From: a virus
Lineage: Duplodnaviria > Caudoviricetes
DNA length: 64,000 nt
Virus record (IMG/VR): IMGVR_UViG_2890449678_000009
Coordinates: 14,840-78,839 of that record
Direction: 5' to 3' (one strand)
Both the position numbers and the translations under genes were made by a program. Below the pieces are notes generated by a model. The model was not told the origin of the DNA. It did no database searches and worked only from the letters and a program-made list of their open reading frames with translations. Shown piece by piece: positions 1 to 64,000 of the stretch. The first letter of the stretch is position 1. The number at the start of each line of letters is the position of its first letter.

Positions 1-510
1 ATCACGTCCGTTTGCATAAGTGCTGAGCGTTGTCTTCGATACTCTAATCGCCATTGAAACAGCAGTGTTTCCGCCTCCTAATCGAATTGCTTTTCGCAGA
101 CGCTCACAGCGTTCTTCATCTGTCTTCTTTTTTTCTGATGTATATTTTCCGTAGGCTGAATTAGTATCAATATTTTCAGCGTCTTCTGTGCTTCCATCCT
201 CGTCTGAACGCTCTATTTCTAGTTCCTCTCTATGAGAGATATCTGTGGTTTCGCCACGAACGAGCCATTCAAGCGACACTCCGCATGCATCAGCCAAGGC
301 AGCTGCAGCTTCAGCTTTCATACTGCTGCGACCTGAAATGTAACTATTCAGGGTACTTAATGGAATACCAGTTTTGTCTGAGACAAACTGATTCCCACCA
401 CTTCTCTGCACAGAACGTCGCAACCTTCCTGCAGGGCTGGAAACTTCAATGTCTTTTTTTGAACTTTGCACGCTTTGACTCACTGCCTTCTTTCGCATTT
501 GATCGCTCAT
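1..510 (-). CDS. Phage repressor (c-like) with two tandem XRE HTH domains; 3' end runs off the window
   Basis: Not in the ORF track. Hand translation gives MSDQMRKK...RLRRSVQRSGGNQFVSDKTGIPLSTLNSYISGRSSMKAEAAAALADACGVSLEWLVRGE...RLRKAIRLGGGNTAVSMAIRVSKTTLSTYANGRD; divergent from ner. Confidence 0.85.
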   Translation of the reverse strand, partial: MSDQMRKKAVSQSVQSSKKDIEVSSPAGRLRRSVQRSGGNQFVSDKTGIPLSTLNSYISGRSSMKAEAAAALADACGVSLEWLVRGETTDISHREELEIERSDEDGSTEDAENIDTNSAYGKYTSEKKKTDEERCERLRKAIRLGGGNTAVSMAIRVSKTTLSTYANGRD

Positions 511-701
511 TTTTCACGGAAAACAGCAGAAAAGTGAATTTAAGAGCAAACATTACAAACATTTTAAGTTTGAAATGTGCATTTATAATTCACAAAACTA
601 AATTACCGTGTATTCTCCGGGAGGTGGAAACGAAAACAAGATACGTTTCCTAAGTTGAAAAGAAAGGTCGGCGGCAACCGACCTGAAAAGTGAGATGAGC
701 G
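511..701. promoter_or_regulatory. Divergent repressor/early promoter-operator region
   Basis: AT-rich gap between repressor and ner; TATAAT at 584-589; dyad GAAACG-N11-CGTTTC; hairpin GGTCGG-CGGCAA-CCGACC before ner. Confidence 0.6.
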
Positions 702-1010
702 ATGAGTCATAAACGATCCGGTATGGATATTGAAGACATCAAAGCTGAACTGCGGAAGAAGTATGGGCCATTAGTCTATATTTCAAAACAGCTCGGCCTC
801 AGCCGAAATGCGATAAGTGCAACGCTCGGGGACCCTCGTCACTCGATTAAAACCGAAATTCGCATTGCAGAACTTTTAGGGAAAAATCCATATGAGGTCT
901 GGGGAGAGTTTCGCTTTTATGAAGACGGAACACCAGTAAAGCGTTCGATACGCAATTATCCCTCTCAGGTCGTGCCTTTGCATCTGCGTAAAAAGAGTGC
1001 CGCAGCATGA
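702..1010 (+). CDS. ner: Ner/Nlp-family transcriptional regulator
   Basis: EDIKAELRKKYG..ISKQLGLSRNAIS..EIRIAELLGKNPYEVW..RFY pattern; lies just before the transposase. Confidence 0.88.
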   Translation: MSHKRSGMDIEDIKAELRKKYGPLVYISKQLGLSRNAISATLGDPRHSIKTEIRIAELLGKNPYEVWGEFRFYEDGTPVKRSIRNYPSQVVPLHLRKKSAAA

Positions 1011-2935
1011 TGTGTGAATTTGCAACTCTTCAAGAGATTGCCAGCCTTAATTTACCATCACTGCCAGGAATGCGTGCTCTTCACATGAGAGCAATCAAGG
1101 AGAAGTGGAGCCGTCCTGAGTGGGAAGGCACTCTTTGGCGTCCCCATTCTGGTCATGGTGGGGGTATTGAATACTCCTACAAGCTTCTTCCCAAAGTGGC
1201 TCAGTTGGAATGGGTGCGGCGGTTTTTGGACTGCTCACAGGCTCACGAGGTTGACGCAAGTGACCATGCTCAGGCTTGGAATGCGTATCACGAAGCGAGG
1301 CAGCGCCAGAAAGATCGTGCCATGGAGGCCTTGCAGCTTTTGGAGATGCTGCACCACCTAACAGATGCAGGATGGGTGCTTGAAGACGCCATCACCCAGA
1401 TACGCGAACAGCATGCCTGTCAGGTTGGTCGCACGACCATTATGCGCTGGAAGCGTATGGTAAAAGGCGTGCCGCGTCAGCATTGGCTGGCGTATCTGTT
1501 GCCAGCGCGGACAGGCCCGAAGGCTGTGCAAGCGCGTTTTTCTGAAGAAGCGTGGGACTTTGTGCGCTCGGATTGGTTACGGCCTGAAAAGCCTACTATT
1601 TCGGCGTGCTATCGGCGATTGCAACGTGCAGCGAATGAGCATGGTTGGACTATCCCTTCTGAAAAGACCATCGCGCGACGACTTGCCGATATTCCTGTTG
1701 AGGTTGTGACGTTAGCGCGTGAAGGACGGGACAAGCTGAAAGACCTTGTGCCAGCTCAAGAACGTGACCGAACGCATCTCCATGCCCTGCAAGCCGTGAA
1801 TGCGGACGGCCATAAGTGGGACGTACGCGTTCAATGGCCCGATGGAACCATTGGGCGGCCTATGATGGTGGCGTGGCAGGATTTGTATTCCAATATGATC
1901 CTGAGCTGGCGGGTGGATCGGTCTGAAAATACCGATGCGATCCAGCTGGCCCTTGGAGATTTGGTTGAGCGTTACGGCATCCCCTCGAAAGCGTATCTGG
2001 ATAATGGCCGTGCTTTTGCCTCCAAACGGATGACGGGCGGCACGAAAACACGCTTTCGCTTTAAGGTGCGTGAGGGTGATGCGGCTGGGGTGATGACCAT
2101 TTTGGGCATCGAAACGGTGTTTGTGACGCCTTACTCTGGGCAGTCAAAACCGATTGAGCGTTGTTTCCGTGATCTTGCGGGGGATCTAGCAAAACATCCG
2201 GCTTTTTCTGGGGCCTATACGGGCAATAGCCCGATGAATAAGCCTGATAATTACGGAGAAAAAGCCATCCCTTTGGCGGACTTCCTTGCTGTCATTTCTG
2301 CGGGCATTGACGAGCATAATAACCGCACGGGCCGTAGAACGGGCGTGTGTAAGGGAGTGAAGAGTTTTCGGCAGGTTTTTGACGAAAGTCTCGCTCAGTG
2401 CCCTGTCCGCAAACCGACAGAAACGCAACGCCACCTATGGCTGCGGGCTGCTGAGAACGTCATGGCCAACAAGCGCGATGGAAGCTTCCGCTTTCTTGGA
2501 AACCGCTATTGGGCCGAGTTTTTGCGCGATCATATGGGACAGCCGATTGTGGTGCGCTTTGATCCGCAACATCTACACGCCCCGATGCATGTCTACAGTA
2601 TGAGCGGTGAGTTTCTCGGTGATGCGCCGGTGATTGAAAAGACTGGCTTCGACAGCACCGCCGCAGCCGCTGAGAAGAAGCGCGCTGAAAAGCAGCTCAC
2701 GAAGGCCGCCAAAATGCGCCTGGAGGCAGAGAACCAACTGGCGCCGTCTGAACTAGCCGCACTCTTACCAGACCAAGCCGACGAGACGGATGGGCCGCTG
2801 GACCAAAAAGTTGTGACGCCATTCCGGCCACAGCCGACGGTCACCCATACGCGGCCATCTGCCCATGATGACGACGATGATGATGGCGATGAAGCCACCG
2901 TCTCCATCCTACACTATATGCGCCGTAGTGCGTAA
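1007..2935 (+). CDS. Mu-like DDE transposase (MuA)
   Basis: N-terminal Mu HTH (..GGGIEYSYKLLP); DDE motifs NADGH, YLDNGRAF and SKPIER; Mu transposase C-terminal VRFDP region. Confidence 0.96.
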   Translation: MMCEFATLQEIASLNLPSLPGMRALHMRAIKEKWSRPEWEGTLWRPHSGHGGGIEYSYKLLPKVAQLEWVRRFLDCSQAHEVDASDHAQAWNAYHEARQRQKDRAMEALQLLEMLHHLTDAGWVLEDAITQIREQHACQVGRTTIMRWKRMVKGVPRQHWLAYLLPARTGPKAVQARFSEEAWDFVRSDWLRPEKPTISACYRRLQRAANEHGWTIPSEKTIARRLADIPVEVVTLAREGRDKLKDLVPAQERDRTHLHALQAVNADGHKWDVRVQWPDGTIGRPMMVAWQDLYSNMILSWRVDRSENTDAIQLALGDLVERYGIPSKAYLDNGRAFASKRMTGGTKTRFRFKVREGDAAGVMTILGIETVFVTPYSGQSKPIERCFRDLAGDLAKHPAFSGAYTGNSPMNKPDNYGEKAIPLADFLAVISAGIDEHNNRTGRRTGVCKGVKSFRQVFDESLAQCPVRKPTETQRHLWLRAAENVMANKRDGSFRFLGNRYWAEFLRDHMGQPIVVRFDPQHLHAPMHVYSMSGEFLGDAPVIEKTGFDSTAAAAEKKRAEKQLTKAAKMRLEAENQLAPSELAALLPDQADETDGPLDQKVVTPFRPQPTVTHTRPSAHDDDDDDGDEATVSILHYMRRSA

Positions 2936-2947
2936 CGGAGTGTTTTT

Positions 2948-3895
2948 ATGACATCCCATACCGATTTGATTAACACCATCAAAGCCATTCAAGAACGCAA
3001 TGGCCTTTCTCAATCACAGATCAGCCGGGAAAGTGGTATTCCCAAAGGCACCTTGAACCAATTTTTGGCAGGCAAATATACCGGCGATAATGACAAGGTC
3101 GCCCTCAAAGCCCAACGTTGGGTCGATACGAACACGAACCGGCATCAGCTTCGCCAGAAACTGCGTCAAGCACCTGATTTTGTCATGTTGCCCTCCTGCG
3201 AGCGCTGGATGAATGTCTTTGAATATGCACAGATTGCCCAAGATATTGGCGTGATTACGGGTGCCCCAGGCACGTCTAAAACCATGACGGCTGAGTATTA
3301 TTGTTCCATCAATAGCAATGCATGGCTGATCACGGCTGATAGTTCCCTCAAGACACCCCATGCGATCCTACGTGATATTGCTGAGACGGTTGATGCCCCG
3401 GTGAAAAATGGCTCTCGCCTGATGAGTGGGTTAATCAAAAGATTGCGCGGTACGCAGGGATTGCTGATTATTGACGAAGCCCAGCATCTGACAACGGCAG
3501 CGCTCGACCAGCTTCGAGCCCTCAATGATCGGGCTGGCATTGGCATTGCGTGGATCGGTAATGAACCCTTGCGTGGCCGTATTGAAGGTATGGGGCGTGA
3601 AGCCAGCTATGCTCAGATTTTTAGCCGCGTGGGCATGTGGAAAAATCGCAGAAAACCCACGAAGGGAGATCTGGACCATATGCTTTCTCAATGGGGCACT
3701 ATGGAAAGCGATGTGAGTACGCTTCTACGGTGGATTGGAAGCCAAGAAGGTGGCTTGCGTGAACTCAATAAAACCCTTCGTTTTGCTTGGTTTATTGCCA
3801 GTAATGACGGGCGTGACAGCTTGCGTATCAGCGATATTGAGATGGGATGGAATGAACGCCGCCCCCAGCCACTCCCCAAACGCGCGGAGGGCTGA
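2948..3895 (+). CDS. Mu-like transposition ATPase (MuB)
   Basis: N-terminal HTH, Walker A GAPGTSKT, Walker B LLIIDEAQHL; follows A. Confidence 0.95.
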   Translation: MTSHTDLINTIKAIQERNGLSQSQISRESGIPKGTLNQFLAGKYTGDNDKVALKAQRWVDTNTNRHQLRQKLRQAPDFVMLPSCERWMNVFEYAQIAQDIGVITGAPGTSKTMTAEYYCSINSNAWLITADSSLKTPHAILRDIAETVDAPVKNGSRLMSGLIKRLRGTQGLLIIDEAQHLTTAALDQLRALNDRAGIGIAWIGNEPLRGRIEGMGREASYAQIFSRVGMWKNRRKPTKGDLDHMLSQWGTMESDVSTLLRWIGSQEGGLRELNKTLRFAWFIASNDGRDSLRISDIEMGWNERRPQPLPKRAEG

Positions 3896-3899
3896 GACC

Positions 3900-4307
3900 A
3901 TGGATCAAACCGTGATGGAATGCCTTTCAAACGCGCTTGGGCCGTATGGCGATATGGACATTACGCGGAATGCGGTGGTGGCGTTTTTGGAAAAGCAACG
4001 GTCGCCTTACCAATATGCAGGCACGCTTCTCTATCGGCTTGAAGGAGTGACCCCGGCAGGGCAGCAGGACGCGTGGTTCCATGTTCTGATGCTGCATTTC
4101 CTTGACCAGCTCCCCTCCACGCAATCGCTCGGCTCAATCATCAAGGCGCTGAAAGAGGCTGCACCGACACCGACCTATGCTGACCGCCTTGAGCAGCAGG
4201 CACGGCGCTGTTGGGTGCCGGGACGCAGACGCCGCCTGAAGGAACAGGCCCGCAAAGCGCGGCTGCATGAGCGCGTGCGCGGATCACGCCTGAGCCCAGC
4301 ACAATGA
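3900..4307 (+). CDS. Hypothetical early protein
   Basis: GGAGG upstream of ATG 3900; coupled to neighbouring genes. Confidence 0.6.
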   Translation: MDQTVMECLSNALGPYGDMDITRNAVVAFLEKQRSPYQYAGTLLYRLEGVTPAGQQDAWFHVLMLHFLDQLPSTQSLGSIIKALKEAAPTPTYADRLEQQARRCWVPGRRRRLKEQARKARLHERVRGSRLSPAQ

Positions 4308-5038
4308 GGGACTTTTTGACCGACCGGCGCGTGCCCAAGGGGGCGCCGGTTTTTGGACAGACCGAGATTTTTGGGAAACGGGATATGACGATGATGAACA
4401 AGCAAAGCCGGATGACAAAAGCCTTTGCAGAAGGGCGGATGATCCGCCGCATGAGTGGACAAGAAAGCCCTGTTGAAAACTTCAGGCCACGTGATGTGTT
4501 GATCCATGACTGGGTCTATGAGGGCGTTGAGCATGCTCGCTGCCTGCAAGAGATCATGATGGACGCCAAACGCCGCGCTTTTGAGGAGTTCGACCTGATG
4601 TGCGACCTGCTTATGGAGCATTACGGTGCGCGCATTGGCGGAACCCGTGGTGGCGCTGAGCTGGAAAGTATCGACAGGCTTTTGAAGGTGCAGATCACCA
4701 CGACGGATCAAAAGACTGTCACGCCTGCTATTATCGCCGCTGAAGAGCTCGTGCGTGAAGTGATGGATGACCTCATGGATGGCGCGAGCGCTGACCTTCG
4801 CCAGATTGTTGACCGGGCCTTTTCACGCAACCGCCAAACGGGCCAAATCTCCACCGCACGGATTGTTAGCCTTGTGACGATGGAGATTGAGCATCCCAAA
4901 TGGCCCGCCGCCCAAAGAGCGCTTCGAGAGGCCATCGACAATAGCGGGCAGCGCCGTTACATGCGCTTCTACCAACGCGCAGAGGCCCGTGACCCGTGGC
5001 AGCTTATCGACCTCAACTATTCATCGTTGGAGGTGTGA
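4304..5038 (+). CDS. DUF3164-family Mu-like phage protein (start may be near 4384)
   Basis: EHYGARIGGTRG..L.S.D..LKVQ, IVDRAF, W..A..A.REAI...G.RRYMRFYQR..W.LIDLNYS pattern. Confidence 0.8.
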   Translation: MRDFLTDRRVPKGAPVFGQTEIFGKRDMTMMNKQSRMTKAFAEGRMIRRMSGQESPVENFRPRDVLIHDWVYEGVEHARCLQEIMMDAKRRAFEEFDLMCDLLMEHYGARIGGTRGGAELESIDRLLKVQITTTDQKTVTPAIIAAEELVREVMDDLMDGASADLRQIVDRAFSRNRQTGQISTARIVSLVTMEIEHPKWPAAQRALREAIDNSGQRRYMRFYQRAEARDPWQLIDLNYSSLEV

Positions 5039-5042
5039 GGTC

Positions 5043-5324
5043 ATGGGTGAATTTAGAGGACATTCCAAGCTGGATGCTGGATTTGAAAAACGGCTTGCCA
5101 CCGTCAATCAATCCATCTCTGCCCAACTACAAGTTGCTCAAGCGGAGAAAAGAGGCACGGCGTTCTGCCGGGGTATCATCTCAGGAGCGCTATCCTATTT
5201 CGGCACGATAGAGATGGCTCTTTGCTCTGAAGACAACCACAAAGAAATTGTGCATCACATTCAAGAGATCCTGGTGAAGAACCCAGATATTGTCGCGTTG
5301 CGCAAGGAGCTATCCCATGACTGA
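5043..5324 (+). CDS. Hypothetical protein, paralog of 5317-5598
   Basis: GAGG RBS; shares AQL..A..K....F..G...GAL and L.KNP.I with the next gene. Confidence 0.65.
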   Translation: MGEFRGHSKLDAGFEKRLATVNQSISAQLQVAQAEKRGTAFCRGIISGALSYFGTIEMALCSEDNHKEIVHHIQEILVKNPDIVALRKELSHD

Positions 5325-5598
5325 CGCTAAAAATAAGGCCAGCACTCTTGAGGAAATAGCTGCGAACTATCTGGATTTCTCCGTCATGATAACGCACGCC
5401 CAGTTGAGGGCTGCGACAAAGCTAAAGAAAAGCAAGCAATTCAAAGTCGGCATGCTTCGGGGAGCATTGAACTGCCTTTGGCACACAATCCCCATGCATC
5501 ATCCTGAAGTGTCGGAAGAAGACATCATAAAGATTGCGCAATTCGCCACAGATAATCTGTGTAAAAACCCTGCCATTAAAAAACTGATTGGAGGTTAG
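5317..5598 (+). CDS. Hypothetical protein, paralog of 5043-5324
   Basis: AAGGAG RBS; overlaps the previous stop. Confidence 0.65.
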   Translation: MTDAKNKASTLEEIAANYLDFSVMITHAQLRAATKLKKSKQFKVGMLRGALNCLWHTIPMHHPEVSEEDIIKIAQFATDNLCKNPAIKKLIGG

Positions 5599-5758
5599 TC
5601 ATGACTATTCCCTCCAACACCGCCGTCACTTCCTAACACTCCCCAATAAAGCAGAGGATTTTTAACATGTCTCAACAGGCAGACAGGACAGCTATGTCCG
5701 AAACGACCGCTAGAAGACGCAAGACCGAGATTTACCGCTCAACCTATCGGGGAGAAAA

Positions 5759-6052
5759 ATGATGACTGAAGAAGAGATGAACGCTCATGCTGAAGATGTG
5801 GTCAAACGTGCCTTTTCTAGCTTGTGCGATTTGTTAGAGCATGCTCCCAGGTATGAGTTTATTCCCAATTTTACGGACGGTTTTTTATTGGGCTGTGCGT
5901 ATGGTCTCACAAGAGAACGCACGGAAACCTTCTTGGAAAACGGCGATATAACCCGGCAAGAAGCGCGCGCCCTCCACTGCAAGACAAGCCAAGTTCTCAA
6001 GAGGCAGAAAGAGAAGCTCCGTGACATGATGGAGAACAGCGATGACTGCTAA
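5759..6052 (+). CDS. Hypothetical protein
   Basis: GGGGAG RBS; coupled to gemA. Confidence 0.6.
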   Translation: MMTEEEMNAHAEDVVKRAFSSLCDLLEHAPRYEFIPNFTDGFLLGCAYGLTRERTETFLENGDITRQEARALHCKTSQVLKRQKEKLRDMMENSDDC

Positions 6053-6452
6053 TCGTCAGAAGCTGCTGGCTCAGCTTCATATTGCCAAGAAGGATATGGC
6101 GCTGGCTGATGAGAGCTACCGCGCTCTCCTCCACCGTGTGACAGGCAAAAGCTCGGCACGGGAGATGTCTGATGCGCAGATTGGGCGTGTGTTGGCAGAG
6201 TTTTCTGCTCTTGGCTGGAAAAAGGGGCGGTTTAAGAAATACGCGGCCTCTGCCCACCCAGATGTGCGCAAGGTGTTCGCACTTTGGGGTAGTTTGAAAG
6301 ACCATCTGGACTGCAAAGGATCACGGGCCGGGTTACGCCGTTTTGTTGAGAACATGGTGGGTGTTTCTGACCCGAACTTTTTAGACGGCAAGCAAACGCA
6401 GCAGGTTATTGAGGCGCTTAAGGCGATGCAGCGGCGTTATGGTGTGGGTTAA
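6042..6452 (+). CDS. gemA: GemA / Mu gp16 family (DUF1018)
   Basis: RQKLLAQLHIAKKDMALADESYRALL..VTGK.S..EM ... KVFALW ... VIEALKAM. Confidence 0.88.
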   Translation: MTANRQKLLAQLHIAKKDMALADESYRALLHRVTGKSSAREMSDAQIGRVLAEFSALGWKKGRFKKYAASAHPDVRKVFALWGSLKDHLDCKGSRAGLRRFVENMVGVSDPNFLDGKQTQQVIEALKAMQRRYGVG

Positions 6453-6485
6453 AAGAATTTAGTCCTATCAGCGACACATAGCCGT

Positions 6486-6511
6486 AAGGCGGTCTTCGGG
6501 CCGCCTTTTTT
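6486..6511 (+). terminator. Intrinsic terminator ending the early operon
   Basis: AAGGCGGTC-TTCG-GGCCGCCTT followed by a T tract. Confidence 0.85.
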
Positions 6512-6646
6512 GTTGGGTGTGATATGCTCTGACAAAATAAACGGCACTGGAAGAGAATCATGGAGCGGACGATTGAGCTGAAGGCGGCTGATCCAAAACC
6601 AAGGGCCATACAAAGCAGCTTTGATGCGGCTGGATGATGAGGCGAA

Positions 6647-7297
6647 ATGACCAATAGCAAGTTCTTCACGAGGCGACTGATACTCAATGACAGGAAGACG
6701 CCGTCTGTTTGTTTGAGGGAGGAACAAAGAAGACTCCGTGAGCTTGGACCGCGTATTATAGACGCCATCCAGACTGATTGTGCAGGTGAACTAAGAGGGT
6801 TGCTAAGGATGTTCGATGTGCATCTGTGGTGGCCCAAATTTGCAAAAGAGATCATCAAGTTAACAGACCCCATATCCCTAGAGGTGAAAAATGAGTTTAG
6901 AAGACATTGGGTTGAGAAAGGCGGGCATATTCGGGATGTGTTGCGAGATGATATTCAGCTGATTGTTATCCTCGAAAAGATACTGCCAAGATATTGGGGG
7001 CCGTACCCTAGAACCCCCTTATACCGGGGAGAAAATGTAGAACGCCTTGAAAAAGGATTGTTGGGTTTAAACTGGTCAAGTTCAGTTAATATTGCGCGGG
7101 AGTTTGCATCAGGCTTAAATGCGGATACACACAAAGGAGGCGTTCTTTTGAGGGTTTTCCCAGAAATGTCATCAATTGTTAGCGGGCCTTATCCATATTT
7201 TTATACAGCCCGAAAAGAAGAGGAGTTTATTCTATCTCCTAAGTGCGCATCAAAACGCCTAGTCGAACTGGAATATTTCCCCTGTGTCGGTTGTTAG
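6647..7297 (+). CDS. Putative R-S-E ADP-ribosyltransferase-fold protein (moron)
   Basis: LYRG ... NWSSSVNIAREF ... KEEEFIL in the canonical order and spacing. Confidence 0.6.
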   Translation: MTNSKFFTRRLILNDRKTPSVCLREEQRRLRELGPRIIDAIQTDCAGELRGLLRMFDVHLWWPKFAKEIIKLTDPISLEVKNEFRRHWVEKGGHIRDVLRDDIQLIVILEKILPRYWGPYPRTPLYRGENVERLEKGLLGLNWSSSVNIAREFASGLNADTHKGGVLLRVFPEMSSIVSGPYPYFYTARKEEEFILSPKCASKRLVELEYFPCVGC

Positions 7298-8055
7298 TAA
7301 TGAGAGCGCCTGACAACCTTCGGCCATCCCTCGACCACTAGAGGAATGATTTTTTCATATTCGCTCAACCCTGGCACTGGATCAAAACCTATGAGGTTTT
7401 GCAAAGACTCTAAGCTGATTTGATGGCATTGTGCGGGAGTGTCGTTGTTACACATAATCGCCGCTGATGTGTCATCCATCGCATCGTAAACGACTTTGAA
7501 AAGACCTGTGGGCACTGTGATTTTATCTGGTCCTATTGTCTCAGATAAGCTGGGGAGAATTGGCCCCGTAATCACATAGAGCTCTCCATCATTTAGAGCC
7601 GCCTGTCGTGTATCCTGTTCAACTTGGTTCCATGGCCCAGAATTCATACTGGCATCTTGGGGAACAATATTAGAATAGAGATACGTCTGGTTTCGTGTTT
7701 GCCAATCTTGCATATCCCCTGATGGGACCATGTGCCCGCGCACATAGCCTGATGCTCGGTAATCCATTTTACTAGAAGCATTATCTACCGAGAGCCTGTT
7801 ATCAACAAAAAACTTTCCCCGCCCATGAAGAGATTGAGCCCGTGTTACGCTCTCATCGGTCAGATGTTCGGCAGCCCAAAGAGGCACTTTCAACGTGGTT
7901 GAGTAACCAACGGCATAGGCATCGTTACATAGAACGTACCCTACGCGTGGAACCTCGGCTTTTAGGAAAAACTGCGGGCACTGCGTTGATGCACACGCTA
8001 ATGAAGCTGATGCGTAGATCAGCCCCATTATGGCAATAAGCTTTTGTTGAAACAT
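7294..8055 (-). CDS. Secreted DNA/RNA non-specific endonuclease (NucA/EndoG family)
   Basis: Signal peptide; PLWAAEHL, GYVRGHMVPSGD, SNIVPQ..MNSGPWNQVE, YVITGP, VP..LFKVV. Confidence 0.93.
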   Translation of the reverse strand: MFQQKLIAIMGLIYASASLACASTQCPQFFLKAEVPRVGYVLCNDAYAVGYSTTLKVPLWAAEHLTDESVTRAQSLHGRGKFFVDNRLSVDNASSKMDYRASGYVRGHMVPSGDMQDWQTRNQTYLYSNIVPQDASMNSGPWNQVEQDTRQAALNDGELYVITGPILPSLSETIGPDKITVPTGLFKVVYDAMDDTSAAIMCNNDTPAQCHQISLESLQNLIGFDPVPGLSEYEKIIPLVVEGWPKVVRRSHY

Positions 8056-8121
8056 ATTCCCCTACCAAAAAGGGGAATGATGGCGGAATATAGGCTAATA
8101 AATGCCTAATGAAGAAAGGTA

Positions 8122-8700
8122 TTATAGAGGGGAATTACGGCCTATTCCGGCGTGATCTTCATCGCCATCGCGTTTCACATCAAACTCGATTTCTTCAACA
8201 TTGACGCGATGAACTGTATGAGCACGAATGCGGGAACGGATTTTTCTGAGAGCCGCATTCACCTGCAATGCTTCATCTGGCATGGGGTAAACTGTGTCAT
8301 ATCTACGATGTGATGGGCTGCGGCAGATCATGTTGATGTGTTCGGCGTCATCATGCCAATCAGCCACATGGGATCGTGACGCAATAATTCTCCAAGCACA
8401 TGCGGAGGCTGGGTCGAATATGTAGGGTAACTCGTTGTTTTCTCCTGCACCCTGCCATAAATCATAACCAACATTTTGTTGGGCTAAATGGTCTCCAGCA
8501 TAGGCATTTTGATATTCTTCAATGAATCGTTTTCTTTCTGGTGTACAGTCCCGTGGTTTGGATAGGTCATCATCACATGGCAGAACATTGACCTCTGCTT
8601 CGTCGATAGCCTCTTCGTTAGTAAAGGGCTCCCCAGCATAAGCGTTAGTGGATACGGCAATCGTAGAACACAAGACCGCAAAAGCTATCTGTTTTTTCAT
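8122..8700 (-). CDS. Secreted protein with a Sel1-like segment
   Basis: Signal peptide ending NAYA; AYAGDHLAQQNVGYDLWQG...ACAWRIIA resembles one Sel1 repeat. Confidence 0.6.
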   Translation of the reverse strand: MKKQIAFAVLCSTIAVSTNAYAGEPFTNEEAIDEAEVNVLPCDDDLSKPRDCTPERKRFIEEYQNAYAGDHLAQQNVGYDLWQGAGENNELPYIFDPASACAWRIIASRSHVADWHDDAEHINMICRSPSHRRYDTVYPMPDEALQVNAALRKIRSRIRAHTVHRVNVEEIEFDVKRDGDEDHAGIGRNSPL

Positions 8701-8724
8701 TAACTCATTCTCCTCATAATAGCG

Positions 8725-9036
8725 TTATTCGTTGCGGGCGCGAGAAGCGCGAGCCCCGGCTTTCAGGGCGTCTTTTTCGCACATTTCCGCCCCTTTCTTG
8801 GTATGACGATACCAGTGACTTCCAATCGGATGGTAGATCATAGATTTCGTGTTCAACCATACGCGGTTGCACCCGTTTTCGGGGATGGTGTCAGGGCGAG
8901 CATCTGACGTGTTGTCTTGGGCAGACGGTGCTTCTGGTGACGGGGATTTGTGTAAGGCCTTACGGGCTGCGGCATTTCCCATCGGCAAGGCCAGGATAAC
9001 CAGTCCAACCCGTAAAAGTCTTCCCCACCCTGTCAT
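8725..9036 (-). CDS. Small secreted protein with an Ada-like/'sunset' C-terminal domain
   Basis: Signal peptide; VWLNTKSMIYH..GS.WY..TKKG..MCE.DA..AG.R.S motif. Confidence 0.7.
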   Translation of the reverse strand: MTGWGRLLRVGLVILALPMGNAAARKALHKSPSPEAPSAQDNTSDARPDTIPENGCNRVWLNTKSMIYHPIGSHWYRHTKKGAEMCEKDALKAGARASRARNE

Positions 9037-9140
9037 GATGATCCCCTTCCTTTACAGGCTTATTCACGGGGGATTTTAGGGAATTATGGTTTCTTTTCCA
9101 TCTTTAAATGATGATTCTTATGGGGAATGTTTAGGCTGAT

Positions 9141-9359
9141 CTATTTCTCTTGGACTGCTTCGCTATCATCCAGCGCTTTTTGGAGCAGGCGGCGGACTGC
9201 TTCGGAGCGAGTCATATTATGAGCCGCTGCCCAACCTTCTATTCTTTGGATAAGGGCAGCGGGAACACGCCCTCCTAGCATTGGGTCTTTTCCTGTTGCG
9301 GGACGACCACGTCCTTTCTTTTTAGGATTAGCCTTTATTGACAGGTCGGAGGAAGTCAT
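9141..9359 (-). CDS. Ribbon-helix-helix (CopG-like) regulator
   Basis: GRGRPATGKDPMLGGRVPAALIQRIEGWAAAHNMTRSEAVRRLLQKAL. Confidence 0.82.
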   Translation of the reverse strand: MTSSDLSIKANPKKKGRGRPATGKDPMLGGRVPAALIQRIEGWAAAHNMTRSEAVRRLLQKALDDSEAVQEK

Positions 9360-9463
9360 CTTACAACGGTCTCGGACAAAATTAACGGCACCAGTCCAAA
9401 CGGGATGAGAAGCGGCGGCCACCGCAACCCATCCCTTGCCATAACTGAAGATAGGTTTCAGAA

Positions 9464-10066
9464 ATGACCGATAGTCATCATAGCATTCTTGTACTTAGAG
9501 GAATAGGCATTAAGCAGGACGAAGGAGGGCGTTTTTGCCTTAACGACCTGCACCATGCTTCTGGTGGAAACCCTGCAAAACGTCCCGGTGTTTGGAGAGA
9601 GAATATTCAAACAAAGGAGCTTATTGCTGCTGTAACCGATGCAGGAATTCCTGCATCGCCTATTTCGATCAAGCGTGGGGGTGTTTTACAAGGCACCTAT
9701 GCTGTCCGTGAGTTAGTTTACGCCTATGCGATGTGGATCAGCCCGGCTTTTCATCTCGCCGTAATCCGCGCGTTTGATGCGTCGCAGCAGGAAAACGCGT
9801 CCCGGTCTATCCCTCAACAGGCCACACCCACCCCAGCACAGGCCCAACCGCCTATTCGTTTTCGCAGTATGGATAGTGCGTTTCGGCAGATGATGAAGGT
9901 GGCACTTCTTTGTGGGGTGCCGCGACGCGTGGCGATGGAACGCGCGGCTGAGGCGGTGAAGCGGCATTGGGGTGTAAACCCTCTGCACGCTATGGGACTG
10001 ACCGCTGAACCTTTGGCCGGTGATGGGCTTTTTGACCGTTTGGAGCGGGAGCGTGGCCATGAATGA
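9464..10066 (+). CDS. KilA-N domain antirepressor-like protein
   Basis: IKQDEGGRFCLNDLHHASG...QGTYAVRELVYAYAMWISPAFHLAVIRAFD. Confidence 0.92.
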   Translation: MTDSHHSILVLRGIGIKQDEGGRFCLNDLHHASGGNPAKRPGVWRENIQTKELIAAVTDAGIPASPISIKRGGVLQGTYAVRELVYAYAMWISPAFHLAVIRAFDASQQENASRSIPQQATPTPAQAQPPIRFRSMDSAFRQMMKVALLCGVPRRVAMERAAEAVKRHWGVNPLHAMGLTAEPLAGDGLFDRLERERGHE

Positions 10067-10244
10067 TCTATCCCTTTGTGAAGCGCGTGGGTTGGTGGCC
10101 TTTATGATTGATGGGCTGACCTGCCAGCATGAGTTGGAGCTTGGCGAAGACGCCGTTTTTGGCTTGAACCTGACCCTGCAAGCGGTGCATCGAACCTTGC
10201 AGCGCCTTGATGATGAGCAAGCAGCGGCGGCCTGTCGCTCTTAA
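10059..10244 (+). CDS. Small hypothetical protein
   Basis: GGAG RBS; overlaps the KilA-N stop; followed by a terminator. Confidence 0.55.
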   Translation: MNDLSLCEARGLVAFMIDGLTCQHELELGEDAVFGLNLTLQAVHRTLQRLDDEQAAAACRS

Positions 10245-10272
10245 CCGGCATTGTCCCTGACGTTATTTTTGG

Positions 10273-10310
10273 AAAGCACATCTCTTTTTTTGGGGGTGTG
10301 CTTTTCTTTT
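10273..10310 (+). terminator. Intrinsic terminator
   Basis: AAAGCACATCTC...GGGGTGTGCTTT followed by TCTTTT. Confidence 0.65.
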
Positions 10311-10372
10311 GTACTTTTGCCTCCAATCCCGCTATTATGGCTGTTCTTGGCGGGATAGATGAGGCTTTGGGC

Positions 10373-10759
10373 ATGACATCATTAGTGCCTGTTCCAGTTG
10401 AAATTCGGTTTTTAGCAGATGTTGTGGGCGAAGCGGTGACGTTTGCCTTTGTGGAAGCCCATGCGGGGCAGAAGCTGTGGGTACCGCGTGTGCGGGTGGA
10501 TACGTCTAACCTTGCGCGGTCTTGGGGGGTGGATGTGGCGCGCTGTTTGTCGGAGCATTTTGGGGGCGAAAAGTATCAAGTGCCAATGCTCAAAGCTTGG
10601 CGCGTGCGCCGGTTGGCCCTGATGGGGTATTCTTACAACGACATCGTTGTGCGGGTGGGTGTCAGCCACGCAACGCTTCATAATTTTCTATTCACGCTAC
10701 AAGATGCTGTGCGGGCGGCACGGATTGTGCCGGATGAGCGGCAGTTGAGTCTTTTTTAA
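10373..10759 (+). CDS. Mor/C-family late transcription activator
   Basis: LADVVGE....FVEAHAGQKLWVP ... LSEHFGGEKYQVP ... GYSYNDIVVRVGVSHAT (HTH); lies just before the lysis genes. Confidence 0.8.
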   Translation: MTSLVPVPVEIRFLADVVGEAVTFAFVEAHAGQKLWVPRVRVDTSNLARSWGVDVARCLSEHFGGEKYQVPMLKAWRVRRLALMGYSYNDIVVRVGVSHATLHNFLFTLQDAVRAARIVPDERQLSLF

Positions 10760-10803
10760 GGCGGTTCAAACGCTGTTTTTATCCCATTTGACGCGTGCAT
10801 ATG

Positions 10804-10827
10804 AGGGAGGCTTTAGCCTCCCTTTTT
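10804..10827 (+). terminator. Intrinsic terminator insulating the lysis promoter
   Basis: AGGGAGGC-TTTA-GCCTCCCT followed by TTTT. Confidence 0.85.
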
Positions 10828-10830
10828 GCA

Positions 10831-10888
10831 TTTCGGGGTGTAGGGCTGAGTCCTGATAGTGCGGCCGGTTCTTCCGTAGGGTGAGCCT
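10831..10888 (+). promoter_or_regulatory. Mu-like late promoter copy 1 (Plys-like)
   Basis: TTTCGGGGTGTAGGGCTGAGTCCTGATA with -10-like TAGGGT 46 nt after the motif start; motif repeated at 19110 and 31920. Confidence 0.78.
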
Positions 10889-11599
10889 ATGAAACAGAAC
10901 CTGCCTGCAACCCTCGCTTTTACCCTCTCTTATGAAGGGGGATATTCTGCCAACCGCGCTGACCCCGGCAATTGGACGGGTGGACGCGTGGGGTCTGGGC
11001 GATTGGCTGGGACGAAATACGGCATCTCAGCCCCTTTGGTGGCCCGCACCGGTGGGCTTTCTGTGGATGCGCAGAAGATGCGGCTGCTGTCCGAAGACGA
11101 TTTTCGCGCCCTAGCGGTGCGCTATTTCTGGGAACCGATGGGCTGTGACCGTCTGCCCTCTGGGCTTGATCTGATGGTGTTTGACCACGGCTTTAACGCG
11201 GGCGCCAAAACCTCCATCCATCTGCTGCAAACGATTGTAGGCGTGGAGCGTGACGGTGTGATTGGTCCACAGACGTTGGACGCGATTGAGACGGCCAAGC
11301 TTGGCTTTGTGGCGCATTTTGCCTCCCAAGCCACGCTTTCTGCCCTGCAAAAAGAGATGGGCATTCCCCAAACTGGCATGGTGGATCAGACGACCATCAC
11401 GATGCTGGAAAAGCACGGGAAGCGCCTTGAGCTGCTGTGCCACGCGTTGAGTGCGCTTCAGCTAGGGGATTATCGGTCGAAGAAAGAATTCGCCATTTTT
11501 GGGAACGGTTGGTTGGAACGGGCGCGCGCCCGACGGGATCGGGCCTTGGCGTTTGTAGGTGCCACGCCTGTGACGGCATCGTCTGCCCCGACTTCCTGA
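10889..11599 (+). CDS. Endolysin, glycosyl hydrolase 108 with peptidoglycan-binding domain
   Basis: EGGYS....DPG..T..TKYGIS, FDHGFNAG, DGVIGPQT, FGNGWLER. Confidence 0.92.
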   Translation: MKQNLPATLAFTLSYEGGYSANRADPGNWTGGRVGSGRLAGTKYGISAPLVARTGGLSVDAQKMRLLSEDDFRALAVRYFWEPMGCDRLPSGLDLMVFDHGFNAGAKTSIHLLQTIVGVERDGVIGPQTLDAIETAKLGFVAHFASQATLSALQKEMGIPQTGMVDQTTITMLEKHGKRLELLCHALSALQLGDYRSKKEFAIFGNGWLERARARRDRALAFVGATPVTASSAPTS

Positions 11600-11680
11600 C
11601 AGGTTCTGCTGCTTTTCGGTCTGTCGGGCGCGGCGGGCTGTATTCTTTGAGGCGCCGACGCAGCGCAATGGAGACAGGTT

Positions 11681-12073
11681 ATGTCACTCAAGACCGTTCT
11701 TTTAAGTTCCGCTCCTTACCTTTCCCGCGTTTTAGAGCCTGTATTGGGTGGTGCGTTGCATAAATACGGGCAGGTTGCCACGACGGCGGTGCGCTCGGCC
11801 ATTACCAAGACCGACAATGGGCTTGAAGAGCTTGTCGCGGTGTATCGCCGCTATGACGCCTCCCATCCTTTGGTTCAGACCGCTATCGCTGAAGCGCAGT
11901 CGCTTATCCAGCTGGCAGGGCTTGAAGCCCCCGATGCTGAAGGGCTGGCGACCCATATTCGTGCGGCGATCCATGATCTGGCTTCGGCCTTTGTGCCCCT
12001 TGATGGAACCAAGGCGGCCTCTGAAACGTCCTCACAGACCGTGCCCTCAGCACTTGGGCAGCCGGTGGCTTAA
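11681..12073 (+). CDS. Hypothetical lysis-cassette protein
   Basis: GGAG RBS; position in the operon. Confidence 0.65.
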   Translation: MSLKTVLLSSAPYLSRVLEPVLGGALHKYGQVATTAVRSAITKTDNGLEELVAVYRRYDASHPLVQTAIAEAQSLIQLAGLEAPDAEGLATHIRAAIHDLASAFVPLDGTKAASETSSQTVPSALGQPVA

Positions 12074-12270
12074 TGACGCTTGAGTGGGTGGAGCTTGTTG
12101 GTGCAGCGATTGCGGGTGGAAGCCTTGTATTTGGCCTGCTGGTTGTCCCTGCGCTGTGCTGGCTCCACCAGCTCTCATTACAAATGAAAGCGCAGGCACA
12201 CGAGATGGAACATTTGCGCAAGACCTTAGACGCGATCACGCGGATTATGATGGAGGCTGGCCATGAATGA
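12073..12270 (+). CDS. Small membrane protein (holin/antiholin candidate)
   Basis: N-terminal TM segment then coiled coil; coupled genes. Confidence 0.55.
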   Translation: MTLEWVELVGAAIAGGSLVFGLLVVPALCWLHQLSLQMKAQAHEMEHLRKTLDAITRIMMEAGHE

Positions 12271-12406
12271 GTCCCTCAAAAGCCTGCGCCTTTGTCTGAT
12301 TGTCGGGATTGTTGCCCTGAGTATTGGGCTGTTTATCGGCGTGCGTGTGGGAGCCATTGGCGCTTTTCATCATTGCATTGCTGCCACTATGGGAGGTGGG
12401 CTGTGA
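12263..12406 (+). CDS. 47-aa membrane peptide (not in the ORF track)
   Basis: GGAGG RBS; MNESLKSLRLCLIVGIVALSIGLFIGVRVGAIGAFHHCIAATMGGGL; stop overlaps the next GTG. Confidence 0.6.
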   Translation: MNESLKSLRLCLIVGIVALSIGLFIGVRVGAIGAFHHCIAATMGGGL

Positions 12407-12711
12407 GTTTGCCCCGCAAAATTGCTGAGGAACGCCGCTGGCGCGTGCTGGATTTTTTAGAAATGGCACCGGGGCATTCGCTCAATGACGAGATACTGCG
12501 CACGATGTTTCGTGAAGCGGGCTTTCCGATTGATGTGACATCGTTGGATGATGATCTGGGCCATTTGGAGCGCCATCATTGTGTGATGCTCACCCGCTAT
12601 GTGCTGGACCGTGGGCGCTACCTCACCGTGGTTAAGCTAACGATTGAGGGCCAGCAGACATGGCAGTGCGAGCGGCGTGTGCCGGGCGTGGTGGCGCGGA
12701 GGCCGCTTTAA
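12403..12711 (+). CDS. Mu gp26-like winged-helix protein
   Basis: EERRWRVLDFLEMAPGHSLNDEIL...LT.EGQ......RRVPGVVARRP; GGAGG RBS before GTG. Confidence 0.75.
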   Translation: MSLPRKIAEERRWRVLDFLEMAPGHSLNDEILRTMFREAGFPIDVTSLDDDLGHLERHHCVMLTRYVLDRGRYLTVVKLTIEGQQTWQCERRVPGVVARRPL

Positions 12712-13259
12712 TGGCTCGGCGCTCTAAGATCAGCCGTCTGCCGCCTGAGCTAAAACGTCGGATTGGGGAGCTGTGGGATGCTGGGGCTACGCTGGACCAA
12801 GTTATGGAAGCGTTGCGCGGCGTGGATGTTAGCCGTTCGTCTTTGGGCCGACACATCCAACAGCGCGACAAAATGGTCGAGCGTTTACGCCGCTCACGCG
12901 CGGTTGCAGATAGTGTCGTCCAAAATTTGGGCGATAAAAGTCCGGGGGAAACGCAAGCGGTCGTGATCGAGAGTTTGTTCTCTATCATTTTCGATATGTT
13001 TGGCGGAGACAATGCGGAAGACGCTGCAACGAGTTTACAAAATAACCCCAAGTCTATGTCCATGTTGGCAGGAGCCATCCGCTCTCTCGCGCAAGCCCGC
13101 CAGTTGGATGTGACCGTGCGCACTGAGCTTGAAGACAAAGCCCGCCAAAAGGCCGAGCGTGACGCTAAAAATGCGCTGACAAAAGCAGCCAAGCAGCAAG
13201 GGCTCTCTAAAGAAACGGTCAACGCCATTATGGGCGGCGCGTTTGGGGTGAGGTCATGA
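12711..13259 (+). CDS. Mu gp27-like small terminase (DUF3486)
   Basis: MARRSKISRLPPEL...VSRSSLGRH ... GLSKETVNAI....FG. Confidence 0.85.
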   Translation: MARRSKISRLPPELKRRIGELWDAGATLDQVMEALRGVDVSRSSLGRHIQQRDKMVERLRRSRAVADSVVQNLGDKSPGETQAVVIESLFSIIFDMFGGDNAEDAATSLQNNPKSMSMLAGAIRSLAQARQLDVTVRTELEDKARQKAERDAKNALTKAAKQQGLSKETVNAIMGGAFGVRS

Positions 13260-14812
13260 CCAAGTCTGTTTTCCTGCCCTATCAGGCCGCCTTGATGGAA
13301 GCTGTGCGTACCCACCAAGTCACCGTCATTGAAAAGTCCCGCCGCACGGGGATTTCATGGGCTGCGTCTTTTATTGCCGACCTGACCGCTGCCCTCGCCC
13401 AAAAGGATGGGGGCACTGACGTTTTCTATATTGGCTACAACTTGGAAATGGCGCGCGAGTTTATCGACTATTGCGCCGACCATGCCAAGATCATGCAGCA
13501 AGCAACGCATAGGGTCAGTGAGTCCTTCTGGAATGATCCCGATAAAGAAGAGAAGGACATTAAGGTCTTTCGCATTGACTTTGGCAGCGGGAACAAGGTG
13601 CTGGCCTTGCCGTCTCGCCCGCGTGCGCTGCGTGGGATGCAGGGGTTGGTCATTATTGATGAAGCGGCCTTCCACGACAATCTCGACGAGCTGCTGAAAG
13701 CCGCACTCGCTCTGCTGATGTGGGGCGGCAAGGTGCTGATTATCTCCACCCATAATGGGGATATGAACCCGTTTAATACGTTGGTGAATGAGGTGCGGTC
13801 TGGCCGCAAGCCGTATCATCTGATGCGCCTGACGCTTGATGATGCGCTTCATGATGGGCTGTATCGTAAAATCTGCGACAAAAAGGGCGAGGCTTGGTCG
13901 CTTGAGGGCGAACGCGCATGGCGTGACGCGATTTTCGCCAATTACGGTGAGGCCGCTGCTGAAGAGTTGGACTGCATTCCCTCGTCAGGCACAGGCGCTT
14001 ATCTGCCGCTGGCTTTGATTGAGGCCCGCACGGAAGCGGACGTGCCTGTTGTGCGCTGGGGCTGTGACAGTGGTTTTGTGCTGCTGTCCGAAAAGCTGCG
14101 CATGGCAGAAACAGACTTCTTTATCAGCGAACAGTTAGCGCCCCTCCTTGCGGCGATGGACCGTAAGACACCGCATGTTTTCGGGGTGGATTTTGGACGG
14201 TCAGGCGATTTGACCGTGATCTGGATGCTTGCCCTAGAAGAGCGGTTGCAACGGCGAACGGCTTTTGTGGTGGAGCTGCGCAATGTGCCTTTTGAGCAGC
14301 AGAAGCAGATTTTGCACCATATTCTCGAGGCCACGCCTTTCCTGCGGGCCGGTGCGCTGGATGGGCGGGGCAATGGGCAATATCTGGCTGAAGTGACCGT
14401 GCAGAAATTCGGCAGTCGGATTGAGGCCGTGATGCTCTCTGAAGGCTGGTATCGGGAAAATATGCCCCCGCTTAAAGCTGGCTTTGAGGATGGGATCATC
14501 ACCCTACCCCAAGACCGCGAGATTGTGGACGATCTGCGTGCCCTTACCCTCGTGCGTGGAGTGGCGCGTGTGCCGGAAGGACGCACCACAGGCAGCACCG
14601 GCAAGCGCCATGGCGACGCAGGGATTGCGCTAGCCCTCGCATGGAAAGCCAGCCGTGCCACGCCCTTTGACTATGGCTATACACCCGTGCCTTCGCCGTG
14701 GAAGCGCCATGAAGGCGCGGGCCACATTGAAACAGCCCAAGAGCAGGAAGAGCGCGACCGGATGGGCGCGGCTTCTGATGTTTTTGGTGTGATTGGGAAG
14801 GTGATTTTCTAA
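13256..14812 (+). CDS. Terminase large subunit (Mu gp28-like)
   Basis: LPYQ, EKSRRTGISW, VIIDEAAFH, IISTHNG, GVDFGRSGDL, HGD. Confidence 0.95.
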   Translation: MTKSVFLPYQAALMEAVRTHQVTVIEKSRRTGISWAASFIADLTAALAQKDGGTDVFYIGYNLEMAREFIDYCADHAKIMQQATHRVSESFWNDPDKEEKDIKVFRIDFGSGNKVLALPSRPRALRGMQGLVIIDEAAFHDNLDELLKAALALLMWGGKVLIISTHNGDMNPFNTLVNEVRSGRKPYHLMRLTLDDALHDGLYRKICDKKGEAWSLEGERAWRDAIFANYGEAAAEELDCIPSSGTGAYLPLALIEARTEADVPVVRWGCDSGFVLLSEKLRMAETDFFISEQLAPLLAAMDRKTPHVFGVDFGRSGDLTVIWMLALEERLQRRTAFVVELRNVPFEQQKQILHHILEATPFLRAGALDGRGNGQYLAEVTVQKFGSRIEAVMLSEGWYRENMPPLKAGFEDGIITLPQDREIVDDLRALTLVRGVARVPEGRTTGSTGKRHGDAGIALALAWKASRATPFDYGYTPVPSPWKRHEGAGHIETAQEQEERDRMGAASDVFGVIGKVIF

Positions 14813-15039
14813 TGAACGTCAAAGCGATTTGTGCGGTGATTTTGGCCGCTTTGTTTGTCGGCATGGCGGCGACCATTCTGCGCCTGACATGGAAAGCCTC
14901 TAAGGAAAAGACCGCCCAGCAGCAGCGCAATGATGCGCGGTCGGTTACTGCGTTACAGGCCGAGGCCAGCCAAGCGGCGACGGACGCTTGCAACACCGAT
15001 AGTCAGCTGGATGAGGAACTCACTAATGGCACATTTTAA
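14812..15039 (+). CDS. Putative i-spanin (Rz-like)
   Basis: N-terminal TM plus helical tail ending GTF; homologous to 63543-63776. Confidence 0.6.
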   Translation: MNVKAICAVILAALFVGMAATILRLTWKASKEKTAQQQRNDARSVTALQAEASQAATDACNTDSQLDEELTNGTF

Positions 15040-15379
15040 GAGCATGGAAAGCTGGCACGGCCCGTCTTTAAGAGAGCGCCTACGCCAAGCTGTGCGGACT
15101 ATGCGAGCTATCGCCAACCGATTGGCCGCTGCTGCGCGCCGGATGATGCGATGGACATTTGTCTCTGCGAGCATGGCGGGGCTGGCGGCGTGCGCCACTC
15201 CTGACGTCAAAGGGCTGTGCCCGTCTTATGTCCATTATCAGAAATATGATGACCAGTTTGTGCGCAATGAGCTACGCGTTGCGGGTGTGACGGGCCAGAG
15301 CTTGCCGATGACGCATCGCTTTCTCCGCGATTATGGCAAGCAGCGCGCCGCTTTGCGGGTGATCTGCAAGGGGAATTAA
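15026..15379 (+). CDS. Putative o-spanin lipoprotein (start could be 15143)
   Basis: Lipobox LAAC; LCP..VHY...RDYG..R...R..C shared with 63776-64000. Confidence 0.6.
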   Translation: MAHFKSMESWHGPSLRERLRQAVRTMRAIANRLAAAARRMMRWTFVSASMAGLAACATPDVKGLCPSYVHYQKYDDQFVRNELRVAGVTGQSLPMTHRFLRDYGKQRAALRVICKGN

Positions 15380-15381
15380 TC

Positions 15382-17085
15382 ATGGCGCTTCTCGATCAAC
15401 ATGGGCAGCCTTTGCCGCCCCGCCCACAAAAGCCCGATATGGGTGCGTCTGTCATTGGCAGTCGCCCCGCCCTTGCTGACCCGATTGCCACCCTTGGCCT
15501 CGACCCGGCCCAACTTGGTATGCTTATGCGCTCCGCCGCAGAGGGCAATAGCCGGGACTGGCAGGTCTTTTGTGAGATGATTGAGGAGCGCGACCTTCAT
15601 TATCTCGGCGTGTTGGGCACCCGCAAGCGGGCGGTGAGCCAGCTGCCCATGGTGGTGGAAGACGCCGGGCCGTCACGCGCGCAGCGCAAGCAGGGCGACT
15701 TTGTGCGCCAATGGTTAGATAAAGGCATTTTGCAGCGCTCGGCTTTTGATGTCTTAGACGCGATTGCTAAGGGCTTCTCGGTTCATGAGATTTTCTGGCA
15801 CACAGAGGCCGGTAATTATTGGCCGGAACGCTTAGTCTATCGCCCGCAGCGCTGGTTTGAAGTCTCTTACCAAGACGGCGAAACCATCTGGCTGCGTGAC
15901 GACGCAAGCCAGTCCACGCCCGATATTGAGGGCGCTGTGGCTGAGGCAACCATGCGCCCGCTTGACCCGATGCGGGCGTTGGTTCATCGCCATCCGTCAT
16001 GGTCGGGCCTGACCCTACGCTCTGGCCTGACACGGGCGGTGGCGTTTAATTCACTGTTCAAACTCTTTTCAAACCGTGATTGGGGCCTGTTTGTGCAGGC
16101 TTACGGGGTTCCCACTCGCATTGGGAAATTTGACGCTTCCGCAACCGAGAATGACCGGCAGACCCTTTGGCAGGCAGTGCGCGATATAACGGGAGCTGGA
16201 GCCTGCATGATCCCCGCTCAGATGCAGCTGGAGATCATCGAGCCCAAAAATGGCGCGGGGTCTAATGACACCCATGAGCGGCGCATTAAATGGCTCGATG
16301 AACAGACCTCCAAAGCGGTGCTCGGCCAAACAGGCACGACGGATGCCCGCCAAGGCACTCATGCCGCAGCCTCTACCCATCGGCTGGTGCAGGAAGATAT
16401 TGAGCGCTCTGATGCGATGATGTTGGCCCATACGGTCAACACGCAGCTGGTGCGGCTGATGATTGACGCCAGTTTCGGCCCGCCTGCCGATGGACTTTAC
16501 CCAACCATCACCATTGGCCGCCCTGATGAAGTGCCTGTTGAAACGCTGATTGATGCGGCGCAGAAACTCGGGCCACAGGGCTTTAAGGTGGCGGCCCCAG
16601 ACCTGTATGCGCGCCTCAACCTTGAGCCCCCCGCTGAGGGTGATGAGACAGTCGGTATTGCCGTGCCGCCGCAACCGGCGCTGCCTGCCAAAGTGACTCC
16701 ACCGCAGCAGCAAAACGGCCAAGCCACGCCGTCGCATTTCCCAACCCCGACCAGCCATGATGAGGAGCCGCAGGAAGCCCCACCAACTAAGACGACCCTC
16801 CATAGTGCAGTCGGGCAGTTGGTCAATCGCTACGCCTCTCAGTCGCCGCAGATCATTGCAGCCTTGACCGATAACCTCGCCCGTGAGGCCAGTGCTGGCT
16901 TGGGGGCGATGACAGAAGCGGTGCGCGCTGAAATGGAGCACGCCACGTCCCTTGAGGATTTGAAGGACCGTCTGGAAAAGCTCAATCTGCCCGATGACCA
17001 ATTTGCAACGGCTATGGCCCAAGCCATGCAATTAAGCGAGCTTGCTGGGGAAGCGGCCATGCTTGACGAGATGCGCCGTGGCTGA
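15382..17085 (+). CDS. Portal protein (Mu gp29, DUF935)
   Basis: EMIEERD.HY...L.TRKRAV, LDAIAKGFS..EI.W, DW..F...YG.P.RIGK, SKAVLGQT.TT. Confidence 0.95.
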   Translation: MALLDQHGQPLPPRPQKPDMGASVIGSRPALADPIATLGLDPAQLGMLMRSAAEGNSRDWQVFCEMIEERDLHYLGVLGTRKRAVSQLPMVVEDAGPSRAQRKQGDFVRQWLDKGILQRSAFDVLDAIAKGFSVHEIFWHTEAGNYWPERLVYRPQRWFEVSYQDGETIWLRDDASQSTPDIEGAVAEATMRPLDPMRALVHRHPSWSGLTLRSGLTRAVAFNSLFKLFSNRDWGLFVQAYGVPTRIGKFDASATENDRQTLWQAVRDITGAGACMIPAQMQLEIIEPKNGAGSNDTHERRIKWLDEQTSKAVLGQTGTTDARQGTHAAASTHRLVQEDIERSDAMMLAHTVNTQLVRLMIDASFGPPADGLYPTITIGRPDEVPVETLIDAAQKLGPQGFKVAAPDLYARLNLEPPAEGDETVGIAVPPQPALPAKVTPPQQQNGQATPSHFPTPTSHDEEPQEAPPTKTTLHSAVGQLVNRYASQSPQIIAALTDNLAREASAGLGAMTEAVRAEMEHATSLEDLKDRLEKLNLPDDQFATAMAQAMQLSELAGEAAMLDEMRRG

Positions 17086-18280
17086 GGAAGGCCCTATCCT
17101 CTCGCATGTGAAGCTCTCACCCAGTGAGGCGATCAGCTATTTTCGCCAGAAGGTCAATGTGCCGACTGAGCGTTGGGGGGAGCTGAGCTCAGAAGCACAT
17201 GCGCGTGGGTTTGCCGTAGCGGGGGCCACAAGTGACGCGTTGCTGAATGATTTCCGCACCGCTATTGGGCGGGCGCTCAGTGATGGCACAACCCTTCAAG
17301 AGTTCCGAAAGTCTTTTGACTCCATTGTTAAAAAACATGGCTGGGAACATACGGGCACGCCAGGATGGCGGGCGAAGATCATCTATGAGACCAATATCGC
17401 CTCGGCCTATTCAGCGGGGCGTTATCGGCAGATGACCACGCCGACCGCGTTGGAGCTGTATCCATACTGGCGGTATGTCCATCACAGCTGTGCCCATCCA
17501 CGCCCCACCCATGTGGCGTGGAGCGGAACGGTGTTGCGCAATGATGACCCGTGGTGGGGCACGCATTACCCGCCCAATGGCTGGCATTGCCATTGTTCGG
17601 TTGAAGTTGTGTCCGATGCGCGGATGGAGCGAAACGGTTGGAGCGTGGACGAAGCCCCGCCGCTAGAGAGGAAACCGTGGCGCAACCCGGCTACCGGCAA
17701 GATTGAGATGGTGCCTAAAGGGATTGATCCGGGCTTCCAGAGCAATCAGGGCTTGGAATGGGCAAAAGCTGAGAAAGCGCGTGCGTCCTCGTCCATGACA
17801 CCGCTGACCCATGTAGGCGGCCTGCAGGTTGAGCAGCTCCCAGCCCCTGCGCGGATGAAGGTGCAAAAAGAGCAGATTGCCCAGTTCGCGTCCATGAAAC
17901 CGCAGCCTGTGGGTATGGTTGAAGCGGGCACCTTGCCACCCAAGGTGCAGGAGCTGTTGGGGAGCCAGACTGCGCAGGTCTTGTTGTCTGCCGAAACATT
18001 GATGAAAAACCAGACCCACCATCCTGAGCTGACGCCAGACGAGTATGCGCAGCTTGCGGCTCTGTTGGCTGATCCTGATTATGTTTTGGAAGAGAAGCAG
18101 GAGGGACGTGTCAGCCTAGTCGCTCAGCATGACAGTATTTATCGCTTCATTGTGAAGAGGACACGAGATGGAAAAGAAAACTTCATACTGTCCATGACCC
18201 GCATGAGACAGCGACCTGCTGATCAGCTCGTAAGAAACCGGACGGTGCTCTTTGCAAAGCAGAAGAATGAAGGAGAATGA
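17078..18280 (+). CDS. MuF minor head protein with C-terminal PBECR2-like nuclease domain
   Basis: EAISYFRQK, IYETN...AYSAGR, HYPPNGWHCHCSV; C-terminal V.LS.ETL.K...HHPELT..EY..L...L..P...VKRTRDG.E.FILS. Confidence 0.88.
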   Translation: MAEEGPILSHVKLSPSEAISYFRQKVNVPTERWGELSSEAHARGFAVAGATSDALLNDFRTAIGRALSDGTTLQEFRKSFDSIVKKHGWEHTGTPGWRAKIIYETNIASAYSAGRYRQMTTPTALELYPYWRYVHHSCAHPRPTHVAWSGTVLRNDDPWWGTHYPPNGWHCHCSVEVVSDARMERNGWSVDEAPPLERKPWRNPATGKIEMVPKGIDPGFQSNQGLEWAKAEKARASSSMTPLTHVGGLQVEQLPAPARMKVQKEQIAQFASMKPQPVGMVEAGTLPPKVQELLGSQTAQVLLSAETLMKNQTHHPELTPDEYAQLAALLADPDYVLEEKQEGRVSLVAQHDSIYRFIVKRTRDGKENFILSMTRMRQRPADQLVRNRTVLFAKQKNEGE

Positions 18281-18383
18281 AGCAACGCACGGGTGGGGCC
18301 TGCTATCTAACCCCACAATAGTGCTCTACCCATGCGGGCATGCCCTGGTCAGCAGAATATCGCCAGATCACCGTGCGTTGCTC
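18281..18383 (-). ncRNA. Candidate antisense structured RNA downstream of MuF-PBECR
   Basis: Perfect 12-bp closing stem (18281-92/18371-82), three internal hairpins, CTGCT/AGCAG loop-loop pairing and an antisense promoter. Confidence 0.6.
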
Positions 18384-18388
18384 CCTCT

Positions 18389-18417
18389 AAAATAGGATGA
18401 ACGTCGGCAGCGATCAA
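18389..18417 (-). promoter_or_regulatory. Antisense sigma70-type promoter for the structured RNA
   Basis: Minus strand TTGATC-17 nt-TATTTT; predicted +1 at about 18382-18383, the end of the closing stem. Confidence 0.6.
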
Positions 18418-18449
18418 GACAAATCATGAAGCAGCGATAGGATAACGTC

Positions 18450-18947
18450 ATGGCCCTCATTAAGATTAGTGGAAACACAGACCGCATTTCTGCTGCCCTT
18501 TCTCGACTAGAGAAGCTCGGAAGAGAGCCGAATGCGCTTTTGTCGGATATCGGGCTTAAGATGGTTGACCGAACGAAAGAACGCATAGAAAGGGAAGTCT
18601 CTCCCGATGGCAGTCCTTTTGCGCCGCTTAATCCGCTTTATGCTTCGACAAAAAAAGGGCCAGGCATTCTTCGTGAAAGCGGATCTCTCCGCAGGACCAT
18701 TTATAAGCAGATTGAGGGCAACCGCCTGATCTGGGGTTCAAACATGAATTACGCTGCTGTGCATCAATTTGGGGCGATTATTAAACCCAAGACACAGTCG
18801 GCGTTAGAGTTTAGTATTGGCGGACGGGTGTTTAAGCGCCAATCTGTGACCATTCCAGCGCGGCCTTATCTTGGCTTTAATGAGGCCGACCGGCAGGCGA
18901 CGGTGGAGACGCTTCAGACATTTTTCCGACGTTGTCTGGCGGGCTAA
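18450..18947 (+). CDS. Mu gpG-like virion morphogenesis protein
   Basis: SPDGSPFAPL, ILRESGSL..., GSNMNYAAVHQFG, IPARPYLG. Confidence 0.92.
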   Translation: MALIKISGNTDRISAALSRLEKLGREPNALLSDIGLKMVDRTKERIEREVSPDGSPFAPLNPLYASTKKGPGILRESGSLRRTIYKQIEGNRLIWGSNMNYAAVHQFGAIIKPKTQSALEFSIGGRVFKRQSVTIPARPYLGFNEADRQATVETLQTFFRRCLAG

Positions 18948-19109
18948 CGCTTTCGCGTTCCCCCTGTCTCATTTTCAAACGCTCTTCAAACGATTTCAAA
19001 CGGGGTTACGTGCGTTTTGGGACGATGTGTGGGTCATTATACCGCACGCCGCCTGTAAAGCGCTGTGCGGGCTTTTATGAGAACCGCCCCTTTTGCCTTC
19101 TTAAACAGG

Positions 19110-19168
19110 TTTCGGGGTATAGGGTGGAGTCCTGATAACGCGTGACACGCTCTGTCATGGTTGCCCTC
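19110..19168 (+). promoter_or_regulatory. Mu-like late promoter copy 2 (PI-like)
   Basis: TTTCGGGGTATAGGGTGGAGTCCTGATA with CATGGT at +46. Confidence 0.78.
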
Positions 19169-20155
19169 ATGAGCGTGATGACAGACATGCCGTTCTCTTA
19201 CGACGGCTCCACACCCCCTGATTGGGTTCATATCCTCCCCCACGGCGCCTTTCCCGTTTTGGGTGGGCGCACATCACTGCGTGCGTCTGACCTAAAGGCG
19301 GTGATTGAGGCGTCGTTGCAGCGCGGGAAGATTGTGCTGGATGAGAACCACAGCACAGACCTTGCGGCACCGCGTGGGAAGCCCTCACCAGCGATGGGGT
19401 GGATTGAGGCGATGGAGGCCCGGAGTGACGGCCTCTGGGGGCGTGTGGTGTGGACTAAGCGCGGGCGGGCCGCCATGGAAGACCACGCGTATCGCGCGCT
19501 CTCGCCCGTCTTGAGTAGCCTGAATGGTGAGGTAACGCAGATTTTACGCGTGTCGCTCACCAATACGCCTGACCTCACGCTCACAACGCTCCATTCCCAA
19601 ACAACCAACCATGAAGGATGTGCGATGACCTACTCACGCGCTGACCTCTGCGCACGCCTTGGCTTGAAAGCCGAGGCCGATGACGCAACGATTGCCCAGG
19701 CACTCGACCAAGCTCGTGGGAGTGTGTCATTGCACTCCCGCACCGCTGAGCTGGCGGGGCTGAAACCGGATGCTTCAGAAGACGCCATTCTGGCGAGCCT
19801 TCAAGCGCAACGCGAACAAATCACGCTGCATTCAACCGCCACGCAGAGTCTGCAAAGCCGCCTTGATGCGCTTGAGCAGGAAAATGGCCGTATCAAAGCC
19901 GAACGCTTTGTCAGCGAGGCGGGCCGGACCAAGCTCATCTCTGACGATCTGCGCGGCACGCTTATTACGCTTCATTCACAGAATGCGGAGCTGGCCCAAA
20001 GCATTGTGGCGGGCTTGCCTGACGCGCCAAGCGGGCAGCCGACGATGGGTGGCGCTGCGGGGGCTTCCCATGCCCGCGCGGACACCGGCATGGCCAAAGC
20101 AGAAGCCGCCCTTGGCTTAACCGAGGATGACCTCAAGCAAGGAGGGCTCCGCTAA
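19169..20155 (+). CDS. Head maturation protease I with internal in-frame scaffold Z (start about 19625)
   Basis: WVHILPHG.F, VLDENHST, PAMGWI, GLWGRV.WT.RG, YR.LSP, LTNTP.L; GAAGGA RBS before internal ATG 19625. Confidence 0.9.
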   Translation: MSVMTDMPFSYDGSTPPDWVHILPHGAFPVLGGRTSLRASDLKAVIEASLQRGKIVLDENHSTDLAAPRGKPSPAMGWIEAMEARSDGLWGRVVWTKRGRAAMEDHAYRALSPVLSSLNGEVTQILRVSLTNTPDLTLTTLHSQTTNHEGCAMTYSRADLCARLGLKAEADDATIAQALDQARGSVSLHSRTAELAGLKPDASEDAILASLQAQREQITLHSTATQSLQSRLDALEQENGRIKAERFVSEAGRTKLISDDLRGTLITLHSQNAELAQSIVAGLPDAPSGQPTMGGAAGASHARADTGMAKAEAALGLTEDDLKQGGLR

Positions 20156-20667
20156 TGGCGCTTACGCAAGATCGCGCGCTTTCTGAAAAGCTAGTGCCTC
20201 ATGGGCCTGAATTTGGCCATCCCGTTGCTGAGGGCTTCCGCGTCTATCGTGGGTCGCTTGTTGCGGTGTGTGCGGACGGCACGATTGTGCCCGCTGGGGC
20301 GACGAACACGCCCTCTGCCCCTGTGGCGATTGTTGGGCTGGCACGGCAGTTCAAAGACAATTCTGCGGCGGGGTCGATGCTCAATGGCGACATGGTGGGC
20401 AGCCACCCGATCTGGGTCAAAAAAGGCTGCTACGCTTTGCCGTTTGACACAGCACCCACGTGGGCGAACCTCAATCAGACGGTCTATGCCGTTGATGATG
20501 AGACGGTGTCTTTAAACCAAAGCGCCCCTCCACCAAAAGCAGCTTCTGCTTCTACTGGCGATAATGAAACGGCCAGCACGCCCAGTGTGCCTGCTGCTTC
20601 AAGGCTGCCGGTCGGCACGCTCGTTGGGTTTGAGCCTGATGGCACGCCCTTTGTTCTGATTTCCTAA
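20155..20667 (+). CDS. Head decoration/cement protein
   Basis: Between protease and capsid; VYRGSLVAV..DG..VPA, VYAVDDETVS. Confidence 0.65.
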   Translation: MALTQDRALSEKLVPHGPEFGHPVAEGFRVYRGSLVAVCADGTIVPAGATNTPSAPVAIVGLARQFKDNSAAGSMLNGDMVGSHPIWVKKGCYALPFDTAPTWANLNQTVYAVDDETVSLNQSAPPPKAASASTGDNETASTPSVPAASRLPVGTLVGFEPDGTPFVLIS

Positions 20668-20682
20668 AAAAGAGAGAATATT

Positions 20683-21636
20683 ATGGATATCTCCATAGGG
20701 TCTATGAATGCGTTGACCGCGCGGTTGAGCTTAGCCTTCAATAAATATATTCCCACCGTCCCTACCCAGTATGGGCGCTTTGCGATGACAGTTCCCTCCT
20801 CAGCGGGGGAGAATATTTACCCACGCATTGCGGAGCTGCCGGGGTTGCGGGAGTTTTTGGGGCAGCGTGTTGTTCATCGTATCTCCGCTCAGGAGCGTTT
20901 TACGATTGTCAACCGCACCTTTGAAGAGACACTCTCTGTCCGACGGGAAGATTTAGAAGACGACCAGTTTGGCTTTTTAACCCCTGCTATACAGCAGCTC
21001 GCCGCCGATGCAGGCACGCTCCCCGATAAGCTGGTTTTTGGTCTGCTTGAAGCAGGACACCGCACAAAAGGCATGGATGGTCAGTATTATTTCGATGCCG
21101 ACCATGAAGGGTATGGGCGCGATGGAAAACCTACGGGCTTTTCCAATCTTCTCCGTCCCGCTGCCACGGAGCGCACAACCCCGGCTTGGTATTTATTTAA
21201 CAATAACAACCCGATGAAGCCGATGGTCTTCCAGACACGCAGGCCGTTCACGGTTACGGCACGCACGCAGCTTTCTGATGGGGTGGTGTTTCACCGCAAT
21301 GAGTTTGAATGGGGCACAGATGGACGGTGTAATGCGGGCTATGGGCTGCATAATTTTGCGCTCCGCTCCACCGCGCCGCTGACGCCTGAAAATCTCGGCA
21401 AGGCGATTGCGATGATGGAGAACCAGTATCGCAAAGACGGCCAGCCTTATAATGCGCGGCCCAATATCCTCTTCGCCCCCACCTCTTTGGAAGGGGAAGC
21501 GCGCGCGCTGTTGGAGAAGGATTTCGTGCCGATGAAAACCCCAGACGGCACATGGGTGACTGGCTCCAACCCGTGGAGTGGCACGCTGGAACTCGTGGTG
21601 AGCCCTTACCTGAATGCTTTTGCGGTGACTGACTAA
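20683..21636 (+). CDS. Major head protein (Mu gpT)
   Basis: PGLREFLGQRV, NRTFEETLSV.REDLEDDQ.G, DGQYYFDADH, KPMVFQTR, GTDGRCNAGYG. Confidence 0.95.
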   Translation: MDISIGSMNALTARLSLAFNKYIPTVPTQYGRFAMTVPSSAGENIYPRIAELPGLREFLGQRVVHRISAQERFTIVNRTFEETLSVRREDLEDDQFGFLTPAIQQLAADAGTLPDKLVFGLLEAGHRTKGMDGQYYFDADHEGYGRDGKPTGFSNLLRPAATERTTPAWYLFNNNNPMKPMVFQTRRPFTVTARTQLSDGVVFHRNEFEWGTDGRCNAGYGLHNFALRSTAPLTPENLGKAIAMMENQYRKDGQPYNARPNILFAPTSLEGEARALLEKDFVPMKTPDGTWVTGSNPWSGTLELVVSPYLNAFAVTD

Positions 21637-21941
21637 TGGCGACCAAGAAAAACGCGACAACAGCGGTGGACGTGGCACGCGATGAGGCTGTGACATCCGC
21701 CCCGGAACATGACCTTTCCTCTACCGAGGAGGCAAAGACGGTCACGGCGCATCTCTTGCTGGCCGACAGGAGGGTGCCGCTCAAGGCGGGGCAGCTTCTG
21801 ATTATCTGTGCTTCTCCGGGCTTTCGGCGGGCGGGCATTGAGCATGAGCGCTCCAAGCTGTGGGAGAGACGCGCGTTCACCGCTGAGCAGATCGACCAGA
21901 TGCGGCGTGAGCCTCTGCTGACGCTGATCGAGGTGGGCTGA
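21636..21941 (+). CDS. Mu gp35 / HI1506-like protein
   Basis: GFRRAGIEH...FTAEQI..M.REPLL. Confidence 0.75.
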   Translation: MATKKNATTAVDVARDEAVTSAPEHDLSSTEEAKTVTAHLLLADRRVPLKAGQLLIICASPGFRRAGIEHERSKLWERRAFTAEQIDQMRREPLLTLIEVG

Positions 21942-21943
21942 CC

Positions 21944-22369
21944 ATGGCCTATGCGACGCTGGATGACCTGATTGAGCGCTTTGGGCGCGGGGAAATTGCC
22001 AGCACCAACCCCGATCGGAACGTGCCGCGTGGCACGTTGGACGGCGAGCGTGTGACGCGCATCCTCACAGACGTATCGTCCACGATGGATAGCTACCTTC
22101 AGCGTCGCTATGTCGTGCCGGTATCACCTATTCCGCCGGTGTTGGTGCGGGTCTGCTGCCAGCTTGCCCGCTTTGACTTGGCCCTTGGCACAGCCAACGT
22201 GCCGAGTGAACAAATCCGCTCAGGCCAGCAAGCGGCGATGGCGTGGTTACGTGATATCGGTGCCGGTAAGGCCACGTTGGATGCGGTGGCGGTCGTGGAT
22301 AATAGCGAAAGCTGGTCGCGCTTTAAGGGGCGCACGTCCTTCCATGGTCGAGGAGGGTCGGTCTTATGA
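21944..22369 (+). CDS. Head-tail adaptor (Mu gp36, DUF1320)
   Basis: MAYATLDDLIERFG, DSYLQRRY.VP, CCQLARF.L, A.AWLRDI..GK. Confidence 0.9.
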   Translation: MAYATLDDLIERFGRGEIASTNPDRNVPRGTLDGERVTRILTDVSSTMDSYLQRRYVVPVSPIPPVLVRVCCQLARFDLALGTANVPSEQIRSGQQAAMAWLRDIGAGKATLDAVAVVDNSESWSRFKGRTSFHGRGGSVL

Positions 22370-22953
22370 CAGAGGCTCTCACACCAGCAGGCTATCCGCG
22401 TGCGATCTTAAAAGGCGATGTGGTTGGGAAGGCTTTTGAGGGCGTGCAAGCACGGCTGAAAGCCTTGTTCTCCGACACGATCTTTTCCCACGCCATCCTA
22501 CCCCCTCATGCTACGCGCCAGACATGGGACAAGATCATCCAAAGCGCTCCTTGTGTGGCCTTGGGCTTGGGCGGTTGGCGAGCCAGCAACAAGCCCGGTT
22601 ACGGCTTTATGGGCGATCTGAGCTTTCCGCTGGCGATCCTGCTCACGCATAGCGATCCCAATGACCTTTATCTGGGCACGGGGGAGCTGCGCGATATTGG
22701 CGTTGCGGGAGTGATGGCCGCCATTGCGGGGGGCTTGCATGGCTGGGAGCTAGGCGATGTGGGGTCGTGCAAAGTCCACGCGATCACACTGCCCAACACA
22801 GAAGACTGGTTTGATGATCGCTCGGCCATCGTGGCCGTTGAACTCGTCTTTGAAAATGTGCGGCTCGACAATGCCGAAGCCCTTGCTGAGCTTGAGGATT
22901 TTCTCAGCCAACGCACACAAATCACACCACAAAAGGAGAACGGCCATGAGTGA
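22366..22953 (+). CDS. Tail terminator (Mu gp37-like)
   Basis: Synteny and size. Confidence 0.65.
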   Translation: MTEALTPAGYPRAILKGDVVGKAFEGVQARLKALFSDTIFSHAILPPHATRQTWDKIIQSAPCVALGLGGWRASNKPGYGFMGDLSFPLAILLTHSDPNDLYLGTGELRDIGVAGVMAAIAGGLHGWELGDVGSCKVHAITLPNTEDWFDDRSAIVAVELVFENVRLDNAEALAELEDFLSQRTQITPQKENGHE

Positions 22954-23170
22954 CGATAGTGTCAACGTGCGCCCTGCTGCGGGCCGTCGGGTGATGAGCC
23001 CACGCGGCGCTGACGTGCCCGCCAAGGGCTTTGCCATTAATCCGCGCGACCCTTGGTGGGCACGGGCGCTGAGAAGCGGCGACATTGTGCCGATTAGCAA
23101 CAGCGAACCGCCCTCTGATGCAACTCAAGCGGCACCCATCCTGCCCTCAAAGACTGAGGAGAAGAAATAA
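22946..23170 (+). CDS. Mu gp38-like protein (DUF2635)
   Basis: VRPAAGRRV..P..., WWARALRSGDIV. Confidence 0.8.
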   Translation: MSDDSVNVRPAAGRRVMSPRGADVPAKGFAINPRDPWWARALRSGDIVPISNSEPPSDATQAAPILPSKTEEKK

Positions 23171-24645
23171 TGGATTTTGAACAAATCCCCGGTCAGCTGC
23201 ATGTGCCCGGTTCTTATACCGAGATAAAAGACGTGCCTGCACCGGGTCGTCTGACGGGCATGCCCGTGCGGCCACTCATTGTGGGGCCAACCGCGAAGAA
23301 AGAGCTGGCAGGCCAGCTGTTCCGCAACGTCTCCCCAGGGCATGTTGAGGGCCTGTTTGGTGCAGGGTCCGTCATCGCGCAGGCCGTGCGGACCTTTAGT
23401 GCTGAGCAGCCCATGTTGAGCGTCGATGTGGTGACAGTCACCACCCCCGATGGTGCGAAACCTGCGACCGGCACGCTGGCTTTTTCAGGTGCTCCACAAC
23501 GGGCTGGAACGGCAGCCATCCTTGTGGGTGGGCAGCGGGTTAGCTGGCCTGTGGCCACTAACGACACGCCGCAAAATATCGCAGCGCAGTTGCTGACAGC
23601 GATCAATGCCAGCACGCTTACACAAAATACAGGCGTAACCGCCGCCCTTGGTAAGGACGGCACGTCTGTCGTCTTTACCGCTGGTGAAGGCGGCGCGGTC
23701 ACCAATGATATCGACCTCCGCCTCTCTTCCGCCCTGAGTGACCAAGTGCCGGGCATGGTCGTGACTGTTACGCCGATGAGCGAAGGCACAGGCACACCCG
23801 ACGTTACGCCTGCGGTGATGGCGTTGGGTGAGATTTGGTACACGGACGTTGTCCTCCTAGTGAATGACCAAGCGGCTGTCAGTGCGTTCGTCCAAGAAGC
23901 TAAACGTCGTGGCAATGCGATGGTGGCTAAGGATATGCGGGTCTGTGTGGGGCTGCGAGCCTCTATGGGCCAAGCGCTCGCCTTCCAGCAGAACTTTGGA
24001 ACATCGGAAGAGCTTGTGCTCTTTGCTTGGGAAAATCCGCGTGCGTCGTCTTGGCAGATGGCGGCCTCGTTGGGAGCAGTGATGGCCCAAAGCCTCAACA
24101 CAGACCCCGCCCGACAGCTGCGCGGTTTACCGCTGACGACCCTAACGGGGTTGGGGCCTGAGCATGGCGATGATTTCACCTTTAACCAGCGCAACCTGAT
24201 GCTCGGCACAGGCTGCACAACCGTAACAGTAAGCGAAGATGGCACGATTGCACTGGAGCGTGTGGTCACCACCCGCGTGACGATGCCGGAGACAGGCACG
24301 GCATCGGGTGTGTGGGATGTGATGATCCCCGCTATTGGGGCACGCGTCCGCTTTGAGTGGAACAGTTTTGCCGAAGCCAACTATGCCCGCGCCAAACTGG
24401 CCGATGATGGCAGCCCGCTGGCCAATGTTGACGGTGTGGTCACGCCCAAAACGCTCAAAGCCTCATGGATCGGCCAATGTAAGCTCTATGAGCAGCAAGG
24501 CTGGATTGATGATGTGGCCACCACAGGGCCACAGGCGGTGTTTGAGCGGGACGCAACAGACCGGAACCGTGTGAACAGCTCGCTGCCCATCTTGCCGATG
24601 GGCTCGCTTATGGTCTTGGCCAATATTCTGACATTGGAGGTCTAA
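23170..24645 (+). CDS. Tail sheath protein (Mu gpL)
   Basis: FEQIP..L.VPGSY.EI, LFGAGS, DPARQL, RN.ML..G..T, ERVVTT, AKLADDG. Confidence 0.93.
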   Translation: MDFEQIPGQLHVPGSYTEIKDVPAPGRLTGMPVRPLIVGPTAKKELAGQLFRNVSPGHVEGLFGAGSVIAQAVRTFSAEQPMLSVDVVTVTTPDGAKPATGTLAFSGAPQRAGTAAILVGGQRVSWPVATNDTPQNIAAQLLTAINASTLTQNTGVTAALGKDGTSVVFTAGEGGAVTNDIDLRLSSALSDQVPGMVVTVTPMSEGTGTPDVTPAVMALGEIWYTDVVLLVNDQAAVSAFVQEAKRRGNAMVAKDMRVCVGLRASMGQALAFQQNFGTSEELVLFAWENPRASSWQMAASLGAVMAQSLNTDPARQLRGLPLTTLTGLGPEHGDDFTFNQRNLMLGTGCTTVTVSEDGTIALERVVTTRVTMPETGTASGVWDVMIPAIGARVRFEWNSFAEANYARAKLADDGSPLANVDGVVTPKTLKASWIGQCKLYEQQGWIDDVATTGPQAVFERDATDRNRVNSSLPILPMGSLMVLANILTLEV

Positions 24646-24649
24646 GCTG

Positions 24650-25003
24650 ATGGCGCAGACATTAGGACTGATCCGCCTTTTCTGGCGGGGCAAACAGTAT
24701 GACGTGCAAAAGGGCGTGAAGTTTCGCACAGCGGGACTAAAAAACGAGAGTGTGAACGCCAATTTCCGCGCTTTGCGGAGCACGCAATATCAGGTGGGTG
24801 ACGTCAAAGCCACGATTGTCCCCACGAAAGACACCAGCCCCTCGGACTTTGCTCCAGCGCTTGGTGAAGGCGAACTGCAACTGCAAGCCGATACCGGGAA
24901 AACATGGGTCATGGCGGACGCCTACGTCATGGAACAGCCCGAATGGAGTGACGACGGCAAGGTCAGCGTCACATGGAATTTCAATACCGTTCAGGAGTTT
25001 TAA
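24650..25003 (+). CDS. Tail tube protein
   Basis: Follows sheath; 117 aa, beta-rich. Confidence 0.85.
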   Translation: MAQTLGLIRLFWRGKQYDVQKGVKFRTAGLKNESVNANFRALRSTQYQVGDVKATIVPTKDTSPSDFAPALGEGELQLQADTGKTWVMADAYVMEQPEWSDDGKVSVTWNFNTVQEF

Positions 25004-25006
25004 GCG

Positions 25007-25351
25007 ATGAACGACATGACACTCAATACCCTCCCCCAAGGTGCAGAACGGCGTGATGATGGGGCCGTGCGCTATACGTTCTCCGAACCAGCCACGCTCC
25101 CTTCCACCAATGGTGGGGAGGACCGCGTTCTTACTGAACTGGTCATTCGCAAGCCCTTATCTGGTGACCTCATTGATGCGGGGACGGACGATAATAAGGC
25201 CCTGTTTAGCTTTAACCTCCTCTGTGCGCTCTCGGGGCAAACGGACGCCATTGGCAAGAGCCTGATGCGGCGATTGGCCCCCCGTGATTACTTGGCGTGC
25301 CAGAGCGTGGTGGCGGCTTTTTTCAACAATGGCCAGACGACTGGCCTGTAA
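25007..25351 (+). CDS. Tail assembly chaperone, with a -1 frameshift extension to 25485
   Basis: Between tube and tape measure; T TTT TTC slippery heptamer at 25318-25324; -1 frame open (WPDDWP..LAALA...GF...DL..LT.NEL.FW). Confidence 0.85.
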   Translation: MNDMTLNTLPQGAERRDDGAVRYTFSEPATLPSTNGGEDRVLTELVIRKPLSGDLIDAGTDDNKALFSFNLLCALSGQTDAIGKSLMRRLAPRDYLACQSVVAAFFNNGQTTGL

Positions 25352-25503
25352 GGCTGGCCGCACTGGCCAATACGCTTGGCTTTGGGCGCGATGATCTGCG
25401 CGCCCTGACCCTCAATGAGCTTTACTTTTGGACGGCAGCCCAAGCCGATTACGGGGCTGCTGTGGTGAGCCAGAGTGAGGACTAACCCCACAAGGAGGCG
25501 CTT

Positions 25504-27900
25504 ATGGCAGGCGACTTAAACGCACAATTTGAGCTTTCGCTGCTCGATAAAATCAGCGCGCCCTTGCGGGAAGTTCTCGACCGTTTGGAGGGTTTGAACA
25601 GCGTTTTAAGCCGATTTGAAGGCCAAGGGAACGAGGCAACGGGGGCGACCGATGCGCTCCATCGTGCTCTCAGCGAAGCCAGTGGCGGCGCAGATGGCGC
25701 CGCTGAGGCGATGGGTAAAGCGGGCCTGAGCCTTGGTGAGATGGGCGGCTCAAGCATTGAAGCAGCGCGCACGAGTGCTGCGTTGAACGATGTGCTGACC
25801 CAAGTCGGCACAGGCGCCAACGCGGCGAGCGAGGCCGTTGGGCGCGTGGCTGAGGCAATGGACACGGCTGGCCAGCACGGCGCAGAAGCCGCTGAGGGTA
25901 TGACGCCGTTTGTCCAAGAAATGGACCAGGTGGAACAATCCGCTGAACGCTCTTTAGGGGTGTTGAGGCGGTTGCGCTCCGCGATGAGCGGCATGGGCGA
26001 GGTTCAGGGCGGCTTTAAGGGGGCGATGCACGGCTTCCATGACAAATGGGGCCAAGCCCAGATGCGCGGCTTTGGGGCGCTGATGTCGGGCTTTGAGCTG
26101 GTGGAGCCCGTAAAGCAAGCGGCAGAATATGACAACACGATCCGCCATGTCGGCATTGGGCTAGAAATACATGGTGGTGCGTTAGATCAATATGTCGCTG
26201 ATGAGAAGGTAAAGATTAACCAACTCGCCCGCTCAACCGGGCAACGTAGCGGCGACCTTGCCGAAGCTCTGGGCTTTTTCTCCCGCGAAGGGTTCCGAGG
26301 GCAAGAACTGGAGAACTCACTAGCCACCACCGCCAAGATTGCCACCGCCTATAATGCGCACCCCGAAGCGGTGGCGAAATCGGCCTTTGCGCTGAAGGAA
26401 AATCTGGGCATTGATGATGCCCACCTCCAAGGAGCACTCGCCTCTGTGGCGATTGCTGGGAAACAGGCGGATTTGCCGTTTGAGAAATTAGCGCCTTTGT
26501 TGCCGCAGGTAGCCGCTTCTGCTGGGGCGTTGGGCATTCATGGTCGGGCTGGTGTTAATGACCTCGCTGCCGCCTTGGCTGTCGTGAGAAAAAGCACCGG
26601 CACAGAAGGTGAAGCCGCTACAGATGCGAGAGCATTCCTTCAGACGATAACGTCTTCCCACGGTGCCAAAAAATGGCGTGAAATTTTTGGTGAAGACCTA
26701 TTCAAACTCGAAGATACTGCTCGAAAACATGGCCAAGACCCGATGATGGTGGTCATGGAACGCATCCGCTCTTTAGTTCAACACCTGCATGGCGATCGAA
26801 ACAAAGCGTTTTCCATGATCTTCCATAATCTGGAGGATAAAGGCTTTGCTAATGGGGTATTAGATCACTGGAAACAATATCAAGATATTCATCAAAAGGT
26901 TTCAGGTGCCACGCAAGGCGTCATTGACCATGATTACGCTGACGGGCGCAAAAGCGGCCTTATTGCGGTGCAGGAGTTCGAGGATGCGACCACGCAGCTT
27001 ATGCGCCGCATTGGCGATGATTTCACACCAACGCTGAGGCTGGTGACAGCAGGCATTACGGAGGTCAATGTCGGCCTTGAGAAGATGGACGCTGTGATGC
27101 CGGGTGTGTCCAAATATCTCATTGGCGGTGTTGGAGCCTTTATCGGCGTCATTACGGTGATGTCCGCTGTGGGGGCTGTGGCCTCGGCTGTCTCGGCGGG
27201 ATTTGGGGTTGTGATGGCCATTGGTGGCGCTATTGCCCCGGTCTTTGGGGTGTTGGGGGCTGCGATTGGTGCGGTCGGCTGGCCGGTTATTGGGGTTGTC
27301 GCCCTTATCGCAGGCCTCGCGGTCGCGATCTATGAGATGTGGGCGCATTGGGGCACGGTCAAAGCATGGCTGATCTCCGCCGGTCATACGGTGGGCCATG
27401 CGATTAGCCAGATCGGCGCCCCTCTTGGCTTGATCCTCGGCCCGATTGGGGCGGTTGGTGTGGCCCTTTATGAGATGTGGAAACATTGGGACACGGTTAA
27501 GCGCGTGCTCGACCAGACGGGGATCGCCATTGTCCAGTTCATCAACCATATCATCGACATCTTACCCGGAACGCTCTCCAAAGGCTTGCATGCGCTGATG
27601 AGCGGGCCTGACCATCCTGCGCCCAACCCGGCTTTGCTTGGTCCCGATGGGCGCTATAAGCCGCTTGTTAGCCCTGACGAGCAATGGAAGCGCAATTGGA
27701 AGGCACAGCCGCCTACGCTGGTTCGGCCTGTGCCGCCACCCCTTCCGGCTCTTGGTCAGCAGGGGCGCGCTAAAGATTCCCATATCCACCTCCATGTCAC
27801 CGCTGATGAGGGGCTGAAGGCCCATGCACACTCCCAGCGAGGGATGCCGCTTAATGTGCATGTCCATGGTAGCCCGAACTCTATGATGGGGAGGCCATAA
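25504..27900 (+). CDS. Tape measure protein
   Basis: Ala/Gly-rich helical protein with a TP901-like core and hydrophobic C-terminal repeats. Confidence 0.93.
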   Translation: MAGDLNAQFELSLLDKISAPLREVLDRLEGLNSVLSRFEGQGNEATGATDALHRALSEASGGADGAAEAMGKAGLSLGEMGGSSIEAARTSAALNDVLTQVGTGANAASEAVGRVAEAMDTAGQHGAEAAEGMTPFVQEMDQVEQSAERSLGVLRRLRSAMSGMGEVQGGFKGAMHGFHDKWGQAQMRGFGALMSGFELVEPVKQAAEYDNTIRHVGIGLEIHGGALDQYVADEKVKINQLARSTGQRSGDLAEALGFFSREGFRGQELENSLATTAKIATAYNAHPEAVAKSAFALKENLGIDDAHLQGALASVAIAGKQADLPFEKLAPLLPQVAASAGALGIHGRAGVNDLAAALAVVRKSTGTEGEAATDARAFLQTITSSHGAKKWREIFGEDLFKLEDTARKHGQDPMMVVMERIRSLVQHLHGDRNKAFSMIFHNLEDKGFANGVLDHWKQYQDIHQKVSGATQGVIDHDYADGRKSGLIAVQEFEDATTQLMRRIGDDFTPTLRLVTAGITEVNVGLEKMDAVMPGVSKYLIGGVGAFIGVITVMSAVGAVASAVSAGFGVVMAIGGAIAPVFGVLGAAIGAVGWPVIGVVALIAGLAVAIYEMWAHWGTVKAWLISAGHTVGHAISQIGAPLGLILGPIGAVGVALYEMWKHWDTVKRVLDQTGIAIVQFINHIIDILPGTLSKGLHALMSGPDHPAPNPALLGPDGRYKPLVSPDEQWKRNWKAQPPTLVRPVPPPLPALGQQGRAKDSHIHLHVTADEGLKAHAHSQRGMPLNVHVHGSPNSMMGRP

Positions 27901-27902
27901 TC

Positions 27903-29321
27903 ATGGGTGATCTTAGCTTTGGCTTGAGTGGCCTTGCAGGGCCTGAACTTTCCGCTTTGGGTGGGGGCATGGCCGGTGGGCTGCTCAGCCGCTTTGCCAA
28001 TTATGCCTCTCTCGGTGGTGTATCTTTTGCCGTCATTGACTCTAAAGAAGAGATTGGCCGACGCATTAACCGCGTGCTGTTCCCTGACCTCCCGCCCAGC
28101 AAGCAGGTCTTTCAAGATTTTGGCGCGATTGATACGCCCATCACCATTACCGGCGTCATTGTGGGTGATGATTACGTCATTCGTGCCACGCGAATGCGCA
28201 AAACCCTCGCCAAACCGGGGCGAATGACGCTGTTGCACCCTTGGTGGGGGCGACTGAAAGTGCGCCTCGTCCACCCCGCACAGATTAGCTTTAGCGAGCG
28301 CCAAATCCGTGTGGCCCATTTCCAAGCGGTTGTGGTGCGCGACCCCGACCCGCCCGCTAAAAAAGGGTTCTTCGGGTCGCTCATTGATACGGTTAATGAC
28401 CTGCTTGAACAAGCGGACGGCTTGATGGATGACGTTCAAGAGGCCGTAGCTTCTGTGCTTTCTGCCGTCTCGCTGCCCTTAGCGTTGGTCAATTCTGTGT
28501 CATCGCTGATCTCTCAAGGGTCTGGGATATGGGATAGCCTGACTGAACGCGCGCCCGAGCCGATCAAGGCGGCCATGACCGCTCCGCAAGCGGCGATGAA
28601 CACGGCCATTGTGCCGCCCCAACGCAATATCGACCAAAGCTATGCCAACGCTGTGTCAGCGGCTTTGATCGCCGTGCCTGCCTCCTTAGCGGGCTGTGTC
28701 AGCACGGAAGAGAGCAGCGTGATCGCGCCTGTGTCTGAAGGAACAGACCGTGACGGAACCGCCGACAATGAGCCCATCACCGGACAGCAGATCGCGTCTC
28801 TTCTCCTTGCTGGGTCTGAACAATTTGGACAGCTTGCTGATCGTCTCAGCCAAAGCAACCCCGACCCGTCCGCCGTCCTCGCCTTGGGCGTTGCCGCGCG
28901 AGCGGTGCTTGTCAGTCAGCTGGCCTCCGCCTGGGCCGATTGTGTCTTTGTCAGCAATGAAGACGCCCAAGCTCTGCTCACTCAAATAACAGACGCCATT
29001 GACGGGCTGACCAATGATGTCGTGGCCGCCAGTGGTGGGCAGACACGCGTTGCCTTGCAGCCGCTTTTTACCCGCCTGCAAAAGCTGCGCTGTGCGTTCA
29101 TCAATGACGGTTCTGCTCAAATTGGCTCCCTGCCGACGGTCGTGGATGTGCCTGTCGCCGTGCCGCGTTCGCTATGGGCGCTGACATACGCGTTGCAGGG
29201 CGATGATGTGAGCACGGTTCAGCCCATGCTCGATGATGCGGTGAGCCGTAACGCCATCCTCCATCCCGGCCATGTCGGCCCCACCACATTGGCGATGTTG
29301 GAGAATGACAATGAGTTCTGA
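27903..29321 (+). CDS. DNA circularization protein (Mu gpN-like)
   Basis: ASLGGVSFAV....GRR...FP...QDFG...I.G..VGDD...L..PG..TLLHPWWG; C-terminal RNAI.HPG. Confidence 0.9.
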   Translation: MGDLSFGLSGLAGPELSALGGGMAGGLLSRFANYASLGGVSFAVIDSKEEIGRRINRVLFPDLPPSKQVFQDFGAIDTPITITGVIVGDDYVIRATRMRKTLAKPGRMTLLHPWWGRLKVRLVHPAQISFSERQIRVAHFQAVVVRDPDPPAKKGFFGSLIDTVNDLLEQADGLMDDVQEAVASVLSAVSLPLALVNSVSSLISQGSGIWDSLTERAPEPIKAAMTAPQAAMNTAIVPPQRNIDQSYANAVSAALIAVPASLAGCVSTEESSVIAPVSEGTDRDGTADNEPITGQQIASLLLAGSEQFGQLADRLSQSNPDPSAVLALGVAARAVLVSQLASAWADCVFVSNEDAQALLTQITDAIDGLTNDVVAASGGQTRVALQPLFTRLQKLRCAFINDGSAQIGSLPTVVDVPVAVPRSLWALTYALQGDDVSTVQPMLDDAVSRNAILHPGHVGPTTLAMLENDNEF

Positions 29322-30618
29322 GCATATTGTTGTCCACCGGAACCGTGTGGCGAACCTCTTTCTTGGTGGGAAAGAATGTCTGTTCTGGCAGTCCCTTGAG
29401 GTCGGGATGGACCTCGGCAATCTCGCCAGCATCTGGCGGGCGGAGCTGCGGCTTCCCGTGCCACTTCCCAAAGGGGCCATGCCCAAGATTGGGCAGTCTG
29501 TGCGTATTGAGATTGCGGGGCAACCGATCTTAAAAGGCTGGCTGGAGGCGATTAACACGCGCGGTGACGACCATAGTCTGAGCGTGACCGTCTCGGGTCG
29601 TGATCTGGCGGGTGATCTCGTCGATTGCGCGGCCCAAGCGCAAGGGCCGGGCCGGATGGATAAGGTTAGGCTTGAAGCCATCGTGGGCACTCTCTCCCAA
29701 CCCTTTGGCCTATCGGTGCAATCGGTGGTGGATACGGGCGCTCCCTTTGAGGTGGTGGCCTTTGACACGAGTGCGAAGGCCATTGATGTCATTGAGCAAC
29801 AATCGCGCCAGCGCGGGGTGTTGGTGACATCCAACGGGTTGGGTCGTTTGCTACTGACCAAGCCCGGTTCCACACGGGCGGAAGAAAAGATCGTCTATCC
29901 CGGTGGGAATGTGCGGGCGATGGAAGCGCGGATCACGCAGCGCTTTTCGGACCATATCGTTAAAGCACAAGGCCGCTCGCGCCATCGCGGCACCAAAGCG
30001 CCGCTTTTCCCCGGTTTGGCGGCAGGTAGTCCGGCCCGCATTAAAGGCATGGGCGCTCATGAAGAGCGAGCAGCTTGCCAGTTTGGTTATTGCCATGATG
30101 GCGGTGTGGGCCGCTATCGCCCACGGGTCTATCTGGCACGAACGAGTAGCGACCAACATCCTCAGCTTTCGCGCTCTGGAGATGCTCTAGACACGCTCCT
30201 CACACAGTCCCAGCGCCAGAAGAAGCCGGGCTATCGCAAAGCGACTGCTCCTACACAAGCTGAAACCAAGCCCCGGAAAGCAGGTCAGCCTTATTCGCTG
30301 GACGACCAAGCGGCATGGCGGATGCGCACGTCACGCGCGGGCGCTACCGCCTTTATTTACACCGTGCCCAGCCTGACGACATCGACAGGCGCTCTATGGC
30401 GGCCCAATCAGCTCGTCCATGTGACCGACCATGTGAATGGGATTGATGGCGATATGCTGATTGCCGGGGTGACGTGGTCGATCAATGAGCGCGAGATGAG
30501 CACCAAGCTCTCTGTCGTGCCGCCCGATGCGTATGACCTGACAGGCCAAGCTGACCGCACGCCCCGCCATGGACGTTCTGTGCGTAAAGCGGGTTTAGCT
30601 GGGAGGCATAAACGATGA
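29311..30618 (+). CDS. Baseplate hub (Mu gp44/gpP)
   Basis: VSGRDLAGDLVDC, LVTSNG.G.L.L, RFS..IVK.Q, LWRPNQLV.V. Confidence 0.9.
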   Translation: MSSEHIVVHRNRVANLFLGGKECLFWQSLEVGMDLGNLASIWRAELRLPVPLPKGAMPKIGQSVRIEIAGQPILKGWLEAINTRGDDHSLSVTVSGRDLAGDLVDCAAQAQGPGRMDKVRLEAIVGTLSQPFGLSVQSVVDTGAPFEVVAFDTSAKAIDVIEQQSRQRGVLVTSNGLGRLLLTKPGSTRAEEKIVYPGGNVRAMEARITQRFSDHIVKAQGRSRHRGTKAPLFPGLAAGSPARIKGMGAHEERAACQFGYCHDGGVGRYRPRVYLARTSSDQHPQLSRSGDALDTLLTQSQRQKKPGYRKATAPTQAETKPRKAGQPYSLDDQAAWRMRTSRAGATAFIYTVPSLTTSTGALWRPNQLVHVTDHVNGIDGDMLIAGVTWSINEREMSTKLSVVPPDAYDLTGQADRTPRHGRSVRKAGLAGRHKR

Positions 30619-31151
30619 CTGTCTTGGACATCTACCACACCATTCGTTCGCAAATTCTGCGTGCTGTGGTCAAAGCACTAGATGATAGCGGACCTGAGCA
30701 GCGCGTGGCGCTGAAGACCCATGCAGGCCAAGAACGCACCGCGATCCCCGTGCATTACCCGTTCGGTTTTGGAGCGCATGTGCCACTCGATGGCGCGGTG
30801 ACGCATGTGCTTCAAAATGGCAGCGACCCATCGGACCTCGTGGCGATGCCGCCCTCCAATCCGGGAGCGGCCCGGTTGGGCGGCCTGCAAGAAGGCGAAA
30901 GCGTGCTTTATGATAGCGTCGGGCAGCGTGTCCTTCTCAAATCTGGGCAGATGGTCGAGATTGACGCAACACAGGCCGTCAATGTGAAAATCGCCGGGAA
31001 ACCCGTCATGACCGTGACAGAGGCCGGTGTGCAGATTAACGGGATTGTACAAGCCAGCGGCGATGTCACAGCAGGATCAATCTCGCTTCAGCATCATGTG
31101 CATGGCGGTGTGCAAGTGGGCGGCGGAACAAGCAAAGGACCAACATCATGA
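30615..31151 (+). CDS. Baseplate spike (Mu gp45)
   Basis: L.EGES.LYD..G; C-terminal ISLQHHVHGGV (HxH). Confidence 0.9.
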   Translation: MTVLDIYHTIRSQILRAVVKALDDSGPEQRVALKTHAGQERTAIPVHYPFGFGAHVPLDGAVTHVLQNGSDPSDLVAMPPSNPGAARLGGLQEGESVLYDSVGQRVLLKSGQMVEIDATQAVNVKIAGKPVMTVTEAGVQINGIVQASGDVTAGSISLQHHVHGGVQVGGGTSKGPTS

Positions 31152-31672
31152 CCGTTAGTCGATCAGCGTATCTCTGGCTTTTGGATGAGAAAAAGAAACT
31201 GGCAGAGGAAGGGTATAAGGAAATCATGGCTTCTTATGAGCAGCTTAAAGCGCGGCTCTTGAGTATCTTGACCTTTTCAATTACGCTCAGTTCAGCCTGT
31301 TACACAGGAGCCGCAACAGGTGGAACTTATTCACCGCTATGTCTGCTTATGGCGCTAGGCTTTACGGGCACTGCTTTTCTATGCGGTTTAGGACTTTATC
31401 CAACACCGGTCCGAACAAAGAACGTAAAGACTGATGCTCTAGATATTGTGTTAAATGTGGAGCCTGCTGTCGAGAGTAAGGAAGATACCTATAAGCGTCT
31501 TACATATTTTATTGAAACAACTTCTCTGGAAAATGCCCGTAGCCTTAGCAAAGATCGCCGCTATTTAAAGCGTGCATGGCAAGTGCTTATTGGCACGCCA
31601 TTTGTATCATTTCTTTTGGTCTGTATGGGACGGCTTGTCATCTGGATAGTGTATTGGGAGGGTTGGGCCTAA
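31148..31672 (+). CDS. Membrane moron protein with PycTM-like topology
   Basis: Lower GC; KA..LL-TM1-TM2-P-linker-helix-K...L..A-TM3; inserted between gp45 and gp46. Confidence 0.55.
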   Translation: MTVSRSAYLWLLDEKKKLAEEGYKEIMASYEQLKARLLSILTFSITLSSACYTGAATGGTYSPLCLLMALGFTGTAFLCGLGLYPTPVRTKNVKTDALDIVLNVEPAVESKEDTYKRLTYFIETTSLENARSLSKDRRYLKRAWQVLIGTPFVSFLLVCMGRLVIWIVYWEGWA

Positions 31673-31816
31673 AATGACTTCTCCTAACCCTTTACTATGA
31701 AGGGTCACTCTCTCCTGCGACGCATAACTATTACGTTCATCATGTTCAGCCGCCTTTAAAATATCAGTAGCACTTGGCTTTTCATTGGATGGTTTCGTTT
31801 TATTACTGTCACTCAT
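31607..31816 (-). CDS. Small hypothetical protein convergent with the membrane moron
   Basis: GCAGGAGGG RBS before ATG; 69 aa. Confidence 0.45.
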   Translation of the reverse strand: MSDSNKTKPSNEKPSATDILKAAEHDERNSYASQERVTLHSKGLGEVILGPTLPIHYPDDKPSHTDQKK

Positions 31817-31919
31817 GAGGCCCTCCTGCAAAATAAAGCCATTATGAGAGGGAGTCGTGTCAATATTTCCGGCATTGAAGAGAGTATAAAACACCCTTCA
31901 AACACCGTTTTCACCCCCA

Positions 31920-31977
31920 TTTCGGGGTATAGGTTGGAGTCCTGAAAGTTCATACAGACCTTCCGTAATGTGTCTGT
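31920..31977 (+). promoter_or_regulatory. Mu-like late promoter copy 3
   Basis: TTTCGGGGTATAGGTTGGAGTCCTGAAA with TAATGT at +46, inside the CATACAGAC/GTCTGTATG stem. Confidence 0.78.
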
Positions 31978-32478
31978 ATGACACGACGTTCCTTCTTTTC
32001 CACCATTGCTGTCGCGCCCAATGCTGATGGGCGTGCTGACTTGGTCATTACCCCCACCGGCGGTGGCGGGGGGCGCGTGTCATTTGACACAACGCTTTCC
32101 TCCCCTTTGCTGATCGCTCTTTCTGCTGATCGGCGGGCGGCGCCTGATGATGTGGTGCCGCCTTTGCTGACCGCCCCGACAGGCACCGCAACACCCTTTG
32201 GGGCGAAACGTGGCTGGGTGGGTGATGTTCTACTCACCGATGGGCAACGGCTCGGCTCCAAGCTTTGGCTGCTTGAGCGAGCCAAGCGCTCCGAGGCCAC
32301 ACGGTTGGATGCTGAAGATTACGCCCATGAGGCCGTCGCTGCCATTGGCGCTTATCACAACATTGATCTGTCCGTTGAAGCAACGTGGCAGCCCGCCACG
32401 GCTGGCATAGTGCGAGCGCTGACCGTGCGGGTTTCTGCTGGGGAAAGTTCGGCTTTTAGAAAGGTGCCGACGCTATGA
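31978..32478 (+). CDS. Baseplate protein (Mu gp46)
   Basis: L..DRRA, RGWVGD, GSKLWLLERAK, AE.YA.EA. Confidence 0.92.
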   Translation: MTRRSFFSTIAVAPNADGRADLVITPTGGGGGRVSFDTTLSSPLLIALSADRRAAPDDVVPPLLTAPTGTATPFGAKRGWVGDVLLTDGQRLGSKLWLLERAKRSEATRLDAEDYAHEAVAAIGAYHNIDLSVEATWQPATAGIVRALTVRVSAGESSAFRKVPTL

Positions 32479-33557
32479 GTCTGTCCATTCCGACACCGCA
32501 AGAGTTAGCGCAACGAATTGTCACGTCACTTGCCCAACAGAGCTTTACCGCCAGCGATGGTTCAATCGTTCGGCTCGATGCCACAGCACCGGGCACGTTT
32601 GAACAAGTGCTTTCTGTGGTTTTAGCGTTGGGAGATTATGAGACTTATCTCTTCCTTCAAGGCCGCGCGCTGGAATTTCTGCCCTCAACGGCGACTGTCG
32701 GCAATGGGGGGCTCCTCCCTGTTCATGCCGATATCTGGGGCGTGCCGCGCATTGGCCCGCAAGCTTCTGTTGGACGTGTGGTGGTTAGTGCCACGCAAGA
32801 CGTCACGATACCGCAAGGGGCATTGCTGACCGTTGATGGCTCAGTTCAATGGGCGCTCAATGAGGCTGCAACGGTCTCGGCCAATGGGTCGGCCTCTCTT
32901 GCTGTGACCTGCACCACGACAGGCACAGCGGGCAATCTGACAGCCAATACGCCGCTCAGTTTTGTGTCTCCCATCGCGGGCATCAGCAGCGTTGGTGTCG
33001 ATCAAGACGGGCTGGCTGGAGGGGCTGACAGTGAACCCGTGGAAAGCTGGCGGTCACGTATCATTGATAAAATCCGCAACCCTTATAATGGCGGCACCGC
33101 ACAGGATTATCGCACTTGGGCGTTGGCTGCTGGGGTAGCGTTGGTTCATGTCGTGCCCTCCTACACGGGGGCTGGCACTGTGGGTGTGATTGTGGCTATG
33201 AGCGGCCCGCGTGTGCCGACCTCTGAAGAGCTCGCGCGTGTTCAAGCCTATATCGACGAGCGCCGCCCCATTCGTGGCAATGCCACCGTCTATGGCGCGA
33301 CTTTTATACCACAAACCCCCATTGTGCGGCTTGGTTTGGATAATCAGCCCAACCGGCAAAAGGTGCAGGCCGCTTTGGCGGCCATCATCGACGGGGTGGG
33401 CATTGGCGGCACCTTATATGTCGAAGCGCTCCAAGCCGCCCTCTTTGACACGGTGGGGGCGCAATCTCAGCTGCTGAACCCCGGTGCTGACATCACGTTC
33501 GCCGCCAATGAGATGCCCGTCATAGACGCGGTTCAATGGGTGGAGAAAACGCCATGA
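32475..33557 (+). CDS. Baseplate J-like wedge protein (Mu gp47)
   Basis: G.AGN, GGAD.E..ESWR.R, GG...DY..WA, GAGTV.V. Confidence 0.92.
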   Translation: MSLSIPTPQELAQRIVTSLAQQSFTASDGSIVRLDATAPGTFEQVLSVVLALGDYETYLFLQGRALEFLPSTATVGNGGLLPVHADIWGVPRIGPQASVGRVVVSATQDVTIPQGALLTVDGSVQWALNEAATVSANGSASLAVTCTTTGTAGNLTANTPLSFVSPIAGISSVGVDQDGLAGGADSEPVESWRSRIIDKIRNPYNGGTAQDYRTWALAAGVALVHVVPSYTGAGTVGVIVAMSGPRVPTSEELARVQAYIDERRPIRGNATVYGATFIPQTPIVRLGLDNQPNRQKVQAALAAIIDGVGIGGTLYVEALQAALFDTVGAQSQLLNPGADITFAANEMPVIDAVQWVEKTP

Positions 33558-34183
33558 GTGCGCTCAACGCCCCACGGTCAGCTTCTGAAATTGCCCGCCA
33601 ATGGCGCGAAGAACTCATGCCAAACGGCTCGGCACTCGGCGGGCCGAATATGAGCGCCCTCATGGCCGCTCTGGCTGGCCCGCGTGACGTGCTGGAAGGC
33701 GACATTGCCTCTGTCTGTCGTGAAATATGCCCCGCTGACGCGCACACTCTCTTGGCTGATTACCGCGACCTCTTAGGGCCTGACCCGTTCGGACGCGACA
33801 CGGGCACCTTAAGCGATACTGAATGGCGCACAATCCTACAGCAACGCTGGACGGCGCGAGGCGATCAACGGCCCGCTTTCTATATCGCGCTGGCCAAAAG
33901 CTGGGGCATCGATATTACCATTGAAGAGCCCGATGCGCCCATTTGTGGCGTGACGACCTGCGGCACGCAAGCCTGCGGGGATGAGGCGTTGCGGTTTATG
34001 TGGATTGTCCATCTCCCCTCCGGCATCACGCAGGCGATCTGTGGAGCGGTTCAATCGGGGCGGGCGCAATGCAAGCAAAATGACAGCAATGTCTATGCCC
34101 ATCTTCAAGCCGTATTTCGGCAGCTCAAGCCCGCAGATACCGAGGTGTATTTCATTCATAAAGGAGACTGGATTGATGGCTAA
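33554..34183 (+). CDS. Baseplate protein (Mu gp48 / DUF2313)
   Basis: L.P.G.A, E..P..A..LL.DY..LLG, FYI.LA...G..ITI.E, KPA.T. Confidence 0.85.
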   Translation: MSALNAPRSASEIARQWREELMPNGSALGGPNMSALMAALAGPRDVLEGDIASVCREICPADAHTLLADYRDLLGPDPFGRDTGTLSDTEWRTILQQRWTARGDQRPAFYIALAKSWGIDITIEEPDAPICGVTTCGTQACGDEALRFMWIVHLPSGITQAICGAVQSGRAQCKQNDSNVYAHLQAVFRQLKPADTEVYFIHKGDWIDG

Positions 34184-37100
34184 TCCGCAATGGCCGAGCT
34201 TCCCCGGCGTGCCGAATATGACAACGGATGCGGACGGACGCCCGCAGCCACAAGACCTCATTCCCGGTAAGCAGCTCGGCACGCCGCTGGATGCCGCATT
34301 TATCGGGCGTATTATTCGCGCTTTGTGCGACTTACGTGACGCGATTGATGACGACGAGGGAAATAAAGTGAACCGCTCAGGCGACACGATGTCGGGCGAT
34401 TTGACGATCAGTGGCGCGGCATCGTGGGCGAACACATTATTCGGCGGAAAATGCGTCAGTGTTGTCGCTGGTCAAAAGTCTAACAGCTACCTGCAAACGC
34501 AGATCGTCAACGGCAACACCGTTGCGGTCATTGGGGTGCAAGACAATGACGGGGCGTGGCATAATTGGAGCTTTAACGCCGTTGATGGAACAGCTACGAC
34601 GCCAAGCGGAAAAATCCTCGCAACTACGGACGCTATCGCCACTGAGACACAACGTGCGGAGAATGCCGAGGCGGCATTGTTGCCCCTCTCTGGCGGCACG
34701 ATAACGGGGGCACTTTATTCAGGTGGAATGTTCCAGCAAGGCGATCTGGAACTGACGCAGCCTATCGGAGCGGCTTTAGCGGACGAACAGTTCTTTCTTC
34801 AGCTTGTGAACGATACCAAATCCAGCACAACATGGGGACGGCTTGTCCTGCGCGATGGTAGTGGGAATTTCCATGTGCCCATCCAAGTCGACAACCATGA
34901 CAAGACGACTATCAATGGGACATTGAACGTCACAGGACAGGCCGGGTTTCAAAGCTCCGTATTGTCTCAAGGCACGTTCCAGCAGGGCGATCTTCAAATG
35001 ACGATGCCTATTGGCGCTGGCTTTTGGGACATGCAGTTCTTCCTCCAGCTTGCCAATAATGCCAAAACAAGCACGACCTACGGGCGGCTTGTTTTGAAAG
35101 ACAATGGCGGCAATTACTTCGTCGCGCTTCAAATCGACAATCATGGGCATGTTACGGACGCGCAAGGGCGCGACTTCCTCACCAAACCTGAAGCGCAGGC
35201 CGCTTATTTGCCGCTGTCAGGTGGGAACCTCACGGGGGCGCTTTATTCAACAGGCACATTCCAACAGGGAAGCCTTGAGCTGACCCAGCCGGTCGGAGCG
35301 GCTTTAGCGGACGAACAGTTCTTCCTTCAACTCGTCAATGAAACGAAAAACGGAACAACCTGGGGACGGCTTGTCCTGCGTGATGGTGGTGGAAATTTCC
35401 ATGTGCCCATCCAAGTCGATAACCATGACAATACGACCGTCAATGGGACGTTGAACGTCACAGGACAGGCCGGGTTTCAAAGCTCTGTCTTGTCCCAAGG
35501 CACGTTCCAGCAAGGCGATCTGCAAATGACGATGCCTATTGGCGCTGGCTTTTGGGACATGCAGTTCTTCCTCCAGCTTGCCAATAATGCCAAAACGGGC
35601 ACCACCACCGGGCGTCTTGTTTTAAAAGACAATGGCGGCAATTACTTCGTCGCGCTTCAAATCGACAATCATGGGCATGTTACGGACGCGCAAGGGCGCG
35701 ACTTCCTCACCAAACCTGAAGCGCAGGCCGCTTATTTGCCGCTGTCAGGTGGGAACCTCACGGGGGCGCTTTATTCAACAGGCACATTCCAACAGGGAAG
35801 CCTTGAGCTGACCCAGCCGGTCGGAGCGGCTTTAGCGGACGAACAGTTCTTCCTTCAACTCGTCAATGAAACGAAAAACGGAACAACCTGGGGACGGCTT
35901 GTCCTGCGTGATGGTGGTGGAAATTTCCATGTGCCCATCCAAGTCGATAACCATGACAATACGACCGTCAATGGGACGTTGAACGTCACAGGACAGGCCG
36001 GGTTTCAAAGCTCTGTCTTGTCCCAAGGCACGTTCCAGCAAGGCGATCTGCAAATGACGATGCCTATTGGCGCTGGCTTTTGGGACATGCAGTTCTTCCT
36101 CCAGCTTGCCAATAATGCCAAAACGGGCACCACCACCGGGCGTCTTGTTTTAAAAGACAATGGCGGCAATTACTTCGTCGCGCTTCAAATCGACAATCAT
36201 GGGCATGTTACGGACGCGCAAGGGCGCGACTTCCTCACCAAACCTGAAGCGCAGGCCGCTTATTTGCCGCTGTCAGGTGGGAACCTCACGGGGGCGCTTT
36301 ATTCAACAGGCACATTCCAACAGGGAAGCCTTGAGCTGACCCAGCCGGTCGGAGCGGCTTTAGCGGACGAACAGTTCTTCCTTCAACTCGTCAATGAAAC
36401 GAAAAACGGAACAACCTGGGGACGGCTTGTCCTGCGTGATGGTGGTGGAAATTTCCATGTGCCCATCCAAGTCGATAACCATGACAATACGACCGTCAAT
36501 GGGACGTTGAACGTCACAGGACAGGCCGGGTTTCAAAGCTCTGTCTTGTCCCAAGGCACGTTCCAGCAAGGCGATCTGCAAATGACGATGCCTATTGGCG
36601 CTGGCTTTTGGGACATGCAGTTCTTCCTCCAGCTTGCCAATAATGCCAAAACGGGCACCACCACCGGGCGTCTTGTTTTAAAAGACAATGGCGGCAATTA
36701 CTTCGTCGCGCTTCAAATCGACAATCATGGGCATGTTACGGACGCGCAAGGGCGCGACTTCCTCACCAAACCTGAAGCGCAGGCCGCTTATTTGCCGCTG
36801 TCAGGTGGGAACCTCACGGGGGGGCTCACCATAACGGAGGCCAATAACTGGGGCTTTGGACGTGGTGGCGGCCTGTCATCGCTGGCGATGGGCGATGGTC
36901 CCGAACGTTTCTATCAGCAAGTCTATCGTCCCAAGGGCGGCTTAACTCAAGGCGTTCTCGGCGTTGCGGATGAAACAGGCGACCGGCAATGGAAGCTGCA
37001 AGCTAATGGCGCGATTGTGACACCCTCTGGCAATACCCTACCTGAAGTGCGCGGGGTTCCGGGGCGCGTTGTCACACAATATTTCCGTATCACGAACCTT

Positions 37101-37340
37101 GCCAATGTGAACTACATTCCGTTTCCTGTGGCGTTTGCAGCATCTGACCCGGTGAATGAAATATTCATCACCTATGGATACGGATATAACAGTAACGGAG
37201 GGATGGGTGAGAGTTCTGTTCTTTACATCTACAAACAAAAAACAACCAATAGCGGCTTTTGGATTGATCGGAGCGCAAGTGGCTTTCAAGACGCCGCTTT
37301 TGACGTGGCGGTCACTGGGCCTATGGGAGCACCAGCATGA
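34176..37340 (+). CDS. Tail fibre protein (about 1054 aa) with four 176-aa repeats
   Basis: AAGGAG RBS; V.RSGDTMSGDL and LPLSGG.LTG fibre motifs; C-terminal IPFPVAF tip; followed by a chaperone. Confidence 0.9.
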   Translation: MANPQWPSFPGVPNMTTDADGRPQPQDLIPGKQLGTPLDAAFIGRIIRALCDLRDAIDDDEGNKVNRSGDTMSGDLTISGAASWANTLFGGKCVSVVAGQKSNSYLQTQIVNGNTVAVIGVQDNDGAWHNWSFNAVDGTATTPSGKILATTDAIATETQRAENAEAALLPLSGGTITGALYSGGMFQQGDLELTQPIGAALADEQFFLQLVNDTKSSTTWGRLVLRDGSGNFHVPIQVDNHDKTTINGTLNVTGQAGFQSSVLSQGTFQQGDLQMTMPIGAGFWDMQFFLQLANNAKTSTTYGRLVLKDNGGNYFVALQIDNHGHVTDAQGRDFLTKPEAQAAYLPLSGGNLTGALYSTGTFQQGSLELTQPVGAALADEQFFLQLVNETKNGTTWGRLVLRDGGGNFHVPIQVDNHDNTTVNGTLNVTGQAGFQSSVLSQGTFQQGDLQMTMPIGAGFWDMQFFLQLANNAKTGTTTGRLVLKDNGGNYFVALQIDNHGHVTDAQGRDFLTKPEAQAAYLPLSGGNLTGALYSTGTFQQGSLELTQPVGAALADEQFFLQLVNETKNGTTWGRLVLRDGGGNFHVPIQVDNHDNTTVNGTLNVTGQAGFQSSVLSQGTFQQGDLQMTMPIGAGFWDMQFFLQLANNAKTGTTTGRLVLKDNGGNYFVALQIDNHGHVTDAQGRDFLTKPEAQAAYLPLSGGNLTGALYSTGTFQQGSLELTQPVGAALADEQFFLQLVNETKNGTTWGRLVLRDGGGNFHVPIQVDNHDNTTVNGTLNVTGQAGFQSSVLSQGTFQQGDLQMTMPIGAGFWDMQFFLQLANNAKTGTTTGRLVLKDNGGNYFVALQIDNHGHVTDAQGRDFLTKPEAQAAYLPLSGGNLTGGLTITEANNWGFGRGGGLSSLAMGDGPERFYQQVYRPKGGLTQGVLGVADETGDRQWKLQANGAIVTPSGNTLPEVRGVPGRVVTQYFRITNLANVNYIPFPVAFAASDPVNEIFITYGYGYNSNGGMGESSVLYIYKQKTTNSGFWIDRSASGFQDAAFDVAVTGPMGAPA
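34680..36821 (+). repeat. Tandem 528-bp repeat x4 (units start at 34680, 35208, 35736 and 36264; partial unit at 36792)
   Basis: Units 2-4 look identical by eye and unit 1 is diverged; each unit has two related halves. Confidence 0.95.
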
Positions 37341-37771
37341 CAAATGACGCAGAAAACAAGCAGAACGAACAGGCGCAAACTCAAGCTCAAAACGCTGTGT
37401 TTGGGTATTATGGCTATGTTAATCCCACAACGAAGATTGTTGGGCCGCTCATGTCGTTCTTTGGCAAGCCTAACGATATGACGCATTTTGTCGCGCTTAC
37501 CAAAGAGCAATATGACTATTGGTATGGCCGCCATTGCCGTGTTGGTTCAGATGGGGCGCTGGAAGAATACATACCACCAGCACCCCCTCTGAAACCGCAA
37601 GCTCAAGAGGCCATGCAGAAGGTGCAGCAGCAAGCGAGTATGGTTTCGGCTATGGGAGAGGTCTTTGGGCCTAAAATGCGCGATTACGTGAAGGCGTTAC
37701 GCGCCATTCTCGATGGCTCGGACACGACCAGCACGACACTGCCAGCCGCACCTGATGATGTGACAGCGTAA
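37337..37771 (+). CDS. Tail fibre assembly chaperone
   Basis: Follows fibre; C-terminal Y..ALRAI..G.DTTST.LP..P, homologous to 49351-49830. Confidence 0.8.
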   Translation: MTNDAENKQNEQAQTQAQNAVFGYYGYVNPTTKIVGPLMSFFGKPNDMTHFVALTKEQYDYWYGRHCRVGSDGALEEYIPPAPPLKPQAQEAMQKVQQQASMVSAMGEVFGPKMRDYVKALRAILDGSDTTSTTLPAAPDDVTA

Positions 37772-37773
37772 CC

Positions 37774-38313
37774 ATGTTTAACCTGCTCGACCTCCTCAAC
37801 ATCGTCAAAGACTACGAAGGCGCCTTCATGACCATTGGCGGTGCCGTGCTGGGCTGGTGGGGGCAGATCGCCAAAAACCGCCTTCAGCGCCAGCGCAACG
37901 AGATTGACGCCAACAATCTAGAGAACGAGCAGCTCAAGCTGGCTCTCGAACGGGAGCGCTTCCTTACCGACAAGCTAAACCTCTGGGGCGCTAGTTATAC
38001 GATGCTGTGGGAGCGGCTGTATGACCGTGAAAGTGTCATTAAAGACTACCACTCAGCCGCTTTATCTGCACAGCGAAGGGTTAACGAACTCGAAATACGT
38101 TTAGGCGCTTCTGTGACGATGTTTGAAGAGCTCCCAGAGTTCCCGCCTGAAGATCCCGCACAATGGGCCGCCCAGTGCCCGCCATCCCCTCAAAACAGAG
38201 ATGACCATCATGACAACACTGACCCTCACACGCCCCGCACATCCAGCAGCCCCTTGGGTGGGCGGCAAGCGCCTTCTCGCCAAGAAGATCATCGCTCTGC
38301 AAAAGAAGATTGA
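37774..38313 (+). CDS. Hypothetical membrane-anchored coiled-coil protein
   Basis: N-terminal hydrophobic segment then coiled coil; 3' end overlaps the dam remnant. Confidence 0.6.
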   Translation: MFNLLDLLNIVKDYEGAFMTIGGAVLGWWGQIAKNRLQRQRNEIDANNLENEQLKLALERERFLTDKLNLWGASYTMLWERLYDRESVIKDYHSAALSAQRRVNELEIRLGASVTMFEELPEFPPEDPAQWAAQCPPSPQNRDDHHDNTDPHTPRTSSSPLGGRQAPSRQEDHRSAKED

Positions 38314-38455
38314 CCATTGCTGTTACGTAGAGCCTTTCGTCGGCATGGGTGGCGTTTTCTTGCGACGGGGATGTCACAATAGCCATGGGGGCTCTGCCGG
38401 AGAGAATGTGCCTATGATTTCATTCGAGTTTGAGAAGCGTTTTATCAACGTGTGA
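38201..38455 (+). pseudogene. Truncated D12/Dam-class adenine methyltransferase
   Basis: PWVGGKRLLAKKI...YVEPFVGMGGVFL (motifs X and I), then stops after about 80 aa with no DPPY. Confidence 0.85.
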
Positions 38456-38539
38456 AAGCAGGTTGAAACGCGTTCAAATTAGGCTCGTTCCAGTGCTATC
38501 TATTTTGTCTCAAAGTGCGAAAAATTTTGTCGCGCTACA
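38420..38539 (+). other. Right end (attR) of the Mu-like prophage
   Basis: Terminal ...GCGCTACA followed by CTAAG, where the terS frame resumes. Confidence 0.75.
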
Positions 38540-38904
38540 CTAAGGCTGCCGGTCTCTCACGCCCTGGACTGTATGCCCGCCGCGAAAGAGATGCGGAATT
38601 CGCTCAAGAATGGGATGAGGCAATCAGCACGGCCATTGACACCCTTGAAGAAGAAGCGTGGCGGCGGGCGCGTGATGGTGTGCCTGAATATCTCGTGACG
38701 GGGAAAGGGCTCGTGCTGGATAAAGAAGGCAATCCCATCATGCAGAACCGCTATTCTGATAGCTTGCTAACAACGCTTCTGAAGGCTCATAGGCCTGAGC
38801 GGTATCGGGAACGCTCCACGGTGGAGATGAATGTTACGGGGAGCCTAGCGGAGCGTCTAGATGAGGCCCGGAAGCGCGTGCAGACCCAGAGTGGGAAAGA
38901 ATAA
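38540..38904 (+). pseudogene. 3' part of the podoviral small terminase, disrupted by the Mu-like insertion
   Basis: KAAGLSR..LY.RR..D.EFA.EWDEA...L.EEAWRRA.DGV...YSD.LL..LLKA..PE.Y; N-terminus missing. Confidence 0.8.
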
Positions 38905-38908
38905 AAAA

Positions 38909-38937
38909 GGGAGAGTGGGAATAGTTCCCCCTCTCCC
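38909..38937. terminator. Hairpin terminator after terS (A tract on the 5' side)
   Basis: GGGAGAGTGGGAA-TAG-TTCCCCCTCTCCC preceded by AAAAAA. Confidence 0.6.
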
Positions 38938-39077
38938 GTAATAAGTACTTTATTTAACCCAGAAACGCACGTCTTGCCGTCAACTTTCGTGATGATCTTG
39001 CTCCACGCCAAGACGTGCATAATCGCTCCAGCGCGGACTGGAAGCGGAGAATAGCTTACAAAACCAAGAGAACGACC

Positions 39078-39278
39078 ATGACTAATTTATGGAGAAAAAT
39101 ACTTCAAATAGCATCAGCTATCGCGGTCTTGCTGTTTGTTATATTCTTTATGGATGGTATACTCTTTTACGTTGCAAGTGTTTTTGGCCCCGTTTTTTTC
39201 GTCTGGATAATTGCAGAGGGCCTAGACTACTATAAACGTTGGAAGAAGAGACGTGAACGCTCAGGCAAAAACGCTTGA
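39078..39278 (+). CDS. 66-aa two-TM membrane protein (moron)
   Basis: Low GC, hydrophobic, basic C-terminus; lies between terS and terL. Confidence 0.6.
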   Translation: MTNLWRKILQIASAIAVLLFVIFFMDGILFYVASVFGPVFFVWIIAEGLDYYKRWKKRRERSGKNA

Positions 39279-40761
39279 AGACCAGCTTGCCGACGAGATA
39301 AGCCGTTATTGCCTTGATCCGCTTGGTTTTGTGTTGTTTGCCTTCCCGTGGGGGCAAGAAGGAACAGACCTTGCCCAATCTAACGGACCGAGAGCGTGGC
39401 AGCGTGATATTCTGCGCTCAATCGGTGATAAGCTCCGTGCAGGGTATGAGCCTGATGCTGTCTTAATGCCTGCCCTGCAAGCGGTCGCTTCTGGGCATGG
39501 TGTCGGGAAGTCTGCCCTGGTGTCCATGCTGGTTGCATGGGCGTTGTGCACCTGCCCTGATACAAAGGCTGTCATTACCGCCAATACAGAGCCCCAGCTT
39601 CGCACAAAAACCTTTCCTGAGATTTCCAAATGGTTCCGGCTTCTCATTTGCGCCCATTGGTTCAAAGTGCACGGTATGAGCATTCACAGCACCGTTCCCG
39701 GTCACTCCAAGACATGGCGCGCTGATGCCGTCACATGGTCAGAGACGAACCTTGAAGCCTTCGCGGGGCTGCATAATGTCGGGCGGCGTATTCTGCTTAT
39801 CTTTGATGAAGCCTCGGGTATTATTGATCGGGTCTGGGAAGTTGCTGAAGGAGCGCTGACTGACGAAGGCACTGAGATTGTCTGGTGTGCCTTTGGGAAC
39901 CCGACGCAACCTTCAGGGCGTTTCTTTGAGTGCTTCAACCGTCAGCGCAACCGGTGGAGTGGTCAGCAGATTGACAGCCGGACCGTTGAGGGCACGAATA
40001 AAGCCCTGTTTGAGCAATGGGCTGAGGCTTACGGGGAAGACAGCGACTTTATGCGTGTCCGTGTGAAAGGGCAGTTTCCACGCTCTGGCTCTATGCAGTT
40101 TATTGGTTCAGATATCATCTCAGAGGCCTCAACGCGCGAGGTATCCGCCATCATCTCCGATGCGCTCATTATCGGCGTTGATGTGGCCCGTTATGGCGAT
40201 GATCAAAGCGTGATCTTCTTTCGTAAAGGCCGGGACGCCCGCATGATCCCCCCTATTCTGCTTCGTAAGGTTGATACCATGCAGCTTGCCGCGCGTGTTG
40301 CTGATGAAGCGCAACGCTACGGGGCGGATGCGGTCTTTATCGACGATGGAGGCGTTGGCGGCGGTGTGGTTGATCGCTGCCAGCAGATGCGCGTTCGTGG
40401 GGCGCGTGGCGTTCAGTTTGGCGGCAAATCCGACCGGGCCAACTACGCCACTAATGCCGAACGCTATGCAAACAAACGCGCTGAAATGTGGGGCTCATTA
40501 CGTGAATGGCTCAAGACCGGCGGCATCCCCGACAGCCAAGACCTTCAGACAGACCTTGCTGGGCCGTGGTATTTCTTCAATCCCCGCAATGAAATTCTCT
40601 TAGAGCGCAAGGAAGATATGAAGAAGCGCGGCCTTGCCTCTCCTGACATGGCCGACGCTCTCGCCCTTACTTTTGCGTATCCTGTGATGAACTCTCGCTT
40701 TTCTGGCGGTCCTTATGGAGCGGCTCGCCCGCAGGCGCAGGAGTATGATCCTTGGGAGTAG
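39253..40761 (+). CDS. Terminase large subunit
   Basis: ASGHGVGKS, LLIFDEASGI, FGNPT, GVDVARYGDD, SPDMADALALTFA. Confidence 0.95.
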   Translation: MNAQAKTLEDQLADEISRYCLDPLGFVLFAFPWGQEGTDLAQSNGPRAWQRDILRSIGDKLRAGYEPDAVLMPALQAVASGHGVGKSALVSMLVAWALCTCPDTKAVITANTEPQLRTKTFPEISKWFRLLICAHWFKVHGMSIHSTVPGHSKTWRADAVTWSETNLEAFAGLHNVGRRILLIFDEASGIIDRVWEVAEGALTDEGTEIVWCAFGNPTQPSGRFFECFNRQRNRWSGQQIDSRTVEGTNKALFEQWAEAYGEDSDFMRVRVKGQFPRSGSMQFIGSDIISEASTREVSAIISDALIIGVDVARYGDDQSVIFFRKGRDARMIPPILLRKVDTMQLAARVADEAQRYGADAVFIDDGGVGGGVVDRCQQMRVRGARGVQFGGKSDRANYATNAERYANKRAEMWGSLREWLKTGGIPDSQDLQTDLAGPWYFFNPRNEILLERKEDMKKRGLASPDMADALALTFAYPVMNSRFSGGPYGAARPQAQEYDPWE

Positions 40762-41374
40762 ATTCGCTTTGATGCAATTCTTTTTGAAAATACAACCTCA
40801 TTAACGAGTTAGTGGTAAAAAACACAGTAAATAATAATACTGGAGATGCCATAAACAGCCAACCATAAGTATATGACAGATCCTTTTTTAACCCTATAAT
40901 CTCTTGCATAATAATAACTTCTGATGCCATTAGATAAGATTTAACAGCGAATGAGTACATAACCGCTACCTGCTGAAGAAATTTCTTCTCAGCATATTTT
41001 TTATATTTTTTTCCACACAAAAAAACGATCAAATTACCCATGACCGAAAATAGAGGAAGTATGAATATAAGAAGAGATTCCTTTAGGGAGAAACCATTAA
41101 TTAGCAATGAAGAAAAACCATTAATTTCTTTTCCAATCGAATTACTTAAGCTTAAACCAAAAAATAAAACAGAAAAAAACAGAAAAAAACAGAAAAAACT
41201 AAAACATTCATATTCTATATCTTCTTTATAAGGGATATATTTAGAAATAACCTTTTTTTTAATTTTTGGATAATTACAAGAAGTTACGACAACAAAATAG
41301 ACAATACACAATAACACTGCATTAGCAATATTAAAAAGAACCCAAGAAACATATAAAAACAATCCCATGGACAT
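40667..41374 (-). CDS. AT-rich polytopic membrane protein (moron)
   Basis: Very low GC, about 6 hydrophobic segments, GAGGAG RBS, antisense to the late operon. Confidence 0.7.
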   Translation of the reverse strand: MSMGLFLYVSWVLFNIANAVLLCIVYFVVVTSCNYPKIKKKVISKYIPYKEDIEYECFSFFCFFLFFSVLFFGLSLSNSIGKEINGFSSLLINGFSLKESLLIFILPLFSVMGNLIVFLCGKKYKKYAEKKFLQQVAVMYSFAVKSYLMASEVIIMQEIIGLKKDLSYTYGWLFMASPVLLFTVFFTTNSLMRLYFQKELHQSESTPKDHTPAPAGEPLHKDRQKSESSSQDTQK

Positions 41375-41434
41375 AACGTCTCCTCACTGAAAAAATACAA
41401 CTCACAATGTAATATACAAAACCCCATTACCGTA

Positions 41435-41460
41435 TAGAACTTATAAACGCCGCGCATCAT
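41435..41460 (+). promoter_or_regulatory. Podoviral late promoter copy 1
   Basis: TAGAACTTATAAAC-N6-CATCAT. Confidence 0.75.
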
Positions 41461-41468
41461 CGGCCATT

Positions 41469-41672
41469 ATGTGCACATCAACTCCTCATCTCGCTAATCC
41501 GCTTCCTACGCCCTCTCCTGCTACTCCCGTCACGAATGCCGGGAAGACACAGGCGCAATCAGCCACCAACTCTGCTAAATTGGCAGGAGGTTTTGGCTCT
41601 ACGTTGCTGACGGGACCGCAAGGGCTGAACCAGACGGCCAATACAGCCCCCAAGACGCTTCTTGGCGGGTGA
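41469..41672 (+). CDS. Small virion protein preceding the portal
   Basis: MC...P..P...STLLTGPQG.....KTLLG, typical of podoviral pre-portal genes. Confidence 0.8.
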   Translation: MCTSTPHLANPLPTPSPATPVTNAGKTQAQSATNSAKLAGGFGSTLLTGPQGLNQTANTAPKTLLGG

Positions 41673-41675
41673 GCT

Positions 41676-43421
41676 ATGGCACAAAAGCGTAAGCCCTCTC
41701 CCAAGCTCGACATCAATAACCGTGACGGTCAGCAATCATTACGCGATGAAGCCGACCGTCGGTTAGTTATGATGCGCTCTGATCGTTTGTCATGGCGCGA
41801 TACGTGGCGTGAGATCAGCCATTTCATTCTCCCCACGCGCGGGCGCTATTTTCATGTGCCGAACCAAGGCAGCCGGGGCCGTGTAAAAGGCCCGCAGATT
41901 GTCGATAAAACCGGTTCTATCGCCCTAGGCAATCTCTCAGCGTTTCTCATGGCGGGTATTACGTCACCGGCGCGTGATTGGTTTCGTTTAGAAACAAACA
42001 ATGACCAGCTTAATGATGATCCACAGGTGAAGCTCTGGCTGTCTGATACGAAAAGCCGTCTACAGCGTGTTTTTGCGACCGGGAACTTCTATGCGTCTAT
42101 GAGCCAGACGTACGAAGAGCTGGCAGGCTTTGGCACGGCGGCTTGTATCATCCTGCAAGATTATGAAGATGTTGTCCGCTTTTACCCGCTGACTGCTGGG
42201 GAATATTACCTTGCCCAAAATGCACGCGGTGAGGTCGATACGCTCTTTCGGGAATATGTGCAGAATGTCGCCCAAATCGTGCAGCGTTTTGGCCTTGATA
42301 ACGTCTCCCCCACCGTCCGCTCCCTTTGGGAAAGCCGCCAACTCACCCAAGAGCTTCCCATCGTCCATGCCATCATGCCGAACAGTTCCCGTATTGCTGG
42401 GGCGTTTGGATGGAAGGGTGCGCCCTATATTGGCATTTATTACGAATATGGAAACGATACCGAGCCAGCCCTGCTGATTGAGTCCTACCCACGTAAGCCC
42501 TTTATTGCGCCACGATGGGCCACAGTGAGCAATGATGCTTACGGTCATGGCCCCGGTGAAGACGCGCTGCCTGACATTAAGTCCCTCCAAGTTGCACAGC
42601 TCCGCCTTGCAGAGGCCGTTGATAAATATGCACGACCACCAACAATGGCGGATTCATCGCTGCAAGAGAGTATGGTGAACCTTCTCCCCGGCGGACTGAA
42701 CTTCATTCCCGGGCTGAATGCTGCTGGGAATGGGGCAGGTATTCGTCCCGTCTATCAGGTCAATCCCAATATCTCACCTTTGCAGGAGCGTATTGCGGAG
42801 TTTCAGGATCAAGTGCGCAAAACACTTCGCAATGACCTGATTTTGATGGTCTCGCAGGATATGGGCACGACACAGCCCGTCACAGCAGCAGAAATCAATG
42901 TGCGTCAGCAAGAAAAGATGTTGACCCTTGGGCCTGTTTTAGAACGTTTCCACAATGAAGCGCTTGACCCGATCATTACAACCACGCTGGAGATTATGGA
43001 GCGTGGCGGCCTGCTCAAGCCGCGCCCTCCCGGGCTCGGTGGTCGTTCTCTCAAGATTGCTTACAGCTCTATTCTAGCTCAAGCACAGCGCGCGACTGAA
43101 ACCACGGGGATTGAGCAGCTTGTACGCTTTGCGGGCAGTATGGCGGGGGCTGATCCGTCGATTATGGACAATCTAGACCTTGATGCCGCCCTTGACCGTT
43201 ATGGCGATCTTCTGGGTGTGGACCCATCCATGCTCAAAGACCCACAATCCGTCGCACAACTCCGCCAGCAACGGGCCTACCAGCAACAGCAGCAACAGAT
43301 GGCCGAACAAGCTCAGCAAATGGCCGCCGGGGCCAAGAACCTCTCGCAAGCCGATGTCGGCGGGGGCTCCAACGCCCTGCAAGCCATTATGAGCGGCCTC
43401 AACACGCAACAAGGACAGTAA
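41676..43421 (+). CDS. Portal / head-tail connector
   Basis: GITSPARDWFRL, FGTA, PRW......YG.GPG..ALPDIK.LQ, TAAEI..R.QEK...LGPVLER. Confidence 0.95.
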   Translation: MAQKRKPSPKLDINNRDGQQSLRDEADRRLVMMRSDRLSWRDTWREISHFILPTRGRYFHVPNQGSRGRVKGPQIVDKTGSIALGNLSAFLMAGITSPARDWFRLETNNDQLNDDPQVKLWLSDTKSRLQRVFATGNFYASMSQTYEELAGFGTAACIILQDYEDVVRFYPLTAGEYYLAQNARGEVDTLFREYVQNVAQIVQRFGLDNVSPTVRSLWESRQLTQELPIVHAIMPNSSRIAGAFGWKGAPYIGIYYEYGNDTEPALLIESYPRKPFIAPRWATVSNDAYGHGPGEDALPDIKSLQVAQLRLAEAVDKYARPPTMADSSLQESMVNLLPGGLNFIPGLNAAGNGAGIRPVYQVNPNISPLQERIAEFQDQVRKTLRNDLILMVSQDMGTTQPVTAAEINVRQQEKMLTLGPVLERFHNEALDPIITTTLEIMERGGLLKPRPPGLGGRSLKIAYSSILAQAQRATETTGIEQLVRFAGSMAGADPSIMDNLDLDAALDRYGDLLGVDPSMLKDPQSVAQLRQQRAYQQQQQQMAEQAQQMAAGAKNLSQADVGGGSNALQAIMSGLNTQQGQ

Positions 43422-43423
43422 TC

Positions 43424-43699
43424 ATGCAAGACCCTCATGATGCTCAACAGATCAACGACCATCGCAAGCGCCGCAAAGCCCGCGCGACACAAGAACAGCA
43501 CGACCTACAGATCATCGCGGCTTTGCCAGAAGGAAACCGCCTCTTACAGCGCATCATCACCTTAACAGGACAAGATGCCGCCTCTTTTGTGCCCAATGAT
43601 GCCCTCGCGACCGCCTATCGTGAAGGGCAGCGCAGTATTGGGATCAGACTCACCTCATGGCTCAATGACGCGCTAAAAAAATCTGAGAACACCCCATAG
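43424..43699 (+). CDS. Bbp19-like protein
   Basis: PEG.RLL..I....G....SF.......AYREGQRSIG. Confidence 0.8.
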   Translation: MQDPHDAQQINDHRKRRKARATQEQHDLQIIAALPEGNRLLQRIITLTGQDAASFVPNDALATAYREGQRSIGIRLTSWLNDALKKSENTP

Positions 43700-43722
43700 A
43701 ACTTATAAATGCCCGTCATGCT
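43697..43722 (+). promoter_or_regulatory. Podoviral late promoter copy 2
   Basis: TAGAACTTATAAAT-N6-CATGCT. Confidence 0.75.
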
Positions 43723-43756
43723 CTTCTTTATCTGATGGATAGGAGAGCTTTCAGGC

Positions 43757-44449
43757 ATGAGTGATGCCCAAACACAAACAGATGCAGCCGCCCCAAGTAA
43801 TGAAGCCAGCACAGAGGCAACAAACGAGACCAACGCCAGCCTAACGGGCGACGCCCCGAGCCCTTCAGAAGAGGACAGCAAACACGCGTCCCCTTCTGAG
43901 CAGACCGATGCCCCCTCTAAAGCTGATGACGATCAGGGCAAGGAAGACGCGCCTAAAAAAGACGGTCCCCCAGAAAAATATGACTTCACAGCGCCAGAGG
44001 GCATGGACGTCGATAAAGACGCCTTGTCCTCCTACGAGGAAATGGCACGAGAACATGGTCTGTCTCAGGAACAATTTAACGCCGTTACTCAGCATGGCCT
44101 TGAGTTTTTCCAGCAACAGCTTGGCAAACTGTCCGAAGCCCATGCCGCCCGAGAGCAAGGCTGGCGTAAAGACGCCCTCAGCGACACGGAGCTCTCCGAT
44201 GGGCAAGCCCTCAAACCTGAAGTTATGGCCAATGTCGGTCATGTGTTCGAACAATTTGGCGGCAATGACCTCCGCCATGCTCTCACCGAAACCGGGGCTG
44301 GCAACCATCCACAGATTATCCGCGCCTTTAACGCGATCGGCAAAGCGTTAGGTGCCGCCCACACACCCGATAAAGGCAAACCCGCAAGCGAACTCAAAGG
44401 CAACAGCTTTGAAGACATCGCCCGCCGCCGTTATGGCTCTAACAGCTAA
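43757..44449 (+). CDS. Capsid scaffolding protein
   Basis: Acidic N-terminus, PEKYDF..PEG, GLSQEQ, TGAGNHP.IIR.F..IGK. Confidence 0.88.
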   Translation: MSDAQTQTDAAAPSNEASTEATNETNASLTGDAPSPSEEDSKHASPSEQTDAPSKADDDQGKEDAPKKDGPPEKYDFTAPEGMDVDKDALSSYEEMAREHGLSQEQFNAVTQHGLEFFQQQLGKLSEAHAAREQGWRKDALSDTELSDGQALKPEVMANVGHVFEQFGGNDLRHALTETGAGNHPQIIRAFNAIGKALGAAHTPDKGKPASELKGNSFEDIARRRYGSNS

Positions 44450-44460
44450 GGTTCCCTCTC

Positions 44461-45513
44461 ATGGCTCTTAACAATAGCACGTTCCTCACCCTTACTGACT
44501 GGGCAACCCGTCGTGATCCCAATGGCGGCATTGCTGACACGGTTAACCTGCTTTCTCAAACGAATGAGATTCTCAATGATCTCATTTTCAAAGAAGGCAA
44601 CCTCCCAACCGGGAATAAAACAACGGTAAGGACGGGTCTCCCTGCCGCAACATGGCGCTTGCTCAACTATGGTGTGCCACGCGGAAAATCCACCACCGCC
44701 CAAGTGACAGACACGTGCGGAATGTTAGAGACGTACTCGCTTGTCGATAAAGACCTTGCGAACCTTGAAGGAGATGTCGGGGCGTTCCGTCTGTCAGAAG
44801 ATATGGCGTTTCTTGAAGGCATGAACCAGCAGATGGCCCGCACGCTTATCTATGGCAATGAGCAAAGCGATGTGGGGGCGTTTACCGGGCTTTCCCCGCG
44901 TTATAACACGCTGGATACCAACAAAGCCGCCTCGGCTGCAAATGTGATGGACGGCAAAGGGCGCGGCAGCACGAATACCTCTATCTGGCTGTGCTGCTGG
45001 GGGCCAACGGCAGGGTTTGGGATTTTCCCTAAAGGTTCTGTTGCTGGATTGCAACAAAAGGATGTCACAACGGATGCTCCCGTTATGGATGACCAGGGGA
45101 ATCCCTTCCAAGCCTACCAGATGCATTACAAATGGGATTGCGGCCTAACGATCCGTGATTGGCGCTATTTTGTGCGTATTGCCAATATTGACGTAAACGC
45201 CTTGACAGGAGAAGGCGCGGCTAACCTGATCGCCCTGATGGCTGCAGCCTGCTTTAAACCTCCAACCATGCCATCCACGGCTTCCAATGTGCAGTCAGCG
45301 ACACGCGCAACGGGGGGAACGCCGCTCTCCTTTGGTCGTCCGGTTTTCTACGTCAACCGCACCATTGCCTCAGCTCTATCTATTCAAGCGATGAACAAGA
45401 CCAACGTTCTGCTTACCCAAGATGAGTTCGACGGGAAGCCGGTGCTGCGCTTCCGTGGCATTCCGATCCGGGTCGTGGATGCGATCATGAACACTGAAGA
45501 CACCGTTCAGTAA
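44461..45513 (+). CDS. Major capsid protein (BPP-1/epsilon15-like)
   Basis: LLSQTNEIL.D..F.EGN..TG...TVRTGLP.ATWR.LN.GV, FTGL.PRY, W..GL.IRDWRY.VRIANID, FRGIPIR.VDAI.NTE. Confidence 0.95.
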   Translation: MALNNSTFLTLTDWATRRDPNGGIADTVNLLSQTNEILNDLIFKEGNLPTGNKTTVRTGLPAATWRLLNYGVPRGKSTTAQVTDTCGMLETYSLVDKDLANLEGDVGAFRLSEDMAFLEGMNQQMARTLIYGNEQSDVGAFTGLSPRYNTLDTNKAASAANVMDGKGRGSTNTSIWLCCWGPTAGFGIFPKGSVAGLQQKDVTTDAPVMDDQGNPFQAYQMHYKWDCGLTIRDWRYFVRIANIDVNALTGEGAANLIALMAAACFKPPTMPSTASNVQSATRATGGTPLSFGRPVFYVNRTIASALSIQAMNKTNVLLTQDEFDGKPVLRFRGIPIRVVDAIMNTEDTVQ

Positions 45514-45542
45514 TCCTCGCGCACCTTGATAAGGAACACCCC

Positions 45543-45983
45543 ATGATCGTTGATAAACTGCTTCTTTTCTCAAATAAGCAAGACCTCACCCAAGCCCAAG
45601 CGGGCTCTCCAACTCCTTCCACAAACGTAGTGGACTTTTCCCAAGCACGGGATTTTGGGCCAACAGAAGGCTTTAAAGTCTTTGTAGAGTTCGCGTCCCT
45701 CCCCGTTGGGCCGTCAGGCACCACACTGTCCATTGCTGTGCAGGTGTCAACGGACAATCAGACTTGGACAACGCTGGAAGATTTCCCGTCCATTGACGTA
45801 ACAACATTAACGCAAGCACATCCTTTTGCCGTCCGCGCCAAACCGGCCTTCTCCAACACAGCCTATCGCTATATGCGCCTGACCTATAGCCCTAGTCAGG
45901 CTCTTAGTTCCGGTATCGTTATGGCTGGGATCAATCTCGATGTGCCCGCTCAACGGGCTTACCCTAAAAACTACGTGGCGTAA
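45543..45983 (+). CDS. Capsid cement protein (Bbp16-like)
   Basis: MIVDKLLLFS..Q......STNVVD ... RYMRL.Y......G...AGI. Confidence 0.85.
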   Translation: MIVDKLLLFSNKQDLTQAQAGSPTPSTNVVDFSQARDFGPTEGFKVFVEFASLPVGPSGTTLSIAVQVSTDNQTWTTLEDFPSIDVTTLTQAHPFAVRAKPAFSNTAYRYMRLTYSPSQALSSGIVMAGINLDVPAQRAYPKNYVA

Positions 45984-45992
45984 GGAACAATC

Positions 45993-46385
45993 ATGGCACG
46001 TTATCGCGTCACAACCGCAAGCTTTATCAATGGCCGCTACGTCGAGGAGGACACCGTCATTGATTATGATGGCATTCCTGGCTTCAACCTTGACCCTCTT
46101 GATGAAGAGGCACGCAGCGCAAAGAAAGCAGCAGGACAAGCCGGGGAAAGAGACGTCAATGGCCGGGCCTTTCAGGAAGACCTGACCCGCTCCGATGGCA
46201 CGCCTTCTGCGCTGAACAGCGCAGAAACGGTTAAGGATCAGGACGCCTTAGAAGAGCAGCCTAAGCCTGCCCAAGCTGAGCTCCTTTCCAAAGAAGAGGC
46301 GGAAACGCCGCCTGAACCCGGTAAGGAAGAAGATGCTTCTGCACGGTCAACAAACACGCCATCTAAATCAGCGAAAAAGAGCTAA
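45993..46385 (+). CDS. Hypothetical virion-region protein
   Basis: RYRV...SFING..VE.D.VI.YDG.PG.NL.PLD, then a low-complexity tail. Confidence 0.7.
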   Translation: MARYRVTTASFINGRYVEEDTVIDYDGIPGFNLDPLDEEARSAKKAAGQAGERDVNGRAFQEDLTRSDGTPSALNSAETVKDQDALEEQPKPAQAELLSKEEAETPPEPGKEEDASARSTNTPSKSAKKS

Positions 46386-46388
46386 GGC

Positions 46389-47357
46389 ATGACGACCGAC
46401 ATTGACCTCTGCAATCGTGCACTCATGCGTCTTGGCACACAAAGCGCGATCACCTCATTTGATGATGGCTCTGTAGAGGCCAGTGTGTGTGCGTCCTTCT
46501 ACGGCGATGTCTTGCAATCCATGCTGGCCCATCCTGCCAGTATGGGCGGCCCCGTTTATACGTGGCAATGGCCGCGCTGTGTGGGAACGGGTCTAACGGC
46601 ACCCAGCAGCAATCCACGCTGGCGCTACGAGATCGCTCTGCCCTCAGACTCTGTCCGCGTGCTGCGCGTTGATAACGCCCTTACCGAAAAGCCCCAAGAC
46701 CACCGCAAGGTGCTTTTTGAGCCACGTGAAAGCTTTGGCGAAGGGATGGGCAAAGCAGGCGGTGTGGCACTCGTGCCCGTCCTCTTCACTGATCATCAAC
46801 AGGTCAGCGTCACCTACATCACACAATCGGTGGATATCGACCATTGGCCGCCTGCGTTCAGGCGGGCGTTCTGGCTCTCTTTAGCCGCTGCTATCGCCAC
46901 AACATTGGGCATTGACGGAAGCACAGCCGCTGCTGTTGCTCAAGAAGCCGAACGTGAAGTTGCCCGCGCTTGTCTTGCCGATCAGCGCGTTGAGGTCGTC
47001 GATACTGAAATCGTGCCTGATTGGCTCTCTGTTCGTTGTGGATATGGGGAAACGCAACGCGCCATACACCAAACGGACACTACCTTTGAGAGCGGTTTTA
47101 TTGCAGGAAACTCCCATCCCCCTGCGCCTGCTCCAATCCCCAGCACACCCCCTATCGGGCCTCATGGCGTCATTCCAACAGGGCTAGAGACACGCGACAT
47201 TGCCAACAAGCAAGATCTTTATATTCCAGCTGATACACCAGACAGTAGAGCAGGCATTCTTACCATAGGTCGAAGTCCTGTTGGTTGGCGTCGCCCCTAC
47301 CATACAGAAACGATCAATGCCAATGCACCAGAGCACACAGGGGAATATGATCTGTGA
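46389..47357 (+). CDS. Tail tubular protein A / adaptor with Pro-rich C-terminal extension
   Basis: IDLCNRAL.RLG...I.S.DD.S.EA..C..FY, Y..ALPSD, WPPAF..A....LA. Confidence 0.8.
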   Translation: MTTDIDLCNRALMRLGTQSAITSFDDGSVEASVCASFYGDVLQSMLAHPASMGGPVYTWQWPRCVGTGLTAPSSNPRWRYEIALPSDSVRVLRVDNALTEKPQDHRKVLFEPRESFGEGMGKAGGVALVPVLFTDHQQVSVTYITQSVDIDHWPPAFRRAFWLSLAAAIATTLGIDGSTAAAVAQEAEREVARACLADQRVEVVDTEIVPDWLSVRCGYGETQRAIHQTDTTFESGFIAGNSHPPAPAPIPSTPPIGPHGVIPTGLETRDIANKQDLYIPADTPDSRAGILTIGRSPVGWRRPYHTETINANAPEHTGEYDL

Positions 47358-49354
47358 CCGTCTCAAAAATCTCTAATATCAGCTCATTTCGTGGTGCATG
47401 CACCACCCCAAACTGGCATCAAGACTATATTCCTACTGCCATAGAGTGGAACAATTGCTGGTCTAACAAAGCCGACGGTGATGTCGTTAATGAATTATCA
47501 GACTCTCTCCAGCACATGGAGAACTATGTCGCTTCTCTTCCAAGCGTCTCTCTCACAAATTTAGGGGTCATAGATGATCCTTCTGGAAAATATATTAATG
47601 AAAACACAGAAGCCTATCAAAGCGCATTAGACAATTCTGCTGGCAAATATCGACTATGTCATCCAGCTAACCTGTCCGTTGTTTTACATAATCTAACCAT
47701 AACGCGCTCTGATACCTATTGGGTTCTTGATGGCGTCATTACACTTGCTGCTCATGAAAATAAAAATATCGTTGATATTGGGAGCCCTGGAAATACGATT
47801 AGTGGAATTTCAATCACAGGTAGAGGAACTTTCAATGGAAACATGTTGCAGCAAGAAGGAGGAGAACGTGCCGTCTGCGGCGGCTTATGTGCCAATACGC
47901 TCAGCCATACTGATAATATCCCTGATAATCCCGCTTATCCTGCCTTAATAAGAAATCTAAGCATTAACGGGATAACCATAACGAATGTATTTAATTGGCC
48001 AATATCTCTTGGATATATCAAAAATAGTTTAATAAAAGATACCTCCCTCTTAAACAGTGGGAACAGCCCTCAGTTTATTTGGTCATCTGATAATTGTTGG
48101 TTCAATGGCAATATATCAAGCGGCCATACAGATGGTGGGTTCGTTTTTTACATGGGGAGTAGAAAATGCGGTGCCATTGGAAATATCGTTCATGATAACC
48201 ATGATGGGATTGGTGTCTACAGCGACCTATCTAGCAATCCAGAAGATAACAGCATTATAATCTGTGATAACCATGTTTATAATAATAAAGATAGCGGTAT
48301 AGGGATAACAACTCTTAACCAAAATGGTGCAGAGACAAGCTCACTAAAACAAAAAAATATAATCATATCTGGGAATATACTCTCTAATAATAATACAAGA
48401 GGAAGAAATGGCGGTGGTTCTATAGGTATTGTCGGTGCATATAACGTACAGGTTCGTGGAAACAGCATAAGTCAAGATGGTTCAACGACAACATCCGGTC
48501 AGCCTGTTTATGCAATCTATGTATCAGATAGCTGCCAAGATATTGACGTAAGCAATAATACGATTAGTGATATTGGTTCACCAACCAATTTGGGAACGGC
48601 TATTTATCTTAACCACCCGACAAGAACCGTGGTGCGCCATAATACATTTACAAATAGTCTAGGGACGAATGGTCCTTTCCATACAGGAATAGGCGGAACC
48701 GTTGGACCTCTCTCTCTTATTAGTGGGAATATTGCAACAAATGCATTAGCTGGGGCTCTCCTTTCTATTTCCTGGCCCAATGATACTGTTTTTCTCTCTC
48801 AGCCCGACGGGTTGGGAGGAATGTTCGATAATCTCACACGCAATAGTGATGTCATTGCGTCAGGAAAATATAACTACAATGGACGCAACCTAAGCCGACA
48901 AGTGGGAGCAACCACAGATGGCACAAGTATCTATCTACAAACAGCACAAAACCAATCAACGGGTGCGATCGCTGGCAATATTGTTTTAAACCAGAATGGG
49001 ATCTTTCGGGAGTTCTCTCTCGCTCTTAATGGAGCCATATCCACACCGTCTGGTGGCGTTCTTTTAAATGCCAGAAGCCCCTCTGGGGCTCCGCTCCTTC
49101 TACAAACGTTTACAGCTAACGTCGCTCACGGAGATTGGGTTCCTTTCCCACAATCTTTTACAAGCGATACTGTATCGGTCGTCATTCCTCCATTTTTCAA
49201 TGGAACAAATATGATTATCGGTGGTCCATCCACAAACACCCCCGCAAACCGTAGTGGCTTTGTCGTTGGGAAGTTCTGGTTAGGTGTAGGCGGGGCCAAT
49301 ACAGATATTGCAGATACCATCACCATTATTGCTATTGGAGAACTGTCATTATGA
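47354..49354 (+). CDS. Tailspike with parallel beta-helix (putative depolymerase) and fibre-like tip
   Basis: D.SG....NT.A.Q.A.D start, many I.GN/I.NN rungs, low GC, C-terminal WVPFPQSF. Confidence 0.85.
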   Translation: MTVSKISNISSFRGACTTPNWHQDYIPTAIEWNNCWSNKADGDVVNELSDSLQHMENYVASLPSVSLTNLGVIDDPSGKYINENTEAYQSALDNSAGKYRLCHPANLSVVLHNLTITRSDTYWVLDGVITLAAHENKNIVDIGSPGNTISGISITGRGTFNGNMLQQEGGERAVCGGLCANTLSHTDNIPDNPAYPALIRNLSINGITITNVFNWPISLGYIKNSLIKDTSLLNSGNSPQFIWSSDNCWFNGNISSGHTDGGFVFYMGSRKCGAIGNIVHDNHDGIGVYSDLSSNPEDNSIIICDNHVYNNKDSGIGITTLNQNGAETSSLKQKNIIISGNILSNNNTRGRNGGGSIGIVGAYNVQVRGNSISQDGSTTTSGQPVYAIYVSDSCQDIDVSNNTISDIGSPTNLGTAIYLNHPTRTVVRHNTFTNSLGTNGPFHTGIGGTVGPLSLISGNIATNALAGALLSISWPNDTVFLSQPDGLGGMFDNLTRNSDVIASGKYNYNGRNLSRQVGATTDGTSIYLQTAQNQSTGAIAGNIVLNQNGIFREFSLALNGAISTPSGGVLLNARSPSGAPLLLQTFTANVAHGDWVPFPQSFTSDTVSVVIPPFFNGTNMIIGGPSTNTPANRSGFVVGKFWLGVGGANTDIADTITIIAIGELSL

Positions 49355-49830
49355 AAAATGACATGGCTTACTTTGCTATTATCGACAACCGTAGCGACAA
49401 TAATCCTACTCCAATCTGGGGATGGTCAACTTTGCCAATAACGCGAGAAGAGGGAGAAATGGGAGGAGAAACCTCTATTTATTCTCTCTCTGATACTGAA
49501 CTCCTACAAGGAGTGGCTCCGAATGTTCCCCCAGGTGGCAAAGCCATTCGTTTACATCTTACACAAGACCAATGGGACAGCCGCCCTACATCTAATCCAG
49601 CCCTTTCTAACGGCTCTATTGTCCAAATAAACCGCCCCTCCCTTCCTCTCAAAGAGCAAGCAAACGTCGCCCTCCAAGACATACAAAGACAAGCTCCCAT
49701 GCTGACAGCCATGCGTGAAACTTTTGGATCGCAAACACGCCTTTATGTCCAAAAACTCCGAGCTATCATCAGCGGGGCAGATACGACGAGCACAGCGCTT
49801 CCAACGCCGCCTACTCAGGTAACGGATTAA
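49351..49830 (+). CDS. Tail fibre assembly chaperone
   Basis: C-terminal LKEQA..ALQ......YVQKLRAIISGADTTSTALP, homologous to 37337-37771. Confidence 0.8.
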   Translation: MKNDMAYFAIIDNRSDNNPTPIWGWSTLPITREEGEMGGETSIYSLSDTELLQGVAPNVPPGGKAIRLHLTQDQWDSRPTSNPALSNGSIVQINRPSLPLKEQANVALQDIQRQAPMLTAMRETFGSQTRLYVQKLRAIISGADTTSTALPTPPTQVTD

Positions 49831-49833
49831 GCA

Positions 49834-52110
49834 ATGTCTCAATCCCCCTTCGGCCCTCATGTCGGTCTCACATGGCGCAGCTCCTTTGGTGGCGGCATTA
49901 TGTCGCCCCTGCTTGGCTACCGGGCCGATATGGAGAAATGGCAGTCCGGCGCGGCTGATCTCACCAACTTCTTTGTTCATGTGCAAGGAGGGATCAGCAA
50001 CCGACCTGGCACGCGCTATATTGGCACCTCTCGCACAAAAGCCACCAGCGCCCCGCCTAAGCTTATCGCGTTTATCTACAACAATACGCAGTCCTATGTG
50101 CTGGAATTTGGGGACCAGTATGTCCGCTTTATCAGCAATGGTGCTTATCTCACGCATGATGATGGCAGCCTCTACGAGCTGACAACGCCTTATCGGATTG
50201 AGGACGCCTTCTGGCTGCGCCATGCCCAATCCGCCGACGTGCTCACCCTCACCCATGCCCGCTACCCGGCCATGAACCTCGCGCGTCGTGGAGAGCTCGA
50301 CTGGACCCTAGACGTCATTTCGTATGATGCTGGTATTACAGCACCCTCCTCGCTCATTGCCTCAGCGGTAGAAGGAACAGCGGCAAACACCGGCACGACA
50401 CCTGGGGTGTCTAAGGCAACATACGAATATGCCGTTACGTCTGTATCTAACGAGAAGAACACGGAAAGCAACGCAACGCTCGCTCCTTCTCAAACCGAAA
50501 TGACCACCACGATCCAGACGGTAACGGACGCAACGACAGGGAAAACCTCGACTGTTCAGAAGGACACGCCCGTGGAGGTTGGCCGTTTTGTTGAGAATTA
50601 TAATATCGGCTATTATACTAATTACGGCAATTACAATACGCTCACATGGCCGAGCGTCGATGGAGCTGATTATTATAACGTCTATCGCCGCTTTGCCGGC
50701 CAATGGGGGCTCATTGGCAATACAGCGTCTCTAAGCTTTGATGATGTCAATTACGCCCCTGATACAGAGAATGGGCCACCCGCTCACCGTAATCCGTTTG
50801 AGAGTGGCAATAATCCGGTTTCTGTTACCTATTTCCAGCAACGCCGTGTCTTCGCAGGGGCTTTCACCTATCCCCAAACGGTGTGGATGAGCCGTTCAGC
50901 CAATTATACCAATTTTGACATCCATACCCCTGTTGTCTCTGACGATGCTATCACCGCCACCATTGCCAGCCAGCAGGTCAACACGATCAAGCATCTTGTG
51001 CCGATGGCCGACCTTCTCGCCTTTACCGGCACAGGAATCTGGAAAATCAGTGGCGGCCAAACGGGCACGGCCATCACTCCTTCTAACTTCACCGCTGTTC
51101 CGCAAATGTTTGTGGGCTGCTCTGACGTGCAGCCTTTGGCCATTAATACCGATGTGCTCTTTATCGAAAACAAAGGCAGCCATATCCGCGACCTGCAATA
51201 TGACTGGTATGCCCAGATTTATCAGGGCAATGATTTATCCGTGCTCTCTGACCATCTCTTCTATGGTTATACGATCGCTGATTGGTCCTTTGCCCAATTC
51301 CCCTTCAATCTCATCTGGGCGGTGCGCTCCGATGGAACGTTGCTGGGGATGACCTATCTCAAAGAACAAAATGTCACGGCCTGGCACCAACACACGACCC
51401 ATAAGGGTTCCTTCCAATCCGTCGCTGTGGTTCCAGAAGAAAACGGTTATGGCGCGATTGAAGACACGACGTATGTTGTGGTCAAACGCCTGTTAAACGG
51501 CACAGAGCGCTACATGATTGAACGTCTGGAAACCCGCCAGCTTGGCGCTGAAAATAACGACATCACGCGTTCATGGTTTGTTGATTGCGGCCTCCGCTAT
51601 GAAGGCGCACCGGTAGCCACGCTTTCTGGCCTTACCCATCTAGCGGGAGAAACGGTATCTGCTTGCGTGGATGGCACGGCTTACACTGCCTTGACTGTCC
51701 GCTCCGATGGATCGCTCACCGTGCCCCAATCAGGACGCGTCATCACAGTGGGCTTGCCCATCACAGCCACAGCCAAAACCCTTCCGCTGGATCTCGGGCA
51801 GCCTCCGCAATTTGCCCGCCGCAAACGTGTCAGCAAGGTGTACGCAACGCTCTACAACAGCGCGGGCCTCAGCGTCTCCACCAACGGGGGCAAAACCACC
51901 CATAGCCTCAACAATCAAGGAGCCGCCGCTGGAAACGCTGCGCCCAACCCTTACCGAAACACGGCGCAAAAGCCCGCTCTCACCACGGGGCTTGCGATGC
52001 GTATCCCGACCCCTAACTGGACACAAAGCGGGCAGATCACGTTCCAGACAACCAACCCGCTTCCTGTCACGCTCTCAACGGTGAGTGTGGATGTTGAGGT
52101 GGGGAGTTAG
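49834..52110 (+). CDS. Tail tubular protein B / nozzle
   Basis: SF.GG..SP.L..R.D, GG..NRPGT, YVLEFGD.YVRF, QSADVL, YFQQR.VFA, EQNV.AWH.H. Confidence 0.92.
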   Translation: MSQSPFGPHVGLTWRSSFGGGIMSPLLGYRADMEKWQSGAADLTNFFVHVQGGISNRPGTRYIGTSRTKATSAPPKLIAFIYNNTQSYVLEFGDQYVRFISNGAYLTHDDGSLYELTTPYRIEDAFWLRHAQSADVLTLTHARYPAMNLARRGELDWTLDVISYDAGITAPSSLIASAVEGTAANTGTTPGVSKATYEYAVTSVSNEKNTESNATLAPSQTEMTTTIQTVTDATTGKTSTVQKDTPVEVGRFVENYNIGYYTNYGNYNTLTWPSVDGADYYNVYRRFAGQWGLIGNTASLSFDDVNYAPDTENGPPAHRNPFESGNNPVSVTYFQQRRVFAGAFTYPQTVWMSRSANYTNFDIHTPVVSDDAITATIASQQVNTIKHLVPMADLLAFTGTGIWKISGGQTGTAITPSNFTAVPQMFVGCSDVQPLAINTDVLFIENKGSHIRDLQYDWYAQIYQGNDLSVLSDHLFYGYTIADWSFAQFPFNLIWAVRSDGTLLGMTYLKEQNVTAWHQHTTHKGSFQSVAVVPEENGYGAIEDTTYVVVKRLLNGTERYMIERLETRQLGAENNDITRSWFVDCGLRYEGAPVATLSGLTHLAGETVSACVDGTAYTALTVRSDGSLTVPQSGRVITVGLPITATAKTLPLDLGQPPQFARRKRVSKVYATLYNSAGLSVSTNGGKTTHSLNNQGAAAGNAAPNPYRNTAQKPALTTGLAMRIPTPNWTQSGQITFQTTNPLPVTLSTVSVDVEVGS

Positions 52111-52179
52111 AAGAATGACCTTGACAAAAACCAATTCGATATCACTACTTAGTTGCCTATCTTTTGAAAGGATTAGGCC

Positions 52180-52485
52180 ATGATAGACACAGAAAACTTC
52201 ACTAAGGAACAAGTTATAAGTGCACTTTACGCGTTTTTCACTGGCGGTAAGAAAGTAGCTCTGAAAGCAGGAGATTATCCATTTGAGTTGCGCAATGTTT
52301 GTGCTCGTTTATACGCTGACAATCCTACCACCGATGTGTCCAAGCTTTCAGGTACAAGTTGGCTTCTCTCAGCAACTAAACAAGGAAAGGGAATAGCCCC
52401 TATTTTAAAGGAACTTATAGACCTCAAAATTATTTCCAAAGGGCAAGCTGCAGAGATGTATATATTCCATTACACTAACACTTAA
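52180..52485 (+). CDS. Small low-GC moron protein
   Basis: TTGACA at 52121 and AAAGGA RBS; inserted between the nozzle gene and late promoter 3. Confidence 0.65.
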   Translation: MIDTENFTKEQVISALYAFFTGGKKVALKAGDYPFELRNVCARLYADNPTTDVSKLSGTSWLLSATKQGKGIAPILKELIDLKIISKGQAAEMYIFHYTNT

Positions 52486-52493
52486 ACCCCCAC

Positions 52494-52519
52494 TAGAACT
52501 TATAAACCCCCGCTAGAGT
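52494..52519 (+). promoter_or_regulatory. Podoviral late promoter copy 3
   Basis: TAGAACTTATAAAC-N6-TAGAGT. Confidence 0.75.
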
Positions 52520-52545
52520 GATGCCTTCTTTAAGGAGGAGGCCTC

Positions 52546-53013
52546 ATGCTGTCATATCGTTCTGTCGTCCCCCAAGACGCGGCCCTGATCGCCCCACTTC
52601 TGCGGCGGTCGGACCATCTGGAGGTGCTGCGCTCGGGTCAGGGGGATGTAGCCGGGGCGTTACGTCGCTCGGTTGAGCAGTCTGCCCACGGGATGGCGGG
52701 GCTCTTTTATGACGAGAGCGGCCCGGTTGCGCTTTTTGGGGTGGCCCCTCGCCTTGATGTGGGCATTCCGTGGCTTGTGGGCACGCCTGCCCTAGAGCGC
52801 CACCAGAAAGCCTTCCTTCGGGAAACGCGCTTTTGGGTGCGACACTGGCAGCAGCGCTACCCGCTTTTGATGAACCATGTAGATGCGTCCTACTGTCAGG
52901 CCATTCGCTGGCTGTCATGGCTTGGCTTTCAGATTGAGCCTCCCCAACCTACCGGGCTTAACGGGGCGCTCTTTTGCCGCTTCACGATGGAGCGAGGCCC
53001 ATCATGTGCGTAA
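52546..53013 (+). CDS. GNAT-like virion-assembly protein (T7 gp13-like)
   Basis: LR.SD..E, ALFGV, G.PWLVGT, L.N.V......AIRWL.WLGF. Confidence 0.8.
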   Translation: MLSYRSVVPQDAALIAPLLRRSDHLEVLRSGQGDVAGALRRSVEQSAHGMAGLFYDESGPVALFGVAPRLDVGIPWLVGTPALERHQKAFLRETRFWVRHWQQRYPLLMNHVDASYCQAIRWLSWLGFQIEPPQPTGLNGALFCRFTMERGPSCA

Positions 53014-53627
53014 TTACCGGAACCTTAGCCGCTATTGGCGCTGGTGTGGCGGCGGCTGCCAGCGCTTCCTCCGCTCTGATCAGCGCTCAAGGACAGGCGG
53101 CTTCTAACAAAGCACAAGAGCAGCAAAGCCAGCAGCAAGCTCAAATTGCTTCCCAAGCGTCTAAAAACTCCATCGACCAAGGCTATCTCAACGCTCAACG
53201 CGATTATCAGGCAGGCGATCAGCATCTTGCCGCACAACGGGCCTTTATGGCCGCGAATGGTGTCGATACATCGTCGGGTTCAGCTCTGGATGTGCAGCAA
53301 TCAACCGCGCGTAATACCGGGCTTTCGGTCGGGACCGACCAATATGAGGCTGGCGTTCAGTCCACCAGCTCCAGCAATCAGGCCATTTCTTACAATAATC
53401 AGGCCCGGATTGCCCGTGCAGGGAATGCGTCAGCTTGGGCTGGTGGAGCGTTAGGCGCAACCGGGGCTGTTGCGGGTGGTGTCTCCTCCTTAGCGGGGAA
53501 CTCGTCTTTTTCGTCCAAATGGAATGATCTCTTTTCGAGCGGATCAGGGGGATCAAGCGGACCGCAAGTCTCCGTCAATAATAGCAACGCCTCTCTGATG
53601 CCAGAATCCTATTTCCAGAAAGTCTAA
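53004..53627 (+). CDS. Small ejection (internal virion) protein
   Basis: MC-start, Ala-rich N-terminus, QRA.MAANGVD.SSGSALDV. Confidence 0.82.
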   Translation: MCVITGTLAAIGAGVAAAASASSALISAQGQAASNKAQEQQSQQQAQIASQASKNSIDQGYLNAQRDYQAGDQHLAAQRAFMAANGVDTSSGSALDVQQSTARNTGLSVGTDQYEAGVQSTSSSNQAISYNNQARIARAGNASAWAGGALGATGAVAGGVSSLAGNSSFSSKWNDLFSSGSGGSSGPQVSVNNSNASLMPESYFQKV

Positions 53628-53629
53628 TC

Positions 53630-56464
53630 ATGCCCCAAGTGCCCTACACCGATGACACCTACAAACTCCCTGAACGCGTCAGCGCTGGTGGGACGGAACT
53701 TCTCAATGTGCCCAATTATGGGGAGATGGTCGGTCGTGGTTTAGACCGTTTCGGTTCTGGCATAGCAGCCGCCAATGACGTTGCTGAACGACTGCAACGA
53801 CAAGACGACATCACCGCTGTGCAAGGGGCGATGAACGACTTCCGGACCCATGTGCGCAATGTGCAATATGGTGATCCCAATAATCCCAACGATACGGGCT
53901 TTTTCGGTCTTCAAAATAAGGCAACGCTGGATGCATGGAAGCCAACGGCACAGGGGCTGGACCAGACGCGCCGCTCTCTCATGGACGGGCTCACCTCCGA
54001 CCAGCAACGGCTCTTTCAACAAGAAAGCGAGCCTTTCCTCAACAGTGCCCTTGATAGCATGTCGAGCCATACGGCACAGCAGCGCAAAAGCTATCAGCAG
54101 CAAACACAGAAAGCCACACTTGAAAACCTGGTCAACCAGGGTGCAGCCAATCACGATAACCCGTCTGTTTTTTCGGGAACCCTTCTCCAAGGCAGAAACG
54201 CGATTGCGCAAAATCTCGCTTTGCGGGGCGTCCCCTCTGATAGCCCGATTGCCCAACAAGAGCTGCAAAAATTTAACGACGATTACTTCACCACCTCGGC
54301 ACAAGCAGCGACGGATAGTGGCGATGCCATTAAGGCACAGAACCTGCTTATGTCCAACCGTCGGAACCTTTCAGAGCCTGTTTTTGAGCAGTCGATGGCG
54401 ATGCTCAAGCCGCATATAGACCATCAAGTCGGTGGCATGCTGGCGGATGCGGCCATCAATCACCGCGATGACGGTATGGCCATTCCTGCCCAGAGCACGC
54501 AAGACGCGGTTTTTACGACCATGACGCATCTGGAAAGTGGCGGCCAACAAACGGACAAGAACGGAAACCCCCTCACCTCACCCAAGGGCGCTACCGGCAT
54601 TGCTCAGCTTATGCCCGATACAGCACGTTCCGTCGCACAATCATCAGGGCTCGGATGGGATGAAGACCGGTTTAAACATGATAGTGCGTATAATCGCGCT
54701 TTAGGGGCTGCCTATTATAGCCAGCTTTGCCAAAAATACGGCGGCAACCTGACCCTCGCCTGTGCGGCTTACAATGCAGGCCCCGGCCATGTGAACCAAT
54801 GGCTGAAGGATATTGGAGACCCACGCAGCGGTGCGATCACCGATCAACAGTTTGCACAGAATATTCCGTTTAAGGAAACGCGCGATTATGTCAGTCGCGC
54901 AGGAGCAGCCCTCACAAAGTCCCAACCAGCACCCAGCTATGAGGCTCCTGATCGGGAGAAGCAGCTTGCCTCCATTGCAGCACGAGGGCGGGCCATCGGT
55001 GCCTCACCAGAAGCCATTGCGGACGCGAATAGCCGCGTGGAGCATAATTATAGCATCTGGAATGCGAGCACACAGGGCAGCCGAAACCAGCTTGGCCAGC
55101 ATCTGGACGATCTCAGCGCGTCCTATATGGCCGGGAACACCCAGACTGACATTCCAGAACGTGACATCCGCACACTTTACCCACCCGAAGAGGCCCAGAA
55201 CAAAATTGATGACCTCAATGATCGCCGTCGGGCAGGTTTAAGCTTTAACGCGATCAAATGGGCGTCTCCTCAACAGGCCGCAAACGTGCTAAAAGGCGCA
55301 ACCACACCGCTTCAAGGCGAAGATATTGACCATTTCAGGACACGACAAAAAGCAGCGGACCTACTGTTAGCAAGCCTGAACAAGCGCCAAGACGCTCTCA
55401 AAAAAGACCCGGCTTCTTATGTGCAGGATAACCCACAAGTGCAACAAGCATGGCAGGACTATCAGCAGAACGAAACGCCTGAGACGTTCAAAACCTACGC
55501 CAAGGCTTCCCAAGCGTTGCAACAGACGATGGGGGTTTCTTCCCCTCATGTTTTAACCAGTGATGAAGCCGATCATCTGGTCACGCAATTCACGCAGGCA
55601 GATCCACAAAAGCAAGAGGTCGGCCCTGCCCTAGATAATCTTCGTCACCATTATGGCGATGATTACTGGCCTCAAGTCCTTTCGGAAATGGTCGCCCATA
55701 AACTCCCTGCCGACTATGCCACCATGGCCAATATGGATACGCCGGCTCAACAAACGCGCCGCCAAATGCTCCAGCGTGATATCAAAATTGGGGAAGACAA
55801 ACTGAAAGTGATGGCTGGCCCCGATGCAGCTAAACTTGATAATACAACGGCGGATAACCCGCTCTATAACAGCCTGGGAGATGCCAGAAAAACCTTCCTC
55901 CTCCAAGCGGGTGGAGATATTCCCTATCAAAACCTGGCGCAGACCATGAAGCTCCAGACACTCGGCTATATGGCAAAAGGGCTTCCTCTCTCCCAAGCCA
56001 TGACGAACGCCCGTGCTGATCTGTTCGATATGAAATATGATACATCCGGCTTCCTGCGCACCCCTAAAGGGGAGATGTCTGTTACTAAACAAACAGGGGC
56101 CGCTATGCTTTCTTCGCTCCGTAATGGCGATATACGTGAGGTGTTACCCGATGCTATTGCCAAGATGCCACCCCAAGAAAGAGAACGCTACAATGCGGAT
56201 TCTAATGGTACAACTCTGACCAATGCCCGCGACAATGGCCAATGGGTCATGAACGACAAAGAAGACGGCTATAATCTTCTCATCCCAAGCAGCACGACAC
56301 CGGGGGAATATCAAATGCTCCAAGACAAAAAAGGGCAACCTATCACGCTCTCCATCAAGGACATCCATTCTGGCAAATGGTTCAGCCCGTACGACACGAC
56401 CGCCCAACGTGACGCCCGCCTTGCCCATGAGGGTAAAACCCGCCATATCGGCGGGGATTGGTGA
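53630..56464 (+). CDS. Ejection protein with lytic transglycosylase (SLT) domain
   Basis: LESGG....SPKGA.G.AQLMP.TA ... AAYNAGPG.V..W ... IPFKETRDYV. Confidence 0.9.
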   Translation: MPQVPYTDDTYKLPERVSAGGTELLNVPNYGEMVGRGLDRFGSGIAAANDVAERLQRQDDITAVQGAMNDFRTHVRNVQYGDPNNPNDTGFFGLQNKATLDAWKPTAQGLDQTRRSLMDGLTSDQQRLFQQESEPFLNSALDSMSSHTAQQRKSYQQQTQKATLENLVNQGAANHDNPSVFSGTLLQGRNAIAQNLALRGVPSDSPIAQQELQKFNDDYFTTSAQAATDSGDAIKAQNLLMSNRRNLSEPVFEQSMAMLKPHIDHQVGGMLADAAINHRDDGMAIPAQSTQDAVFTTMTHLESGGQQTDKNGNPLTSPKGATGIAQLMPDTARSVAQSSGLGWDEDRFKHDSAYNRALGAAYYSQLCQKYGGNLTLACAAYNAGPGHVNQWLKDIGDPRSGAITDQQFAQNIPFKETRDYVSRAGAALTKSQPAPSYEAPDREKQLASIAARGRAIGASPEAIADANSRVEHNYSIWNASTQGSRNQLGQHLDDLSASYMAGNTQTDIPERDIRTLYPPEEAQNKIDDLNDRRRAGLSFNAIKWASPQQAANVLKGATTPLQGEDIDHFRTRQKAADLLLASLNKRQDALKKDPASYVQDNPQVQQAWQDYQQNETPETFKTYAKASQALQQTMGVSSPHVLTSDEADHLVTQFTQADPQKQEVGPALDNLRHHYGDDYWPQVLSEMVAHKLPADYATMANMDTPAQQTRRQMLQRDIKIGEDKLKVMAGPDAAKLDNTTADNPLYNSLGDARKTFLLQAGGDIPYQNLAQTMKLQTLGYMAKGLPLSQAMTNARADLFDMKYDTSGFLRTPKGEMSVTKQTGAAMLSSLRNGDIREVLPDAIAKMPPQERERYNADSNGTTLTNARDNGQWVMNDKEDGYNLLIPSSTTPGEYQMLQDKKGQPITLSIKDIHSGKWFSPYDTTAQRDARLAHEGKTRHIGGDW

Positions 56465-56499
56465 GCATGTTCTCATACGTGTTTAGAGAGCACACCCAG

Positions 56500-56525
56500 T
56501 AGAACTTATAAACAAGAGCCATGCT
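56500..56525 (+). promoter_or_regulatory. Podoviral late promoter copy 4
   Basis: TAGAACTTATAAAC-N6-CATGCT. Confidence 0.75.
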
Positions 56526-56549
56526 CCCCCCACTTACAGGGGGGGGAAC

Positions 56550-59366
56550 ATGCCATTTTATACCAAAGGGCCGGACGTTCTAAGCTCGGTTCAGAATGAA
56601 GGAGCCGCTGGTCAACAAAGCTCTTTAGGAGATTCACTGAAGGCCTCCTTCATGTCGGGCGTTCAGGCGATACCGATCGTCAGGATCAACCGAGCCCTTT
56701 ATCACGGGATCGAAAATACAGAAGGCGACCAGCTCAACCCAGAAGACGCGAACGCCCAATATGGCATTAAGGGCGCGTTGAGCTTTGATAAGCCTGTTTC
56801 CTCCAAATATGCCGACACGCTGCACCGCGAAAAACAAAGCGAGCTGATGCGTGAGACAACCATACGTAATGGTCCCAGCGGTGTTGTCAGTGCGGTCGCG
56901 AACATGGCAGCGGGCGCATTGCCGAGTTTTCTAGACCCCGTCAATGCGGCGTCTATGCTCGTTCCCGGCCTTGGGGAAACCCGCGTCAGCACAGGGCTAG
57001 GCATGGCTGCTGCCCGTGCTGAAGGCTGGGGCATGGAAGGGGCCGCTGATGGGCTCCTTAGTGCTGAGGGTGCTCATCGTTCTGTCGTTAACGCCCTTGA
57101 GGCGTCCCCCATCGGGCGCGTGGTTCAAGGGGCGAGCCAAGGCATGGCGGGGCAAACAGCCCTAGAGCCGCTGAACCTCTATCTTGATCGTGACGAACAT
57201 AATGATTGGACGATGGGCCAAGCGCTGACCAACATCGCCTTTGGTGGACTTATGGGCGGGGCCATGCATGGGATCAGTCATGCCGTCACTGATCGCTTTC
57301 AGCCAGAAGAAGCCCCACCCAATACCACACAAGAACGCTTAAACGGGATTAACCCTGATGTACGCGGGCAAGTTCTCGCTGAAAGCCTCGTTTCCCTCAG
57401 TAATGACCGCCCCAGCAATGCGGACAGTCTTCTTCATCTTCATGAACTCGACCAGACGCGGCGTGACCTGCAAAGCTGGATGGACACCCATGGTGGGAAC
57501 GATGGCGGGAACAACGACACACCAGCGCCCCCAGGACGCGGCACGCTGGAACAAGACCTAGCCGATCTGCACAAAAAGCACAGCGCCCTCTTACAAGAAG
57601 AAAATACGCCAGAACCGCAAGCTTCACCCGATACATCCACAGACAATAGGCGCCCTGCACGAAGTAACCAAGCGGCTTCACCATCCCTCTTTACCTTCCT
57701 GACCAAACATGGCGGGGTGCGTGATGAAGGCGGCGAGCTGAAAGCGAATGACCTGCATAAACAGCGTGTAGGGCTGGTGCGCCGCAATGGAGGGCTTCCC
57801 CTCGACCGAGCGCGAGAACTCGCTGAAGAAGCCGGCTATCTCAAACCGGGCGCGGATATTAACGACCTGCTCAATGCCATGACAGAAGAAGGGCATGGGC
57901 GCAAAGCCTATGCTGATGGCCTTGGTCCAGAACAGTCCACCCATCTTGACGACCCTGACCGTGAAGAGCACGCACGCTCTGCCGCTCATGATGACGTTGA
58001 GCTGGCTGCCTACGACCATGACATTCCCCTCACACCCGATCTGCACGCTCAAGCAGCAGAAGCGACCCTTGGTGGGGCCGACCCGCATGACGCGTTAGAA
58101 GATGCTCTCAAACATTCTTCTTATACGGATTGGCAGCAGTATCAGGAGAGCTTTGACAAAAGCCGTGCTGTTCAACAAGAGCGCCGCAACGCGAAGAAAC
58201 ACGCGTTACAAGCCCTGACAGAGCATCATTTAGGCCGATATGGCCAACGCCTTGATGCGGGTGTCACGTCTGATGATCTCACCTCTATGACGGATGCGCT
58301 ACTCAATAGCACGAACCCCGAAGAGGTCATAGAGCACGCATTAAGCCATCTGGAATCCAACCAAGGAAAAGGATTTGACCCACGATGGGAAGACACCCTC
58401 CATGACAGCTACCAACAGGCTTTGCAAAAACTCTCAGACCTGCAAGAAGGCGTCGGCTCTGACATTCTCCGTGCCCTGACCAACCCAGAAAGTCGTGAGG
58501 TTGCCGACAACCGCGCGGGCCTGGTCGCCAAAAAGGAAGGCGCCCCCACACCTGAAAGAAGCACTCGTTTTTCTCCCTTACCTACCACAGGCATTGACCA
58601 TCTCAATCTCTCAGAAGTTGGTGGCCACCCTGCTCTGATGGGCCATATGCCCGAGGGAATTGAAGGCGTGCCTCCTTGGCCTGTTGTGCTGGGGGATGGA
58701 GAGCATACAGTAAAACTAGATGCGAAAGGTCGCGATATTGGTGGTGGGCACGGTCGCGCCCATATCATGGCGCGGCATGGCGATGAGATTAAGAAACGTG
58801 GTTTTGAAGGGGCTGATGATTATATTCGCCATGTCATCCAAAATATAAACCAGCTTCGCAAAGATAATAACAACGGCTCCCTCTTCTCCGTCATTATGGG
58901 AGAGCGACAAACCGCTAATGCGAAGCATGACACCGCTATTCTTCATGTCAAAAGGGAAGACGGCTATTATCGTGTAGCCACAGCATCTACCTTCAAAACA
59001 AATTCTCTCACTAAAAAAGAGCTGCTGTGGGAAGGGCGTCGCACTACCCCTTCAGGTCTCAACGGGCATGACCATCCTCTCTTTGATCCTCGCGAACATA
59101 TGCCCGATGTTCCGAGGCGCGGAGCGACTGTCGAAGCCACAAGCAGTTCCAAGAATAGTGATTCACAATCCCCCAAAAGTCAAGACAATTCACTCCACGA
59201 GGCCCAAGCCTACGGGGCACAACTCGACCAGCAAATCGCCCTCTATGGCGATAAAACTATTTCCCCTGAAGAACTTGAAGAGGTGAAGCGAGCCCAGGCC
59301 CTCTCTGACGGGAATGCCGATGCTCTTTCTTCCGCCGCCGCTTGCCTGACAAGGACCGTACGATGA
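56550..59366 (+). CDS. Ejection/polyvalent protein with PBECR-like nuclease domain near the C-terminus
   Basis: LDPVN.A..LVPG N-terminal domain; about 58680-59035 PV.L..G.H....GG.G..HI.ARH..EI...YI..V..N...YYRV.TA....L.KKELLWEG. Confidence 0.78.
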   Translation: MPFYTKGPDVLSSVQNEGAAGQQSSLGDSLKASFMSGVQAIPIVRINRALYHGIENTEGDQLNPEDANAQYGIKGALSFDKPVSSKYADTLHREKQSELMRETTIRNGPSGVVSAVANMAAGALPSFLDPVNAASMLVPGLGETRVSTGLGMAAARAEGWGMEGAADGLLSAEGAHRSVVNALEASPIGRVVQGASQGMAGQTALEPLNLYLDRDEHNDWTMGQALTNIAFGGLMGGAMHGISHAVTDRFQPEEAPPNTTQERLNGINPDVRGQVLAESLVSLSNDRPSNADSLLHLHELDQTRRDLQSWMDTHGGNDGGNNDTPAPPGRGTLEQDLADLHKKHSALLQEENTPEPQASPDTSTDNRRPARSNQAASPSLFTFLTKHGGVRDEGGELKANDLHKQRVGLVRRNGGLPLDRARELAEEAGYLKPGADINDLLNAMTEEGHGRKAYADGLGPEQSTHLDDPDREEHARSAAHDDVELAAYDHDIPLTPDLHAQAAEATLGGADPHDALEDALKHSSYTDWQQYQESFDKSRAVQQERRNAKKHALQALTEHHLGRYGQRLDAGVTSDDLTSMTDALLNSTNPEEVIEHALSHLESNQGKGFDPRWEDTLHDSYQQALQKLSDLQEGVGSDILRALTNPESREVADNRAGLVAKKEGAPTPERSTRFSPLPTTGIDHLNLSEVGGHPALMGHMPEGIEGVPPWPVVLGDGEHTVKLDAKGRDIGGGHGRAHIMARHGDEIKKRGFEGADDYIRHVIQNINQLRKDNNNGSLFSVIMGERQTANAKHDTAILHVKREDGYYRVATASTFKTNSLTKKELLWEGRRTTPSGLNGHDHPLFDPREHMPDVPRRGATVEATSSSKNSDSQSPKSQDNSLHEAQAYGAQLDQQIALYGDKTISPEELEEVKRAQALSDGNADALSSAAACLTRTVR
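59011..59149 (-). ncRNA. Candidate antisense structured RNA embedded in the coding sequence just after the PBECR-like domain
   Basis: Closing stem 59019-30/59137-49, internal hairpins, GTCGC/GCGAC loop pairing, and a U6 tract at its antisense 3' end. Confidence 0.58.
59155..59183 (-). promoter_or_regulatory. Antisense sigma70-type promoter
   Basis: Minus strand TTGACT-17 nt-CACTAT; predicted +1 at about 59148-59149. Confidence 0.55.
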
Positions 59367-61879
59367 CCCAACATGACAACCCTTGCTATAATGAAGCTCA
59401 GAAAGCCGCTGGACGGGAAATGTCCAAGGCCGAACTTGATGAGATGTTTGGACGGCTGGACAAAGAAGCGGGCCGTTACATGCGCCAAGGACTTTCCCCG
59501 CAAGAAGCCCTCCAAAAAGCGGGGCTGAAGATGGCCGATGATGAACGGCTGGCTGGGATCATTAAAGCCAATTCAGACAAACGCAATCTCATTGCCCACG
59601 CGGCCATGCAAAAACGGATCATTGAAGGGGATGAAGCCGCCTCCCTAGAGGGTATCCTTGCGGGGCGGGAAAATGGAGAACGTGGCGCGGCGCTCTCCAT
59701 CGCCGCTAATGCTCATGGGCAAGAGCAGCAGGTGCTTGGCCCCCTTATGCATGATCTGGAACAAGCCGGTTTACTCAAGCCGCTTCTGGCCCGTGATGAG
59801 CAGTTCGACGCCGATGTAGGCCGGGAAATGTGGCGCTTAGATGCGCCGGAGGATTTCCCCGCTACCGGCAATAAGCAAGCCGAAAAAGCGGCCCGCATTC
59901 TCTCCGATGCTCAAGAGACCGTGCGTCTCATGCAGAACAAACAAGGCGCGTGGATTGGCAAGACAGACCATTATGTCACTCGGCAAAGCCATGACATGTG
60001 GAAAATTCGTGGCAATGAAACAGAAGCAGATTACCAGAAATGGCGCGACACCTTGGCCCCTCTTCTGGATGACCGCACCTTTGACACCATGGACGCCCGG
60101 CAATCACGTGACGAATTCCTCCACCAGACATGGCTCAGTCTCGCATCAGGCGATCATGACAATGCCAATGGCAAAGACTGGCTCTCTGGCTTTAAGGGGC
60201 CGGGGAACCTTGCCAAGCGTGTGAGTCAAAACCGTGTACTACTCTTCAAAGATGCCGATAGTTGGCTGACCTATAACAAAGCCTACGGTCAGGACCGTGT
60301 CATTGATAGCGTCATCAAAGGCCTACAAAAAGGCGCACGCAATGCCGCTGTGATGAGCGATCTTGGCACAAACCCGGAAGCCCTGTTTAACCGCCTGACT
60401 GATGAGGCCAAGCAAGCCGCACGAGCCCGTGGGGACTTTAAGATGCATGGGAAGCTGGAACGCCTTCAAAAGGGAGCGCTCCTAGATACCATCACAGGTC
60501 GGGCGCGTTTACCGGCCAATAAAACCATTGAGCAGATTGGGGCGTACGCCAGAACATGGAACCAGTTCACCAAACTTGGCGGCGTGATGATCTCTTCCCT
60601 GCCTGACTTGGCCGTGAATGCCTCTGTCCTTCGTCATAATGGTATTCCGCTTTTTGAGAGCTATTGGAACAGTTGTAAGGCCATTTGCCCAAGCTTAGGC
60701 AGCCGAAATGAGGCTGAACGTAAGGAGATTGCGCAGCTCCTCGGTGTGGGTATCCAAGGCCATCTTGGGGCCGTCATGAACCGTTTTGCGGCCAATGATG
60801 CCCCCTTGGGTCGGGCTAGCGATCTCATCAATAAATTCTACCGCCTCAACCTGTTGGAATATTGGACCGATAGCCATTCTGAAGGCATGGGGCTTATGCT
60901 GTCCCATAATCTTGGGCGCAATGCAGAGACGCCCTTTACCGCATTGGACAGCAAGCTACAACGCAGCCTCAAGCGCTTTGGGGTGGAAGAGCCAGAATGG
61001 CAGGTTATCCGCCATGCCACTAAAGAAGCGGGCGGGAATGCATATCTCCTCCCTACCGAAATCGCCAAGCTATCCGATGAGGCCGTAGCGCCGCTTATCG
61101 AGGCCGGACAAAGCGCTGACGACGTAAGGGAAAGCCTCACCAATAAGCTCTACACCTACATAACCGACCAAACGCGCGAAGGCATGACCGAACCCGATGT
61201 CCGCACGCAAGCCACATTCCGAGGGATTAGTAGCCGTCTCGATGAGGTTAGCCCAATCCTTGGCCAAGCGGCCCGTCTCATGCTGCAATTTAAGAGCTTC
61301 CCCATTACCCATATCCGCCGTGCTTATGCCCGTGAGGTGCAGCGCTTTGGGGTAGACTTGCCCGGTATTGTTCATATGATCGCTGGGACCACTCTGCTGG
61401 GCTATGTCGCCATGAACACCAAAGCACTTCTAGCTGGAAAAGAGCCCCACGACCCTTCCGATGTGCGCACATGGATGGCCGCCCTCCAACAAGGGGGCGG
61501 TGCTGGGATCTATGGTGACTTCCTCTTTGGACAACAAAGCCGCATGGGCAATAGCTTCCTCGAAACAGCGGCGGGGCCTACATTGTCCGATATGGCCAAA
61601 CTTGCCGGGGTCTTTACCGCCACGCGCGATGAAGCCACCGATAGCCCTGATGCACAAAAAACCAGCGCTTATCTCGCTAATCTTGTTCGTGTAGTGAGTG
61701 GGCAAATCCCAGGCGGTAATCTTCCCTTTATCAACATTGCCTTGAAATATTGCGTGATCTACCGCCTCCAAGACATGATTAACCCCGGCTACACGCAGCG
61801 CTATGAAAAACTCATGAAACGCAATCAAGGGCAAGAATTCTGGCTCTCCCCTCAATGGAGTCCTTATGGGGGGAATTAG
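59363..61879 (+). CDS. Large ejection (internal virion) protein
   Basis: G..IG....Y..Q.HD, RVL.FKDA..W..YN..YG, QFKSFP, QGGG.GIYGDFL. Confidence 0.85.
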   Translation: MTQHDNPCYNEAQKAAGREMSKAELDEMFGRLDKEAGRYMRQGLSPQEALQKAGLKMADDERLAGIIKANSDKRNLIAHAAMQKRIIEGDEAASLEGILAGRENGERGAALSIAANAHGQEQQVLGPLMHDLEQAGLLKPLLARDEQFDADVGREMWRLDAPEDFPATGNKQAEKAARILSDAQETVRLMQNKQGAWIGKTDHYVTRQSHDMWKIRGNETEADYQKWRDTLAPLLDDRTFDTMDARQSRDEFLHQTWLSLASGDHDNANGKDWLSGFKGPGNLAKRVSQNRVLLFKDADSWLTYNKAYGQDRVIDSVIKGLQKGARNAAVMSDLGTNPEALFNRLTDEAKQAARARGDFKMHGKLERLQKGALLDTITGRARLPANKTIEQIGAYARTWNQFTKLGGVMISSLPDLAVNASVLRHNGIPLFESYWNSCKAICPSLGSRNEAERKEIAQLLGVGIQGHLGAVMNRFAANDAPLGRASDLINKFYRLNLLEYWTDSHSEGMGLMLSHNLGRNAETPFTALDSKLQRSLKRFGVEEPEWQVIRHATKEAGGNAYLLPTEIAKLSDEAVAPLIEAGQSADDVRESLTNKLYTYITDQTREGMTEPDVRTQATFRGISSRLDEVSPILGQAARLMLQFKSFPITHIRRAYAREVQRFGVDLPGIVHMIAGTTLLGYVAMNTKALLAGKEPHDPSDVRTWMAALQQGGGAGIYGDFLFGQQSRMGNSFLETAAGPTLSDMAKLAGVFTATRDEATDSPDAQKTSAYLANLVRVVSGQIPGGNLPFINIALKYCVIYRLQDMINPGYTQRYEKLMKRNQGQEFWLSPQWSPYGGN

Positions 61880-61896
61880 TCGCCTCCACTCCTAAG

Positions 61897-61922
61897 TAGA
61901 ACTTAGAAACGTCTGTCATACC
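61897..61922 (+). promoter_or_regulatory. Podoviral late promoter copy 5 (lysis)
   Basis: TAGAACTTAGAAAC-N6-CATACC. Confidence 0.72.
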
Positions 61923-62036
61923 CGTTCTGGCAACAACGGAACGGATCTATGCGTGCTTTTTCTCTGTCTTTGGTCGGGTCTACTTTAGGCTGCGGCACCC
62001 CTCTTCCCTTTCATGATGGAAGGGAGGTTCGCGCTC

Positions 62037-62276
62037 ATGAATGACCAGTATCTGACCCGTGCTGAAGGCATTGAAATCAAGGCTGACATTAAAGCCGTTG
62101 AGGCCGATATGGCCGTTGTTAAGTCCCACCAAGCCGCCCAGCAACAAACGCTAGAGCAAATCCTCTCCCAAGTACAACGAGGCAATTCATGGCGCTCCAT
62201 GTTTATTGCCGGGGGCATTGCTGGGGCCGAAGCCATCGTCGCCGTTCTTCTTAAAATCTATCATATTGGAGTATGA
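62037..62276 (+). CDS. Coiled-coil protein with C-terminal TM (holin/antiholin candidate)
   Basis: GGAGG RBS; first full gene of the lysis cassette. Confidence 0.6.
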   Translation: MNDQYLTRAEGIEIKADIKAVEADMAVVKSHQAAQQQTLEQILSQVQRGNSWRSMFIAGGIAGAEAIVAVLLKIYHIGV

Positions 62277-62277
62277 C

Positions 62278-62691
62278 ATGGAGCCGCGCGGTATCCGCAA
62301 CAACAACCCCGGCAACCTCAACTATGTCGGCCAAGCTGGGGCTCATAAAGAGTTAGGCGATCATGGGCGTTTTGCCGTCTTTGCGACACCCGAAGCCGGT
62401 CTGATCGCTCTACGTGGGCAGCTTCTACGCTACCATCAGCGGGATGGACTAGACACGGTTTCAGCCATTATTGGCAAATGGGCACCCCCGACTGAGAACA
62501 ATACGACCGACTATATTGACGGCGTTTCCCATGCTCTCGGCGTGTCTCCCCAAGCGCCGTTAGGTAACTTCTCACCCCATCTTATCGCCGGTCTTATGCA
62601 GGCGATTATTATGATGGAAAATGGCAAGAACCCTTACGGAACGTTAATTAACACGGTGGCTGGCCTGTCTAATAAAGAGACCATCACATGA
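62278..62691 (+). CDS. Putative endolysin / lysozyme-like protein
   Basis: PRGIRNNNPGNL, FA.F.TPE.G, II.KWAPP.ENNT..Y, AII.MENG. Confidence 0.8.
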   Translation: MEPRGIRNNNPGNLNYVGQAGAHKELGDHGRFAVFATPEAGLIALRGQLLRYHQRDGLDTVSAIIGKWAPPTENNTTDYIDGVSHALGVSPQAPLGNFSPHLIAGLMQAIIMMENGKNPYGTLINTVAGLSNKETIT

Positions 62692-62945
62692 TGTCTCGTC
62701 TTTCGCGCCTTCGTCATTGGATCCAGCAACCCACGACACTCATCGGCCTTTCTCTCGTCATTGGTGGGATCGCAGGTGCGGCCACTGGAGCACTGAGTGG
62801 CGATATGGCCACCACCCTTCTGCTTTCATCGCTGCCTTCGCTGTTGCCGGATAATAGCACGGCACGCGCTACGGCCTCCGCGCTTATTCCACCTACGGTG
62901 GCAGCTCTTGAAAAACGCGCAGACACTCAGCCACCCCATACGTGA
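62688..62945 (+). CDS. Putative holin
   Basis: W.QQPTT..GL, two hydrophobic segments, LPDN. Confidence 0.6.
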   Translation: MMSRLSRLRHWIQQPTTLIGLSLVIGGIAGAATGALSGDMATTLLLSSLPSLLPDNSTARATASALIPPTVAALEKRADTQPPHT

Positions 62946-62987
62946 CTAAACGCGCTTTCTCCTCACTTACTCTATAAGGACACGATC

Positions 62988-63293
62988 ATGGAACCCAACA
63001 CGAACAACGCCACAACAGTGATGACCAAGCTTGTCACGCTTATTGAAAGCGTCATGGGCAATTCTGAGAGCAGCAAAACTAAAATGCTTCTGCACCTCGT
63101 TGCGACCGTTCTGGGAAGTATCGCTGAAGAAGGTGAGACGCTTCTTTCCGATAAGTTCGACACAAACGCCCTACTTGCTGGCATCCTACGCGTTGAAAAC
63201 GGCCTGACCGACGTTGAAGACGGCGTCAAGGATGTTATGGCCGCCCTCAAAGAGAAAAAGCCAACCGCGGCTCAGGTGGGATCAGCAGTATAA
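62988..63293 (+). CDS. Hypothetical protein
   Basis: AAGGA RBS; amphipathic helices. Confidence 0.6.
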   Translation: MEPNTNNATTVMTKLVTLIESVMGNSESSKTKMLLHLVATVLGSIAEEGETLLSDKFDTNALLAGILRVENGLTDVEDGVKDVMAALKEKKPTAAQVGSAV

Positions 63294-63480
63294 GTCACAG
63301 GCACGTGCAAAGGGAGGGCCTGGCCCTCCCAGCCCTGATAAGAAAATCAGTTAAAACTGGTAATTATCCGCCAAAAACGAACGAAAAATACTGAAAAGGG
63401 AATCATACCCTTTCCCCTTGGAAAACTACCAAAAACACCCTCTTAACACTCAAAGTGAATCACTCGTAAAGGAAGGCTAA

Positions 63481-63546
63481 ATGACCAACAAAGAAGGCTG
63501 GATTGATTCCCCCAACAAAGAAGGTTGGTTCGGAGAAGAACCATGA
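63481..63546 (+). CDS. 21-aa micro-ORF MTNKEGWIDSPNKEGWFGEEP
   Basis: AAGGAAGG RBS; ATGA overlap with the spanin-like gene; internal 27-bp duplication. Confidence 0.45.
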   Translation: MTNKEGWIDSPNKEGWFGEEP

Positions 63547-63776
63547 ACCCCTATTTCGCAGGAACCTTCATCCTTACGGTGCTCGGTTTCCTTACGGGCC
63601 TGATCGTCTATAGCAACCGATCCGGACGAAACAGCGCCCGCGTGGGCTCCGAACGCCAAGACGCAAGCGACGCCACCCAATCAGCAGAAGCCGCGCAACG
63701 GATGCTCGAAGCCCGCACGAACGGCATACGCTCTGACAATATGCTTATCGGTGATCTGGATAAGGGGACATTCTGA
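63543..63776 (+). CDS. Putative i-spanin
   Basis: N-terminal TM, helical, ends in GTF like 14812-15039. Confidence 0.62.
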   Translation: MNPYFAGTFILTVLGFLTGLIVYSNRSGRNSARVGSERQDASDATQSAEAAQRMLEARTNGIRSDNMLIGDLDKGTF

Positions 63777-64000
63777 TGAAGCGCTTTTATCTGGTCGCTG
63801 CCATACTTGCTCTGACAGCTTGTACGCCCACTCGCTACAAGCCCCTCTGCCCTCCCTTGGTGCATTACACAGCGCAGGAAGAACGGCAGGCGGCGGAAGA
63901 GCTACGTACTCACCCTGAGTTGCACGAACTGCCCGCTATGATGCGGGATTATGGGAATGAAAGGAGGGAGATGCGTGGGGACTGTTTCCCCACACAATGA
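63776..64000 (+). CDS. Putative o-spanin lipoprotein
   Basis: Lipobox LTAC; LCPPLVHY...RDYG..R. Confidence 0.68.
   Translation: MKRFYLVAAILALTACTPTRYKPLCPPLVHYTAQEERQAAEELRTHPELHELPAMMRDYGNERREMRGDCFPTQ

Follow-up and report, generated by a model that had tools for sequence, protein, structure and literature searches.

Phage virions and conjugative elements commonly carry PBECR domains and other RNases of the BECR kind, and as protection of the producing cell or lysogen the texts consulted name immunity proteins or nothing at all. RNA-based control has been described for other toxins and phage genes. In type I pairs, the toxin is a small hydrophobic peptide whose translation is repressed by an RNA; txpA/RatA and bsrG/SR4 are convergent, 3'-overlapping pairs of Bacillus prophages. 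In the type III system ToxIN, an RNA neutralises the linked endoribonuclease, with ToxI forming tandem repeats that lie upstream on the same strand and are processed by the toxin. Phage lambda has a short antisense RNA, OOP, whose gene brings its own promoter and terminator and overlaps the 3' end of a coding region; it is expected to act through duplex formation and RNase III. [quoted passage not shown]

PBECR domains themselves are presented, in the available portion of their description, as predicted metal-independent RNases of the BECR fold found in phage polyvalent and MuF-fused proteins (PMC5512222). BECR and PBECR domains are further described there, and in the accessible sections of a BECR classification, as virion-packaged, injected, mosaic and shuffled between architectures (PMC5512222; 10.64898/2026.08.28.747851). 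Those parts of the two sources mention no RNA partner for PBECR (PMC5512222; 10.64898/2026.08.28.747851), and in the text available from the classification the term 'antitoxin RNA' occurs 0 times and immunity is always a protein (10.64898/2026.08.28.747851).

We analysed a 64,000-nucleotide stretch of a Caudoviricetes genome (here, the window), in which a nuclease-like domain lies inside a virion protein gene:

56550-59366, plus strand: ORF of 938 aa, an internal virion or ejection-type protein that holds the domain and its linker
53630-56464: SLT transglycosylase protein, neighbour of the 938-aa ORF
59342-61879: virion structural protein, neighbour of the 938-aa ORF
58632-59040, plus strand: divergent PBECR3-like predicted RNase domain, approximately aa 695-830, with ELLWE as its last strand

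The N-terminus of the 938-aa ORF matched phrog_3003 (E 2.5e-27), and a blastn search of the phage collection with this ORF as query gave no match. The original prediction of a second PBECR-like domain stands at the profile level and falls below the Pfam cut-off: against PF18812 (PBECR3), the window domain scored 14.8 bits (E 0.028), with a gathering cut-off of 30, while 6 of 22 family members matched PBECR3 (E ≤ 0.01; best E 3.4e-7). On this basis the domain is related to the PBECR3 family at the profile level only, and is not a scored member. Among library representatives, 162 are related to it (E ≤ 1e-3), and many of these proteins are 2000-6000 aa long. Its sequence profile matched the CdiA toxin chain 7m5f_C (E 3.9e-4). 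A stand-alone toxin, P0040, was not found in viral contigs.

In alignment A3, H44, I45 and H49 (motif HIxxRH) are invariant and T117 and A118 nearly so. In the AF2 model of the domain (pLDDT 89.6), H44 and H49 fall within helix 41-55, and T117 is part of strand 112-121. The available part of the BECR description gives as marks of the fold a conserved His within the helix preceding the sheet and a conserved Thr or Ser on a C-terminal strand (Iyer 2017, PMC5512222), and the model predicts this arrangement for the window domain. Foldseek searches of the PDB with the model returned no structure at E ≤ 0.001, the top match having an E of 0.35; the best BFVD match was a 1114-aa podovirus polyvalent protein (E 1.2e-5, TM 0.55). 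The window domain thus resembles described PBECR domains in its mosaic, injected virion protein and in having His residues in and just before the pre-sheet helix, and differs from them in scoring below the Pfam cut-off and in having a candidate RNA partner.

That candidate lies in the DNA encoding the linker just after the domain:

59178-59183, minus strand: -35 hexamer TTGACT, unchanged in both close variants
59155-59160, minus strand: -10 hexamer CACTAT, 3/6 match (A at position 2, T at position 6), after a 17-nt spacer
59137-59149, minus strand: 5' arm of the predicted antisense RNA (3' arm in sense), from folding and covariation
59031-59136, minus strand: element interior, with two or three hairpins
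59019-59030, minus strand: 3' arm of the predicted antisense RNA, complement of the E-L-L-W codons at the domain end
59013-59018, minus strand: terminator-like U6 run after the stem, Lys-Lys codons in sense

All the letters on which the original prediction was built, namely the closing stem, hairpin, loop pairs, A6 and minus-strand promoter, are in place. The closing stem pairs GAGCTGCTGTGG (59019-30) with CCAC-A-AGCAGTTC (59137-49) and includes a G.T pair and a single bulged A; the hairpin GAAGGG/CCCTTC is at 59031-53, and both GTCGC and GCGAC (59124-28) are present. A minus-strand ORF at 58967-59176 keeps the inverted orientation open in the window.

Comparison with relatives bears out the closing stem. 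Distant orthologues and proteins of other architecture have it too, with different letters and with arms 102-121 nt apart: in S. floricola as AAACTGCTATGG/CCACAACAGTTT (104 nt apart), in L017 as ATTGCTCTGGC/GCCAGAGCAAT (102 nt) and in L018 as TTGCTTTGG/CCAAAGCAA (104 nt). In the type-A module of L039 the stem is perfect over 16 bp, with 103 nt between its arms; the 997-aa ORF of L025 has a 13-nt stem with one mismatch (108 nt) and L021 a 16-nt stem at 81% (107 nt). Across 11 sequences, 80.3% of cells were paired on the sense strand and 9 of 12 pairs were changed on both sides, a result that 0 of 500 shuffles reached and that fell to 29-51% paired in slid controls. Read as antisense, the same rows were 87.9% paired, with 13 G.U cells versus 3 in sense. 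A model search extended the set to 18 distinct rows, which were 89.5% paired, with both-side changes in 10 of 12 pairs, again reached by 0 of 500 shuffles; slid controls in the covariation test fell to 31-54% paired. Rows for alignments A5 and A6 were picked because a stem was already located in them. Leu codons change synonymously in step with the partner arm, as in CTC/CAG versus CTT/CAA. Orthologues with almost no common linker sequence keep promoter, end-to-end closing stem and U-run in register, which supports the antisense RNA unit of the original prediction.

The element was not found after the more distant domain copies of L019, L020, L026, L030 and L032, and is weak or ambiguous in L041, L042 and L049. 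Searches for more type-A sequences returned none from metagenome scans and, from the viral scan, a near-copy of L015 only.

The window contains a second element of this kind:

18281-18382, minus strand: second element, with a perfect 12-bp closing stem whose arms are 78 nt apart
18389-18417, minus strand: promoter-like sequence belonging to the second element (TTGATC, 17 nt, TATTTT, 6 nt to the stem)

It lies in non-coding DNA directly after the stop codon of a MuF/PBECR2-like ORF (17042-18280), the C-terminus of which gave weak matches to PBECR2, MuF_C and PBECR3, and it folds with z scores of -3.61 (antisense) and -3.21 (sense). As anticipated, it has the same build, a closing stem with a minus-strand promoter-like site. 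The accompanying statement that the two elements have no sequence similarity does not fully hold, as a 13-14-nt block is common to the promoter regions at 18389-18417 and 59183. Since this unit is in non-coding DNA, conservation of a linker peptide cannot explain it.

Portability with the nuclease domain, also part of the original prediction, is supported by the four settings in which the unit occurs. It follows the domain in ejection proteins of ~600 and ~940 aa, lies in the 997-aa ORF of L025, comes after an ORF of 254 aa at another place in the host genome (L043) and occupies the non-coding DNA at 18281. The orthologue L050, which is without the domain, is also without the unit. A model built on the antisense strand, R1, found a single element in each genome and placed it at the end of the domain every time; of 151 genomes searched, the 3 with a match had one copy each. 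Its matches include L004, L054, L046, L047 and L016, and there was none at the partial locus L056.

Signals flanking the stem are conserved in position. An antisense promoter directly upstream of the stem was listed by the scan in all five relatives scanned (L021, 10/12; L025, L017, L049 and L043, each 9/12), the shuffle expectation being 0.5-1.8 sites per kb. By eye, TTG-17/18-nAnnnT recurs at equal distance in the 14 promoter regions of alignment A7 and in L055, and the window -35 aligns with the TTGAC, TTGAT, TTGCG and TTGAA hexamers of 13 other elements. The predicted promoter therefore holds as a conserved position; the window copy scores 8/12, which is below the scan threshold and left it unlisted, as was the 8/12 site at 18389-18417, and its -10 is changed in close variants. 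The -10 boxes of relatives are better than the window's and in the same place. The remnant in L024, which is a pseudogene copy, no longer has an A at the second position of its -10, and four G+C-rich relatives have the Ile codon ATA where the -10 falls.

The predicted U-run after the stem is likewise there, as U6 in the window and as U-rich tails in 11 of 11 rows of A6 (columns 147-155). Intrinsic terminators are compact G+C-rich hairpins with a 3-8-nt loop, followed directly by a U-run. The window stem closes a 105-nt interior instead, and the terminator scan listed none at 59013-59030; in L025, a canonical small terminator hairpin with a U-run was listed at the tail position. In the window's lineage, the -35 box coincides with the conserved peptide P-K-S-Q. 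As the -35 overlaps this peptide and the U-run overlaps conserved Lys codons, conservation of these signals could be partly protein-driven.

Our best reading is that the element is a ~136-nt cis-antisense small RNA gene that would travel with the divergent PBECR3-like RNase domain. That a nucleic-acid structure is real and under selection here we regard as nearly certain, and the sequence signals suggest that the element is probably an antisense RNA gene. The RNA would be encoded opposite the linker-coding DNA just after the domain and transcribed from the promoter at 59183-59155, with a start predicted at ~59149-59147 as judged from the -10 position only, that is, at about 59148. Its first 12-13 nt would pair with its last 12 nt, the complement of the Leu-Leu-Trp codons, in a stem enclosing ~105 nt in two or three hairpins, and this stem followed by the U6 run (59018-59013) would end the transcript. 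Such an RNA could serve as a cis antisense 'safety' regulator, like a type I antitoxin, by pairing with leaky late mRNA in a lysogen or by tuning expression during lytic growth. Pairing would lead to a block or a cut in the message where the domain's last strand is encoded, and an active nuclease-bearing protein would not be completed. Because the RNA would be perfectly complementary to the ejection-protein mRNA at the nuclease domain end, cis action is the most likely mode, and we consider base pairing on its own mRNA a serious prospect that stops a little short of probable.

So read, the locus resembles the type I pairs RalR/RalA, txpA/RatA and bsrG/SR4 in joining a prophage nuclease or toxin to a structured antisense RNA, and in having a convergent RNA gene over the 3' side of the toxin with a terminator-like stem and U-run. 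It differs from them in that the candidate toxin has no separate small gene and is instead a domain within a 938-aa virion protein, specifically an RNase-like domain of ~135 aa rather than the small hydrophobic peptide of type I systems, and in that the RNA would lie inside the same ORF, antisense through linker codons; unlike RalA with its 16 nt, it is predicted to be fully complementary to its target. As in lambda OOP, the RNA would have its own promoter and a terminator-like end, overlap the 3' end of a coding region and be expected to act by way of duplex formation and RNase III. Unlike OOP, it would target a late virion gene rather than a lysis-lysogeny regulator, its 5' and 3' ends would pair together and the unit is portable with a protein domain.

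A different proposal, and the second option of the original prediction, is that the antisense RNA acts on the protein, inhibiting the RNase domain or serving as its cofactor in the manner of a type III antitoxin or an RNP. In favour of this, the unit accompanies PBECR-like domains across four different protein contexts and in non-coding DNA, the 938-aa ORF shows no gene for an immunity protein next to the domain, and paired ends would make the RNA stable; as in ToxIN, an RNA is linked to an endoribonuclease-type gene. Unlike ToxI, the element is a single unit, downstream and on the opposite strand, without ToxI-like tandem repeats in repeat searches that covered inverted repeats only. Its interior, moreover, is wholly different between linker types A, B and C and is not alignable between them, even in close relatives. 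A type-B inner hairpin does covary, U-A to C-G (CGTCATCAC/GTGATGACG versus CGCCATCAC/GTGATGGCG), and the other inner helices are not conserved between linker types. In the closest type-A relative, the 24-nt block 59031-59054 is identical, third codon positions included, whereas the proposed hairpins GGTC/GACC and CCTCG/CGAGG are not retained there and so lack support. The proposed loop-loop pairing of GTCGC with GCGAC survives as a conserved feature, not as a covarying one. Domain and interior also reassort: the closer counterpart of the window domain is the one in S. floricola, with 57.6% identity across the C-terminal 259 aa, yet the interior in the window is of the G374 type. G374 also keeps a remnant unit that has no domain of its own. 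An interior that is neither conserved nor tied to one domain subtype argues against a specific protein-RNA fit, and we regard action on the protein as unlikely.

Alternatively, the structure might work in the sense mRNA only, as a ribosome pause, stability element or RNase III site located where the domain ends, the antisense promoter being coincidental. Folding in the window leans this way: the sense strand of 59013-59155 outfolds dinucleotide shuffles, which were the only fold controls, with z -3.01 (equalled by 1 of 200), versus -0.19 for the antisense strand (78 of 200; -0.36 in a second computation). Some pairs are G.U on the sense strand alone, and the nested RNAalifold model has G.U on the sense strand at pairs 30-125, 53-102 and 57-100. 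Other 143-nt windows of the 938-aa ORF also reach z -3.1, with an ORF background of -0.38, and over 10 elements the mean z was -2.06 in sense and -1.74 in antisense. Two close variants (~93-95% identical) have no substitution in 59011-59105 and three inside the element (59106, 59131 and 59135), all at unpaired positions of the sense fold, followed by many substitutions and indels in 59151-59175 that alter the -10. For the window element alone, the chance test thus gives a mixed answer and the comparative evidence is decisive; it is because of the comparative data that we do not ascribe the window's features to chance. Those data speak against a sense-only role. Promoter position is conserved across lineages with unrelated linkers and was listed in five of five scans, antisense pairing covers more cells (87.9% versus 80.3%, with G.U at 13 versus 3), and pausing would be senseless for the element at 18281, which follows a stop codon. 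A purely sense-strand function accordingly seems improbable to us.

The repeat could also be a DNA quasi-palindrome with no RNA role, maintained or regenerated by template switching in a linker that accepts any peptide, or forming a small invertible segment. The perfect 16-bp inverted repeat of L039, the 3' arm of which codes an unrelated peptide, would fit such an origin, as would the about equal average folding of the two strands and the open inverted frame in the window (58967-59176). This account leaves the conserved promoter, the U-run and the covarying type-B inner hairpin unexplained; the inverted type-A unit of L039 runs into a stop codon (by eye), four runs, all of them contigs, showed no strand-switch joints, and one copy per genome means that it is not a repeat family. 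We therefore consider it very unlikely. Chance complementarity of two conserved peptide-coding stretches, K-x-L-L-W and S-R-H-N-S/G-Q-S-N, is scarcely credible: both arms do lie on semi-conserved peptide motifs and a lone imperfect 12-nt repeat is not rare in 200 nt, but Leu codons change synonymously with the partner arm, and the changes on both sides of 10 of 12 pairs exceed all 500 shuffles and the slid controls (31-54%).

Several further candidates were rejected or judged unlikely. An invertible segment is unlikely, given the missing joints in contigs and the stop met by the inverted L039 type-A unit. Programmed frameshifting was set aside because the A6 is not in X XXY YYZ phase and the A-rich run is absent from L014, L015 and L018, and translational bypass because matched take-off and landing codons were not found in S. 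floricola. An in-frame repeat element of the MITE or Rickettsia-palindromic-element type does not agree with one copy per genome and a 5' arm made of conserved domain codons. The suggested likeness of the antisense 5' end to tmRNA was not sustained, with 0 ARAGORN genes in 58000-60000 and no Rfam match at the element. Rfam gave only snoRNA-type noise across 56000-62000 at E ≤ 10 and no match at the element in 8 relatives, and neither the literature searched nor Rfam yielded a matching RNA element or family.

More speculatively, injected BECR-type RNase domains might carry their own RNA immunity, with domain and backward RNA gene forming a mobile cassette. We raise this tentatively, as a possibility we would not favour at present. 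Such a cassette would move between ejection protein, MuF head protein and stand-alone ORFs, and the peptide of the linker would arise incidentally from the promoter, stem and terminator that the RNA requires. If true, polymorphic or injected toxins of the BECR fold would have their first RNA antidote, and an antisense gene would here have shaped a protein linker.

The antisense unit at the domain end would offer a concrete, testable answer to how producer and lysogen protect themselves, suggesting a new RNA partner for phage toxins of the PBECR class and adding an RNA family outside Rfam. It also suggests that selection on the content of the opposite strand can act on a 'disordered linker', which bears on how variable linkers in mosaic phage proteins are read and on the annotation of small RNAs hidden in ORFs.

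The nuclease-like domain and the linker that follows it lie in a 938-aa ORF that is placed between SLT-transglycosylase and structural genes, the customary position for podovirus ejection proteins. The window covers bases 14840-78839 of a virus record 78.8 kb in length, and identical DNA is carried by a contig of Saccharibacter sp. EH611. The same record combines Mu-type head genes (Portal_Mu, 15382-17085; Mu F-like, 17042-18280; within 13256-24645) with podovirus-type tail and ejection genes (39253-62000: phrog_376 tail protein, SLT protein and phrog_684).

Features of the window and host genome
53630-56464: SLT-transglycosylase virion protein, on one side of the 938-aa ORF
56550-59366, plus strand: 938-aa ORF hosting domain and linker; N terminus matches phrog_3003
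59342-61879: virion structural protein, on the other side
18281-18417: second unit (promoter, closing stem, U-rich run), non-coding, immediately 3' of the stop codon of a MuF/PBECR2-like ORF
Host genome contig 5, 1330-1500: third unit (L043), next to a 254-aa ORF that also carries this domain

The original prediction called the domain PBECR-like, and the likeness to PBECR3 holds at the profile level but falls short of the Pfam cut-off (residues ~695-830; E 0.028, 14.8 bits against 30 bits). A HMMER scan of 1.84 billion representatives found 162 relatives at E<=1e-3, many of them 2000-6000 aa long, and PBECR3 matched 6 of 22 aligned family members (best E 3.4e-7). In the domain alignment, H44, I45 and H49 (HIxxRH) are invariant, T117 and A118 are nearly so and the conserved end reads K-K-x-L-L-W; the profile matches one PDB chain, a CdiA toxin (E 3.9e-4). 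The AlphaFold model (pLDDT 89.6) places ELLWE in a strand. Foldseek returned no significant PDB structure match to this model and one BFVD match, a 1114-aa podovirus polyvalent protein (E 1.2e-5). According to passages of Iyer et al. 2017 (PMC5512222) and of a 2026 BECR preprint (10.64898/2026.08.28.747851), PBECR domains occur in injected virion proteins, are predicted to be RNases and have remodelled scaffolds. On these grounds, we classify the domain as divergent PBECR3-like, rather than as a scored PBECR3 member.

Among orthologues from genome and viral collections, the peptide after L-L-W is of three mutually unalignable types (A, B and C), and within each of them the codons for Leu-Leu-Trp pair with sequence lying 102-121 nt further downstream. 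Comparing downstream linkers, as proposed with the original prediction, supports this part of it: the peptide varies, while the closing-stem pairing and the position of the antisense promoter are kept.

Closing stems by source (arms; spacing)
Window: GAGCTGCTGTGG / CCAC-A-AGCAGTTC; 106 nt
S. floricola (L013): AAACTGCTATGG / CCACAACAGTTT; 104 nt
L014: AAGCTGCTATGG / CCACAACAGCAC; 104 nt
L039, type-A module: GAAGACACTTCTTCAG / exact complement, 16 bp; 103 nt
L017: ATTGCTCTGGC / GCCAGAGCAAT; 102 nt
L018: TTGCTTTGG / CCAAAGCAA; 104 nt
L003: 14 nt, complementarity 79%; 96 nt
L052: CTGTTGTGG / CCACAACAG; 121 nt
L025 (997-aa ORF, codons K-L-P-K-I): 13 nt, 1 mismatch; 108 nt
L021: 16 nt, complementarity 81%; 107 nt

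Synonymous leucine codons covary with the partner arm (CTC-CAG in L017, CTT-CAA in L018). Across 11 rows selected for having a located stem, 80.3% of cells are paired in the sense orientation, with both-side changes in 9 of 12 pairs; none of 500 shuffles reached this covariation, and slid partners gave 29-51% paired. Searching with a covariance model trained on these rows recovered seven elements from outside the training set (L047, L046, L052, L004, L054, L055 and L053; all E<=1e-12). The resulting alignment of 18 distinct rows, which is fitted to the model and includes the opposite strand of L017 as one row, is 89.5% paired with double changes in 10 of 12 pairs (0/500 shuffles). By these comparisons, the closing stem is conserved and covarying.

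All sequence features named in the original prediction are present in the window, but statistics from the window taken alone are equivocal. The sense fold of 59013-59155 has z -3.01 and the antisense fold z -0.19, against a plus-strand background for the ORF of mean z -0.38 (sd 1.05; 107 sliding 143-nt segments), and the minus-strand promoter, with 8/12 consensus matches, is unlisted by the promoter scan. Another 143-nt segment of the ORF, 56925-57067, has sense z -3.1 (-70 kcal/mol). Two contigs ~93-95% identical to the window show zero substitutions in 59011-59105; inside the element they differ only at 59106, 59131 and 59135, three positions that the sense fold leaves unpaired, and they carry numerous substitutions and frame-restoring indels in 59151-59175. 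The 24 nt at 59031-59054 equal those of a type-A relative, including all eight third codon positions, and RNAalifold offers an alternative nested model in which conserved interior blocks pair with one another. The proposed hairpins GGTC/GACC and CCTCG/CGAGG are absent from the type-A relative, and the suggested tmRNA likeness of the antisense 5' end found no match by ARAGORN or Rfam.

Fold z-scores do not decide the strand (means over 10 elements: sense -2.06, antisense -1.74; closing stem in the minimum-energy fold in 9/10 and 10/10, respectively). Pair counts in mirror-image alignments (antisense 87.9% versus sense 80.3% of cells; G.U cells 13 versus 3) give only a lean to antisense, because many paired cells are inherited together. 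The promoter is the stronger argument: in all five relatives scanned, the scan lists a sigma-70-type antisense site ending 0-7 nt before the stem, among 1-3 sites in total per 1-kb stretch (shuffles 0.5-1.8).

Antisense promoter-like sites
L021: TTGAAA-17-TATATT (10/12)
L025: TTGAAA-18-TAAAGT
L017: TTGCGA-17-TATATT
L049: TTGACT-17-CATTAT
L043: TTGACG-18-TAGGAT

By eye, the layout TTG-box, 17-18 nt, nAnnnT, 3-7 nt, stem recurs in the window, L013, L014, both L039 units, L018, L053, L055, L052 and the 18281 element; 14 promoter regions were aligned. In four G+C-rich relatives, a sense-strand Ile codon ATA falls exactly at the antisense -10 (TATATT/TATACT; L053 5480-5485, L055 5452-5457, L017 1438-1443, L018 1992-1997). 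A U-rich run follows the stem on the antisense strand in 11/11 rows; for L025, a small hairpin and U-run at this place are listed by the scan as well. Against an antisense promoter, the window -10 is poor and altered in close variants; against the antisense reading, the -35 and U-run overlap conserved peptides. A role in the sense mRNA remains an alternative, as does a palindrome acting at the DNA level.

Downstream of the domain, the unit is present both in the 997-aa ORF and in ejection proteins that fall into two size classes. L043 has TTGACG-18-TAGGAT, 7 nt, a perfect 8-bp stem 107 nt apart and then a U-rich tail. The 18281 element, whose upstream MuF-like ORF (17042-18280) has weak C-terminal PBECR2/MuF_C matches, combines a 12-bp perfect repeat (18281-92/18371-82), z of -3.61 antisense and -3.21 sense, and a promoter-like TTGATC-17-TATTTT; a 13-14-nt block is common to both window promoter regions (18281 element and 59183). 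One ejection-protein orthologue on a viral contig (L050) has neither domain nor linker/RNA unit; at 5900-6000, conserved S-R-A-G-L runs directly into I-T-E-A-Q, giving the cassette boundaries. In genome G374 and L039, a type-A domain and unit stand ahead of a remnant unit without its own domain. In one Bombella-like genome and a viral contig (loci L039, 8917-9230, and L015), the type-A pair is followed by K-L-L-W and then a second, remnant unit of different linker type; this RNA unit has outlived the domain it arrived with. L024 is the second gene copy in the Bombella-like genome and is broken by frameshifts. Of 151 family genomes searched with the covariance model, 3 gave a match, each with a single copy. 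No element was found 3' of five more distant domain copies (L019, L020, L026, L030 and L032), and it is weak in L041, L042 and L049.

The comparisons reveal a covarying end-to-end stem with antisense promoter-like and terminator-like signals, linked to an RNase-like domain; from these we infer production of a ~136-nt RNA and its function. In the reading we favour, the putative RNA would pair with the nuclease-bearing message, to which it is complementary by construction, and control it in cis as an antisense RNA. If a block or cut occurred at the stem codons, the domain would be caught before its last strand had left the ribosome, and the element's position at the domain end is suggestive of such a block. 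The drift of the interior, which is free, and its reassortment against domain subtypes fit a partner complementary by construction; they do not fit an RNA needing protein recognition, and type III-like binding of the protein by the RNA stays as a rival.

No Rfam family matches the element, no published title or abstract that we found connects toxins of the PBECR or BECR kind with an RNA, and the accessible parts of Iyer et al. 2017 and the BECR preprint mention no RNA partner. Cis-antisense RNAs next to toxins are a known kind; what is new here is that the putative RNA is portable and is embedded in linker codons that belong to an RNase domain of an injected protein.
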